A stretch of DNA of 38,206 nucleotides from contig JBDGRJ010000002.1 of assembly GCA_042218115.1 (NCBI GenBank), positions 1 through 38,206 on the forward strand, written 5' to 3'. The DNA is from Minisyncoccia bacterium (lineage in GTDB: Bacteria; Patescibacteriota; Patescibacteriia; Magasanikbacterales; UBA922). This document shows positions 1-38,206 of the stretch, one piece after another (positions within the stretch are counted from its first letter, which is position 1; every line of letters starts with the position of its first letter). The notes under the pieces were generated by a model, which saw only the letters and a program-made list of their open reading frames with translations, was not told the DNA's origin and made no database searches. Both the position numbers and the translations under genes were made by a program.

Positions 1-1
1 C

Positions 2-583
2 TGCAGTGACGGCGTGAAGAACGGGATGGAGACCGATGTCGACTGCGGTGGTCCGAGCTGCAATCCGTGTAACAGCGGAGAGAACTGCAGCAAGGATAAC
101 GACTGCACGTCGAAGGTCTGCCAGAACGGGACGTGCCAGAAGCCGACCTGCTCCGACGGCGTCAAGAACGGCAAGGAGACCAGAGTGGACTGTTCTGGGG
201 TGTGCAAAAACCCCAAGTTCCTATCTGGACACTCTGGGGAATACTGCAAAAAATTCCGAAGAGGGATGACACTTGAGAGTGGGCCGTCTTACAAGGTGGG
301 GAAAGAGACGGTGTCCGCTTGTGCGAAGGTGAAAACGCAGTGTCCCCCAAGGAAGATTGAGGTTCTCCTTGAGTCCACTCAGGCATCTTGTGGAGGGGTG
401 CCTGGATCCAACCCACCCAAGCTTCTGGTTTTTGGAGATCAGAAGAAGGTTGCCGAAATAACACCCCCGGGAAGCACAGCTCAGGGGGGAGAAAAGGTGA
501 CCTTTAATAATCCCCCACAAGAAGTACTGATTTGCAGAAGCTCCCCAAGGGGGAAGAACATCCTCCTAGTGAGCGTAAAATAA
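2..583 (+). CDS. Cys-rich secreted repeat protein, 5'-partial (runs off the left window edge)
   Basis: The frame of ORF 14..583 stays open back to nt 2 (CSDGVKNGMETDVDCGG...). A 49-aa Cys module CSDGVKNG-x-ET-x-VDC occurs twice, 147 nt apart (nt 2-52 and 149-199). TAA at 581-583 is followed by stem-loops. The first ~200 nt are GC-rich like the 18.7-22.9 kb segment. No family assigned. Confidence 0.6.
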   Translation, partial: CSDGVKNGMETDVDCGGPSCNPCNSGENCSKDNDCTSKVCQNGTCQKPTCSDGVKNGKETRVDCSGVCKNPKFLSGHSGEYCKKFRRGMTLESGPSYKVGKETVSACAKVKTQCPPRKIEVLLESTQASCGGVPGSNPPKLLVFGDQKKVAEITPPGSTAQGGEKVTFNNPPQEVLICRSSPRGKNILLVSVK

Positions 584-592
584 GGAGGCCGA

Positions 593-635
593 CTGTGAGG
601 CGGACGTTGGTTTCGACCTTCGTCCGCCCTCACAG
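593..635 (+). terminator. GC-rich stem-loop 10 nt after the stop codon (terminator role tentative)
   Basis: ctgtgaggcggacg (593-606) pairs with cgtccgccctcacag (621-635), with one bulged c and a 14-nt loop. No clean T-run follows. An AT-rich hairpin follows instead (ggaatttca 635-643 / tgaaattcc 670-678). Confidence 0.35.
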
Positions 636-690
636 GAATTTCAGAATTGATCTTATTTTAGATCGGCTTTGAAATTCCTGTAAATAAACA

Positions 691-720
691 AAACCCCGCC
701 TGGTAGGGCGGGGTTTGTTT
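691..720. terminator. bidirectional intrinsic terminator between convergent genes
   Basis: 10-bp stem aaaccccgcc (691-700) / ggcggggttt (707-716) with 6-nt loop tggtag. It is followed by gttt on the + strand. On the - strand it is followed by tgtttattta (complement of 681-690). Confidence 0.75.
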
Positions 721-776
721 AATACTACTACAGCTTTCGCTGCAGCAGCTATACTAGCTAAACTACCTGAAGGTAG

Positions 777-3700
777 TTATGTGCTGGCATTCTTACTGAT
801 AGAATCAGTATCCAGATGATCTAACTTGAAGCCGTTGAACCAATCTGAATCTACTGGGTTGGTACCAGCAGTGGAGTTATCACTCCAAATGAAGGTACCT
901 GCGCTAGATTGGTTAGTATCAACATTAGACTCTGTGTCAGGGCCTACAAATGTAGACTCATTATCCTTGATGTTAATGGAGTAAGAGTCGCTGCTGACAG
1001 TGAAGTTATTGTGGTCAGCATCTAGAGTGTAGGTTTCGCTGCTTCCAGCTCCTACTTCTTCAGGAGAAGGAAGTACTAACTCTAGAGTACTCGAGTTTCC
1101 ATGTGCCTGGTTAGCAGTCACATTTAGTGTGTCTCCACCGTCATCCTCCAGCTTGAAGTTGGAAAGACAGTCTAGTACGTCAGAGTTTGGCGTCGCACCA
1201 GAACACTGACCAGTTACATTTAGACTGATTCTGTTCCAACCGATCTTGTGACTATCATCAGCACTTACTGTGAACTTGTAGATGTCTTCGTTTCCGTTGC
1301 TGAGTGTATTGTCACTAATGCTGTTGGACTGAAGTGTAGGCACAGTCCTTACTAGAGTGGTAGTATTAGCTTGAGCTTGAGCTAGAGTAGTACTGTTTGC
1401 AGTACCATCTATGCTCAAGTTTCCTTCATTGACGTCTGGGTCGGTAAGATCATTACCGGACCCTTCTGTCTGAGCTTTTACACCGTAGACAGAGAAGTTT
1501 GCTTTCTTGCCAGTCTCAGACTGTTCATCAATCTTATTCGGTACACCTTTGACCATAATATCTTTAGTATCATTCTTCTTTACGGTAATCATCTCACTGT
1601 CTTTATCCAGTACGAAGTGGACATTACCTCCACTTATACCTTTGGTGTCCAGTACATTTCCGTCATGTACCAGCTGTAGCTCACTGAACCTGGAGTCTAG
1701 ACCGCTATCCAAGTTTTGAGGTGAGCTGGTAGAATTACCTACCCAGATTTCGTAGACTCCTACTGTACCGGTAGTAGCAGTGAACTCGAACTGACCGAGA
1801 TTGACGGTCTGGTTTGTATCTGCTACTGCCCAGCCTTGATTTGGTGTATCACTATCTTTGGCTACAGTAAGCTCAGCGTTTTGAGCCCATTGTAGTTTAG
1901 GTGAGGACACATCGCTGAAGGTTACGGCTTGATTCTCGGTATCCAAGATGGATGTGCCCGAGGAACCGGTACCTTTTATAGTGAAGCTAGCTGTAGTTCC
2001 GTTGGACAAGTCTGACGCTGTTGTTCCGTATAGAGCGATACGGGCTTGTCCGTTTTGCTCTACAGTATGCTGGAAGTTACTGAATGTTACTGAGCCGTCT
2101 GTACCCAGGTCTTTCTCGTCGCTCATCTTCTTGCCGTCAATAGCGACGTACATGTTAGTGAACTTGGAAGCAGGTGTGCTTTTTAGACCTTGCTCAGTGT
2201 ATTCTAGCTGATCTATATCTAGATCAGATGCGTCTCCAGCTGTAAGCAGAGTCTCTAGTAGAAGCTCGTCCTGAGTACCAGCGATTAGCTTCTCACCACT
2301 TGAGTAACCATCAGTTCGACTCATGGATAGACTAGCTGAAGTAATACTTACATCATTACCTGTGACGGATCCAGTCAAGTTACCCTCCAGTACTGAGTCT
2401 CCGTCAGATGAATATTCAGGACTATCGAAGTCGTCTCCTGCTTTACTGTTATCGTAAGTAAACTTGTAAGTATTGGTGTTTGCAGAGCTGGATAGATCGA
2501 TCTGAAGTGTAAGTGTATCATCATCATTCAGAGTGAAGTTCGAAGTGAAGTCGTAGTAGACTTCAGTATGGTTTTTGCTACTACAACTTTGTACGTTAGC
2601 ATTATCTTTTCCAGAACAGTTATCATCATCAGTTACACTAGTAAGACTCTGAATCTCTTTGCCGTTTACCAATAGATCTGCTCTATCAATATCACCATCT
2701 ACTATACCAGCCTCATCTCCTGTAGCACCAGCAGCTGTAAGGCTACTGTTTGTGCTAAGAGATAGATTCAATCCATCTACATCAATCTTATTATCGGTAT
2801 CCACCTTGGTCTTAAGAGCTACAATGTCATCAGTATCAACTGAGTAGTTCTCATTAGATGGGTTATCTTGGGCTCTGGAAACGTTGAATGATCCTGCATT
2901 CAGTGTGTATGAACACAGCTCATTTGAGCCTGCACAATTTAACTTTCTAGTTACACTTGCAGCTACACCGAGCTCATCCTCGTGTACGAACAGATCTCGT
3001 GTGCTGTCAAGCTTGAAAGTAATCTTCTCTGTATCATCGCCGGACTCGACGTCGGCTTTGATAGCGAACCTTCTGGTTTCTCCGTCTTCGATCTTTCTTT
3101 TGCCTTTAGGGAACTTAAAGGTGACGAAGCTTCCATCTACACTTACGGAAACATCTTTCATCTTGCTTCCGTCCTCGTATAGAGTGATGTTGCTTAGATC
3201 ACCGATGTCTCCGGAACCATTCTGCTCAAGTCGTAGGTACTGAATATACCCGGTGTTTTCATTGTTGGAAGTGTAATCAAGATCGAACTCACCTACGGTC
3301 TGCTGTTCTTGTCCTACATCAATAGTGTTTCCACTTCCGATGTGATCCATGGTGACGCTAGCGACGTTGTAGCTGGAGTAGTCCATCTTGTTTCCTTTGA
3401 CTGCCTCATTTGGCAAGTCTCCGGAATTTGAACTACCTGCTAGCTCAATTCCACCCTTAGGAATCATGAAGCCGTCTTGGTTGCTGGAGTAAGATCCACT
3501 ACTGGCAAGATCGGCTTTCAGAGTAAACTCTACGGTAGATCCTGCACCAACAGTGTAGTTTTCCATATTTACATTAGCCACATCATCACTGTTGACACTT
3601 TCAGTTTCGGTGATAGGTACTCCGTTTGCTTCTACCCAAACGTTGTTGAAGTTTGAGCTGTTACCTAGACCGAATCGTTTGAAGTTTATCTGATCAAGAG

Positions 3701-4646
3701 TGACGTTGCTGTCACCTGCTTTTACATTAAACTTCAAGTACTCTACGTGAGATGCTCCTTTTGGAACAGTATCAGACTGAGGTGTGTTCGCAGATAGGCT
3801 AACTTTTAATTCACCTTCAGTAGCCTGATCATCGTCCTGGTTGTCCTGGTTGTCCTGGTTATCTTGATTGCCTTGGTTATCTTGGCCATCTTGGTCTTGA
3901 CCGTCATCCATGCTGTCTGACTGTAGTGGGTCAGCTGTGATGGATGCAGCGGTTACTGTACCGCCCATGGATACGGAGTTGAATACAGAGTCGGATACGG
4001 TCTCTACATCTTTCATGACGAAGCTAGGAAGCTGTCCTTGAACTTCGTGTAGCTTACCGTCCATGACCTGATAGATCTTGTCCGTATCGGACTGAGTGAC
4101 TAGCATGCCGTCGTGAGGTTTCTTTTCGGTGATAGGCTTACCCTTGGTGTAGTCAGCAGTCCATGGTAGATCTGCGATGTCTACCATCTGACTTTGCCAG
4201 TCTGCTCCGTAAAGTGCTTTGGCTACCTGTGGGTTAGCCAATTTTCTTACTACACCGCCCGGAGTAACTGCGTAGATGTCATTGGTCACTTGTGTGGTTA
4301 CCAGAGCTGAACCAGGTCGATAAACTACTCCGAATGGCTTGGAGTTAGCTGGTGAGAACACGGAAGAACACTCCTTAGGTACCGTATTTTTTCCGCTGTA
4401 ATCTGAATACCAAGTTTTGAATACATCACCAGTTGGGAAGTACTTTCGTTCTAGGTCGTCGTTGAGGATATACACAGCGTTACTGTCACCGAACTGCACT
4501 AGATCTCCGGACTCAAGTGAAGGACACTGAGCGGATTTTGCGGCAGTCGGGGAAAGTACAGCTGCGGCCAAAAGGCTCGCTGCTGCTGTGATCGCAACGA
4601 CAGACCAAGCTACCGTCCGTTTAGAAAAGTTTAGTAAGTCTGTCAT
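777..4646 (-). CDS. large secreted cell-surface protein (1,289 aa counted from the Met preceding the signal peptide)
   Basis: The ORF is 777..4688. The Met at nt 4646 is followed by a K/R n-region, the hydrophobic core VAWSVVAITAAASLLAAAVL and an AKS-AQ type cleavage site. There is a D/N/Q linker (DGQDQDGQDNQGNQDNQDNQDNQ). The rest is T/S/N/D-rich with an alternating beta-strand-like pattern typical of Ig-like/adhesin repeats. No catalytic motif recognised. Confidence 0.8.
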   Translation of the reverse strand: MTDLLNFSKRTVAWSVVAITAAASLLAAAVLSPTAAKSAQCPSLESGDLVQFGDSNAVYILNDDLERKYFPTGDVFKTWYSDYSGKNTVPKECSSVFSPANSKPFGVVYRPGSALVTTQVTNDIYAVTPGGVVRKLANPQVAKALYGADWQSQMVDIADLPWTADYTKGKPITEKKPHDGMLVTQSDTDKIYQVMDGKLHEVQGQLPSFVMKDVETVSDSVFNSVSMGGTVTAASITADPLQSDSMDDGQDQDGQDNQGNQDNQDNQDNQDDDQATEGELKVSLSANTPQSDTVPKGASHVEYLKFNVKAGDSNVTLDQINFKRFGLGNSSNFNNVWVEANGVPITETESVNSDDVANVNMENYTVGAGSTVEFTLKADLASSGSYSSNQDGFMIPKGGIELAGSSNSGDLPNEAVKGNKMDYSSYNVASVTMDHIGSGNTIDVGQEQQTVGEFDLDYTSNNENTGYIQYLRLEQNGSGDIGDLSNITLYEDGSKMKDVSVSVDGSFVTFKFPKGKRKIEDGETRRFAIKADVESGDDTEKITFKLDSTRDLFVHEDELGVAASVTRKLNCAGSNELCSYTLNAGSFNVSRAQDNPSNENYSVDTDDIVALKTKVDTDNKIDVDGLNLSLSTNSSLTAAGATGDEAGIVDGDIDRADLLVNGKEIQSLTSVTDDDNCSGKDNANVQSCSSKNHTEVYYDFTSNFTLNDDDTLTLQIDLSSSANTNTYKFTYDNSKAGDDFDSPEYSSDGDSVLEGNLTGSVTGNDVSITSASLSMSRTDGYSSGEKLIAGTQDELLLETLLTAGDASDLDIDQLEYTEQGLKSTPASKFTNMYVAIDGKKMSDEKDLGTDGSVTFSNFQHTVEQNGQARIALYGTTASDLSNGTTASFTIKGTGSSGTSILDTENQAVTFSDVSSPKLQWAQNAELTVAKDSDTPNQGWAVADTNQTVNLGQFEFTATTGTVGVYEIWVGNSTSSPQNLDSGLDSRFSELQLVHDGNVLDTKGISGGNVHFVLDKDSEMITVKKNDTKDIMVKGVPNKIDEQSETGKKANFSVYGVKAQTEGSGNDLTDPDVNEGNLSIDGTANSTTLAQAQANTTTLVRTVPTLQSNSISDNTLSNGNEDIYKFTVSADDSHKIGWNRISLNVTGQCSGATPNSDVLDCLSNFKLEDDGGDTLNVTANQAHGNSSTLELVLPSPEEVGAGSSETYTLDADHNNFTVSSDSYSINIKDNESTFVGPDTESNVDTNQSSAGTFIWSDNSTAGTNPVDSDWFNGFKLDHLDTDSISKNAST
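3834..3905 (-). repeat. in-frame 9-nt tandem repeat encoding the D/N/Q linker of the surface protein
   Basis: gtcctggtt occurs as three perfect copies (3834-3842, 3843-3851, 3852-3860). Five degenerate 9-mers follow (atcttgatt gccttggtt atcttggcc atcttggtc ttgaccgtc). Confidence 0.85.
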
Positions 4647-4763
4647 AAGTTTAAGGTTAAGAATTAAGCTGATTTGGCCGAAAGCCAAAAAAGCTTATGA
4701 GTGAAAGCATGTTATTGTTGTACAACGACTCTGCCGAGCCTCGACCTTTCAGTTGTACGTGCA

Positions 4764-4836
4764 CCCTCGCAAGAGGGAATTTTTTAAGCATACCCAAAAG
4801 GTATGCAAACACTTCTCGCCGTACCAGCGAGAGGTG
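4764..4836. other. three consecutive stem-loops in the spacer between the DUF5667-like gene stop and the surface-protein gene start
   Basis: H1: ccctc(4764-4768) gcaa gaggg(4773-4777), followed by aatttttt on the + strand. H2: gcatacc(4788-4794) caaaa ggtatgc(4800-4806). H3: cacttctcgc(4810-4819) cgtacca gcgagaggtg(4827-4836), 10 bp with one position that is a G:U pair or a mismatch depending on strand. Function unknown (terminator, attenuator or leader). Confidence 0.4.
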
Positions 4837-4899
4837 TCTGAATACCTTCTTTCGGCCACACATTATACTATTGTAACAGCTGTCTGTAAAGTTCATTGT

Positions 4900-6465
4900 T
4901 TATTGATTAGATTGACTTTTATCATCTTCTTTTTTCTTTTTATTGTTGCTTTGATCCTCTCCGTTACTGTTCTGCTTCTCTTTTTCTTTTGTCTCTTCCT
5001 GCTCCTTTGTAGACCCACTTTCTTGCTTCTTTTCAGTTGTGGTAGAGTCCGTCTCTGGTGAGCTGGTAGTGCTGGTTTCAGATTCGCTAGCAAAACTACC
5101 CCCGCCTTGTATGGTGGTAGTGATAGTCTCATCATCTTCATTTTTAAACTCTACCAAGACATCACCGTTATCCTTTTTCTGTCTCTTTACATCAGATCCA
5201 CCTACCAGCTTCAACAGCTCCTTTTGGTTTTTAGAGCTTACCTCTTGAGCGGTCTGAATTGCTTTGAGTAACTTACCTTTTTGGGCTAGCTTTTTAGCCA
5301 ATGCTATGCTTTTTTCACTGCTGGATGTGCTTGTCTGCCCCTTTACTGTCCCGGTAGTTGTGCTGGTAGTTTTTTTATTGCCCTTCTTGTCTTTCGAGCT
5401 GCTCTTATCTTGTTGTTGTTTTTTCTTATCTTGCGAAGAATCTTTTTCTTTACTTTTGTCTTTTTGTTTCTTTTTGTCTTGTGTATTGCCTTTATCTGTC
5501 GATTCTGTCTCTTTTTTATTATCCTTGCTATCATTATTTTCCTTTTTAATTTCAACTCTTTGTTTAAGCCCGGACTTTATCTCACTACCATTTTGTTTTT
5601 CTACTTTATTTACCACCCCGGAGGCAATCTTTTTTACAGCTGATTTGTCCAGTACATCGGTATTGACATCGGACTCGATATCACTACTACTCAAAGCAGA
5701 GATGGTCTCGACTACCAGCGCCCTGATTTCTTCTTTGTTTAGTTTTACGTCACCTTTTAGTCTACTGCGAACCATATACTCTAAAATACTCAAACTTCCC
5801 TCGGTAATCTCACCCTTTACTACTATAATATCATCGGCCAAACCGGGTGAACCCTCATAGGAATCTACTAGAATCTTACTTAAGGTATCTTGGATCAGCT
5901 TGTTATTGCTCAAAATTTCTTGGGTCGATCTTATCTTGCCGTCTGCTCTCTTCAGGGAGTTTTGAGCTCTATTTAGAGATTCATTCATCCTCTCTATTGT
6001 TTCTTTTGCCTGCTTTGGCTCTTGTTTATTTTTGATGATCTTTTTAGCTTCTTGAGCTCTGCGAGCGGCAAACTCACTGTAGAGCTCAGCTTCATCCGCT
6101 TCACTGCCCACTACTTTAGCCATTGTAAGCTTAGCTTGTTCTGCTGCAAGCTTTACATTATATAATGTATCTCCGGGCACAGAGGAGTAAGATGCCTGCA
6201 CAGTGACACTCCAGCCGCCGATAGCAGCAAAGACGATAAAGAAGATGAAGACGGTCATCTTACCTGCCAACACCAACCTTCGCGGAAACAATACATCACA
6301 AAGAGTCACTGCCTTCTCTAGCAGTGTAGCTGATTCTTGCTCACTTTCTTGCTCGATCTCAGCAAGCAAAGCTTCCTTATTTTCCTGCTTCCATTGTTCA
6401 TCCGGGTTTAGCTGATCGCTTTGCTTTAGTTTATTCAATTTTTCTTTGATGTCGTTGTAGAACAT
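4900..6465 (-). CDS. membrane protein with a DUF5667-like extracytoplasmic domain and a K/S/T/E-rich tail; candidate anti-sigma partner
   Basis: It starts 17 nt after the sigma-factor stop. It has a charged ~70-aa N-terminus and one TM helix (MTVFIFFIVFAAIGGWSVTV). The SSVPGD-x-LYNVK...E region resembles, from memory, the DUF5667 family often found beside ECF sigma genes in CPR genomes. The C-terminal ~200 aa are low complexity. There is no HxxxCxxC zinc anti-sigma motif, so the anti-sigma role is a positional inference. Confidence 0.7.
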   Translation of the reverse strand: MFYNDIKEKLNKLKQSDQLNPDEQWKQENKEALLAEIEQESEQESATLLEKAVTLCDVLFPRRLVLAGKMTVFIFFIVFAAIGGWSVTVQASYSSVPGDTLYNVKLAAEQAKLTMAKVVGSEADEAELYSEFAARRAQEAKKIIKNKQEPKQAKETIERMNESLNRAQNSLKRADGKIRSTQEILSNNKLIQDTLSKILVDSYEGSPGLADDIIVVKGEITEGSLSILEYMVRSRLKGDVKLNKEEIRALVVETISALSSSDIESDVNTDVLDKSAVKKIASGVVNKVEKQNGSEIKSGLKQRVEIKKENNDSKDNKKETESTDKGNTQDKKKQKDKSKEKDSSQDKKKQQQDKSSSKDKKGNKKTTSTTTGTVKGQTSTSSSEKSIALAKKLAQKGKLLKAIQTAQEVSSKNQKELLKLVGGSDVKRQKKDNGDVLVEFKNEDDETITTTIQGGGSFASESETSTTSSPETDSTTTEKKQESGSTKEQEETKEKEKQNSNGEDQSNNKKKKEDDKSQSNQ

Positions 6466-6482
6466 CTCGGGTAAATATATGA

Positions 6483-7040
6483 TTATTCTTGATCTATATC
6501 CAGAAGCTGACGCAGCTTCTTTACCGCCCGATGGAGTGTAACTCGGACCGAACTTCTGCTTTTGTCCATAATGTTTGCGGTCTCTTTGGTCGAAAGTTCC
6601 TGGAGATATCTAAGTACTATTACTTCCTGATAATTATCTTTTAGCTTTTGTAGGGCTTTCAGAACTTGCTCGTGGTCGATCTTCTCTTCTGTCTCCTGCT
6701 CTATATCTTCATCGGTAGACTTTACGGATAGAAGATCTTCGATCGGGTGCTGCTCTTTGTCCGTATTGCTGCGATAAAAATCTATCACCTTGGTCCTTGC
6801 GGTCTGATAGATGAGCGCCCTAAAATTATTGACCTCTTTTTTATCCGGGTCGATCAGATACTTCCAGGTCTTTAAAAAAACCTCGTTGGTAAGATCCTGA
6901 GCATCCTGCTCATTTCCAACCTTGTAATATATAAATCTATAAATGTCATCGATGTAATGATCGTAGAGCTTGCCAAAAGCATCCGAATCTTTCTCTGCTC
7001 TAATCTTGTAGAGTAATTTTTTTTCTTGTATCTGACTCAT
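6483..7040 (-). CDS. ECF-type RNA polymerase sigma-70 family factor
   Basis: 185 aa. Region 2-like segment: DAQDLTNEVFLKTWKYL ... FRALIYQTARTKVIDFYR. Region 4 helix-turn-helix: LSTKETANIMDKSRSSVRVTLHRAVKKLRQLL. Size and layout are typical of group 4 sigma factors. Confidence 0.9.
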   Translation of the reverse strand: MSQIQEKKLLYKIRAEKDSDAFGKLYDHYIDDIYRFIYYKVGNEQDAQDLTNEVFLKTWKYLIDPDKKEVNNFRALIYQTARTKVIDFYRSNTDKEQHPIEDLLSVKSTDEDIEQETEEKIDHEQVLKALQKLKDNYQEVIVLRYLQELSTKETANIMDKSRSSVRVTLHRAVKKLRQLLDIDQE

Positions 7041-7047
7041 ACTTGTA

Positions 7048-7072
7048 GACGTATGAACTAGTAAAACGTTAC
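7048..7072 (-). promoter_or_regulatory. candidate ECF-type promoter GTAAC-N16-CGTC abutting the sigma start codon
   Basis: Minus strand reads ggtGTAAC gttttactagttcata CGTCtacaagtATG. The AAC/CGT spacing fits the general ECF promoter pattern. The -10 element ends 7 nt before the ATG, which would imply a leaderless or nearly leaderless mRNA. Confidence 0.3.
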
Positions 7073-7546
7073 ACCTGTTGAATAAATATTGTATTCATAG
7101 GGGTTTGGGACACTACGTCACACCTCGGCGGCAAGCTCAATGTCGTGCAATTTATTATTCCTGCAACCTCTTTTATTTTTGACTTCTATACTTACACTGC
7201 TTGGCTAATGCTTCCGTAAGGATAAAGTATAGAAAATAATCTTTAAATAAGCAACACCGAACCAAAGAACGTTGAAAAACCAACATGTTTAGAAAGGTGC
7301 AGAACATCTTCCGAACCGAAACCTTGAGCTTGTCTCACCAGCGAAGCTCAGAGGTAGTTCGAATCCGCAAGTTGAATGGCTCTAAATACAGACAGTATAA
7401 AATAGTCCCGAGTCTCTCCAAGGATTTAAATTGGAAAAAGTTCCCCAATTCTGCTAGAATTTAAACTAACTAACATTATATACATTCTATCATAACAACA
7501 CATAGTTATATCAACGGTATTGTACCCATCTCGTTATAACTGATAT

Positions 7547-9394
7547 ATGAATTTTGTAGAAAAATTTTTAACAAAGCATCATCTAATCCACAAGCCACAC
7601 AAGTGGTTTTTAGCTTTGATATCTTCTCCGATCCATGCCGCTGAAAAGCACTACGAGAAAAAATATAAGCTGAACTATGGTCATGCTAGGAAGCTGTTTA
7701 TCTTTGATATGTTTTTACTTGTGTTAGTGGCTGTACTTATAGGGGCTACTCTGTTTTGGTTCTTGTATGACCCGGGAGTCACCGATAAGGTAAACCTAAC
7801 AATCTCAAAAGAGGTCCACGGCCAGGCAGTGGACAGCAATAGAATTAAAAGTGGCGAACATATCACCTACATAATTAAATATACCAACGGCAGCAATGCA
7901 ACACTGCAAAACCCCAAACTGACCCTGAATCTACCAAAAACCTTTCGGGTAGAGACTGTGACACCCCAGAAGTTCTATACCACCCACACCAAGACCTTTG
8001 AGCTGCCCGATCTTCAGCCGGGCTCCGAAGGTTCTATCAAAATGGAAGGGTTTTACTTTGGTCCACCAGGAGAACATAAGAGGATAACCGTATTTTTAAA
8101 CTACAATCAACAACAAAGGAAGCAAAGAGAGCAGATAATAGCAAGTGCTATTAATATCCTCCAAGGTTCATATCTCAAAGCTAATCTCAAACCCAAAAGA
8201 GCCACGGTACTGCCCAGAGATAATGTCTCAGCTGAACTGAGCATTAAAAATACATACCACCACGATATGAAAAATATTCGCATTCCTCTGGAAGGTGCTG
8301 ATATCACCAGCACTACCGTAGGCGAGACCTCAGAGCAGACCTGGCGGATTGATCAGCTCAATAAGCAAGAGGAAGCTAAAGCTGAGGTGAGTATAAATGT
8401 AGCGGCCGAGCCTAATACAGACAAGTTCACTTACAGCTTTACTCCTCAAATACAACAACAAGATAAATTAATACCTCAACAACAGATAAGTACTAACTTC
8501 GAAGTTATATATCCAAAAACCAAGCTTAGCACCAGCTGGGACAAAAAGGCGGTCCAGCCGGGAGATACGGCTGAGCTTACTATCGTCGCCGATAACAATG
8601 GCAGTATTACCCTGAATAATCTAGCTATAGCACTGCCGACCATGGATAAGTTCATAGACCGAGACCAGTTCCTTCAGCTGAATGATGCTAAGCTACAGCA
8701 AGGCTCATTTGTAATTACAAACAACACTAATGCTAAGCTGACCTCTCTAGCCCCGGGACAAAAAAAGGAAATCAAGCTAAAAGTTCCTATAAACAGCTAT
8801 ATATCAGAGGGTGAGGACCTCACACTTCAGCTAAAACCGAAGCTGCGCAGCTCAATAGGTCAGATCGAGAAATCCTACACCAAATCAAAAACCACAGCAC
8901 CGCTGAAGATAGGTACTTCCATTAGCTTGTCCGTATCCTCACGTTATTTCACCCCCGGAGGCGACCAGCTCGGACGCGGTCCACTACCCCCTAGAGTAGG
9001 AGAGACGACTAAATACTGGGTCTTTGTCACTTTCCGCAATACCACCAGCGATATTGAGAACATCTCCTTCCGCTCTACTCTCTCAGAGTCAGCTAGATGG
9101 ACCGGTAAAACCAGCGTAAGCCAGGGAGAGAATTTAAACTTTAACCAACAAGATAAAACAGTAAGCTGGAGCTATCCTCAGCTGCCACCTCACTCTAAGG
9201 CGGGGCTATACATGCAGCTTGCGGTAACGCCTGAACCTAAACACAGAGGAACAACACCGAACTTGCTCGAAAATATTAGACTAAAAGCCGATGACAGCTA
9301 CATCAACAGATCCATCACCAAGACTTCTGTTCCGATAGATACGTCCCTGCCCCAGGACGATCAGGCACAGCAGCTGGGAGTAGAAGTAAGATAA
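7547..9394 (+). CDS. membrane-anchored beta-rich protein of unknown function (possibly DUF11/CARDB-like repeats)
   Basis: 615 aa with an N-terminal TM helix (LFIFDMFLLVLVAVLIGATLFWFLY). It is followed by several ~100-aa segments with beta-sandwich-like alternating patterns (ITYIIKYTNGSNATLQNPKLTLNLP; AELTIVADNNGSITLNNLAIALP). The family call is weak. Confidence 0.55.
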   Translation: MNFVEKFLTKHHLIHKPHKWFLALISSPIHAAEKHYEKKYKLNYGHARKLFIFDMFLLVLVAVLIGATLFWFLYDPGVTDKVNLTISKEVHGQAVDSNRIKSGEHITYIIKYTNGSNATLQNPKLTLNLPKTFRVETVTPQKFYTTHTKTFELPDLQPGSEGSIKMEGFYFGPPGEHKRITVFLNYNQQQRKQREQIIASAINILQGSYLKANLKPKRATVLPRDNVSAELSIKNTYHHDMKNIRIPLEGADITSTTVGETSEQTWRIDQLNKQEEAKAEVSINVAAEPNTDKFTYSFTPQIQQQDKLIPQQQISTNFEVIYPKTKLSTSWDKKAVQPGDTAELTIVADNNGSITLNNLAIALPTMDKFIDRDQFLQLNDAKLQQGSFVITNNTNAKLTSLAPGQKKEIKLKVPINSYISEGEDLTLQLKPKLRSSIGQIEKSYTKSKTTAPLKIGTSISLSVSSRYFTPGGDQLGRGPLPPRVGETTKYWVFVTFRNTTSDIENISFRSTLSESARWTGKTSVSQGENLNFNQQDKTVSWSYPQLPPHSKAGLYMQLAVTPEPKHRGTTPNLLENIRLKADDSYINRSITKTSVPIDTSLPQDDQAQQLGVEVR

Positions 9395-9448
9395 TGTAGT
9401 GGTTGTCTCAATCCCTCACAGAAATTAATTAATTTATAATCCCTCTCA

Positions 9449-10588
9449 ATGAAGATAGCGATGATAGGACAAAAAGGAATACCGGCTCATCACGGAGGAG
9501 TAGAAACACACGTAGAACAGCTGAGTAAAAAATTAGCCGAAAAAGACCACCAGATCAATGTATATTCAAGAAAATGGTATATCAGACAAGCCGAACAAAA
9601 GGGTCCGCCGGAGCAGGAAAATATATCACGGATATTTACACCGACTATAAACAGCAAACATCTAGACACTATAATCCACACCTTTACCTCTACCGTCCAC
9701 GCCTTATTTACAGATGTGGACATCATTCACTATCACGGAGTGGGCCCATCACTGTTAGCTTGGATACCTAGAGTATTTAGCTTCAGCTCAGTAGTATCCA
9801 CCTTTCATTGTGTCGACAGAAAGCACGGCAAGTGGGGCTGGTTTGCGCGTCAGATACTGAAGCTGGGTGAGTGGGCCAGCTGCAGCTTTCCTCATCGGAC
9901 AATTGCGGTCTCGAAAAGCATACAAAAATACGCACAAGATGAATGGAGTAAAGATATTACATATATCCCCAATGGAGTGCCATTATTTGAACAAACGGAC
10001 AACACCGAGGAGATAGAAAAATGGGATCTCGAACCGGACCAATACTTACTTATAGTCTCCAGATTGATAGCACACAAAGGGATACATTATGCAATCAAAG
10101 CTTACAAGCAGATTAAAGCCCATACGGAGCTGGTGGAGAATAAAAAGCTCGTTATAGTCGGATCGGGCCACCACAGCAGCGACTACGAAGATAAGATTAG
10201 ACAAATGGCAGAAGAGGAAGATGATATTATATTAGCTGGTTTTCAAAGTGGCGACACGCTAGATCAGCTGTTTAGCCACGCTGAGATAATGGTCAGTCCC
10301 TCTGATCATGAAGGTCTTCCGGTTACTCTACTGGAGGCTATGAGCTACAGCTTGCCGGTGGTATTGTCCGATATTCCCGAACACAAAGAAGTAATAAAAG
10401 ACTCAGAATATCTATTCTCGGCAGGAGACGCAGATGATCTAGAGAAAACTCTAAAAAATATCCTAAACAAGTCAAAGCAGAAATTAAGAGAAATAGGAGC
10501 AAAAAACAGGAAAATTATAGAGCAAAATTACAGCTGGAATACGGTATCTGAGAGTATAGAAAAGCTGTATAAAGAATTACAAAACTGA
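9449..10588 (+). CDS. GT4-family glycosyltransferase
   Basis: N-terminal GGVETHV motif. C-terminal Glycos_transf_1-like core HEGLPVTLLEAMSYSLPVVLSDIPEHKEVI (E-x7-E). Confidence 0.85.
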   Translation: MKIAMIGQKGIPAHHGGVETHVEQLSKKLAEKDHQINVYSRKWYIRQAEQKGPPEQENISRIFTPTINSKHLDTIIHTFTSTVHALFTDVDIIHYHGVGPSLLAWIPRVFSFSSVVSTFHCVDRKHGKWGWFARQILKLGEWASCSFPHRTIAVSKSIQKYAQDEWSKDITYIPNGVPLFEQTDNTEEIEKWDLEPDQYLLIVSRLIAHKGIHYAIKAYKQIKAHTELVENKKLVIVGSGHHSSDYEDKIRQMAEEEDDIILAGFQSGDTLDQLFSHAEIMVSPSDHEGLPVTLLEAMSYSLPVVLSDIPEHKEVIKDSEYLFSAGDADDLEKTLKNILNKSKQKLREIGAKNRKIIEQNYSWNTVSESIEKLYKELQN

Positions 10589-10746
10589 TCATAAACACGC
10601 CCACGGATAAAACCAACCTAAAAAAATATCAAGCATGAGCCGCTAGCTCTAAAAACTGAAAAAAACATCATTATCTTGGATGGCTTACACTGCAACTCTA
10701 ATTCATCCTCGGTAAAGTCACAGGAGACTCTAATCACTAGCACTTA

Positions 10747-12771
10747 TTAAAAACTAACCCCCTCACTGGTGACGACAATATCTTCTCGGTTATCAAAGTT
10801 TACATCAGCCGTCCTCACCCCGATCTCAGGCTCAAAACCGGGCAAGGTGGAGAATGCTTGAAATTGATGCTTCTTTTTACCGGATGAGTCAAATATTTTT
10901 ATAATAGGCTTTGAGTTCACTACACCGGAGGTAATAATCTCATCAATACCCCTGCCATCAGTGTTTCCAGCAGCTATGGATAAGCTGGAGGTGTAGTTTG
11001 GGTAGCTGCGCCAGCTGTTTATAAGATTAAATCTGCTGTCGAATAAATTTATCTTCGGCTCAATGTTATGTTTTGACTGCACTAATATATGATTTTCTCC
11101 ACTGCCGAAATCACCGACATCCACCGAGTAGCCGGAGTCGTAAGATCTGCCAAAAGGGTACCAGCTCTTTAATAGAGAGCCGTAGCGTGTATATATCTTT
11201 ATAGGCTTATCGCTGGTGTTAGTAGGGTAGACAAAAATCTCCTTGATACCATCACCCCCGATATCCCCTACGGAGATGCTGACTTGATGATCATAGTTTA
11301 CATTGTAGGGAAACTCGCGTAAATATAACATACCGTCGCTTCCCCGCAGAGTTAGCTTGCCGTTGTCAAACCTCAACAGCTCCATCGACCCGTTGTTGTC
11401 TATATCTATATGCCCGACCCAGCTTCCTCCGTCAAATCTATCCTCAAAAGTAAAGAAACCATTACGGACCCTATCTCCCCGATCAGAAAAAAAGCGGGCA
11501 AAGTTTCCATTGTTAAACACCACTCCTTTTAGTTTTTCAAACGTCTTCAACAATACACGAGCATCGTAGCGGTCAAGGTTTAACTTTGAAGTAATCGAAC
11601 CGTCATTGGCGGGAGCTTCACCGTGTAGATGTTCATAGCTTCCGGACAGATTTACCCTGCGGGATCTCTGATCACTGTTTAGGACTACCAACCCATTCTC
11701 AAAGGACCTGCTCCAGACACCCCTCTGGTACTGGCTTTTTTTATTTGATCTGGGCTGCTCCAGAGGCTTGCCCAGATTGACATCATACTCATCGTACCAC
11801 CACAGCTGGCCGTGATCTTCATCACCATAGTCAAAAGAGTAATAACCATCCTCCAACAGAGCACTCGCCAACCCGAACCGCATGCGCTTAAACTTGTCTC
11901 TACCTCCTTCATTGCCGGTATTGCTGTTTATTATATTGATCCTAGGTCTTTGCCTTTGGTCGGTATTGTAGTTATACGACTCCATCAGACGCTTCCAGTT
12001 CGAGCCGGATAAGTTCTCCAGCATCATACCATTTAGTCTATCATCATACTCGAAAGTAGTGTTATTCCCTACCAACACGATCTTATTGTCAGCCAGCTTC
12101 CTGGTCTTATCATAAATGTCCTTCATCCCCTGCTTCCACTTTTGATTTGCTATATTTTTTGATTCTCGCTTACCATCTAAATCCAGGTCAATATTATCTC
12201 CGGCAAAAAAGGTAATGTTATCCCAGGAGTTATCATAAAACACCCCGTCCCACAAGCCGGTAGAGAGCAGCTCATTGGCTACAAACTCAGAGACGTGGTC
12301 CTGCCATCTCTCTCCTGCTATTTTCGGACTTTCTCTGGTTACATTCATCAGGTAAGTGCCGGGCCACCAAGAGAGCCTGTTTCCGGCTGAGTTTTTCAGG
12401 TACCACTCATCCTCAATGCCTTCATACAGCTTATTTCGCAGCGGTGCTATCTCTTCTCTACCTTCAGCACTTCTGTCTATCTCTTGGGGTGTGATGTAAG
12501 CTAGTATTATAATATCTGGGTTTATCTCTCGCATCTTCTCGATCAGATGCGGATTGTGCTGCTGGTTCTCCATATCCAACACCACCACATCCCATCGAGC
12601 AAGCTTTTCAGCCTTCTGCTCAGTCAGTGTCCATTTCAGATAATAATTAGCCAAGCGAGGATAGTCATGATTCTGCTTTTTTTCACTAATAGTTGCAGCT
12701 GAAGTGCTGGAGACAACAAAAAATGAAGCTAGTAAGGCAAATATTAAGCTGTAGACTGCTGATCTGTTCAT
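10747..12771 (-). CDS. secreted protein: glycoside-hydrolase-like TIM-barrel N-domain plus C-terminal FG-GAP/VCBS-like repeats
   Basis: Signal peptide (LIFALLASFFVVSSTSAA). The N-terminal half (YPRLANYYLKW...WDVVVLDME...NPDIIILAYI) resembles the GHL15/GH114-type putative hydrolase families. The C-terminal half has four D-x-[DG]-x-[DG]-G-x-x-E-[IL] style repeats (VGDIGGDGIKEIFV, VGDFGSGENHILV, AGNTDGRGIDEIITS, ADVNFDNREDIVV). It overlaps the upstream gene by 4 nt (12768-12771). Confidence 0.6.
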   Translation of the reverse strand: MNRSAVYSLIFALLASFFVVSSTSAATISEKKQNHDYPRLANYYLKWTLTEQKAEKLARWDVVVLDMENQQHNPHLIEKMREINPDIIILAYITPQEIDRSAEGREEIAPLRNKLYEGIEDEWYLKNSAGNRLSWWPGTYLMNVTRESPKIAGERWQDHVSEFVANELLSTGLWDGVFYDNSWDNITFFAGDNIDLDLDGKRESKNIANQKWKQGMKDIYDKTRKLADNKIVLVGNNTTFEYDDRLNGMMLENLSGSNWKRLMESYNYNTDQRQRPRINIINSNTGNEGGRDKFKRMRFGLASALLEDGYYSFDYGDEDHGQLWWYDEYDVNLGKPLEQPRSNKKSQYQRGVWSRSFENGLVVLNSDQRSRRVNLSGSYEHLHGEAPANDGSITSKLNLDRYDARVLLKTFEKLKGVVFNNGNFARFFSDRGDRVRNGFFTFEDRFDGGSWVGHIDIDNNGSMELLRFDNGKLTLRGSDGMLYLREFPYNVNYDHQVSISVGDIGGDGIKEIFVYPTNTSDKPIKIYTRYGSLLKSWYPFGRSYDSGYSVDVGDFGSGENHILVQSKHNIEPKINLFDSRFNLINSWRSYPNYTSSLSIAAGNTDGRGIDEIITSGVVNSKPIIKIFDSSGKKKHQFQAFSTLPGFEPEIGVRTADVNFDNREDIVVTSEGVSF

Positions 12772-13985
12772 AGTGAGTTGTATACTGATAAAATCTGCTC
12801 TAAGTGTTTTTGCGGGTCGTTTTCTTGTTCAATCTCTTCTCTAAGCTTACGCCTTATATTCTTCTTTTTTTCAGCCGGGTTATTATACCACTGCTCTATT
12901 TTCTCAGCCAGCTTTGAGGGCTGGTTCGGCTCTACCAGCAGGCTGCCCGGCAGCTGCTCGGGTAATCCCCCGATAGAGCTGGCTATCGGTATCCGCCCCA
13001 TCGCTTTGGCCTCTAGAGTGCTTATGGGGTAATTTTCATACCATATTGAAGGTAAAATTACAAGGTCAGCTGATCTTATCCTCTTCTTTAGCGGCTCTCC
13101 GGTCAAAAAGCCGGTAAACTCCACATTATCTATCTTCTCCTGCTCTACTCTCTGCTTGAGCTGATCCTCCATCGGACCGGATCCGACTATTTTTACCGGT
13201 ATCTTAGGAATTTTTTTTGCTGCATCCAGCAGCACTTCCAGGCCCTTCTCCTCGGCCAGACGGCCGATATAGGCTACATAATCACCCTCATCATAGGAAA
13301 ACTCAAACTCATCCGCGTCTATCGGGTTTGGTATATGGATAAACTGATCCTTGTCCCAGCCGTGCTTTACACAAATATCCTGCATAAACTTAGAGGGCGC
13401 AATGAACTTATCGATATACTTATCATATACATTCCACAGCTTATGATGGATTATCATCTCTAAGGTTACGATAATACTTTTTGCTAAACTTCCGTCCATA
13501 CACCGATCCGAGATACAGCTGGTATACCAACCTTCGCAGTTCTCTTCGTGAACTTCTCCGTGGTGAAACATAGTGTAGTTGGGGGCGATCAGCTTGTAAT
13601 CGTGGAGGGTCATAACCACATCCGCCCCCTGCCGTGAGAGCGGTAGAAGAATAGAAGGAGATATATGGTGATAGATATTATGCAGATGAGCTATATCAAT
13701 ATCGATCTCTTCCAGCAGCTCCTCTATGTTGCTCTTAGCATCCATGTTATATATCATCTTGGATGCTATCTCTATCTTTTTAGCTATAGAATATTTATCC
13801 GGATCGGAGAGATCGTAAGCCTCGATATAATAATCGCTATAATCAGAATCCAGAGTCTGCTCCTGATCCATAGTAAACGGCACCACTTTATGACCTTCAC
13901 TGTGTAGATCCTGAGACAGGTTGACCATATAATTTGACGCTCCGTCTCTGCGCCAGAAATATTTGTGAGCTTGGAGTATATTCAT
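12768..13985 (-). CDS. GT4-family glycosyltransferase (called GT-A in the findings)
   Basis: MNILQAHKYFWRRDGASNYM... N-terminus. GRLAEEKG...IVGSGP...PSIWYENYPISTLEAKAMGRIPIASSIGGLPE (E-x7-E). Confidence 0.85.
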   Translation of the reverse strand: MNILQAHKYFWRRDGASNYMVNLSQDLHSEGHKVVPFTMDQEQTLDSDYSDYYIEAYDLSDPDKYSIAKKIEIASKMIYNMDAKSNIEELLEEIDIDIAHLHNIYHHISPSILLPLSRQGADVVMTLHDYKLIAPNYTMFHHGEVHEENCEGWYTSCISDRCMDGSLAKSIIVTLEMIIHHKLWNVYDKYIDKFIAPSKFMQDICVKHGWDKDQFIHIPNPIDADEFEFSYDEGDYVAYIGRLAEEKGLEVLLDAAKKIPKIPVKIVGSGPMEDQLKQRVEQEKIDNVEFTGFLTGEPLKKRIRSADLVILPSIWYENYPISTLEAKAMGRIPIASSIGGLPEQLPGSLLVEPNQPSKLAEKIEQWYNNPAEKKKNIRRKLREEIEQENDPQKHLEQILSVYNSL

Positions 13986-14040
13986 TGATAATTCGATACT
14001 ACAGTATCTTTACTTATTAGCTCATAAAACATCCTGAGTT

Positions 14041-14436
14041 TTACTTATCCTGTTCAATAATGTCAAATACAAATTCGTTCACTTCTTTAGCTGCCTCAAA
14101 TGCCTTCCTCGCTTCATCGTCAGTCATCTCATACTCAATGTCGGGATATCTAGTGGGCAAATAATATTGATTGAGTAATTTTAATTGTTCGTGAATAGAG
14201 GTAATCTGATCAAAATCCTCCTCTATTAAACTTTCCAATCTAAGGAGATCATGAATTTTAGGGGGAGTCTGATTACTGAATTCAAGCAACCCCTTTAAGC
14301 ACTTCTCAGCAACTTGATGTGACAAAAAACACACATCAGGAGTAACTTCGCTATCTAAAATACCTCTTGCCGAAACTATATGCTGTTGGGCTAGCTTAAA
14401 CCAACTCTTATAATTTTCTGAGTTATTTTCTTGCAT
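14041..14436 (-). CDS. HEPN-domain protein (toxin partner of the MNT-HEPN pair)
   Basis: 131 aa, helical. It has an AEKCLKGLL motif and a YYLPTRYPD region typical of HEPN (PF05168-type) proteins. It overlaps the upstream nucleotidyltransferase gene by 14 nt. Confidence 0.8.
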   Translation of the reverse strand: MQENNSENYKSWFKLAQQHIVSARGILDSEVTPDVCFLSHQVAEKCLKGLLEFSNQTPPKIHDLLRLESLIEEDFDQITSIHEQLKLLNQYYLPTRYPDIEYEMTDDEARKAFEAAKEVNEFVFDIIEQDK

Positions 14437-14749
14437 ATAATTCTTGTCCTTCAGTTAAAACATTTTCAATAAATAAACTACCTTGCTGCTCTTTTTTGTT
14501 AAACTGATCGGGCGTATATACAATCACATCCATAGGGAAAGGTCTCGGATAAATGCTCCCGTCTATCTCTCTAGCCATCTCTTTGGGTTCGTCCGTTTTT
14601 GCAACAATAATCAGATCAACATCACTTTCTTCATCCGGGCTTCCCCAGGCATAGGAGCCGAACAAAAATATTTTTTCAGGATCGAACTCTGCTGTTATTT
14701 GGTCTACTACGGATTTAATTTCTTGTCTTCTGTTTTTAGTCTTGTCCAT
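14423..14749 (-). CDS. minimal nucleotidyltransferase (MNT) domain protein, antitoxin partner of HEPN
   Basis: IFLFGSYAWGSPDEESDVDLIIV matches the G-S-x(n)-D-x-D signature of the pol-beta nucleotidyltransferase fold. 108 aa, directly upstream of the HEPN gene. Confidence 0.85.
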   Translation of the reverse strand: MDKTKNRRQEIKSVVDQITAEFDPEKIFLFGSYAWGSPDEESDVDLIIVAKTDEPKEMAREIDGSIYPRPFPMDVIVYTPDQFNKKEQQGSLFIENVLTEGQELYARK

Positions 14750-14772
14750 ATCTAACTATTAAATGTAATCTT

Positions 14773-14800
14773 AGTATAACACAACTTGTCTTCTTAGCAA
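14773..14800 (-). promoter_or_regulatory. candidate sigma-70 promoter of the MNT-HEPN module
   Basis: Minus strand reads TTGCTA(14800-14795) - 16 nt - TATACT(14778-14773), with a TGt extended -10. The -10 lies 23 nt before the ATG at 14749. Confidence 0.35.
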
Positions 14801-14823
14801 GTAATCAACGAGGGCAACCTCTC

Positions 14824-15024
14824 CTAAGTCAGGTCTGCATAGAACCGCTCATATTTTTCCACCATATAGTAGTCGTTGTAATCAGAATCCAGAGTTTGCT
14901 ATTGGTCCATAGCAAAAGACACTATCTTATGCCCCTCTTTGTACAGATCTTGAGAAAGATTGACCATATAATTCGACGCCCCGCCTTTGCGCCAGAAATA
15001 TTTGTGAGCTTGGAGTATGTTCAT
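14824..15024 (-). pseudogene. chimeric GT4 remnant: first ~50 codons GT-A-like fused in frame to the last 13 codons of a GT-B-like gene, with an internal TAG
   Basis: Nt 14867-15024 align by hand at roughly 80% identity with 13829-13985 (the GT-A 5' end including the ATG). Nt 14824-14866 align at about 39/44 with 15635-15677 (the 3' end of the glycosyltransferase at 15635..16696). The translation is MNILQAHKYFWRKGGASNYMVNLSQDLYKEGHKIVSFAMDQ*QTLDSDYNDYYMVEKYERFYADLT*. Confidence 0.8.
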
Positions 15025-15048
15025 GTTATAATTTCGCTTGCTAAGATC

Positions 15049-15303
15049 TCAGTCGTAATGATTAGTAAAAGAAAATACTATCAGCTTTCCGTCTTTAAAA
15101 TAGCACAACCCCCTATATTGTCGATCCAGACGAAAACTGTAGATATTATTTTCTTTTGGCTCAATTTTTTTAAAATCCAAAGAGCCAATCTGAGGGTGTT
15201 GCTCCAAAAATTTTTTTGCTTTATTCCATTTGTCAGACAAATCTCTCGTTTCGAGATATTCTTTTAGCTCTTCTCTGAGTTCTTTAACCTCAAAGCCATC
15301 CAT
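15049..15303 (-). CDS. RelE/ParE-superfamily-like toxin
   Basis: 84 aa. IYSFRLDRQYRGLCYFKDGKLIVFSFTNHYD resembles the C-terminal beta-sheet signature of RelE/ParE/HigB-type toxins. It lies 5 nt downstream of an AbrB-type antitoxin gene. Confidence 0.6.
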   Translation of the reverse strand: MDGFEVKELREELKEYLETRDLSDKWNKAKKFLEQHPQIGSLDFKKIEPKENNIYSFRLDRQYRGLCYFKDGKLIVFSFTNHYD

Positions 15304-15308
15304 AATTT

Positions 15309-15572
15309 CTACTCTAAAGATTTTTCAAAACCCTCTACCGCATCTTCTATAAAACCCTCACTATAGCCTTCCTCCTTTAAATCTTCTCTCAGCTTTCCAG
15401 CTGTAAGATCTTCCGGTACTTCTTCCACCTCTACTTTTCGGACCGGTTTTATAACTAACTCATTGTCTTTTTGTTTTACCTTAAAAGTATCCGTATCAAA
15501 CTGTTGTCTCCACTCTTTCGGTAAAGTAATCTGGCCGGTACCGAACATTTTTATGGTTTTGGTCTCGTCCAT
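15309..15572 (-). CDS. AbrB/SpoVT/MazE-family antitoxin
   Basis: FGTGQITLPKEWRQQF...LVIKPV is a SpoVT-AbrB swapped-hairpin motif, followed by an acidic C-terminal tail. Confidence 0.75.
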   Translation of the reverse strand: MDETKTIKMFGTGQITLPKEWRQQFDTDTFKVKQKDNELVIKPVRKVEVEEVPEDLTAGKLREDLKEEGYSEGFIEDAVEGFEKSLE

Positions 15573-15574
15573 AG

Positions 15575-15630
15575 TTATATAATTATGTAATTATATAATT
15601 CATAATATTAAAAATACAAAAGATTGTCAA
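15575..15630 (-). promoter_or_regulatory. near-consensus sigma-70 promoter plus perfect palindromic operator of the AbrB/RelE-like module
   Basis: Minus strand reads TTGACA(15630-15625) - 17 nt - TATTAT(15607-15602). Next comes an 11-bp perfect inverted repeat, ttatataatta-NN-taattatataa (15575-15598), ending 2 nt before the ATG at 15572. Confidence 0.55.
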
Positions 15631-15634
15631 AGAT

Positions 15635-16696
15635 TTAAGTTAAGTCGGCATACAACCGCTCATATTTTTCCACCATATTATCAATGCCGAAGTTTTCCTG
15701 AGCATGCTGACGAGCATTTTCAGCCACTTCTCTGCTTTTCTCTTTATGCTCGAGCACGAACTTTATCGTTTCTTTTAGAGATTGTACCGGCTCTTGTTGG
15801 TCGAACAAAAAGCCGTTCTCTTCATCGTCTATAAACTCGCTCAGACCATCTACATCCGAAGCGATCACCACTTTACCCGCCGTCATCGCCTCCAGTGCTA
15901 CCAGGCCAAAACCTTCCCAGCGAGACGGCACCACTACCACATCGTGTGAGTTATACTCCGCAACCACATCTTTGGTCGGATCCCAAATGCTGGTCTTATC
16001 CCAGAGATTATACTCATCTATTTGCTGTTTGATATTACTAAACTCACTGCCTTCTCCGATAATATCCAGATTCCACTGATCGTCTCTAAGTCCAGCAAAG
16101 GCTTTTAGTGCCCGATCGACCCCTTTTTGTACATCGAGCCGACCCATAATCAAAAAACGAAGCGGCAGATGATAGATAAAAGGCTCGGTGCGCAGCAGCT
16201 CCTCGAGCTCGATACCATGTGATATTACTTCTATCTGACTTTCATCCACTCCGTAGCTTAGCTGCATGTATTTTTTGACCGCTATAGAGGGAGCGGTATA
16301 TTTATCGGAATAACTGCTCAAGGCTCTTCTGATTATCCGCTTAGCCCAGCTTTCGCTTTTATTTAGATTATGCTCTGTAGTTACCACGGGCAGGTCCAGA
16401 CGCTTTGCCGCCACCCGACCCCACAGATCAGCCCCAAAAAGGTTGGTGTGGACCAGATCGGGCTCGAGATGATTCAATTTCTGTTTCAACTTTGAAAACA
16501 ACCCAAGGCTTAACTTGCCTTTTTTCTCTACTACGTGTAGATTTACCTTATCTTCAAGCAGATCAGCAAAAGGCTTATTGTCCTTAAAAATAACAACCTC
16601 ATGCCGAAAATTATGAGAGTTGTTGACCAGATTCACTACGAACTTCTCTGCTCCGCCGTAGGTTAAGGTCGGTATTATGTGTGCTACTTTTTTCAT
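15635..16696 (-). CDS. GT4-family glycosyltransferase (called GT-B in the findings)
   Basis: MKKVAHIIPTLTYGGAEKFVVNL N-terminus. PSRWEGFGLVALEAMTAGKVVIASDVDGLSEFI (E-x7-E). Confidence 0.85.
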   Translation of the reverse strand: MKKVAHIIPTLTYGGAEKFVVNLVNNSHNFRHEVVIFKDNKPFADLLEDKVNLHVVEKKGKLSLGLFSKLKQKLNHLEPDLVHTNLFGADLWGRVAAKRLDLPVVTTEHNLNKSESWAKRIIRRALSSYSDKYTAPSIAVKKYMQLSYGVDESQIEVISHGIELEELLRTEPFIYHLPLRFLIMGRLDVQKGVDRALKAFAGLRDDQWNLDIIGEGSEFSNIKQQIDEYNLWDKTSIWDPTKDVVAEYNSHDVVVVPSRWEGFGLVALEAMTAGKVVIASDVDGLSEFIDDEENGFLFDQQEPVQSLKETIKFVLEHKEKSREVAENARQHAQENFGIDNMVEKYERLYADLT

Positions 16697-16699
16697 AAT

Positions 16700-16963
16700 T
16701 TAGTTATAAATCTCGCTTCTGTGGTCTATATAGTGAACTACTATTTTCTCTTTAGAATAACTAACTTTATAAATAACTCGCCAATCACCCACTCTAAGCT
16801 TAAAAAAATCACTAAACTCACCCTGTAGAGGAATGGGAGTGATAAGTTCAAAATTTTTAGACAACCAACGCATTTTGTCCAACACCCGATTCTTTACCTC
16901 ACTATCAAGACCGGCCAAATCTTCTTTAGCTTGGTTGGACAAGAAAACAGACCAATCGGACAT
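16700..16963 (-). CDS. RelE/ParE-family toxin
   Basis: 87 aa. FKLRVGDWRVIYKVSYSKEKIVVHYIDHRSEIY is a typical RelE/ParE C-terminal signature. It starts 1 nt after the upstream small ORF. Confidence 0.75.
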   Translation of the reverse strand: MSDWSVFLSNQAKEDLAGLDSEVKNRVLDKMRWLSKNFELITPIPLQGEFSDFFKLRVGDWRVIYKVSYSKEKIVVHYIDHRSEIYN

Positions 16964-16964
16964 A

Positions 16965-17150
16965 CTATTGGTCGGCCTCTAAACTCACCTCTTCAAGTGG
17001 TATCAAATCAGAACTTTCGTTTCTAGCTTGATTTAACCTCTGTTTTGCTTTTTTGCTCAACTGACTGTCCAAATCTGGATCAGTTAAAATTTTACTTATA
17101 GCCTTTGTGATAAAGGCTTTGTGTTGGGGGTCTAAATTATCTTGAGTCAT
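16965..17150 (-). CDS. putative cognate antitoxin (family not recognised)
   Basis: 61-aa helical/acidic protein directly upstream of, and translationally coupled to, the RelE/ParE gene. The assignment is positional only. Confidence 0.5.
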   Translation of the reverse strand: MTQDNLDPQHKAFITKAISKILTDPDLDSQLSKKAKQRLNQARNESSDLIPLEEVSLEADQ

Positions 17151-17209
17151 ATTATTTATAATTAATTTGTACTTAGTATAGCAGAAATAGTAGCATCAAA
17201 CAAGATGAA

Positions 17210-18613
17210 CTAAAACCTCACATCTTTAACGACATTGGCTCCGGCCAAAGCCAGCCCGATCGGCAGCCACATATGGACATTATAATACGAGGTATTAAAC
17301 AGCTGAAAAAACACGGCTCCGACAGCACTAATCAACAGCGCCGCCAACATCAACCGATCTATATGCGCACCTCTCTGTCGGCGCCAGACTTTGTAAAAAA
17401 CAGCCGACAAAAAGCTGCCAAAAGCAGCTAGACCGATCACCCCCTGCTCTAGTAAGATCTTCTGGACAAATCCGTGCGCATCCAGAGGTTCTCCGAAATT
17501 AATAACATATGACTTCACCTGCTCTAACATAGTCAAGAAAGTACCGGGGCCGTAGCCGAAGAAAGGGCTGTCTTGAAAGTAAAACCAAACAATCTTCAGC
17601 ACTTCTATCCGCCAAACATTTGAGGAAGTAATTACATGCGAAGTCAAAAAGTACAGCATATACCCGACAGACGGGACTAATCCAGCTATCAATAGATATT
17701 TCAGCTCCTTTCGGCGCTTAAATAGGTTTTTAACCCGCTCTTTGAAGACAAACAAGGCCAGCACCCCTTGAACCGATAAAGACAGCCATGCGGCCCGAGA
17801 TAAGGTCAATACACAAACAAGTACAATAAAGCTGGTAGCTGCAAACATCCATCTTTTTATCTTCGCTTTATTTCTAGTAGCGGATAGATACACAGCGGCA
17901 GGTACAACAGCCACCAAGCTTTCAGCTAAAATATTATGATTGTACTTCAGCGGTGCCCAACTATAGATTGAAAACGGCACCACCCGAGGCCAGCCGCCGA
18001 AGGTCAGATCGCGGATGAAAGCTATTCCGCCAAAACAAGCCACTGCAAACCCGGACCAAAACAAGACCCACAGCACTCGCTCGAGAGTATCACGATCATC
18101 GATCAAAGCTACCGGCAGTACCACAAAAGCCAGGTAGACAAAGAGAAGATTCCTCACTACATAATAGAGTGAATCATTGATCATACCGGGCGCAAAGACA
18201 AGCCAGGCCGAGATGAACCCGGAAAGTAAAAACGGGAGATAATATTTAAAGCAGTAGTCTTTTTTAACAAGTGCTGAGAAGCTGTAGCCTTTTATTTTAA
18301 GCAGTGAAACTACAGTCAACACTCCCAAGCCGAACAGAGCAATAAAATCGACCCAAGGGGCGTTTAACGCTGCTAAAGCCGGAAAGTCTTCTCTGATCCA
18401 GCTGAATCTAGCTAAGCTCAACCGCAGACCTATCGGCAGGCTCAAAGCAGCTGTAAGATACAAGATCAGATCGGGCTTGGCTATAAACACTACAAAAGCA
18501 AAAACTAAGAGCAAGAAAATTAAAGCGGGTAAGCTGAGCTTAAATAAAAAAAAGGCAGCAAGCAAAAAGACAGCTAGATAAATATAGTCTTTTATGCTAA
18601 GCTCAGATTCCAT
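17210..18613 (-). CDS. O-antigen ligase/polymerase-like (Wzy_C-type) polytopic membrane protein
   Basis: 467 aa with about 10-12 hydrophobic helices and a larger loop region (RAAWLSLSVQGVLALFVF...). The size and pattern are typical of the O-antigen ligase family. It sits at the head of the glycosyltransferase cluster. Confidence 0.7.
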   Translation of the reverse strand: MESELSIKDYIYLAVFLLAAFFLFKLSLPALIFLLLVFAFVVFIAKPDLILYLTAALSLPIGLRLSLARFSWIREDFPALAALNAPWVDFIALFGLGVLTVVSLLKIKGYSFSALVKKDYCFKYYLPFLLSGFISAWLVFAPGMINDSLYYVVRNLLFVYLAFVVLPVALIDDRDTLERVLWVLFWSGFAVACFGGIAFIRDLTFGGWPRVVPFSIYSWAPLKYNHNILAESLVAVVPAAVYLSATRNKAKIKRWMFAATSFIVLVCVLTLSRAAWLSLSVQGVLALFVFKERVKNLFKRRKELKYLLIAGLVPSVGYMLYFLTSHVITSSNVWRIEVLKIVWFYFQDSPFFGYGPGTFLTMLEQVKSYVINFGEPLDAHGFVQKILLEQGVIGLAAFGSFLSAVFYKVWRRQRGAHIDRLMLAALLISAVGAVFFQLFNTSYYNVHMWLPIGLALAGANVVKDVRF

Positions 18614-18633
18614 AAACTATTCATTAATTCACT

Positions 18634-18645
18634 TTTAGTATAGCA
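18634..18645 (-). promoter_or_regulatory. candidate extended -10 element (TGcTATACTAAA) of the glycan operon
   Basis: Minus strand reads atgcTATACTaaaag. The hexamer (18642-18637) lies 23 nt before the ATG at 18613. Similar motifs at the same spacing are seen at 14770-14781 and 17172-17183. Confidence 0.3.
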
Positions 18646-18862
18646 TAAGTCAATCTTTCACCAAGAATATCCACTAGTATCTTAACCCTTTGATTGTAAT
18701 TGAGAGAAACCATTCCTCTGGTCAGAAATACTTCTGAACACAGGAATAGGAGCCGCCACAGACATAGCTCAAGGATTGAGATGTCTGGGCGGCGTAGGAA
18801 AGAACAGTGGGGTCGAGTCTCCACACGGATGTGTGAAGTAGAGCTCGAACCCCGATGGAGAT

Positions 18863-18889
18863 GGCCGGGTCGGCTTACGCCACCCGGCC
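18863..18889 (-). terminator. GC-rich hairpin downstream of the Cys-rich lipoprotein gene (no U-run)
   Basis: ggccgggt (18863-18870) / acccggcc (18882-18889), an 8-bp stem with an 11-nt loop, about 45 nt after the stop at 18935. Confidence 0.3.
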
Positions 18890-18934
18890 GTGTAATTTCC
18901 CCTGACCACTCCGGGCGCAGGGGGGTGCCGATCA

Positions 18935-20728
18935 CTACTGGATCGTGCTGTCCTCCGGGTCGGCATCGTTGCCGTCCTTGGTGTCGTCCCCGTCGGAATC
19001 GGTACCGGGCTCGAACACCCAGTTGTATCCTCCGAGACCGTTCGGCTCCGTTCCAACGGGCGAAACGTCTAATCCGTCGTACTTGTAGCTTACTCTCCCG
19101 TCGACGATCTTCTTCTGCTCTTGACGGGCGGCCCACCAACTCTGATCCTTGTTGGTGACATTGAGCTCGCAGCGCCCAATGCCGGGGGTGTTCGGCTGTT
19201 GATAGACCAGCTCCTTCGCAGAGCCTCCAGCCGAAACTTTCTCCCCCCAGGGGATGATGACACCCCCCTGTTTGTCGGTGCAAACCATGAACAGCCGAAG
19301 CTGTTGCTGGTTCACCCCGGGGTTATGCCAGACCACTCTGAGAGTGGTCGGCGGGAGAGACTGCACGCAACGACCGTTTGAATCGCAGATTTCACCCTGC
19401 GGACAATCTGAGTCGTTGTTGCACGCCACCGAGGTATCGTTGCTGGCATCCATGCCAGCGTCTACGGTAGCGTCTGAGGTGTCCGCGGTCCCGGTATCGT
19501 GCGTATCCGGCGCGGCATCCGCGGTGTCAGTGCCTGCGTCCATGTCCATGCCCGAGTCGACCCCGACGTCCGTGCCGGAATCAACGGTCTGGCAGGTATT
19601 GTTCTTGCAGACCTGTCCTTGCGGACAATCGGCATCCCGAACGCAGTCGCCCGGGATACACCGTCCGGTGCCGGGGTGGCAGACCTTACCGGATCCGCAC
19701 TCGACGTCGGGCTGGGAGGCCTCCGTGCAGGAGCGGCAGAACCGCTCCATGCACAACGGTTCCTGGCCGGAGCAGTCGCCGTGAACTTGACACTCCGGCT
19801 TTTCACACCGGTTGCTGTACGGACTGCAGACCCGACTCGACGGACAGTCGCTGTCCGACCGGCAGAAGCCGCAGAAGAGCTGCGGCTTGCCGCCACAGGT
19901 AATCTTCAGGCAAGACGGACTGACTTGCTTCGGGTTTTCACACCCTTTTCCGTCTTCGCCGTCCTTGCCGTGAGGCAGACAGATCCCCGTGGGACCTGAC
20001 GCACATTTCATTGTGAGACAGGTCGAGGAGTCGTTCTTCGTGACCCCTGCGAGGTCACAGTCCTCGCCCGGGTCGCCTTTCGGGCCCCTGCAGTCCTTGC
20101 GATCGACCTTCCCGTCTCCGTTCCGGTCTTCATCAGGGTCCTTTTGGCCGTCGCCGTCGAGGTCCCAGCAATCTTCTCCATCGCTGCCGTCTTGAAGGCA
20201 GGCTTTGGAATTCGACTGCTGCTGACATTCGACGTGGAGGCAGACGCCGCCTTTTACGTCCTCCACTCGCGTGGAGCACTGGGGAGCGTCCTTTCCGTCT
20301 TCGCCCGGATCGCCTTTCGGTCCGACGCAAAGGCCGGACTCCTCGTTGCAGGTACCGGGTCGGCACTGTGAGTCTGTCGTGCAGTGTGCGTCCTCGCCGT
20401 CTTCACCATCTTCTCCCGGAGGTCCCTGCTTGCCTCTGCAGAGACCATCTTCGGTGCAGACCCCTTTTGGGCCGCAATCCTCGTCCGACTGACACTGCAG
20501 AACGCAGTAGCCAGTCTTGGTGCAGCCGGCACGGGGGCCGCAATCCTTATCTTTCTTGCAACGAACGACCGAATCGTCCTGTCCCGTGTCGGGCTCGATC
20601 GTGCCGGCGTCGGGCGCCGACGCGGAGCCGGAATTGCCGGCATCGAGATAGGGACGCTCGAACCCGCCGCACGAAACGACGGTGATCGAAGCGGCCACGA
20701 GCGCGAAGTACTTCGCGAGCTTGTTCAT
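18935..20728 (-). CDS. Cys-rich secreted lipoprotein with collagen-like G-x-y runs and a thrombospondin-type-3-like Asp repeat
   Basis: Signal peptide with lipobox (MNKLAKYFALVAASITVVSC-GG). There are 12 or more copies of the C-x2-D-x-DC-x(5-7)-C-x(3-5)-G-x-C motif. Short triplet runs are present: GPPGEDGEDGED, GPKGDPGEDGKD, GPKGDPGED. DLDGDGQKDPDEDRNGDGKVDRKDC resembles a Ca-binding repeat. The C-terminal ~130 aa contain a single Cys. The SD sequence is gggaggatgtcATG. Confidence 0.8.
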   Translation of the reverse strand: MNKLAKYFALVAASITVVSCGGFERPYLDAGNSGSASAPDAGTIEPDTGQDDSVVRCKKDKDCGPRAGCTKTGYCVLQCQSDEDCGPKGVCTEDGLCRGKQGPPGEDGEDGEDAHCTTDSQCRPGTCNEESGLCVGPKGDPGEDGKDAPQCSTRVEDVKGGVCLHVECQQQSNSKACLQDGSDGEDCWDLDGDGQKDPDEDRNGDGKVDRKDCRGPKGDPGEDCDLAGVTKNDSSTCLTMKCASGPTGICLPHGKDGEDGKGCENPKQVSPSCLKITCGGKPQLFCGFCRSDSDCPSSRVCSPYSNRCEKPECQVHGDCSGQEPLCMERFCRSCTEASQPDVECGSGKVCHPGTGRCIPGDCVRDADCPQGQVCKNNTCQTVDSGTDVGVDSGMDMDAGTDTADAAPDTHDTGTADTSDATVDAGMDASNDTSVACNNDSDCPQGEICDSNGRCVQSLPPTTLRVVWHNPGVNQQQLRLFMVCTDKQGGVIIPWGEKVSAGGSAKELVYQQPNTPGIGRCELNVTNKDQSWWAARQEQKKIVDGRVSYKYDGLDVSPVGTEPNGLGGYNWVFEPGTDSDGDDTKDGNDADPEDSTIQ

Positions 20729-20757
20729 GACATCCTCCCGGATGTTAGAGTCAATGT

Positions 20758-20838
20758 ACCCACAGAAAGATTCTGTGGGTGGCTCGAGTCTCTACGAGCA
20801 GACAATACACCTCAGTGCACTCTCTGCTCGTAGAGACT
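20758..20838 (-). promoter_or_regulatory. two strong stem-loops or inverted repeats in the leader of the lipoprotein gene
   Basis: A 9-bp stem acccacaga (20758-20766) / tctgtgggt (20772-20780). A perfect 15-bp inverted repeat agtctctacgagcag (20787-20801) / ctgctcgtagagact (20824-20838) with a 22-nt spacer. Both lie 30-110 nt upstream of the ATG at 20728. Confidence 0.5.
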
Positions 20839-20903
20839 GTGATCGGCAAATTTTAAAGAACATTCATAAACACCCTCATCACAACATACAACAATCATAT
20901 GCT

Positions 20904-20946
20904 GTGAAAAGGGCCGGGCGAATGGTCGGTGTGTCCATCGCCCGGC
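20904..20946 (-). terminator. intrinsic terminator of the coiled-coil/beta-barrel gene
   Basis: gccgggcgaatgg (20913-20925) / ccatcgcccggc (20935-20946), 12 bp with one bulge. On the minus strand it is followed by ccttttcac. It starts about 24 nt after the stop at 20970. Confidence 0.65.
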
Positions 20947-20969
20947 AGAGATTTTTCGCCAGAATCGGC

Positions 20970-21998
20970 TCAGAATTTGACTCTGAAACCGACCTGACCC
21001 CCCCTTCCTGCGTCCGTGCGTCCTGGCGAGGAGACCAGCCCGAAGTTACCCGAGCCGACCAGTGCGAACCGATCGGTGGGAGCCCATCGCAGACCGGCAC
21101 TCACCAGGTAGTACCGGAACTCCGTGAAACCTTCGCCCAGGTTTTCCGCCTGGGCGTATCCCAGGTGAACCGGGATCTCGAGCTCCGGGGTCACCTCGAT
21201 CGAGGTGCCGAACTCACCTTTGAAGGCGGGCCGACCTCGAGCCGCGGTAACGCCCCCTCCGAGTCCGAACTCTCCCTCGAGGGAGAGGTTGGACTCGTGG
21301 TAGGGTTTTCTCAAGGCCACCTTGGCCAGCCCTCCGGTGAAACCGGGTCCGCCGGAGAAGGAGAAGATCGAGAGCCCCCCGTAAGTGCGGAGACTCTCGG
21401 AATCCTGGCGCTTGTTTACCTTCTCGTTCTTTTGCGCCAGGCTCTTCGCCTGCTTGGCGGTCTCGGCGTTCTGCTCGAGGCGCTTCCGGATGCTCTCGAG
21501 CGATCCAGCAATCTTGACCAGCGCCTCGTGCTGGTCCTTGTTTTGCCGCTCGAGAGTCTTTGTTTTCCGGTCGTACTTCTCCTCGAGCTGCTCGAGGTCC
21601 TCCTGGATTTTCTCGAGCTTCTTGTTGACCGACTCCTTGTCGGCCTTCTTCTTCAGCTTCTTGTCGATCTCCTGGCTGATCTCCTTGAATCGCTTCTTCA
21701 CCTCAGAGGCATCGGCCTTGCCCCTCAGCTTCCGGTTCAACTCTCCGATTCGCTCGGAGAGCGACTCGTCTTTCTTCGACTGTTCGTCAAGCCGATCCTT
21801 GTTCAGCTCGGTTTTGCTCTCGACGAAGCGCAGCCTCTCGGCGGCGGTTCGCTGCCTTTTGTTCTGCTTGCACAGCTTGCGCTGTGCTTTCCTCTCGTAC
21901 GAGTCACACTTGACGTCGTTCCCACCGCCGGCAAAGGCGAAAGCGGGAACGAACAGGGCGATAGCGACGATCGTGAGGTTCAGCATCTCCTTGGTCAT
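20970..21998 (-). CDS. signal-peptide protein: long coiled coil plus a C-terminal outer-membrane beta-barrel-like domain
   Basis: The likely start is the Met at 21998 (MTKEMLNLTIVAIALFVPAFAFA-GG), preceded by gggagaccagacc. The ORF track extends to 22064. About 190 aa are heptad-like K/E/L-rich. The last ~140 aa alternate hydrophobic and polar residues with G-rich turns and end ...GQVGFRVKF. A C-terminal aromatic residue is the classical OMP signature. Confidence 0.7.
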   Translation of the reverse strand: MTKEMLNLTIVAIALFVPAFAFAGGGNDVKCDSYERKAQRKLCKQNKRQRTAAERLRFVESKTELNKDRLDEQSKKDESLSERIGELNRKLRGKADASEVKKRFKEISQEIDKKLKKKADKESVNKKLEKIQEDLEQLEEKYDRKTKTLERQNKDQHEALVKIAGSLESIRKRLEQNAETAKQAKSLAQKNEKVNKRQDSESLRTYGGLSIFSFSGGPGFTGGLAKVALRKPYHESNLSLEGEFGLGGGVTAARGRPAFKGEFGTSIEVTPELEIPVHLGYAQAENLGEGFTEFRYYLVSAGLRWAPTDRFALVGSGNFGLVSSPGRTDAGRGGQVGFRVKF

Positions 21999-22097
21999 GG
22001 TCTGGTCTCCCAGTGAAAGTATGGGTGTAAAACCCGTTAATGAAACGACGCTCTCACGAACCACCTAGGCAAAGCCTAAATGAGTTCGAATAAAGCG

Positions 22098-22131
22098 GGC
22101 AAGAAGTAGAATTTCATCTCTACTCCTTGCC
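22098..22131 (-). terminator. hairpin terminator after the 205-aa gene
   Basis: ggcaagaagtaga (22098-22110) / tctactccttgcc (22119-22131), 13 bp with one mismatch and an 8-nt loop. On the minus strand it is followed by cgctttattcg. Confidence 0.5.
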
Positions 22132-22179
22132 AAGCGACTCTCTGTTCTCATCCAGCGCAGATGCGCTAAGATGAGAGGG

Positions 22180-22797
22180 TCAGGAGTCGCTGTCCTTCTG
22201 GTGACGTTCCCGGATGTCTTGAATCCGATTGGAGACCACGTACTCGTTTTCGAACCAATACGCGATCTCGACGAGATCGCCGCAGTCTCCGGGGCTGTCG
22301 ACATCGGCGCAATGCTCGAGCGCCAATGAGGGGGTGGCCCCGATCAGCCCTTTGTAATCGTTGACGTGCTTCCACACGCCCTTCTTCTTCAGTCGGACCT
22401 TGACCCGTTCCTTCAGCGGCTCCTCTTCGTTCTCGGGCTCGCCGGAGTCGGTCTGATCGGGTTCCTTTCTCTCTTCGGACTGTTCGTCCGGGTCGGCCGT
22501 CTCCTTCTGGGCGGTCTTCTGCTTGTTGTCGTCGAAGTCGGTCGTGGCGGTCGTGGCGTTTCGCAAGATCGGCCATGCGACCAGGACGAACACGGCAACG
22601 GCGCCGAAAAGTGCCGCCAAAACCCCCAACCAAGTAGGGATGCCGCTGCCCGGGTCGCGCATCTCCTCGTCCTCCGGATCATCGGGCCCTTCGGGCTCCT
22701 GCTCGCCTTCCGGCGGCTTAGGGGGGCCGCCCGAATCGTCGGATCCGTGCATCTGGTCGGTTCCGGTTCGATCGCGAGAGTCGTCACCGTTGGACAT
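22180..22797 (-). CDS. bitopic acidic membrane protein of unknown function
   Basis: Strong SD (ataggaggacaaccATG). Acidic/Pro-rich N-terminus, one TM helix (IPTWLGVLAALFGAVAVFVLVAWPIL), an acidic linker, then a ~70-aa C-terminal globular region (VWKHVNDYKGLIGATPSLALEHCADVDSPGDCGDLVEIAYWFENEYVV). The competing frames are Arg-rich shadow ORFs. Confidence 0.6.
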   Translation of the reverse strand: MSNGDDSRDRTGTDQMHGSDDSGGPPKPPEGEQEPEGPDDPEDEEMRDPGSGIPTWLGVLAALFGAVAVFVLVAWPILRNATTATTDFDDNKQKTAQKETADPDEQSEERKEPDQTDSGEPENEEEPLKERVKVRLKKKGVWKHVNDYKGLIGATPSLALEHCADVDSPGDCGDLVEIAYWFENEYVVSNRIQDIRERHQKDSDS

Positions 22798-22980
22798 GGT
22801 TGTCCTCCTATCAAGTCGAGTAGTGAGAGGCGAAAAAGCCTCTCAGGTGAAAAGATCGCAGAACGTAGCCAAAAGCTACTTTAAATATAACGGACTTATA
22901 CTTAAAGCAGCCTTCGACTGTGATTGTAAAAGCGATTATAAGACCATATCATGATAAGACAATTTTGTCAAGTACTAACA

Positions 22981-23021
22981 ACAAAAAAATACAAAAATCT
23001 CACCTTTTAAGCGAGATTTTT
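22981..23021 (-). terminator. intrinsic terminator closing the giant-protein operon
   Basis: Minus-strand RNA reads aaaaaucucgc-uuaaaag-gugagauuuuu followed by guauuuuuuu. The single plus-strand a:c mismatch becomes a G:U pair only in the minus-strand transcript, which supports this orientation. It lies 74 nt after the stop at 23095. Confidence 0.65.
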
Positions 23022-23094
23022 GCTAAATTAAGCGAATTGTTTAATTAAGACTTCTAGCTAAGCCTGAGACGTAATATTTTTAAAAGACGGAGTG

Positions 23095-26000
23095 TTACTG
23101 ATTATCCACTATGTCTCGTACTTCTTCTTTGGCTAGTTCAAAGTTTTCTTTGGCTTGCTTTATTAACTCTTCATCTCCGGTACCCAGGGCTTCTCTCAGC
23201 TGTGTTCTGGCTTCTAAAAGATTTTTTGAAACTTCAGCATCCGGGTTATTTTCTACCCAACCCCAATATTCACCCTTCAATAGATCTACATCTGTGTCAG
23301 GTATTGCATCGCTTCCAGATTCTAACATTTCTTCTAAGCCTGCATCCTCTATCAGATCTGGGTTAAAGTCACTGTATTCAAGCGAAGGGTACTCTTGTAC
23401 CAAATCTTTTATCCTCTCTCTCATGCCCTCCTGTACCGCTTGTGCTTCTTCAGGTGAGACCATATCAGTAATGCCATCATAAAATTTGTCTAATCCGGCC
23501 AACTCTCTGGTCGCTTCATTGTCAATCGGGGTTTCAGTAATACCTTCAGAGCCAAAGACTCTCTGAGCAATCTCTTCTTCGCTAAACTGAAAGCCTTCAG
23601 TTTCTAAAATTTCTGAGATGTTATAGCTTTCATCAAAGTCTATCAAAATATCATTTCTAATATCAGGGAGCCCCTCAAATGATCCGAGCTCTGTAGTCCC
23701 CTCTAGTGCCTCAGTCATCTTTTCCGATATTTCATCCGGATTCTCTATACCGACCCTTTCAGCTGCTTGCTGAGCTGCCTCCGCTCCGCCCTCTTGGTAG
23801 GCCTCTAAAACTTGAGTTTGAGCTTCGTTTATACCCTGCTCGGAAACATCCCCTGCAAAGTCTTCCTCGGAGAATAAATCTATAGCTTCTACCCCTTCTC
23901 CACCCCAGTCAAATTGTATTGCCTTACCCGTAGTTCCGGCCTCTTCTGCTTCTGTAGCGGCAGAAACCGTCTCTCCCACATCAGGTGGGGCTCCTCCAGT
24001 GATGTCTTCTGAAGACTGCCCTTCTGCTGATTCACCCCCTGCTCCACCTGTAGTTGCCCCCTCTTGGCCTATCTGACCTCCACCATTCTCAATCATTGAC
24101 ACCAGCTCATCCGGGCTTGATGGGTGAAGCTCTTCTCCACTATCATCCAGTAGATTTATATCATCACTTTCTATGAGATTATGTACGGCTTCGGGGTCTT
24201 TTACATCCATATTATCGGTAAACATATTTACTTTAAGTTCAGGCTCACCATCTTCAAATACCATACCAACAGTAGTTTCATGACCATCTCCACTGGCCAA
24301 CAGACCGAAATCTTCATATTTGAACCCTTTGGACGGATCTATACCGAATTTTTCTGATTGTAGCACTCGCCAATTGTGGATAACCTGATCATCATTCAAT
24401 CCACCCCACTTATCATGAGACTCTCGTATCTCCTCAGCTAAATTTTCCTTGCCGAACTCTTCTTGTATATCGTTCACCGCATGTAAGAACCCCTCTCCTT
24501 TCTCTACCGTACCTTCAGCTACAACTTCACTTGCAGCTGATTCACTCATCTCTTGGGCTGTTTCTCTTGCTAATTCCTCAGTTGCTCCCCCTGCAGCTAC
24601 CGCTTCTTTAGCTGATTGAGCCGCACCTTCTTCACTTCCAGCTACTGCTTCAGCCCCTCGAGAAAGTCCCCAATAAGCCAATAGGGAGCCGCCGGCTACT
24701 GAAAGCAAGCTTTGCCTTCTTTTCTCGGCAGACAACTCTTGAATTGCAGATTCTGATTTTCTCTCAGCTTCCTTAGCTCGCTGCTTATCCAAAAAGTTTT
24801 CAATCCGGTTTGCTGTTTCATTCTCTCTTCTAACCAGCTCTTGGCCCAACTTTTCATATAGATCCCTGTATCGGCTATTTTTGATCCTTTTAATTTTTCC
24901 TGAAGCTCGCTGAGCTTCTATCATACCCATCTTTTCTTCTATCCTATCCCTGCTCATGTTTTGCAGCTCATCTCTGGAAACATCCCTCAGAAGGCCTGTT
25001 TTTTCTCTTTTACTGAGAGACCACATTTCTAACAAATTGTAAGTTAAATCTTTACCACCCCCAAATCTCATTGCTCCGCCCAGGGCCACCATTCCAAAAC
25101 CAACACCGGTAGTTGCACCTACCATAAATCCACCGTAAGTTAAGGCTATAGTAGAAGCAGTTCTTACGGAAGCTGCCCGACCGAGGAACTCTCCCGCAGC
25201 ACTTAACCAGCCCCCTTCTTCATCGGGTTGTTTTTCTTTTTTCTCACCAGAAGATAAATTATAAACATTAAAGCTACCCAACCACTTCAAAACTTGGTTG
25301 GCCTTGCTGCCTACTTTCTCCAATATTCCTTGATTTTCCAGCATCTTGTCTCTTTTTTTCTCGGCTAGCTCTAGCCTCTCATCAATATCTTTTTCTATCT
25401 CACCCCCAACATACTCTGCCCTAAGCTCAAAGTACTCTTCTTCAGCCTCTTCTAACTCTCGCTTAGCTTCTCTTATTTTCTGCTGATCTTTAAATAAGCC
25501 GAAAAACTTGCCTTGCTTAGCATCTCTCAGCTTTTCTCTGGCGGCAGCGAACTTTTCTCTGGCTCGCTCTACCTCTCTTTTTGAGACAGAAGGTTCTTGC
25601 TCCTCTTCGGGTTCTCCTTCATCTCCCATAGAAACTGCCATTTCATCGAGCAGATCATTTTGGTTCTCTCTGGTCTTTCTTAAGTTATTCTTTATTTTTT
25701 CCCAGATCTGTTCTATCTCTATTTCTTGACCGTTTATTTCTACCTTATTTTTTTTGTCATCTATCTGTCTTAAATAATCTAGTGCATCCTGTGCTTGCTT
25801 TCTTTTCTGTTCACCATAATAGTTAAAGTCTGAAAATCTGGTGAGAATGCCTTGGCCAGACTCCAACAAAGTGCTATATATATCTCTTACTCTTTCATCA
25901 ATATCCACCTCCCCTTCTTCTTGTTCTCCATAATACTTTTTCATTCTAGAGGTATCTACAACTTCTTTTATTCTTTCTTGTTCCTCCTCTCCTATGACAT

Positions 26001-29000
26001 ACTTTTCACCATCTTTCTTTAGTAATCCTCTATCGACTAGTTGTTCTAAATATTCTTCGTCTATCTCTGTATTGACTGCACCTTGTTTCACTTCACTGCT
26101 GGAAACTACTATACCAGAAGAGTCAAACTCAATACCACCATCTTCAACTTTAAACTCAGTAATGCCTGAGGTCGCTATTACTTTTAGCCACTCTTCAGCT
26201 TTTTGCAGACTATCTATGTCCCAACCTTCAACATCTACACTTTCTGACTCAGAAGAAGCTTCCTCGGTAGTTTCTTCTATAGATACAAGCTCTGCAAAGG
26301 CTCTATTTTTCCTTAAATCCAGTTCATTAACCTCAAACTTTACCCTATCACCCACCTCTGCACCCTCTACGTTGACCTTAAAGCCATCCTCCAAATATAC
26401 TCTGCCGGTATCTCCTGGGCCAAGCTCTTCTACCTCACCAGTATAGGTCTCACCTTCTTCCACTGGAGTCTCATTCAATATCTCCTCAACATTTTCAAAC
26501 TTATCTATTCTGTTTCCTACTACCCAAATTTCACCCTCTGGGACCCTTTGATGCTGATCATGACCTACCAGTATACCCAACTCAACTAACCTATCAACTA
26601 CCTCATCTTCAAAATCCAGGTCGTCTTGTTCAAACTTTCCGCCCCTGTCTTCATAATGATTTTGGAGCCAGCTTAAGGCTCGGTCCAGGTCCTCGATCAA
26701 ATCCTCATTTTCGCTGTCCGTTTCCTCCCCCTCTTCGCCTTCATCTTCTGGGCTTTCTTTTGAGACTAGATTTGCCCAAGCTCTTTTAGTTCTAATATTA
26801 ACGTCATCTATATCTTCTATTTCATACTCTATTATATCTCCCATCTCAGCACCTTCTATAATTACCTCATATTCACCATGCTGTATTAGGCCTCTGCCTT
26901 GATGGTCTGTCTCGGAGACTCTACCTTCAAACTTTTGATTTAATTTTGGTATTTCATCCACTATTTCTTGAATGCTATCAAATTTGTCTATTCTGTTCCC
27001 CACTACCCAAAGTTCGTCATCAGGTATTCTATTGTCTCTTCTATCTTCTTCATTGCTTATTAGAATCCCATACTTGATTAGATCATCTATTACTTCCTGT
27101 TCAAAATCCAGATTATCTTTTTTAAATTTGCCGTTTACTTCTTCATGATTATCTTGTAGCCACTCTAGGGCTTGGTCTAAATCTTGTTCTACTTCTATGT
27201 CTGGACCAGTTTCTTGTGTTTGTTGGTTAGCCTCCCTTGTTGTCTCTGAAGGCAGTTTTGCAAAAGCAATACCTCTATCAGGTTTAACATCTTCAACTTC
27301 AAATTCCACAGTCTCACCTTTTTCAGCACCCTCTACAAATACAATAAAATTATCGGAAAAACGTGCTATGCCATCACCCTCCCTGCCTTCTTCTGTAATC
27401 TCTTTCTCGTAAGTTCTCCCCTCTTCCACAGGAGAATCATGTTCTTCAATAATATCCTCCAGACTATCGTGTCTATGCATAGTCAAACCATTGACCCAAA
27501 CTTCACCTTCGGGTACTTGACTCTTATCTTCGTTGCTCAATAAAACCCCGTAACTAATTAATTGATTCAGCAGGTCCCTGTTTATATTTAAATCTTCTTT
27601 TTTAAACTTTCCATCTACTTCTTCATAATGTTCTTTTATATAATTGAATGCACTTTGAAGGTCTTCATTAATCTCGCTAGCCTCTGGTTGGGGAGCGGAT
27701 ACTTGGTCTTCATCATAATCTCTAACCTCCTGTAATTTTACTTTAGCAAAGCCCTCTCTAACAGCTGGAGACCGGCCGGAGTTGGGTTCAAAAATTTTTA
27801 CATCCACTTTAGCGCCCACTAATTCTTCATCAAAATTATTTTTTCCAAACTCCTGTTGTAAAACATTTGTAGTTTCTGGGGTATTTTTAACAAGTAGCTT
27901 GTAATCTATATCTTCCAGCTCAATTACTCCATCGTTATTATCTATTGAGCCAATCTCAACATCGGTGAACTCTTTCCCTTCTTCTATTTCTTCGGGGGCA
28001 TTTTCAATTTCATCCAAGGATTCTAAGATTGTTTTGTAACTCTCGCTGTGTATAACCTTTTTAAATCTATCTGTGATATAGAAATTATCCTCTTCTTGTT
28101 TTATAAATTTATTTTCTATTAATTTAGAAACAAGACCATCAAGATTCTCACTTATTAAACCCCTCAACTCTTCTACTTCTACCTTAGGTTCCTTCTCTTG
28201 GTTTAGGGTCGATTGCCTAAAGAGGTTAAGTTCTAACCAATCTGAAAGCTCTTCTCTACTGGCAAATTCATCTTGAGGCAACTGCTCAAAATGATAGTCT
28301 ATGTTTGCTTCAAGCATATCATTAAGCTGTTGCTCATATTCATCTATAGTATAAGTCGCACCCTCTACTTTAATCTCCTCATTCTCTATATGCTCCTTGT
28401 GAGGGTAAATAATTTGTTTAAATTCACTGATTAAACTTGAAAGTTCGCTCACTCGTTCTCGTTCTAGTATCGGAAAGTCATTCTCGTTCTCTATATCTTC
28501 CAACTCATACTCATGCAATGATATAATATCACCCATTATCTCACTCAGTTCTTCTACCTTTCTTTCTCCCATAACCTCAGCTAACTCCGAGATAGAGAAA
28601 CCTTGCGGGTTTACAACCTCTGAGATCTCAATATCCACGAAATCACCCACCTCATAATCATTATCATCAGAAAAGACATCTTTTACGATCACATTTCTGC
28701 CATTAATTTTGACTAGCCCGTCACCAGTTTTTTCTCCATCCTCTTCCAACTCTTTCACAACCCTTTGGGTATATCTTTGGCCTTGCTCAAACTCACCGGC
28801 TTCTATGACAGGATACTCGTGTTGTTCCGGTAATATGGTGGCATAGGCTACATCATCTTGGGTATTTACTCCCGTAATTTCAATCTCTTTTGTTTCGTCA
28901 TAATCTGAAGGTATGGCATTTCGTATCTTTAAGTTAAACCCACCAAAGGTATTAAACATATTTAGTTCAGATTCTTCTTCATTATAAACCCCCTCTTTAA

Positions 29001-30894
29001 GCTCAAGCCGAAAAGTCTCGCCTTCTTCTACTGGGCTGGTGCTTTCTTTAATTTCTCCGAAGTCTTTTTCTGCTACAATCCTATATTCATCTTCTTCTAA
29101 GTCGTCATTCTCTTCTACTGATTCTAAGACACCCGCTCGCTGAAGTCTCGAGATTACTCTATCCGGAAATAAAGAAAGTTCATCCTTTTTAACTGTATCC
29201 CCTAGATTGTACTTATGGTTTTTAAGCCATCCATTTGCGAACTTAGTACTATCAATAGTTTTACCTCCTATTACCTCAGCAGAACCGTTGCTCCCGTGAC
29301 CACCAACATTCGTAATTTTTATATCTACTACATCACCCTTCTCGACCCCGGCATTTATATACACCCTATTTCCAGCAGTTGTTTCTATATAGTAATCTCC
29401 ATCTTCTTTCTTTTGTGATATCTTTACATCTCTTATAATGCTTCCTTCGGAAAACTCATTTTCTGTAATTTCTTCCCGAATTTCATTCGGTTCCGGGGCT
29501 GGTTCGGGCTCAGTGTCTGCATTTGAATCATCATTTAGTCCATCAGCCGCCTGCTCATGAAAGCGCTCACTCTCCTCAATGACCTCTTCTAAAAACTCAA
29601 GCTGGTCTTCATAGTCTTGATATGTACACTCTTCACTCAAGCCGTATTCCTCAAGAAGCAATTCAGGGTTATCATCATACTCTTCCATTTTTTGCTCAAA
29701 ATTACTTTTTTTGTTTTTTAACATTTCCAGGCCCGCTTCATCATATATTGGCTCACTATATTCATCGGGATACCTCTGAGAATCCAACTCATGAGACTGA
29801 AGCTCACCTCTAAAGCTTAAAATCTCAGAAATATCATCGGCTACAGAAAAATCCTCCTTAGCTTCCACGATTTCTTTAAAAGCATCTAATAACTCCCGGA
29901 CCTCCACTTGTCCGAGGTTATTAAACTCTACTGTGACACCATCTATATCAAAGTCTAGATCCTCTTTCTCATCTTTAGCATTTTGAAAACCTACCTCTAA
30001 TCTTTCCAACCTTAGATCATCTAAGACCTCCCTTCCTATTTTTATCTCTCCTGAAGCATCTCTAGCTAATCCTATATTTGGTAATTTACTAACTACTTTT
30101 TCAGCAGACCATTTCTCCAATTTCTCTTTTATTTCTTCCTGCTCAAAACTGTGCTCTCCGGAAGTATCTATAATGCCTTTGTCTATCCAGTCTTGCTTCC
30201 ATCCATTGCCTGAGTTGTAAATTTTCTCCTCCCAAAGCTCTTCCCAGCTCTCTTCGTCCAACTTCTCAAACTCTTCTGTAAGCACCTGTTTTATATCTTC
30301 TTTGGTAGCGCTATCTAAGTCAGCATCATACAAAGCTCTCAAAACCTGCTCTTCTGTCAAACTCACTTTAGTCAAACCCTCTTCTTCTGCATAATCTTCT
30401 ATCCGACTCAAATCTGATACGACATAGGAGTTCTCACCAGAATTGTATTCTACTCCATTATTTCTTAGCTCTTCTAGTATCTCTCTTAACTCATCCGTAT
30501 CTACTTGATTAAAATTTCTCGCAGCAAGCCCTAAATTACCAGCTACCATCTGATAGCCATTCTCTCGTTTCAGAAGCCAATCAATAACTTCAGCCTTTTT
30601 CTCAGAAGAGACAAAACCTTCTGCTTCTTCTCTAAATTCACCAGTAATTAAATCTTCTATATATTCAACGGCATCAAAGTCGTCCTCATGAGCACTCCAC
30701 AAAAAATCATCTAGTGAAATACCATGGCCATCTAAAATACCCCTTAAAGTTTCACTGACTTCCGACTCATCTATCAGACCGGAAGACTCTTTAAAAGTTT
30801 CTAAATCACTTAAAATATCCCCCTTCTCTTGAGGAGATAAATTGTTTAATTCATGTTGTATAGAACCTTTTTTATCCTCTAAATTTTCTATCAT
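23095..30894 (-). CDS. giant (2,599 aa) hyper-acidic protein with about 7 TRAM-like beta-barrel modules, a central Gly/Ala-rich membrane hairpin and a C-terminal acidic region
   Basis: A single uninterrupted ORF with no N-terminal signal peptide. TRAM-like modules lie at nt ~26290-29450. Hydrophobic block GGWLSAAGEFLGRAASVRTASTIALTYGGFMVGATTGVGFGMVALGGAMRFGGG is at ~25055-25215. A second hydrophobic segment, RRQSLLSVAGGSLLAYWGL, is at ~24640-24725. No catalytic motif recognised. Confidence 0.85.
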   Translation of the reverse strand: MIENLEDKKGSIQHELNNLSPQEKGDILSDLETFKESSGLIDESEVSETLRGILDGHGISLDDFLWSAHEDDFDAVEYIEDLITGEFREEAEGFVSSEKKAEVIDWLLKRENGYQMVAGNLGLAARNFNQVDTDELREILEELRNNGVEYNSGENSYVVSDLSRIEDYAEEEGLTKVSLTEEQVLRALYDADLDSATKEDIKQVLTEEFEKLDEESWEELWEEKIYNSGNGWKQDWIDKGIIDTSGEHSFEQEEIKEKLEKWSAEKVVSKLPNIGLARDASGEIKIGREVLDDLRLERLEVGFQNAKDEKEDLDFDIDGVTVEFNNLGQVEVRELLDAFKEIVEAKEDFSVADDISEILSFRGELQSHELDSQRYPDEYSEPIYDEAGLEMLKNKKSNFEQKMEEYDDNPELLLEEYGLSEECTYQDYEDQLEFLEEVIEESERFHEQAADGLNDDSNADTEPEPAPEPNEIREEITENEFSEGSIIRDVKISQKKEDGDYYIETTAGNRVYINAGVEKGDVVDIKITNVGGHGSNGSAEVIGGKTIDSTKFANGWLKNHKYNLGDTVKKDELSLFPDRVISRLQRAGVLESVEENDDLEEDEYRIVAEKDFGEIKESTSPVEEGETFRLELKEGVYNEEESELNMFNTFGGFNLKIRNAIPSDYDETKEIEITGVNTQDDVAYATILPEQHEYPVIEAGEFEQGQRYTQRVVKELEEDGEKTGDGLVKINGRNVIVKDVFSDDNDYEVGDFVDIEISEVVNPQGFSISELAEVMGERKVEELSEIMGDIISLHEYELEDIENENDFPILERERVSELSSLISEFKQIIYPHKEHIENEEIKVEGATYTIDEYEQQLNDMLEANIDYHFEQLPQDEFASREELSDWLELNLFRQSTLNQEKEPKVEVEELRGLISENLDGLVSKLIENKFIKQEEDNFYITDRFKKVIHSESYKTILESLDEIENAPEEIEEGKEFTDVEIGSIDNNDGVIELEDIDYKLLVKNTPETTNVLQQEFGKNNFDEELVGAKVDVKIFEPNSGRSPAVREGFAKVKLQEVRDYDEDQVSAPQPEASEINEDLQSAFNYIKEHYEEVDGKFKKEDLNINRDLLNQLISYGVLLSNEDKSQVPEGEVWVNGLTMHRHDSLEDIIEEHDSPVEEGRTYEKEITEEGREGDGIARFSDNFIVFVEGAEKGETVEFEVEDVKPDRGIAFAKLPSETTREANQQTQETGPDIEVEQDLDQALEWLQDNHEEVNGKFKKDNLDFEQEVIDDLIKYGILISNEEDRRDNRIPDDELWVVGNRIDKFDSIQEIVDEIPKLNQKFEGRVSETDHQGRGLIQHGEYEVIIEGAEMGDIIEYEIEDIDDVNIRTKRAWANLVSKESPEDEGEEGEETDSENEDLIEDLDRALSWLQNHYEDRGGKFEQDDLDFEDEVVDRLVELGILVGHDQHQRVPEGEIWVVGNRIDKFENVEEILNETPVEEGETYTGEVEELGPGDTGRVYLEDGFKVNVEGAEVGDRVKFEVNELDLRKNRAFAELVSIEETTEEASSESESVDVEGWDIDSLQKAEEWLKVIATSGITEFKVEDGGIEFDSSGIVVSSSEVKQGAVNTEIDEEYLEQLVDRGLLKKDGEKYVIGEEEQERIKEVVDTSRMKKYYGEQEEGEVDIDERVRDIYSTLLESGQGILTRFSDFNYYGEQKRKQAQDALDYLRQIDDKKNKVEINGQEIEIEQIWEKIKNNLRKTRENQNDLLDEMAVSMGDEGEPEEEQEPSVSKREVERAREKFAAAREKLRDAKQGKFFGLFKDQQKIREAKRELEEAEEEYFELRAEYVGGEIEKDIDERLELAEKKRDKMLENQGILEKVGSKANQVLKWLGSFNVYNLSSGEKKEKQPDEEGGWLSAAGEFLGRAASVRTASTIALTYGGFMVGATTGVGFGMVALGGAMRFGGGKDLTYNLLEMWSLSKREKTGLLRDVSRDELQNMSRDRIEEKMGMIEAQRASGKIKRIKNSRYRDLYEKLGQELVRRENETANRIENFLDKQRAKEAERKSESAIQELSAEKRRQSLLSVAGGSLLAYWGLSRGAEAVAGSEEGAAQSAKEAVAAGGATEELARETAQEMSESAASEVVAEGTVEKGEGFLHAVNDIQEEFGKENLAEEIRESHDKWGGLNDDQVIHNWRVLQSEKFGIDPSKGFKYEDFGLLASGDGHETTVGMVFEDGEPELKVNMFTDNMDVKDPEAVHNLIESDDINLLDDSGEELHPSSPDELVSMIENGGGQIGQEGATTGGAGGESAEGQSSEDITGGAPPDVGETVSAATEAEEAGTTGKAIQFDWGGEGVEAIDLFSEEDFAGDVSEQGINEAQTQVLEAYQEGGAEAAQQAAERVGIENPDEISEKMTEALEGTTELGSFEGLPDIRNDILIDFDESYNISEILETEGFQFSEEEIAQRVFGSEGITETPIDNEATRELAGLDKFYDGITDMVSPEEAQAVQEGMRERIKDLVQEYPSLEYSDFNPDLIEDAGLEEMLESGSDAIPDTDVDLLKGEYWGWVENNPDAEVSKNLLEARTQLREALGTGDEELIKQAKENFELAKEEVRDIVDNQ
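26290..27700 (-). repeat. three tandem coding repeats of about 480-490 nt (helical unit plus TRAM-like barrel)
   Basis: Units begin at ~27670 (LQSAFNYIKEHYEEVDGKFKKEDL...), ~27190 (LDQALEWLQDNHEEVNGKFKKDNL...) and ~26700 (LDRALSWLQNHYEDRGGKFEQDDL...). Each ends in an EGAE-x-GD-x-[VI]-x-[FY]E[IV] barrel. Confidence 0.8.
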
Positions 30895-30913
30895 AGATAA
30901 AAGTTTTATTTAC

Positions 30914-31222
30914 TTAAATATCAAGATCGCTGACCTTATCTTTCAATTCCTGCTTTACTTGTAGCACCTCCTGTCTTAACATATCTTCAAAATCATCTAT
31001 CTGCTCCAATAGTGAATTGACCTTCTGCTGGTTTTGGTTGTCTATAGCGTCTATAAACTCTTGTCTCTGCTTTTCTGAAAACTTGTCTATAACTTTATTA
31101 AATAACCGCTCTTGAACTAAATCGGTCGCTTTTCTTAAGATTCGTGCCTTCCTTTCATCATCCAATGACTCAATGCCTAAAATGGAAATTATATTTTCTT
31201 GTAATAAAGATTGAGAATCCAT
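30914..31222 (-). CDS. small helical protein (102 aa), DUF5663-like; partner of the 2,599-aa giant
   Basis: ILGIESLDDERKARILRKATDLVQERLFNKVIDKFSEKQRQEFIDAI...VLQVKQELK. This pattern matches, from memory, the CPR-restricted small helical family I believe is Pfam DUF5663 (to be verified). It is homologous to ORF 36317..36658 and ends 19 nt before the giant gene. Confidence 0.7.
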   Translation of the reverse strand: MDSQSLLQENIISILGIESLDDERKARILRKATDLVQERLFNKVIDKFSEKQRQEFIDAIDNQNQQKVNSLLEQIDDFEDMLRQEVLQVKQELKDKVSDLDI

Positions 31223-31256
31223 ATCGTAAAATTAAATATTTTAAAAATTTTTGAAA

Positions 31257-34200
31257 CTAAACTGACTCCCTAAGCTGTTCCAATTCTTCTTCTTGGGTTT
31301 GTTGTAGCCTCTCTTTCATCAAGACCAACTCTGCTGCTACTTTATTCAGTTCTTTTAAGTCCTCTATTCTCTGCTCAATCTGTTCTTGATCCTCCAGCTC
31401 ACTAATAGCATTTACCTCGCTTTCTATTTTTTCTTTTACTCCCGCCAATGCACCTCCTCCTTCCAAAACAAACTCAAGCCCCTCTTGAAGTTCTCCATCA
31501 CTGCTGTCTTCTCGCATATCCAAAGCTTGCAGATAAGCAAACTCAGTCTGAAGGCTGTCAATATTTCCATTCCACTCCTCGGATCGGTTGATCATATCAC
31601 CAAATCTATCTCCAAATTCTCCTCTCTCCGGCATCTCAACATCATATATTTCATCTAACTCCTCTTTAAACTCACCGTCCTCATTTATCACTAATATATC
31701 TTCAAGCTCTTCAAATCTATCCCCTCTTTCTTGTTCAATATCTTCTACGGTCTCCATCTCCATCATCTCTTCCTTTACTGCAATAACAGTTCTAAAATTC
31801 TCATTGAACTCACCTATATCTACATCAGCACCTGCCTCCATTGTGTCGGGGTGATTATTAAACAACCAAGTCTCTTTCATCTGCTCCAACTCAGACAAAG
31901 TGAAATCAGAAATTCTCGCATCTTCTTCCAAGTTGAGCTCCTCTTTAACGTATTGCCAAGCCTCTTGAAATTCTTCGCTATTTTCCAGCTGATCCTCATA
32001 AATTTCCACAGCTGTTTCTTCACTTTCTTCGGCCTGCATCATAACCTCTTTAGGTACTGGAAGACTTTCGGGGCTACCTTCTACCTTGGTTAATGCGGAG
32101 GTAGGTCTTTTTATAGGAAGCTTATCTTCCTGTCCGGTAGGTGGTGGAGGAGTTGGCCCCGGACCATCAGTAGTGGTTCCTCCGCCTCCGCCGCCACCTT
32201 CATCATCATCGTCTGTCTCTTCTCTTTGTCTCCTCTCAGGTTCTATACCCGCTCCCACTTTTTCTCCGGAATGAGGATAAATATCGAAAGCAGGAAATAC
32301 ATTCGGGCCATCTTCAGCAGTAGGCTCAGTGAGAGTTACTTCATTCATATAGCTATTTACAGTCTCCGCAGCCATTTCAGCTGATACAGCTGAATCCGGA
32401 GTTCCTTGTCCTTGTACAGATGAGTAGATTAAAGCTTTATCACCTTGAGCTTGATCAGAACCATGTTCAACAATCTCCATCAGATCGGCTTTCAAAACAG
32501 CCTCACCACCTGGCCCTTCTTCAAAGCACATATCATATGCCGGGTGGCTTTTAGGTATTTCTACTGATCCATCCGCATCGAAAGGAATCTGAAAACGTTC
32601 TGCTCCAGAAGCTTCTTCTGGTCTAATCTCCAAGAACATCCTTCCTTCACTTAGTGCTTCATTGGGTTTACCAATAATATCAGAGGGAAAGTCAGTTTGA
32701 GAGCCTGCTATCTGTTCTCCCTGGGCATTGGTGGCAAATTCTTCCATATCGATCTTAAACTCAATATTTCCCTGACCATCAAAGCCGCTCTCAGATACTC
32801 CCCCCCAGTAGCTTCTCAACTCATTAAAATCATAAGTATCAGGAGTCTCATTTCCTAACCAAATTTTATCGGATTGATCAAGTTGATACACATCAGACAT
32901 TTTATCTGATAGCTGGTCCATTTTGTCTGCTGCCGGTACTTCACTCATCTCCCATCCACCCATGATACTTTGTACATTTTCACTCATACCACCTTGGGGC
33001 ACAATCCCCTCGGAACCAAGACGGTTAATGGTTTTTTGAGTTAGGGCCCCTGTTTTATGATTAAAGTCTAGTGGAACTTGATCACCTTCCGGAGTGAACA
33101 GCTCGGCCTCATGAGAGCCGGAACTGGGCTGAATATTAAAACCTTCAGGTAGATTTATATTTAATTCACCACCACTCAGCTGCATGGTTTGTGAATGATC
33201 GGGCGCCAGATAATTTATAGAGTCTTTTGCCCCACTTATCCAATCACCCATAGAATCCAATACACTCGCTGCTACAGTCTGATTTTCTCCCTGCTCCCAG
33301 CCTGCGATAAAATCGAATACACCTTGAGTTTCTGGTTCGCTAGTCCAACTTACTGCATTGGATCCTTCCCAACCCAGCTCTGCCGTCTCTGCCAGTGCGG
33401 CACCGCCGATCATACCAAAGGTGCCTGCTGCCGTAGCTTCTCGTAATGCCTTTTGTCTACGATAACTATCGAAGTGTTCTTGCAGTTCTTGCTCATACTC
33501 TGAATAGGCGGGTAAGAATCGCTCTTGATATCTGTGTTCTATAGTTTGATCGATTGTGTCAGGAGCTATGTTATGTTTTTCTTTTAAGCCTTGTTTGATT
33601 TCAGCTTTTAATACCATCAAATTTGCATGAATATCTTCAGTTTCTCTGGCTTGATAATTAATCATATTTCTGTTTTCGTCACGCTCGAATTTCTGTCTGT
33701 TTTCTATCTCAGCTAACTGCTCCATTACTTGTTCCAACTCTTCGTCAGACAGGTCACCTCGAAGCTCAAAGCTATCGTCTTTACAATATTCAGTCTGAAA
33801 CCTGTCTACAAAATTTTCTGCATTTAGCATTTCTAATGAAAACTGCTCCAGCTCTTCTCTGAACTCCTCCTCTTCAACAGTCTCTTCCCCTCTAGCTTTT
33901 GCCTCCTCAACATAAGCTTGTTGTTCTTTTAACCTTTTAGAGGATTCAAAATATTTACCTACTCCAACACCAGCACCAAGCCCAACCAGACCTCCTACTG
34001 CTGAGCTAGCTCCGTAAGCGGCTCTTTGGCCTAAAAATCCTGCAGCTCCTGCTGTAGCTCCAACTACACTCGCTGCATTAACCGGAACTTTTTCTGCAAT
34101 TTTTGATTTTTGTACCGCATCCACCATCTTGTCAAGCGCTCCATACTCTTCTTCCGCTTCCCGTTTAAATTTAGAAGCGGCTTCACCGATGGTGACATCC

Positions 34201-36296
34201 ATCTGTTGTACTTGATCCAGATGAATTATACCGTCACGTACACCTTTAGCAATCTCTAGGGAGTTATCTGCAAATACGGAAGGTGGCGGTATGTCTTCAT
34301 TGCCAAAATGTTCTTCCATTATGTCATTTTTTTGCTCTAAAAACTCGGCTTCGGACATATCGCCTACAGCAAAATCAGCTATTAGATCATGTATATCTTC
34401 TTTTAGTGCCTCTCCTCTCTCAGAATTTACCTCCATATACTCATCTTCTTGCAGTGCTGCTTCACCAAAATCTTCATCAAACCGCTCCATCAGAGATTTT
34501 ACAGCTTTTCTATTGTCTTCTTCGTCCACTATATCTTCCTCTCTACCAGCATAAATATTGTTTTCATCTTCTTTTTGAGTCCTTGACTCCCTAAGCTCCT
34601 TATTTTTTTGGTAATTTTTACTAATACCTTCTATGAATCCACCGGCACCTGAAAAGAAAGAATTTACTACTCCTTGAGCTTCGCCAGCTCTTTCAGCAGC
34701 TCTTTTGAAAGGAAAGCTTACCGTCTTTTTAATAGTCTCCCAAGTACCTTCTCCTTCCATCTCCTGTTTTCTCTCTTCTTCTACCTCTTTTTGCGCCTCA
34801 AACCGAGCTTGTTTTTCTGCTAGATCAGAAGCATCTATGGCTTTCAGACCTTCATCCATTAACTTTTCCAATCTTTCTCGGCGTCCACCCCCTTCTCCTC
34901 CTTCTGTTCCAGTATCTGTTGTGCCTGTAGTATCTTCCTCCTCTTCTCTTTGTTTTAAAATGTCGGTTGTCTCACGTAAAATAGCTAAATGTTGAGCCAA
35001 AGCATTTTGCTCACGATCAGATAAATTCTGTAGGCCGCGATCTTGTATGTCTACGGCTTTCTTTTGGCTTCTATCACGCATCTTTTTAAGATCCTCAGTA
35101 TCTCTATCTGAATAATCAAAGCTTTCCCGCATCTCCTTTACCCTCTCTTCAATCATATCTGCGATCATCTCAGCACTCAGCTCGTCTTCTATTTTTTCAC
35201 CTTCTTGTTTCTGGTCCTCGCTTTCCAGGTGAGAAGTGGCTTCTCTAAGGTGGGCAAAATTTTGGGCTAAAGCATTTTTTTCTCGCTCTGATAGTTGATC
35301 CAAGCCATCCTCTCTTATTCTTTTTTGAAATTTTTGAACTTTCTTTTGACTTTTTTCTTTAATTTCTTCCAGTTCCTCCTGGCTCCTCTGTTCATAGTTC
35401 AAACCCTGCTGTATCTCATCAGCTCGAGCCAATACTGCATCCGCAAGATCTTCTGCACTAGCACCTTCACTCTCTTCCGCTTCCTTACCTCTGGAGATTT
35501 CCATTATCTCATTAGTTATTTTATCTAACCGTTTCTCGATCTCTTTTATCCCCATAGTTTCACCTTTGCTGTCTATACGGTCAGCTTCTTCTAACTTATC
35601 GAGAAGCTCTTCTTTTTGGTTTATAAGCTCCTGCAGTCTTGATTGTTCTTTTTCTGATAAATTAGCCGACCACTCCTCTCTGGAAGCACTTATAATTTTA
35701 TTGGTGACTTTATCTAATTCTGACTTAATATTATCAATTTCGCTTTGACGGCTAGTATTTTCAAGTTTTTGTTTTAATTCTTCTTTATCCTCGATTAACT
35801 CATCCAGATCTTTTTCTGCCTCTGCCCCAGTTTGCTCCGAAGCAGGTTCGGCTTTGGCTTCTGGTTCTTGATCGCCCCCCTCTTGTAAGTAACCAGAGTT
35901 AGCCTCTTTTATATAACGTTCAAGTCGGTCTTGATCGAGATTTGAATTTTCAATTTTTTTATCTAGTTCCGACCTAATTTTTTTCAGCTCCTCTTCAACC
36001 TTACTAATTTCGTCATGCTCATAATCCATACTCTCCAATTCTTCACGTAATTTCAGCTCTTCCTGTTTTAGCTCAGCAATAGGTTGAGCCTGCTCCCTAG
36101 CTTCTATCTCCTCTCGTATATCATTAATTTCTCTCTGTAGCTCTTCTCGTTCGCTCTTGTCCGGTTCGATATCCTCAAGCTCTTCTAGTTCATCTTGTAG
36201 ATCTTCTATGGCTTGCTGGTTAGAATCTAGTTCTTTTTTACGAGCCCCGCCCTCTATTGTAGCCTCTGGCGGGCGACCTGAAGTTTCTCTACTCAT
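31257..36296 (-). CDS. giant (1,679 aa) hyper-acidic coiled-coil protein with a central Gly/Ala-rich membrane hairpin
   Basis: A single ORF with no signal peptide. The N-terminal ~750 aa are E/K/D/Q-rich with internal repeats. Hydrophobic block VPVNAASVVGATAGAAGFLGQRAAYGASSAVGGLVGLGAGVGVGKYF is at ~33955-34095. A second segment, RRQKALREATAAGTFGMIGGAALAETAELGW, is at ~33370-33440. The linker DDDDEGGGGGGGTTTDGPGPTPPPPTG is at ~32140-32225. Confidence 0.85.
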   Translation of the reverse strand: MSRETSGRPPEATIEGGARKKELDSNQQAIEDLQDELEELEDIEPDKSEREELQREINDIREEIEAREQAQPIAELKQEELKLREELESMDYEHDEISKVEEELKKIRSELDKKIENSNLDQDRLERYIKEANSGYLQEGGDQEPEAKAEPASEQTGAEAEKDLDELIEDKEELKQKLENTSRQSEIDNIKSELDKVTNKIISASREEWSANLSEKEQSRLQELINQKEELLDKLEEADRIDSKGETMGIKEIEKRLDKITNEIMEISRGKEAEESEGASAEDLADAVLARADEIQQGLNYEQRSQEELEEIKEKSQKKVQKFQKRIREDGLDQLSEREKNALAQNFAHLREATSHLESEDQKQEGEKIEDELSAEMIADMIEERVKEMRESFDYSDRDTEDLKKMRDRSQKKAVDIQDRGLQNLSDREQNALAQHLAILRETTDILKQREEEEDTTGTTDTGTEGGEGGGRRERLEKLMDEGLKAIDASDLAEKQARFEAQKEVEEERKQEMEGEGTWETIKKTVSFPFKRAAERAGEAQGVVNSFFSGAGGFIEGISKNYQKNKELRESRTQKEDENNIYAGREEDIVDEEDNRKAVKSLMERFDEDFGEAALQEDEYMEVNSERGEALKEDIHDLIADFAVGDMSEAEFLEQKNDIMEEHFGNEDIPPPSVFADNSLEIAKGVRDGIIHLDQVQQMDVTIGEAASKFKREAEEEYGALDKMVDAVQKSKIAEKVPVNAASVVGATAGAAGFLGQRAAYGASSAVGGLVGLGAGVGVGKYFESSKRLKEQQAYVEEAKARGEETVEEEEFREELEQFSLEMLNAENFVDRFQTEYCKDDSFELRGDLSDEELEQVMEQLAEIENRQKFERDENRNMINYQARETEDIHANLMVLKAEIKQGLKEKHNIAPDTIDQTIEHRYQERFLPAYSEYEQELQEHFDSYRRQKALREATAAGTFGMIGGAALAETAELGWEGSNAVSWTSEPETQGVFDFIAGWEQGENQTVAASVLDSMGDWISGAKDSINYLAPDHSQTMQLSGGELNINLPEGFNIQPSSGSHEAELFTPEGDQVPLDFNHKTGALTQKTINRLGSEGIVPQGGMSENVQSIMGGWEMSEVPAADKMDQLSDKMSDVYQLDQSDKIWLGNETPDTYDFNELRSYWGGVSESGFDGQGNIEFKIDMEEFATNAQGEQIAGSQTDFPSDIIGKPNEALSEGRMFLEIRPEEASGAERFQIPFDADGSVEIPKSHPAYDMCFEEGPGGEAVLKADLMEIVEHGSDQAQGDKALIYSSVQGQGTPDSAVSAEMAAETVNSYMNEVTLTEPTAEDGPNVFPAFDIYPHSGEKVGAGIEPERRQREETDDDDEGGGGGGGTTTDGPGPTPPPPTGQEDKLPIKRPTSALTKVEGSPESLPVPKEVMMQAEESEETAVEIYEDQLENSEEFQEAWQYVKEELNLEEDARISDFTLSELEQMKETWLFNNHPDTMEAGADVDIGEFNENFRTVIAVKEEMMEMETVEDIEQERGDRFEELEDILVINEDGEFKEELDEIYDVEMPERGEFGDRFGDMINRSEEWNGNIDSLQTEFAYLQALDMREDSSDGELQEGLEFVLEGGGALAGVKEKIESEVNAISELEDQEQIEQRIEDLKELNKVAAELVLMKERLQQTQEEELEQLRESV
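34951..35463 (-). repeat. two tandem 270-nt (90-aa) coding repeats in the 1,679-aa gene
   Basis: gggctaaagcatttt at 35264 and gagccaaagcatttt at 34994 are 270 nt apart. Protein copy 1: ASAEDLADAVL...SQKKVQKFQKRIREDGLDQLSEREKNALAQNFAHLREATSHLES. Protein copy 2: LSAEMIADMIE...SQKKAVDIQDRGLQNLSDREQNALAQHLAILRETTDILKQ. Confidence 0.75.
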
Positions 36297-36316
36297 GTTA
36301 TCTTTATTATTTTTGT

Positions 36317-36658
36317 TTACTGCCTAGAAAGATACATATTCCTAACCTGAAGAATGGCATTACTAAGGATATTATCCACACCATCTACATTTGCTTGAAT
36401 AAACTCTCTAATCTCAGCTGGGTCCGGGTCTTGATCCAACAATTCATCAAACTGGTCTGTTAACCCCTCTTCAGACATGTATTTGACTACTTTATTGTTA
36501 AAAAGATCGTTTATTTCCCCCTCTATGTCATCAATCATCTGTTCTCTAACTTCATCATTTCTAACTTCTAGATCTCTTTCTTCAAAAATACGCTCCGCTG
36601 CCTCTCTAGTAGTGAATTGTGGGGGCTGTTGTGTTTCTGGGGCTGAGTTTTCAGGCAT
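36317..36658 (-). CDS. small helical protein (113 aa), DUF5663-like; partner of the 1,679-aa giant
   Basis: INDLFNNKVVKYMSEEGLTDQFDELLDQDPDPAEIREFI...AILQVRNMY aligns with the 102-aa protein (LFNKVIDKFSEKQRQEFIDAIDNQ...EVLQVKQEL). It ends 20 nt before the giant gene. Confidence 0.7.
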   Translation of the reverse strand: MPENSAPETQQPPQFTTREAAERIFEERDLEVRNDEVREQMIDDIEGEINDLFNNKVVKYMSEEGLTDQFDELLDQDPDPAEIREFIQANVDGVDNILSNAILQVRNMYLSRQ

Positions 36659-36709
36659 AATTTTATATTAATTTTTAAACTTAAACCTTGAGGAAATTAT
36701 ATCAAAATT

Positions 36710-37336
36710 TCAGCCAAACCAAAAATGATGCTCCTGCTTTTTCTTATACCACAAATACCCAAAACTTACAACAATACCTACAAAAAACCCGGCAATCGTG
36801 TTTATAATCAAATTCGGCTTAGTCGGGTACTCGGAGACCAACGGTGGGTTTACTACTTTCAGGTTCACTTTCTGACCGATGTAGTTGCTAGTTTGATTCA
36901 AAAGCACCTCGAGTACTTCTTTGTTCATCTTTTTTGCTTGCTTTGGCTCTACATGGTAAGTGCTTACGGTAAGCATACCGGTGCCGTAGTTTAGGCTGGC
37001 ATCTACCGACTCCCGCCATAGCTTACGCCGCTCTCGCTCGGATAGACCAGAAAACTGCTTGGACAGCTTTGAATCATCCAAATTAGAGGTCACCTTGGCA
37101 AAAAAATCATTGGTCTCTACGATATTGGCCAGATTTTCACCGATCTTCTTAGCTGAGCGCATAGCGGTGTAAGCATCCAGTCCCTTCTCGCCTTTGGTTA
37201 TTACTATCACTTGAGAATCTGCTTGATATCTGAGAGGAAACAAAAGCGAGACTAATAAAAATAATACAGCCGCTACCAGCCCGGTAAGTAATATTGAATT
37301 AAATCCCTCTTTGAGAATCTGCAGTGGGTTATTCAT
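36710..37336 (-). CDS. Wzz/polysaccharide co-polymerase-like chain-length determinant protein
   Basis: 208 aa with an N-terminal TM helix (ILLTGLVAAVLFLLVSLLF), a periplasmic-type helical region, a Pro-rich motif (NPPLVSEYPTKPNLIIN) and a C-terminal TM helix (IAGFFVGIVVSFGYLWY). This is the PCP family layout. Confidence 0.7.
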   Translation of the reverse strand: MNNPLQILKEGFNSILLTGLVAAVLFLLVSLLFPLRYQADSQVIVITKGEKGLDAYTAMRSAKKIGENLANIVETNDFFAKVTSNLDDSKLSKQFSGLSERERRKLWRESVDASLNYGTGMLTVSTYHVEPKQAKKMNKEVLEVLLNQTSNYIGQKVNLKVVNPPLVSEYPTKPNLIINTIAGFFVGIVVSFGYLWYKKKQEHHFWFG

Positions 37337-37341
37337 AAAAT

Positions 37342-38206
37342 TTAATTAGTTATTTTTATTTGTTTGGTGCCTTCTTGGGATATAACCTTCAGGTTTATCG
37401 GCAAGCTCGATCCTATGATCTGTCTAGCTAGGTCTTTTGTCTTTATTGGTTTGCCGTTTATCTCTATTATTATGTCCCCACGTTTGAGCTGATCTGATTT
37501 TGTCTGGGTGATATAAAACCCGGTCTTGGTTTCAGTTCTGTTGTCCTCTCGGCTAAATCTATTTATTATTATACCTTGAGTATCGGGAAAATCATAACTC
37601 AGCTCCTCTCCACCCAGCACATCATCCATATGGGCAGATACATACCAAGAGGGTACGACCCGACCATTTTCTCCTAAAAATCCTACTAACTCCCCGGAGC
37701 TGTTTACGACCACGGAAGCATCTTTTTTATCTACAGGTAGCTTAAAGCTATAAATAGGCTCTTTTAGATTATAGACCTCTCGGGAGCCCGTTTTTTGTTT
37801 TTCATCTAAGACAAACCTCTTCCAGTCAGCTACAGTCCAAAGAGCATCGGCAGGATCGAGATCATCCCAGTCTGCAATACCGCTAACTCTGAAGTTATCC
37901 CCGCCAAGATACAAATACAGCATACCACTTTGGGGATCATAGAGCGATTTCTCAATCTCATGCACCACACCTCGATGATCCACCGCCTCCCAGCTTCTAT
38001 AGCTGCCGGACCTATAGTCTGGTCTGTACGCCACTATCCAGCCGTCCGAGCTCAGCACTACACCTTGAGCTAAAACCTCATCTCTGTAATATTTACCTTC
38101 TATCTTGTTTCTTGTGTCATAAATATCGACGGTTCTCTGTTCTACCTGCTCTTTGGTCAAGGAGTCTATTTGTTCTTCCTTCTCAGTTCTATCACTCTCA
38201 ATAGCA
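37342..38206 (-). CDS. PDZ-domain protein with a degenerate HtrA/trypsin-like N-domain, 5'-partial
   Basis: The frame stays open from the listed TTG (38160) to the window edge (AIESDRTEKEEQIDS upstream). The C-terminal segment GFYITQTKSDQLKRGDIIIEINGKPIKTKDLARQII is PDZ-like. The N-domain resembles a chymotrypsin fold (GVVLSSDGWIVAY; VVVNSSGELVGFLG) but I see no GNSGG Ser motif or TNxHV His motif. Confidence 0.6.
   Translation of the reverse strand, partial: AIESDRTEKEEQIDSLTKEQVEQRTVDIYDTRNKIEGKYYRDEVLAQGVVLSSDGWIVAYRPDYRSGSYRSWEAVDHRGVVHEIEKSLYDPQSGMLYLYLGGDNFRVSGIADWDDLDPADALWTVADWKRFVLDEKQKTGSREVYNLKEPIYSFKLPVDKKDASVVVNSSGELVGFLGENGRVVPSWYVSAHMDDVLGGEELSYDFPDTQGIIINRFSREDNRTETKTGFYITQTKSDQLKRGDIIIEINGKPIKTKDLARQIIGSSLPINLKVISQEGTKQIKITN

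Follow-up and report, generated by a model that had tools for sequence, protein, structure and literature searches.

Sequence comparisons indicate that genes for DUF5663 proteins and for a family of large proteins with a shared helical core form a real, conserved gene pair of Patescibacteria (CPR bacteria), unnamed hitherto. The window, a 38,206-nt stretch of the genome of a Minisyncoccia bacterium, appears to carry two adjacent copies of this Patescibacteria-wide module: S2-G2, which is clear, and S1-G1, in which S1 is divergent and G1 is assigned by layout. The sequence-only reading of the window had proposed a small-gene/large-gene pairing in a CPR bacterium, with no described system of the same architecture. 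The pairing is genuine and conserved, its CPR origin is supported, and literature and database searches gave no described system with such a pairing.

A two-gene module across Patescibacteria

Searches seeded with DUF5663 yielded 32 non-redundant, independent loci, spanning the Magasanik-, Doudna-, Sacchari-, Campbell-, Kerfeld-, Portnoy-, Parcu- and Paceibacteria. In 23 of the 32 loci the DUF5663 gene has a core-family gene directly beside it on the same strand, with the core gene downstream in 11 and upstream in 12, and the gaps within pairs are mostly below 60 nt. The neighbours in L017 and L026 were counted via hhalign (probability 97.5%, E 7e-12). One further locus has the core gene two genes from DUF5663, and in two loci found with the core protein as seed, DUF5663 is next door too, according to precomputed Pfam annotation. 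The adjacency of S2 to G2 and of S1 to G1 in the window is the same-strand arrangement of the 23 loci. The pair is also found in Saccharibacteria (L005, L018 and L034).

The core of the large proteins, about 340-370 aa long, combines two or three long helices with two Gly/Ala stretches: a first block and, separated from it by a helical spacer of some 120 aa, a second segment with a Lys/Arg cluster ahead of it. It is their sole conserved part; the N- and C-terminal extensions vary, and total length ranges from 667 to 2,599 aa. The core has no match in Pfam, NCBIfam, PHROG, PADLOC or PDB, and Pfam gave no match for a further six family members. DUF5663 proteins are cytoplasmic, stand-alone helical proteins of about 100 aa, mostly from Patescibacteria, and the family has no function, structure or literature on record. 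A literature search found no paper on DUF5663 or PF18908, and the sources searched do not record that its genes are constantly paired with one for a large protein bearing the core.

The S1-G1-S2-G2 gene string

The four genes lie co-directionally on the minus strand in the order S1 (36317..36658, 113 aa), G1 (31257..36296, 1,679 aa), S2 (30914..31222, 102 aa) and G2 (23095..30894, 2,599 aa), separated by gaps of 20, 34 and 19 nt. The re-derived reading frames match exactly those first proposed. A single strong terminator-like site downstream of G2, as had also been claimed, ends the gene string: an intrinsic terminator with a 15-bp stem and T-run at 23023-22991, likewise on the minus strand. 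Logan contigs from SRR28304479 are 100% identical to the window over positions 35542-37442 and 28022-31716, and a related strain of roughly 80% identity keeps the reading frames. The gene junctions recur in independent assemblies, and an assembly artefact is excluded. Compared with the related strain, dN/dS is 0.087 for the G1 C-terminus, 0.023 for S2 and 0.093 for the G2 N-terminus; these values of 0.02-0.09 indicate purifying selection.

Upstream of S1, across a gap of 51 nt, lies a gene for a Wzz/CpsC-like two-TM protein (36710..37336, minus strand), which has hydrophobic segments at its N- and C-terminus and a strong N-terminal TM helix. Its match to TIGR01006 (E 3.7e-8) reaches 33 bits against a cutoff of 296, and the Pfam Wzz (17.7 bits) and GNVR (17.3 bits) matches are each under cutoff. 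The PDZ call upstream is also sub-threshold, and the Wzz/PDZ context does not recur in the other DUF5663 loci surveyed. The suggestion that the genes belong to an envelope operon is not borne out by these results. The window also has toxin-antitoxin genes and a GC-rich island nearby.

S2 scores 31.9 bits (E 2.1e-7) against Pfam PF18908 (DUF5663), above the gathering threshold of 23.7 bits, and has relatives in 353 representative clusters at E<=1e-3. The AF2 model of S2 predicts a compact all-helical fold with high confidence (pLDDT 89.6, pTM 0.74), with no TM helix and no signal peptide. Foldseek found no match to this model (best E 3.2 in PDB and 1.3 in BFVD), and known secretion chaperone and adaptor folds showed no structural match to DUF5663 in the same two collections. 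The acidic, helical S1 has no Pfam match at E<=0.1. It aligns colinearly with columns 18-94 of a 66-sequence DUF5663 profile (hhalign E 2.3e-5, probability 76%) and matches an HMM built in this analysis (E 5e-7). Its best phmmer matches are the T4CP-adjacent DUF5663 genes L025 and L027 (E 5e-6), a subtype to which S1 is closer than to S2. It is likely that S1 is a remote, divergent DUF5663 homologue that falls below the Pfam threshold and is seen only with profile and HMM methods. The assignment to DUF5663 stands at the Pfam cutoff for S2, and is likely by other profile methods for S1. Homology of S1 and S2 is supported by hhalign, HMM and phmmer; the alignment first noticed between them (NKV[IV]K..SE ... 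[VI]LQV[KR]) is also the top BLASTP alignment, but by itself it is not significant (E 0.49).

Comparisons of the core indicate that G2 is a clear member of the DUF5663-linked large-protein family. The conserved core of G2 (aa 1768-2134, 24493..25593, minus strand) contains the RAEYVG and KLGxxN helices, the Gly-rich block, the MIEAQ spacer and the second Gly/Ala segment. It matches the L002 neighbour with a BLASTP E of 1.6e-32 and the iterated core HMM with E 1e-84; the AF2 model of the core (pLDDT 39) is unusable. On the C-terminal side follows a variable region (aa 2135-2599, 23095..24492, minus strand) of Ala/Glu/Ser/Gly linkers and acidic domains, and the equivalent regions of 22 members contain no recurrent Pfam family. 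On the N-terminal side lies an array of TRAM-like beta-barrel and winged-helix domains (aa 470-1652, 25939..29487, minus strand), which was overlooked in the sequence-only reading and is detected by Pfam, NCBIfam, self-BLAST and a repeat HMM. At least seven TRAM and at least six winged-helix domains make up the array, arranged as tandem modules that each measure about 160 aa. Three of the wHTH+TRAM repeats are full ones of 160 aa (aa 1078-1237, 1238-1398 and 1402-1559), and repeat-HMM units are also found at aa 470-541, 553-693 and 696-778. G2 scores 54.6 bits (E 9.7e-15) against Pfam TRAM (PF01938), above the cutoff of 21, and 25.6 bits against HTH_45, whose cutoff is 25.5; NCBIfam matches are to PyTRAM and the aIF2-beta C-terminus. 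The G2 repeats thus resemble PF01938, archaeal TRAM RNA chaperones and HTH_45, but known TRAM proteins are small or the domains are parts of RNA-modifying enzymes, whereas G2 alternates at least seven TRAM domains with wHTH domains within 2,599 aa. A giant protein, predicted to be membrane-associated, with an array of RNA-/DNA-binding domains is an architecture without precedent. The array is specific to G2, and cannot explain the function of the family.

G1 is an orphan. A search against 5.8 billion clusters returned only G1 itself, and neither Pfam nor NCBIfam contains a match; the homologue in the related strain has 83.6% amino acid identity. Internal repeats are found at aa 280-357 and 374-447. 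BLASTP detects no similarity between G1 and G2, hhalign against the core family profile gives probabilities of 1.7% and 7.4%, which are not significant, and G1 scores -3.8 against the core HMM, a value equalled or bettered by 44 of 500 local shuffles. The best BLASTP match within the family is L001d (E 0.011). Support for kinship is limited to the overall layout and the colinear motif LSDEELEQVMEQLAEIENR. Because homology of G1 is not significant, the assignment of two instances of the module rests partly on layout. For the same reason, and with S1 being nearer to another DUF5663 subtype than to S2, the proposed duplication in tandem was not confirmed. No SMC, SLH, Ig-like or adhesin domains are present in G1 or G2 according to Pfam and NCBIfam, and an identity as an SMC-like, S-layer or other characterised giant envelope protein was rejected. 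A phage tape-measure identity was also rejected, with no PHROG or Pfam tape-measure match and no phage gene context.

The absence of significant BLASTP similarity between G1 and G2 and between S1 and S2, together with the orphan status of G1, could mean that there is no system at all, and that a chance run of fast-evolving, low-complexity acidic frames in a halophile-like genome placed unrelated giants beside incidental small genes. The acidity of the giants could indeed be driven by habitat. However, 23 of 32 loci conserve the pairing, homology of the G2 core is strong, three profile methods identify S1 as DUF5663, dN/dS is 0.02-0.09 and independent assemblies are identical. This explanation is largely refuted and can be considered extremely improbable. 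Asp and Glu make up 25% of both G1 and G2 (net charge -234 and -389), a level of about 25% shared only by the window and L001; other family members have 12-22%. Hyper-acidity is not a family trait. L001, the closest relative, is from hypersaline Lake Assale, and G1 and G2 are probably so acidic as an adaptation of the lineage or to the habitat (salt), outside the mechanism.

Hydrophobic segments and possible membrane association

The Gly/Ala-rich blocks sit where the sequence-only reading placed them. In G1, the first block (aa 733-784, 33945..34100, minus strand) is weakly hydrophobic (KD 1.2-1.4, 68-75% G/A/S/T), with a summed Hessa dG of +3.5 to +5.3, and the second segment (aa 950-974, 33375..33449, minus strand) is preceded by RRQK. 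The spacer between them is about 173 aa, compared to a family median of 120. In G2, the first block (aa 1907-1945, 25060..25176, minus strand) has Arg on both flanks, and the second, weakly hydrophobic segment (aa 2058-2081, 24652..24723, minus strand) comes after RRQ. Neither giant has a hydrophobic segment at the N-terminus, and therefore neither has a signal peptide.

Insertion energies of the segments are +1.7 to +5 kcal/mol, and +3.1 to +5.3 kcal/mol by a simple Hessa sum for those of G1 and G2, where positive values are unfavourable, compared to -4 to -7 kcal/mol for true TM helices of neighbouring proteins (-4.3 for the Wzz-like protein and -6.9 for a VirD4-like coupling ATPase, T4CP). 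By this measure G1 and G2 lack a segment with favourable insertion energy, and a classical alpha-helical TM protein was rejected. With positive insertion energies, the proposed membrane hairpin is not borne out, and spanning of the membrane by the giants, including by hairpin or oligomeric insertion, is only plausible. In the family, the first block is Arg-flanked and has a median of 26 uncharged residues, and its 12-aa flanks carry a mean net charge of +2.7 and +1.8 (21 members). The second segment has a median of just 16 uncharged residues, with mean flank charges of +3.8 before and -0.3 after (21 members), and is followed by Pro/Ala/Glu-rich linkers. The flank charges suggest that the C-terminal region of G2 is outside the membrane.

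The reading favoured here, to which we assign about an even chance, is that the pair forms a membrane platform for other machines, in which the large protein is held at the membrane with DUF5663 as its bound partner. The Gly-rich block would hold the large protein at the cytoplasmic membrane by forming a hairpin, re-entrant or interfacial, whose two flanks stay inside, and the second segment would be a weak in-to-out span. Because of this arrangement the N-terminus would be cytoplasmic, where the TRAM/winged-helix array of G2 could dock nucleic acid, and the C-terminus with its many linkers would be found outside the membrane. The tight packing of the genes would allow DUF5663 to be made in step with the large protein, which it would bind in the cytoplasm, acting as chaperone or partner and most likely shielding the Gly-rich block or the conserved helices. 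Glycine-zipper hairpins, such as those of Mic10 and the GxGxGxG of the ATP-synthase c-ring, are similar in having a Gly/Ala block bracketed by basic residues that could form a tight hairpin. They have no sequence relationship to the family, however, whose block is inside a helical core of about 370 aa in very large proteins.

Gene neighbours and the machines that may be served

Gene neighbourhood suggests two candidates for the machines that such a platform may serve: the FtsZ divisome and, in Patescibacteria, the "orphan" VirD4-like coupling ATPase. In 7 of 32 loci, DUF5663 has a T4CP gene no more than three genes away, against a chance expectation of about 0.4 loci. This expectation assumes roughly 1,000 genes per Patescibacteria genome, our own estimate. 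It also assumes roughly 2 T4CPs per genome (PMC12102498). VirD4-like ATPases are near-universal in Patescibacteria. Most of them are away from virB4, with only 148 of 5,713 near it, and exaptation has been raised (PMC12102498). The gene ftsZ adjoins DUF5663 in 3 of 32 loci, with L003, L012 and L033 between them showing two gene orders. The pair of L008 and L009 comes after mraZ-rsmH and a small FtsL-sized gene, in the usual slot of ftsI. Other chromosomal contexts of the pair include topA and gyrB. No T4CP or ftsZ gene is present within this 38-kb window. The loci with VirD4 or ftsZ neighbours are the minority and may stem from just a few lineages.

A more specific and tentative proposal, which we consider unlikely, is that the "orphan" VirD4-like ATPases have their missing membrane partner in the DUF5663/large-core pair, with which they would form a CPR-specific translocation apparatus unlike the canonical T4SS. 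The G2 array would then hold nucleic acid at the membrane, to be exported, taken up or partitioned at division. Type IV secretion offers known adaptors and chaperones, such as IcmS/IcmW/LvgA with DotL in Legionella and VirE1 with VirE2 in Agrobacterium. Like DUF5663, these are small acidic helical cytoplasmic proteins beside a large client, with a VirD4-type ATPase involved. DUF5663 differs in having no sequence or fold similarity to them and no T4CP in the 38-kb window, and the large-protein family has a conserved central Gly-rich core instead of the C-terminal signal of T4SS clients.

The same neighbours would also fit large proteins that are exported clients of a VirD4-dependent route, remaining soluble inside the producing cell, with the Gly/Ala hairpin inserting in a target (host) membrane and DUF5663 serving as secretion chaperone or T4CP adaptor. 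In addition to a T4CP nearby in 7 of 32 loci, such clients would account for hydrophobicity below that of constitutive TM helices, which is typical of soluble-to-membrane proteins, for the small acidic helical partner encoded directly beside, for variable termini around a conserved central hydrophobic region and for the lack of a signal peptide. T3SS translocators with class II chaperones, T7SSb LXG toxins with Lap1/Lap2 and colicin-type hydrophobic hairpins provide further models. The T3SS and T7SSb systems are like the family in that a small helical partner adjoins a large helical protein whose ends are variable or whose central part has hydrophobic segments, but no LXG, WXG, TPR-chaperone or translocator domains are present in the family, which is CPR-specific and found in other contexts. 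Moreover, the flank charges suit a resident N-in/C-out protein, the pair is found in ftsZ and mraZ contexts too, the fold of DUF5663 is unlike known secretion chaperones or adaptors by Foldseek, Pfam detects no LXG, WXG or translocator domain, and export of 2,599 aa full of folded TRAM/wHTH domains is hard to picture. The T4CP is reportedly dispensable for epibiotic growth of S. epibionticum (PMC12102498). Export of the large proteins therefore seems rather unlikely.

The ftsZ and mraZ-rsmH neighbours raise the possibility of a role in division or morphogenesis, with the large protein as a coiled-coil organiser anchored in the membrane, DUF5663 as its small Zap-like partner and the VirD4-like ATPase as a septal translocase. 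Long helical regions, a possible N-in/C-out topology and a broad CPR distribution, as expected for a housekeeping role, are compatible with this role. EzrA, MapZ/LocZ and DivIVA are comparable in their long helical cytoplasmic regions and possible N-in/C-out anchor, with occasional ftsZ/mraZ neighbours of the pair adding to the likeness. However, no homology to them was found, and Pfam, NCBIfam, PDB and Foldseek gave no similarity to known divisome proteins. The dcw/ftsZ context is limited to about 4 of 32 loci, with most loci, including the window, lacking dcw genes, and core parts of a divisome do not usually come as two copies per locus or vary so extremely in length. A dedicated divisome function is a minor possibility that deserves consideration.

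Finally, the pair could be cargo of a mobile element, either a module of a conjugative element or the tape-measure protein of a prophage together with a chaperone. Tape-measure proteins, being long, helical and endowed with hydrophobic stretches rich in Gly, resemble the large proteins, and their small acidic chaperones resemble DUF5663. A VirD4-like gene is close by in some loci, and toxin-antitoxin genes and a GC-rich island are near in the window. Yet there is no PHROG match past TRAM-level noise, the surveyed neighbourhoods contain no phage or relaxase genes, and the ftsZ, mraZ, topA and gyrB contexts and the occurrence in many CPR classes speak for a core gene pair. Mobile cargo is accordingly very improbable.

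Patescibacteria account for a large share of bacterial diversity, and for most of the genes conserved among them no role has been assigned. From one odd locus the results lead to a two-gene module defined across the phylum, with a searchable core signature, a confident model of the small partner and two functional leads. One lead is to the roughly 5,700 VirD4-like ATPases that could not be tied to the T4SS of Patescibacteria (PMC12102498), and the other is to ftsZ. If the link to the ATPase is true, the role of the "orphan" ATPases would be directly testable in the genetically tractable Saccharibacteria.

A conserved two-gene module of Patescibacteria

The window encodes four minus-strand genes in the order small, giant, small, giant: S1 (36658-36317, 113 aa), G1 (36296-31257, 1,679 aa), S2 (31222-30914, 102 aa) and G2 (30894-23095, 2,599 aa). 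ORF calling and a terminator search reproduced the layout of the sequence-only reading, with gaps of 20, 34 and 19 nt and a single strong terminator 3' of G2 (23023-22991). The Wzz/S1/G1 and G1/S2/G2 junctions are 100% identical in two independent Logan contigs (run SRR28304479), and all reading frames are intact in a related strain with ~80% DNA identity, so the ORFs do not reflect an assembly artefact. The dN/dS values against that strain are low (S2, 0.023; G1 C-terminus, 0.087; G2 N-terminus, 0.093). These results show that the genes are real, and a chance run of ORFs is largely excluded. The gene leaders are rich in A/T, with no Shine-Dalgarno motif.

S2 scores above the Pfam threshold for DUF5663 (PF18908). 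Pairing of DUF5663 with a large gene was counted in 32 non-redundant loci seeded by DUF5663 alone. A gene of the large-protein family defined by a conserved core of ~340-370 aa is the immediate same-strand neighbour of DUF5663 in 23 of the 32 loci (11 downstream, 12 upstream) and lies two genes away in one more. The proposed association of a small gene with a large gene is therefore conserved across Patescibacteria (CPR). In five of the remaining eight loci (L018, L020, L021, L025 and L027) a VirD4-like coupling ATPase (T4CP), rather than a core gene, is beside or near DUF5663. The other three are a 1.9-kb contig on which ftsZ follows DUF5663 (L012), a contig end occupied by the DUF5663 gene (L014), and a locus that stops within its downstream ORF, leaving an open-ended acidic fragment of 408 aa (L036). 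DUF5663 also adjoins the core gene in two core-seeded loci, according to precomputed Pfam annotation. The closest relative of S2 is found in a Magasanikbacteria MAG (L001; 42% identity), where the order of the window recurs: an acidic giant fragment, DUF5663 and an acidic core-bearing giant. Because both gene orders occur, S2 could belong to G1 or to G2.

The record titles of several loci with CPR-typical gene content (L014, L017, L021-L024 and L032) name other groups, for example Gammaproteobacteria, Bdellovibrionales or Margulisiibacteriota; these bins are probably mislabelled. L024, labelled Margulisiibacteriota, and L015, labelled Patescibacteria, encode the same proteins.

The N-terminal 1,770 aa of G2 consist of an acidic helical stretch followed by at least seven TRAM-like barrels and at least six winged-helix domains, with three full 160-aa wHTH+TRAM modules at aa 1078-1559. 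The core follows at aa 1768-2134, and the last 465 aa are linker-rich and acidic. The G2 core matches the large neighbours of DUF5663 in L002 (E 1.6e-32) and in L006, L003 and L007 (E 6e-9 to 3e-7), among loci retrieved by DUF5663 motifs alone and including at least two contributed by a metagenome scan; in such loci DUF5663 almost always adjoins a large gene. Iterative HMM searches of the ORFs in those loci gave a core family of 27 members, 667-2,599 aa long, in which the position of the core varies; the L017/L026 branch joins by profile-profile comparison (97.5% probability, E 7e-12). Several conserved elements characterize the core. AR..Y..AKK and EY..RAEYVG mark its helices, and KLGxxN is a further motif; the other elements are the block R.L.[SN].RTAIS.GLLG.G...G.G.AVG...RR...G.G..GSY, a helix bearing S.e.v.erm..iEAr..dG, a coiled region, and clustered basic residues ahead of a second Gly/Ala segment.

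The possibility that the giants belong to a well-characterized family found no support. The large family and its core had no match in Pfam, NCBIfam, PHROGs or PADLOC, and two core alignments (A3 and A7) returned nothing below E 0.01 against PDB sequence profiles. A word-index homology search with A3 retrieved nine proteins, all of one subfamily, and a related-locus search from alignment A5 (low-complexity patterns) yielded no loci. A DNA scan for core motifs gave 53 chance matches and one true match, and was used as a negative control only. A LysM-like identity for the post-membrane GDS[IL]W motif was dropped, having no Pfam support in 22 members. Taken together, the results reveal a conserved two-gene module of Patescibacteria that is undescribed in the searchable literature and databases. 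An origin of the pair in a mobile element is largely excluded.

The divergent, layout-only S1/G1 copy

At E<=1e-3, an exhaustive phmmer search with S2 found 353 representative clusters, almost all of them stand-alone proteins of ~100 aa. In one exception, P0133 (591 aa), DUF5663 is the N-terminal part of a fusion whose remainder is a polytopic membrane domain, strongly hydrophobic and unmatched in Pfam; this may be a Rosetta-stone hint of DUF5663 action at the membrane, or else a gene-call fusion. The AlphaFold2 model of S2 (66-sequence alignment) is all-helical (pLDDT 89.6, pTM 0.74), and Foldseek found no meaningful match to it in PDB or BFVD.

The proposed assignment of both small proteins to DUF5663 probably extends to S1, as a remote member, which is colinear with the DUF5663 profile (hhalign E 2.3e-5; HMM E 5e-7) and matches individual DUF5663 genes in phmmer (E 5e-6 to 2e-4). 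The two proteins are thus paralogous, as had been suggested; their similarity in pairwise BLASTP is not significant (E 0.49). The best phmmer relatives of S1 are DUF5663 genes adjoining VirD4-like ATPases (L020, L021, L025 and L027), and those of S2 are DUF5663 genes adjoining large core-bearing proteins. Because their best relatives differ, S1 and S2 are, as judged by sequence, old paralogues and no recent duplicate, and the pattern suggests two DUF5663 subtypes, one T4CP-adjacent (S1-like) and one core-adjacent (S2-like).

The membership of G1 in the core family is less clear. Its layout is like that of the family: a DUF5663-like gene upstream, an acidic helical N-terminus, a Gly/Ala block (aa 741-780), a spacer, and a second Gly/Ala segment (aa 954-969) preceded by RRQK. 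The motif LSDEELEQVMEQLAEIENR is at the place of the family's S.e.v.erm..iEAr helix. The shared layout of the two giants therefore holds, with Gly/Ala blocks, spacer and RRQ-type segment in both, but sequence homology is not significant. Pairwise BLASTP detected no similarity between G1 and G2, hhalign of G1 against the core profile gave a probability of 1.7-7%, and 44 of 500 local shuffles equalled the core score of G1. The best BLASTP match of G1 is L001d (E 0.011), and the G1 spacer (~173 aa) exceeds those of all family members (69-145 aa). A word-index search with full-length G1 found only G1 itself among 5.8 billion clusters, so that the strain variant is its one other relative. On balance, G1 is probably, though far from certainly, homologous to the core family. 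G1 also contains internal repeats (aa 280-357 versus 374-447, 47% identity, E 2e-11; aa 164-206 versus 221-269), which are unrelated to the TRAM/wHTH repeats of G2.

Both giants are indeed very rich in Asp and Glu (25% in each; net charges -234 for G1 and -389 for G2), but this is not a family trait. Other members have 12-22% Asp+Glu, and only the giants of the window and L001 reach 25-27%. L001 has the DAL-Ass prefix of MAGs from Lake Assale (Danakil), brines with strongly acid-shifted proteomes. Since hyper-acidity is confined to these giants and the other proteins of the window are mildly acid-shifted, it is best read as an adaptation to lineage or habitat, amplified in long solvent-exposed helices, and not as a defining feature. 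An archaeal (Nanohaloarchaeota-type) origin, prompted by TRAM/aIF2-beta matches and the acidity, was ruled out because the window encodes an ECF sigma factor (6483-7040), a DUF5667 protein (4900-6465) and DUF5663, and the relatives are all Patescibacteria. A 1,303-aa acidic ORF after the DUF5667 gene (777-4688) matched no Pfam or PADLOC family.

Possible membrane association of the large proteins

Each giant does contain two Gly/Ala-rich, uncharged stretches where a membrane hairpin had been proposed, but simple Hessa sums give these stretches positive insertion energies (+1.7 to +5.3 kcal/mol), compared to -4.3 kcal/mol for a genuine TM helix of the Wzz-like protein and -6.9 kcal/mol for one of a CPR T4CP. 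The segments are 55-75% Gly/Ala/Ser/Thr, and an N-terminal hydrophobic segment was found in neither G1 nor G2. In 21 members, the 12-residue flanks of the first block have mean net charges of +2.7 before and +1.8 after, and those of the second segment +3.8 before and -0.3 after. Read by the positive-inside rule, these charges fit a re-entrant or interfacial hairpin for the first block, whose two ends would be cytoplasmic, and an inside-to-outside crossing for the second segment. Many members have Pro/Ala/Glu-rich linkers C-terminal to the second segment, which could by analogy be likened to wall-spanning linkers. The AF2 model of the G2 core (10-sequence alignment; pLDDT 39) indicated a helical region and nothing more, and was kept out of the fold search. 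Membrane insertion of the core proteins is plausible from these sequence features.

Genomic neighbours and putative function

The other genes of the window, among them GT4 glycosyltransferases, Wzy_C and GHL15, place the module in a polysaccharide locus. The proposed envelope-operon context was not borne out: the gene upstream of S1 on the same strand encodes a small protein with two TM segments whose similarity to Wzz/CpsC is sub-threshold, a gene further upstream on that strand has a weak PDZ match, and the polysaccharide context did not recur in the other loci surveyed. Toxin-antitoxin genes sit within the glycosyltransferase cluster (14041-16963), namely HEPN (14041-14436) with a nucleotidyltransferase (14423-14749), a MazE-like antitoxin (15309-15572) and ParE (16700-16963).

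Directly downstream of the G2 terminator is a GC-rich island (18600-23000; GC 0.55-0.62 versus ~0.40 elsewhere), which may have been acquired horizontally or may be a chimeric join in the assembly. Rfam and tRNA scans of the window were empty, ruling out an rRNA operon. The island has three genes on the minus strand. The product of the first (18935-20728, 597 aa) is lipoprotein-like and Cys-rich and carries collagen-like GPKGDPGEDG motifs. That of the second (20970-22064, 364 aa) has a signal peptide and a coiled coil, and its beta-rich C-terminus ends in GFRVKF. The third encodes an acidic single-TM protein of 205 aa (22180-22797). The GFRVKF ending looks outer-membrane-protein-like, which would be odd for a monoderm CPR bacterium.

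All-against-all clustering and Pfam searches identified three recurrent partners besides the pair itself, none of which is present in the 38-kb window. Seven of the 32 loci (L004, L016, L018, L020, L021, L025 and L027) carry a well-conserved VirD4/TrwB-like ATPase (800-900 aa; 47-79% identity between loci) no more than three genes from DUF5663, compared to ~0.4 expected by chance at ~2 T4CPs per roughly 1,000 genes; in L009 it is 7 kb away. L004 and L016 share the order core, DUF5663, small acidic protein, ATPase. A small acidic family of 130-186 aa between DUF5663 and the ATPase recurs in L016, L021, L027 and L035, and the gene after DUF5663 in L018 encodes a zf_Tbcl_2 zinc-finger protein. 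It was proposed that VirD4-like T4CPs of Patescibacteria may have been exapted for other roles (PMC12102498), a paper that mentions neither DUF5663 nor its large neighbour. A serious alternative in this context is that DUF5663 is a chaperone and the large protein its exported, membrane-inserting client.

The second partner, ftsZ, is directly beside DUF5663 in three loci and in two gene orders (L003, 8655-9851; L033, 3083-4270; L012, 1056-1904), and the third, mraZ-rsmH, precedes the pair in L008 and L009. That the pair is a dedicated divisome organizer is likewise a serious alternative.

The pair has no defining feature of any characterized system and is therefore filed as new, with a putative function only. 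The window contains one clear copy of the module (S2/G2) and one divergent, layout-only copy (S1/G1). In the proposed mechanism, the large protein would be a platform held at the membrane, with DUF5663 as its cytoplasmic partner, and may connect to one or both of the VirD4-like ATPase and the divisome; G2 would add a cytoplasmic array for nucleic-acid binding. The putative link to orphan T4CPs is the most valuable testable lead.

Follow-up and report, generated by a model that had tools for sequence, protein, structure and literature searches.

A 2,599-residue protein of a Minisyncoccia bacterium carries seven TRAM-type barrels interspersed with winged-helix-like modules

Main finding

The window analysed here, a stretch of 38,206 nucleotides from a Minisyncoccia bacterium (contig JBDGRJ010000002.1), a salt-loving and Parcubacteria-like member of the candidate phyla, encodes a giant protein whose middle part (aa ~480-1655) was shown by computation to consist of seven TRAM-type OB-like beta-barrels interspersed with winged-helix-like modules. 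Six of the TRAM modules are established and one, B4, is probable. This winged-helix/TRAM array is a rare and undescribed architecture, assembled from parts that are already known.

Architecture of the giant protein

The barrels are numbered B1-B7 from the N-terminus, and the coordinates of all features are collected in Table 1. Every peptide quoted in the original prediction lies in the giant ORF where it had been placed. An identical protein is on record from a contig of 72.6 kb, and the N-terminus is kept in a fragment with 79% identity (L006). Behind the array follow a helix-forming stretch rich in Lys, Glu and Arg, then two conserved weakly hydrophobic segments rich in Gly and Ala, and finally a C-terminal domain of ~480 residues. 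All modules are strongly acidic (net charge -3 to -15). Because the remaining proteins of the window are only moderately acidic (enzymes pI 5-6), this acidity is possibly not fully due to salt adaptation.

The plus-strand ORF 25994-26446, which is Ser-rich, was rejected as a gene because it is the antisense shadow of the acidic coding strand. Scans of the window with Rfam and for tRNA genes found nothing, PADLOC gave no meaningful match, and the only PHROGs match, to a TRAM-containing methyltransferase, fell on B5.

Table 1. Position of the giant gene, its modules and neighbouring genes in the window
Feature	Position	Strand	Details
Giant ORF	23095..30894	-	2,599 aa; 25% Asp+Glu; no Cys; no signal peptide; one unbroken frame
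Intrinsic-terminator-like hairpin	22991..23023	-	15-bp stem and T run, 72 nt past the stop codon of the giant gene; operon end
B1, TRAM-like barrel	29266..29448	-	aa 483-543; HMM 9.6 bits; hhalign E 9.2e-7
WH2, winged-helix-like module	29077..29247	-	aa 550-606; 13.5 bits on HMM of the helical part of the repeat
B2, degenerate TRAM barrel	28834..29037	-	aa 620-687; hhalign E 1.4e-7
B3, TRAM barrel with loop insertions	28600..28791	-	aa 702-765; hhalign E 3.9e-9
Helical, winged-helix-like module before B4	28003..28176	-	aa 907-964; low confidence; recognition-helix-plus-wing motif at ~aa 922
B4, probable OB/TRAM-like barrel	27733..27984	-	aa 971-1054; split by an insertion of ~25 aa
Tandem unit 1	27250..27711	-	aa 1062-1215; winged-helix-like module and TRAM B5
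Tandem unit 2	26761..27219	-	aa 1226-1378; winged-helix-like module and TRAM B6
Tandem unit 3	26281..26730	-	aa 1389-1538; winged-helix-like module and TRAM B7
Extra winged helix, no barrel behind	25930..26103	-	aa 1598-1655; Pfam HTH_45
Gly/Ala-rich weakly hydrophobic segment 1, candidate membrane hairpin	25051..25197	-	aa 1900-1948; Kyte-Doolittle maximum 1.44; Hessa +3.5 kcal/mol
Gly-rich weakly hydrophobic segment 2	24643..24717	-	aa 2060-2084; Kyte-Doolittle maximum 0.94; Hessa-scale sum +6.3
C-terminal domain	23119..24561	-	aa 2112-2592; best-conserved stretch common to all family members
DUF5663 gene (102 aa)	30914..31222	-	Pfam PF18908 31.9 bits; 19 nt upstream of the giant gene
Second giant acidic protein (1,679 aa)	31257..36296	-	between Wzz-like gene and DUF5663; outside the conserved core
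Wzz/PCP-like protein (208 aa)	36710..37336	-	two transmembrane helices; TIGR01006 E 3.7e-8; weak Wzz and GNVR matches
PDZ-like protein	37342..38160	-	weak PDZ matches; ORF call starts at TTG

Identity and predicted fold of the barrels

The modules had been predicted to be TRAM/OB-like and of the archaeal stand-alone type, and profile searches agree with this. With the Pfam TRAM profile PF01938, whose gathering score is 21 bits, two barrels pass the threshold: B5 (aa 1154-1214; 48.2 bits over aa 1155-1209) and B7 (aa 1476-1538; 24.5 bits over aa 1477-1537). B3 (aa 717-760) stays below it with 16.2 bits, and B6 by itself has no Pfam match. An independent TRAM HMM, which was built from 147 domains of unrelated proteins, gave 71 bits for B5, 50.6 for B7, 31.0 for B6 and 17.3 for B3; the lower score of B1, 9.6 bits, was reached by none of 300 block-shuffled giants (maximum 5.7). 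In profile-profile comparison with the TRAM alignment, hhalign gave E values of 1.6e-24 for B5, 5.5e-20 for B7 and 1e-11 for B6, against 0.07-0.46 for control segments.

Four upstream barrels had originally been described as degenerate copies. Three of them, B1-B3, are TRAM homologues by the same comparison (E 1e-6 to 4e-9), but B4 is borderline with E 3e-3, and for its first half only. The E value of B2 improves to 1.6e-9 when the L002 orthologue is included, and for its orthologue in the homologue P0004 (aa 388-444) the TRAM HMM gives 32.8 bits. B3 is kept in both homologues, L002_2290 has a module orthologous to B4 with the same insertion, and B1 has no counterpart in the two homologues.

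In sequence, the barrels are closest to small stand-alone TRAM proteins and to the TRAM extension of aIF2-beta, the latter found in halophilic and methanogenic archaea only (PMC8576121). B5 scores 62.6 bits with the NCBIfam PyTRAM model and 67.1 bits with that of the aIF2-beta TRAM extension, both under the whole-protein cut-offs, and its sequence matches in the PDB are 1YVC (E 4e-8) and 1YEZ (E 2e-7).

Structure prediction points the same way. In the AF2 model of tandem unit 1 (pLDDT 84.4), the predicted B5 is a five-stranded antiparallel OB-like barrel, as expected of TRAM, with strands at model residues 100-104, 113-119, 122-127, 134-143 and 148-152. The best Foldseek matches of this model are the archaeal TRAM proteins 1YEZ and 1YVC (TM 0.75, rmsd 1.4-1.7 Å, 45-47% identity), and the TRAM domains of RlmCD and MiaB were also recovered. 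The model of aa 470-1060 has a lower pLDDT of 61.6; here B1-B4 form beta units of 5-6 strands (pLDDT 56-80), separated by long helices. Five strands are predicted for B1 (pLDDT 56-72), strands are present in B2 (pLDDT 58-80), and B4 has five strands and one inserted helix (pLDDT 64-77). The best Foldseek matches of this part are bS1 (E 5e-6), the S1-type multidomain protein sp_0946, S1 domains D3-D4 and TRAM proteins. A Foldseek search of viral structures gave S1 and eIF2-alpha barrels only. The likeness to S1 is one of fold and architecture only, as no module matched the S1 signature (PF00575) at E up to 10.

Tandem units and winged-helix-like modules

The three winged-helix+TRAM units at aa 1062-1538 were shown by computation to be an old tandem triplication. 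Each is ~160 aa long; the identity between units is 33-43%, and BLASTP of one against another gives E values of 3e-27 to 1e-38. The expected periodicity of ~480 nt is present in the DNA as families of direct repeats with spacings of 489, 477 and 483 nt and identities of 65-73%. Tandem Repeats Finder reported nothing on nt 23000-31000, because the copies are too diverged. The conserved unit of ~95 aa noticed before each of the three barrels is real, and an HMM of it scores 132-137 bits per copy.

The suggestion that these helical units could be winged-helix-like is upheld as far as predicted topology goes. The order H-b-H-H-b-b is seen in unit 1 (H16-28, E35-37, short helix 38-40, H45-53, E57-59, E70-73; pLDDT ~87-91), and it is from this topology alone that the repeat units are assigned to winged helices: they have no Pfam or PDB sequence match, and the Foldseek matches of unit 1 are dominated by its barrel. 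The same topology is predicted for WH2 (pLDDT 74-83), which aligns with aa 310-381 of P0004. For the module before B4 the model has helices and a beta hairpin at a pLDDT of just 30-73. The extra copy behind the array reaches Pfam HTH_45 at aa 1609-1652 (25.6 bits, cut-off 25.5), has weak matches to the MCM_C and Sso10a families, and is kept in P0004 from aa 733. Homology between the repeat units and this HTH_45-positive copy was not demonstrable (hhalign E 0.047). Proteins of 150 aa with a C-terminal TRAM were considered as stand-alone winged-helix+TRAM units and rejected, since their N-terminal domains look different.

Operon and protein family

The giant gene is the last gene of a conserved operon, shown by computation to comprise genes for a PDZ-like membrane protein, a Wzz-like protein with two transmembrane helices, DUF5663 and the giant. 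A DUF5663 homologue of ~100 aa lies directly upstream of the giant gene in every locus seen (L001, L002, L003, L006 and L007), and the PDZ-like and Wzz-like genes stand further upstream in three lineages, one of which is a lineage of halophilic Parcubacteria. The Wzz/PCP-like protein is 72% identical to L002_208 and L007_126. The PDZ-like protein is 44% identical to L002_345, which has an N-terminal transmembrane helix, and to L007_301; as these orthologues are 27-70 residues longer at the N-terminus, the true start of the gene may lie upstream. Glycosyltransferase and Wzy genes flank the operon in the window, and the glycosyltransferase neighbourhood is not conserved in L002/L003.

The 1,679-aa protein encoded in between has no family match and is absent from L002, L003 and L007. 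It carries Gly/Ala-rich segments akin to those of the giant, and in L005 a C-terminus 84% identical to its own is followed by DUF5663. That it is a paralogue of the giant was not demonstrable (no BLASTP match; 8.3 bits, at high bias, on the core HMM). The small gene at 36317-36658 was rejected as a second DUF5663 (E 0.49).

Computation shows the family to be very small: three diverged members and near-identical fragments, so far from metagenomes only. Among 1.84 billion representative proteins, all of them scanned, there was one other full family member. What the members have in common is the C-terminal domain, a core of a winged helix and two successive barrels, and the DUF5663 gene directly upstream. 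The core (aa 546-762) aligns with P0004 at E 9e-11, and the C-terminus does so with 35% identity (E 2e-38). With L002_2290 the C-terminal alignment, which starts at aa 1884, has 33% identity (E 2e-80), and a second alignment has E 8e-19. The C-terminal domain gave no Pfam, NCBIfam or PDB sequence match. The number of barrels is ~2 in P0004, ~2-5 in L002_2290 and 7 in the giant; such variation is typical of avidity or spacer arrays. Since the C-terminal domain and not the array is the stretch most conserved across the family, the array may, judged from these sequences, be an accessory part of the protein. On the contig of one family member, SmpB and phosphoglycerate mutase fall into 90%-identity clusters with proteins of a halophilic Parcubacteria MAG.

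Other searches added little. A word-indexed homology search returned the giant itself for the full-length query and nothing for the C-terminal alignment, probably because the acidic low-complexity sequence swamped the candidate list. Looking up the giant by its exact sequence matched no contig. Pattern scans for relatives found none in GTDB genomes (C-terminal domain; DUF5663) or in JGI metagenome contigs. Six candidates of the exhaustive search (P0002, P0005, P0023, P0068, P0066 and P0070) are Ig-like/BapA-type adhesins and false positives, in which many repeats sum up weak scores.

Comparison with known systems

Like the archaeal TRAM chaperones TRAM0076 (MMP0076, PDB 1YVC) and MM1357 (PDB 1YEZ), which belong to PF01938, B5 has a barrel of five strands, predicted in its case, and the motifs PVEEG, GDGIAR, F-V-FV and AFA are common to both sides. 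The archaeal proteins, however, are nearly neutral single domains of ~70 aa, in contrast to the seven strongly acidic copies within one bacterial protein, and most of the giant's barrels are without their essential Arg and Phe. TRAM0076 needs R35, F39, F42, F63 and F65 for RNA unfolding and for complementation of its deletion (PMC6705878). At these positions B5 has R, F, F, I and F and is the only barrel to keep four of five. B7 keeps two (F39, F65), B6 has Y39 and W65, and B1-B4 keep at most two each.

The original prediction held that TRAM usually occurs once per protein. This was an understatement: multi-copy TRAM is already present in the databases, where the exhaustive search turned up 2-4 TRAM domains in many proteins. 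Examples are proteins with an N-terminal membrane helix and four TRAM domains (one of them annotated in Kiritimatiellia; compare HNR93879.1, a 'TRAM domain-containing protein' of this group), proteins of ~300 aa with 2-3 TRAM domains, and TRAM-TRAM-uS2 fusions. They resemble the giant in having several TRAM domains and sometimes a membrane helix, but they are 200-750 aa long, their 2-4 TRAM domains are adjacent, and they have neither a winged-helix partner nor the DUF5663 operon nor the common C-terminal domain. None of them is characterised.

A string of small OB-like barrels, by which single-stranded RNA could be bound with avidity, is also found in bS1 with its six S1/OB domains and in sp_0946 (PDB 3GO5). 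The giant differs from these in having no S1 signature, in barrels that alternate with winged-helix-like modules, in its far larger size, in its possible membrane attachment and in an unrelated C-terminal domain; ribosome binding is unsupported. Unr/CSDE1 likewise alternates canonical binding barrels with degenerate or other modules, and its CSD7-8 is among the weak fold matches of the aa 470-1060 model (rank 45). Unr, however, is eukaryotic and soluble and belongs to the cold-shock-domain fold family, with no homology to the giant. An OB-type barrel and a winged helix are joined in one chain in RPA32 and Stn1 as well. In these eukaryotic binders of single-stranded DNA the order is reversed (OB, then winged helix), the pairs are single, and there is no sequence relationship.

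Location and possible functions

At its N-terminus the giant has neither a signal peptide nor a hydrophobic segment, and the first hydrophobic stretch comes only after 1,900 residues. Because the signal peptide is absent and the array extends over 1,900 residues, the array is probably cytoplasmic. The claim that the protein is membrane-anchored is uncertain. Two candidate segments exist, at conserved positions in the giant, P0004 and L002_2290, but across these three homologues their Kyte-Doolittle maxima are 0.8-1.8 and their Hessa-scale sums +3.5 to +7.4; the true transmembrane helices encoded next to the giant, at -4.3 to +1.6, are much more hydrophobic. Anchoring is therefore unproven, both segments being Gly/Ala-rich and weakly hydrophobic. 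The operon partners are integral membrane proteins, and the giant would probably be held at the membrane by the Gly-rich segments, by these partners, or by both.

With some reserve, we favour a reading in which the giant is cytoplasmic and membrane-associated and binds single-stranded nucleic acid, probably RNA, multivalently and in a bS1-like manner. The array at the membrane would form a platform of low affinity and high avidity for single-stranded nucleic acid, most likely RNA, which it might capture and unfold in the way of bS1 with its six OB domains or of Unr with its array of cold-shock domains. The multivalence of the array, proposed at the outset, is supported. B5 would be the main binding site, and the degenerate barrels and winged helices may add weak contacts, spacing or partner binding. 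Against this reading stand the strong acidity of every module, the loss, in five of seven barrels, of most residues that TRAM0076 needs, the Gly-rich segments, which are too weakly hydrophobic for transmembrane helices on simple scales, and the fact that conservation across the family is highest in the C-terminal domain and not in the array. The winged helices would suit double-stranded DNA or protein partners equally well.

The lost TRAM0076 residues also speak for a rather unlikely alternative, in which nucleic-acid binding is mostly gone and barrels and winged helices are rigid 'beads' of a structural scaffold or spacer, either a long acidic tether or a protein-protein platform that positions the C-terminal domain and the membrane proteins of the operon. 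The strong acidity of every module, the long helices between modules, and a module number that varies among homologues while the C-terminal domain stays best conserved are in keeping with such a role. What argues against it is B5, with its four retained residues and its 45-47% identity to characterised RNA chaperones, and the fact that the three TRAM copies are still recognisable after an old duplication; their persistence suggests selection on the fold and on surface motifs (GDG..R, F.V.V, AFA).

An accessory role in DNA handling seems improbable. Here the winged helices would bind double-stranded and the OB barrels single-stranded DNA, as in RPA32/Stn1, and the protein would keep DNA at the membrane while it is taken up, transferred or segregated. 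In favour of this, DNA binding is a classical role of winged helices, and the last copy has a weak resemblance to the C-terminal winged helix of MCM and to the helices of the Sso10a chromatin protein. In addition, two genes away from a VirD4/TrwB-type coupling ATPase there is one distant homologue of DUF5663, which adjoins a 690-aa protein with similar Gly-rich segments. However, this link comes from a single distant homologue (77 bits), neither the window nor L002/L003 contains a coupling ATPase, a relaxase or a competence gene, and TRAM domains are known only from RNA contexts (PMC5572242, PMC6705878).

The least probable reading, and a very unlikely one, is an exported N-terminal array that serves an episymbiotic CPR cell as adhesin or polyanion binder for extracellular DNA/RNA or anionic polymers of the host surface: the envelope functions of the Wzz-like and PDZ-like partners and of the flanking glycosyltransferase and Wzy genes would suit it, as would the four-TRAM proteins with an N-terminal membrane helix, whose charge distribution suggests outward TRAM domains by the positive-inside rule, and the established reliance of CPR bacteria on host-derived nucleotides, but the N-terminus of the giant has neither signal peptide nor hydrophobic segment, its first hydrophobic stretch comes after 1,900 residues, and the glycosyltransferase neighbourhood is not kept in L002/L003. 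We know of no route for the export of such a long N-terminal part without a signal.

The proposed binding of RNA by a membrane-associated array can be placed in a wider scenario, which as a whole we consider to be of low probability. Halophilic Parcubacteria would have taken archaeal-type TRAM modules, probably from co-resident haloarchaea, and multiplied them with winged helices into a giant bS1-like membrane-associated platform, which captures and unfolds RNA or other single-stranded nucleic acid at the envelope together with the PDZ-like, Wzz-like and DUF5663 partners. Such a platform might, for example, localise translation or deal, at the contact site, with nucleic acid derived from the host.

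Significance

Studies of TRAM domains have dealt with single RNA-binding modules in tRNA- and rRNA-modifying enzymes and with TRAM proteins that are small archaeal RNA chaperones. In the giant, one bacterial protein contains the archaeal stand-alone type seven times, in regular pairing with winged-helix-like modules. If the array is merely a spacer, the giant is one more orphan giant protein. If it binds RNA, an ultra-small, host-dependent bacterium would have a functional analogue of bS1 or Unr built from TRAM domains, and this would hint that domains have passed from archaea to CPR bacteria in salt crusts. Should the scenario of haloarchaeal acquisition be true, it would reveal a previously unknown, CPR-specific and envelope-linked system for handling nucleic acid. 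Work on envelope organisation or nucleic-acid handling in CPR bacteria has a concrete target in the conserved operon of four genes.

Tandem repeat and domain layout of the giant protein

All peptides quoted in the original prediction were found where it had placed them, inside one minus-strand ORF. Its product, the giant protein (residue i begins at nt 30894-3(i-1)), contains 17% Glu, 8.4% Asp, and no Cys. The ~480-nt periodicity is real as well: DNA direct-repeat families are spaced 489, 477, and 483 nt with 65-73% identity, and the three tandem protein units match each other in pairwise BLASTP with E values of 3e-27 to 1e-38. Tandem Repeats Finder reported no repeat in this region because the copies are too diverged, and the triplication is therefore old. 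With the barrels numbered B1-B7 from the N-terminus and WH standing for a winged-helix-like module, the array reads B1 - WH - B2 - B3 - long helices - (WH) - B4 - [WH-B5] - [WH-B6] - [WH-B7] - WH.

Location of the features discussed in the text (nt unless marked aa)
Feature	Position	Strand	Description
Giant ORF	23095-30894	-	Uninterrupted, 2,599 aa
Three tandem protein units	aa 1062-1215, 1226-1378, 1389-1538	-	33-43% identical
Gly/Ala-rich segments of the giant	aa 1900-1948 and 2060-2084	-	Position conserved in all homologues
Homologue P0004			1,928 aa; JGI sample 3300010232
Second giant acidic ORF	31257-36296	-	1,679 aa, 25% Asp+Glu
Neighbourhood of P0128	L004, 43-5357		Distant DUF5663 homologue P0128
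ECF sigma factor, then DUF5667 protein	4900-7040	-	185 aa; 521 aa
HEPN domain protein and minimal nucleotidyltransferase	14041-14749	-	Overlapping genes; 131 aa and 108 aa
GC island	18800-22800		GC 0.58-0.67 vs 0.36-0.44 in both flanks; sharp
Putative lipoprotein of the island	18935-20728	-	597 aa, acidic, Cys-rich
Membrane protein of the island	22180-22797		205 aa
Negative GC skew	23000-36300		Plus-strand skew -0.2 to -0.44 across both giant genes
Shadow ORF (example)	25994-26446		Long, Ser-rich, antisense

Identity of the barrels and of the helical units

Six of the seven proposed TRAM-like barrels are established as TRAM modules, and the seventh, B4, is probably one too. Pfam PF01938 (gathering score 21) recognized B5 (aa 1155-1209) at 48.2 bits and B7 (aa 1477-1537) at 24.5 bits, with B3 (aa 717-760; 16.2 bits) under threshold. 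In NCBIfam, the matching models were that of the archaeal 'PyTRAM' chaperone and that of the aIF2-beta TRAM extension. When the three units were combined into a profile, it matched just two PDB sequences, 1YVC (E 4e-8) and 1YEZ (2e-7), both of them stand-alone TRAM proteins. An independent TRAM HMM, based on 147 domains that the exhaustive search had yielded from unrelated proteins, scored 71 bits on B5, 50.6 on B7, 31.0 on B6, 17.3 on B3, and 9.6 on B1; the full-length giant, block-shuffled 300 times, never scored above 5.7 bits. In hhalign against the 147-domain alignment the E values were 1.6e-24 (B5), 5.5e-20 (B7), 1e-11 (B6), 3.9e-9 (B3), 1.4e-7 (B2), and 9.2e-7 (B1), while B4 gave 3e-3 over its first half only and five control segments of the giant gave 0.07-0.46.

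The model of the unit ending in B5 (six-row alignment; mean pLDDT 84.4) has a helix-strand-helix-helix-strand-strand module, then a pair of linker helices, and finally a barrel of five strands. Its first Foldseek matches in the PDB were 1YEZ and 1YVC (TM 0.75 on target, rmsd 1.4-1.7 Å, 45-47% identity), the next being the RlmCD and MiaB TRAM domains, with S1 domains after them. For aa 470-1060 the model is less confident (mean pLDDT 61.6); in it all four upstream modules are beta units of 5-6 strands (pLDDT 56-80), B4 having one inserted helix. Its best Foldseek match was the multi-OB ribosomal protein bS1 (E 5e-6), along with the S1-type multidomain protein 3GO5, S1 domains D3-D4, and 1YEZ/1YVC (TM 0.64).

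The proposal that the helical units are winged-helix-like is borne out by predicted topology: the canonical order H1-b1-H2-H3-b2-wing-b3 appears in the confident model of the B5 unit and again in the module before B2 (aa 550-606). An HMM of the ~90-aa part preceding each tandem barrel scored 132-137 bits on the three copies, 13.5 bits at aa 553-608, and weakly at aa 1608-1638. The region around this last copy matches the Pfam winged helix HTH_45 at 25.6 bits (cut-off 25.5), with weak MCM_C and Sso10a-family matches. The repeat copies themselves have no Pfam or PDB sequence match, and hhalign of the repeat unit against the HTH_45-matching copy did not demonstrate homology (E 0.047); we therefore keep the term 'winged-helix-like'.

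Multiple TRAM domains in other proteins

The view that TRAM usually occurs once per protein proved too narrow: the barrel profile recognized a domain in 92 top matches, and 35 of these had two or more. Pfam finds four TRAM domains each in P0003 and P0006, both with an N-terminal membrane helix, and the cluster of P0006 includes a Kiritimatiellia 'TRAM domain-containing protein'. A TRAM array is thus less unusual than was first assumed. What remains distinctive in the giant is the seven copies, the size, the operon, and the regular pairing with winged-helix-like units, which is confined to this family. TRAM-TRAM-uS2 fusions also exist (among P0014, P0016, P0003, and P0006). Since bS1 docks on uS2 in bacteria, such fusions hint that in some lineages S1-like functions may be taken over by TRAM arrays.

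Relatives of the giant and its operon

When 1.84 billion representative proteins were scanned exhaustively in HMMER for the unit, one protein matched it over the whole winged-helix and TRAM length, P0004. Three regions are common to P0004 and the giant: the C-terminal domain (35% identity, E 2e-38), a winged-helix unit, and a core of the form WH-barrel-barrel (giant aa 546-762, E 9e-11). A third member, L002_2290 (2,290 aa), was reached via a homologue of the small gene upstream of the giant (C-terminal part E 2e-80, core E 8e-19); the same search gave fragments of the window's own locus, 79-84% identical, from two sequencing runs. The C-terminal ~480 aa are the best-conserved stretch common to all members and matched nothing in Pfam, NCBIfam, or PDB sequences.

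The DUF5663 gene (~100 aa) lies directly 5' of the giant gene in all loci seen (window vs L001: 32% identity, E 6e-17). Upstream of it are genes of a Wzz/PCP-like protein with two TM helices (72% identity between loci) and of a PDZ-like protein (44%), whose L002 orthologue has an N-terminal transmembrane helix. In the window, the Wzz-like gene is separated from DUF5663 by an additional small gene and by the gene of a second acidic giant. Neighbouring genes of the window's operon are 5-51 nt apart, and a strong terminator-like hairpin lies 3' of the giant gene.

The second giant has no Pfam or NCBIfam match, carries Gly/Ala-rich, weakly hydrophobic segments of the TRAM giant's kind (aa 733-785 and 950-975), and is present in L005 and absent from the otherwise syntenic L002, L003, and L007. 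In L004 the DUF5663 homologue adjoins a 690-aa protein with Gly-rich hydrophobic segments; on its other side lie a 101-aa gene and then a VirD4/TrwB-type coupling ATPase (827 aa). This neighbourhood hints that DUF5663 proteins may be companions of DNA-moving membrane machineries.

Other features of the window

The putative lipoprotein of the GC island has a signal sequence, a 'VVSCGG' lipobox, and many CxxDxDC-type repeats; the island could be horizontally acquired or a chimeric assembly. The HEPN and nucleotidyltransferase genes have the arrangement of HEPN/MNT toxin-antitoxin modules. A replication signal was rejected as the source of the negative GC skew, which is explained by the purine-rich coding strand (GAA/GAG/GAT) of these two acidic proteins; the same strand composition produces the antisense shadow ORFs.

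Membrane association and possible function

The claim of membrane anchoring is uncertain. Two Gly/Ala-rich, glycine-zipper-like segments (e.g., GFMVGATTG) are conserved in position, but they are only weakly hydrophobic, with Kyte-Doolittle maxima of 0.8-1.8. On the published Hessa biological scale, windows of 19 residues in them sum to +3.5 to +7.4 kcal/mol, vs -4.3 to +1.6 for the true transmembrane helices encoded elsewhere in the operon. On these values anchoring is plausible, not proven. Before residue 1900 the giant has no signal peptide and no hydrophobic segment, and a Lys/Glu/Arg-rich stretch there reads by eye as coiled-coil-like. Since no export signal precedes these 1,900 residues, the array would be cytoplasmic, and an exported adhesin or polyanion binder is the least probable function.

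Our tentative preference is a membrane-associated, bS1-like multivalent binder of single-stranded nucleic acid, which would most likely be RNA. The barrels are of the chaperone type, and bS1 is the nearest structural analogue of the array as modelled; both points argue for such binding. In the archaeal chaperone TRAM0076 (1YVC), function depends on residues R35, F39, F42, F63, and F65, both in vitro and in vivo (PMC6705878). B5 keeps R, F, F, I, and F at these positions, a third point in favour. Against nucleic-acid binding counts that B6 and B7 keep only two of five and B1-B4 at most two. So does the net charge of -3 to -15 on every module, the other window proteins being just moderately acidic. 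A structural or protein-interaction scaffold is a somewhat less likely reading. A DNA-handling accessory is improbable, its sole specific support being a single, distant DUF5663 homologue encoded close to a VirD4-like ATPase.

The window itself encodes an ECF sigma factor together with DUF5667 and DUF5663 proteins. The first two look like a sigma/anti-sigma pair, and this arrangement with DUF5663 suggests a CPR-type gene repertoire. The L002 contig carries smpB, infC, rpmI, and rplT, and its SmpB and phosphoglycerate mutase share 90%-identity clusters with 'Parcubacteria group bacterium QH_9_35_7', which we presume to be linked to the Atacama salt-crust study. Parcubacteria MAGs have been reported from Atacama salt crusts (PMC5532433). 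The window's organism would then be a halophilic CPR bacterium, and the giant's family appears very rare and confined to such bacteria, halophily and CPR membership being deduced for the window itself. The original observation is thus confirmed and its interpretation partly supported. On present evidence no new principle is involved, and the giant is a new architecture assembled from known domains.
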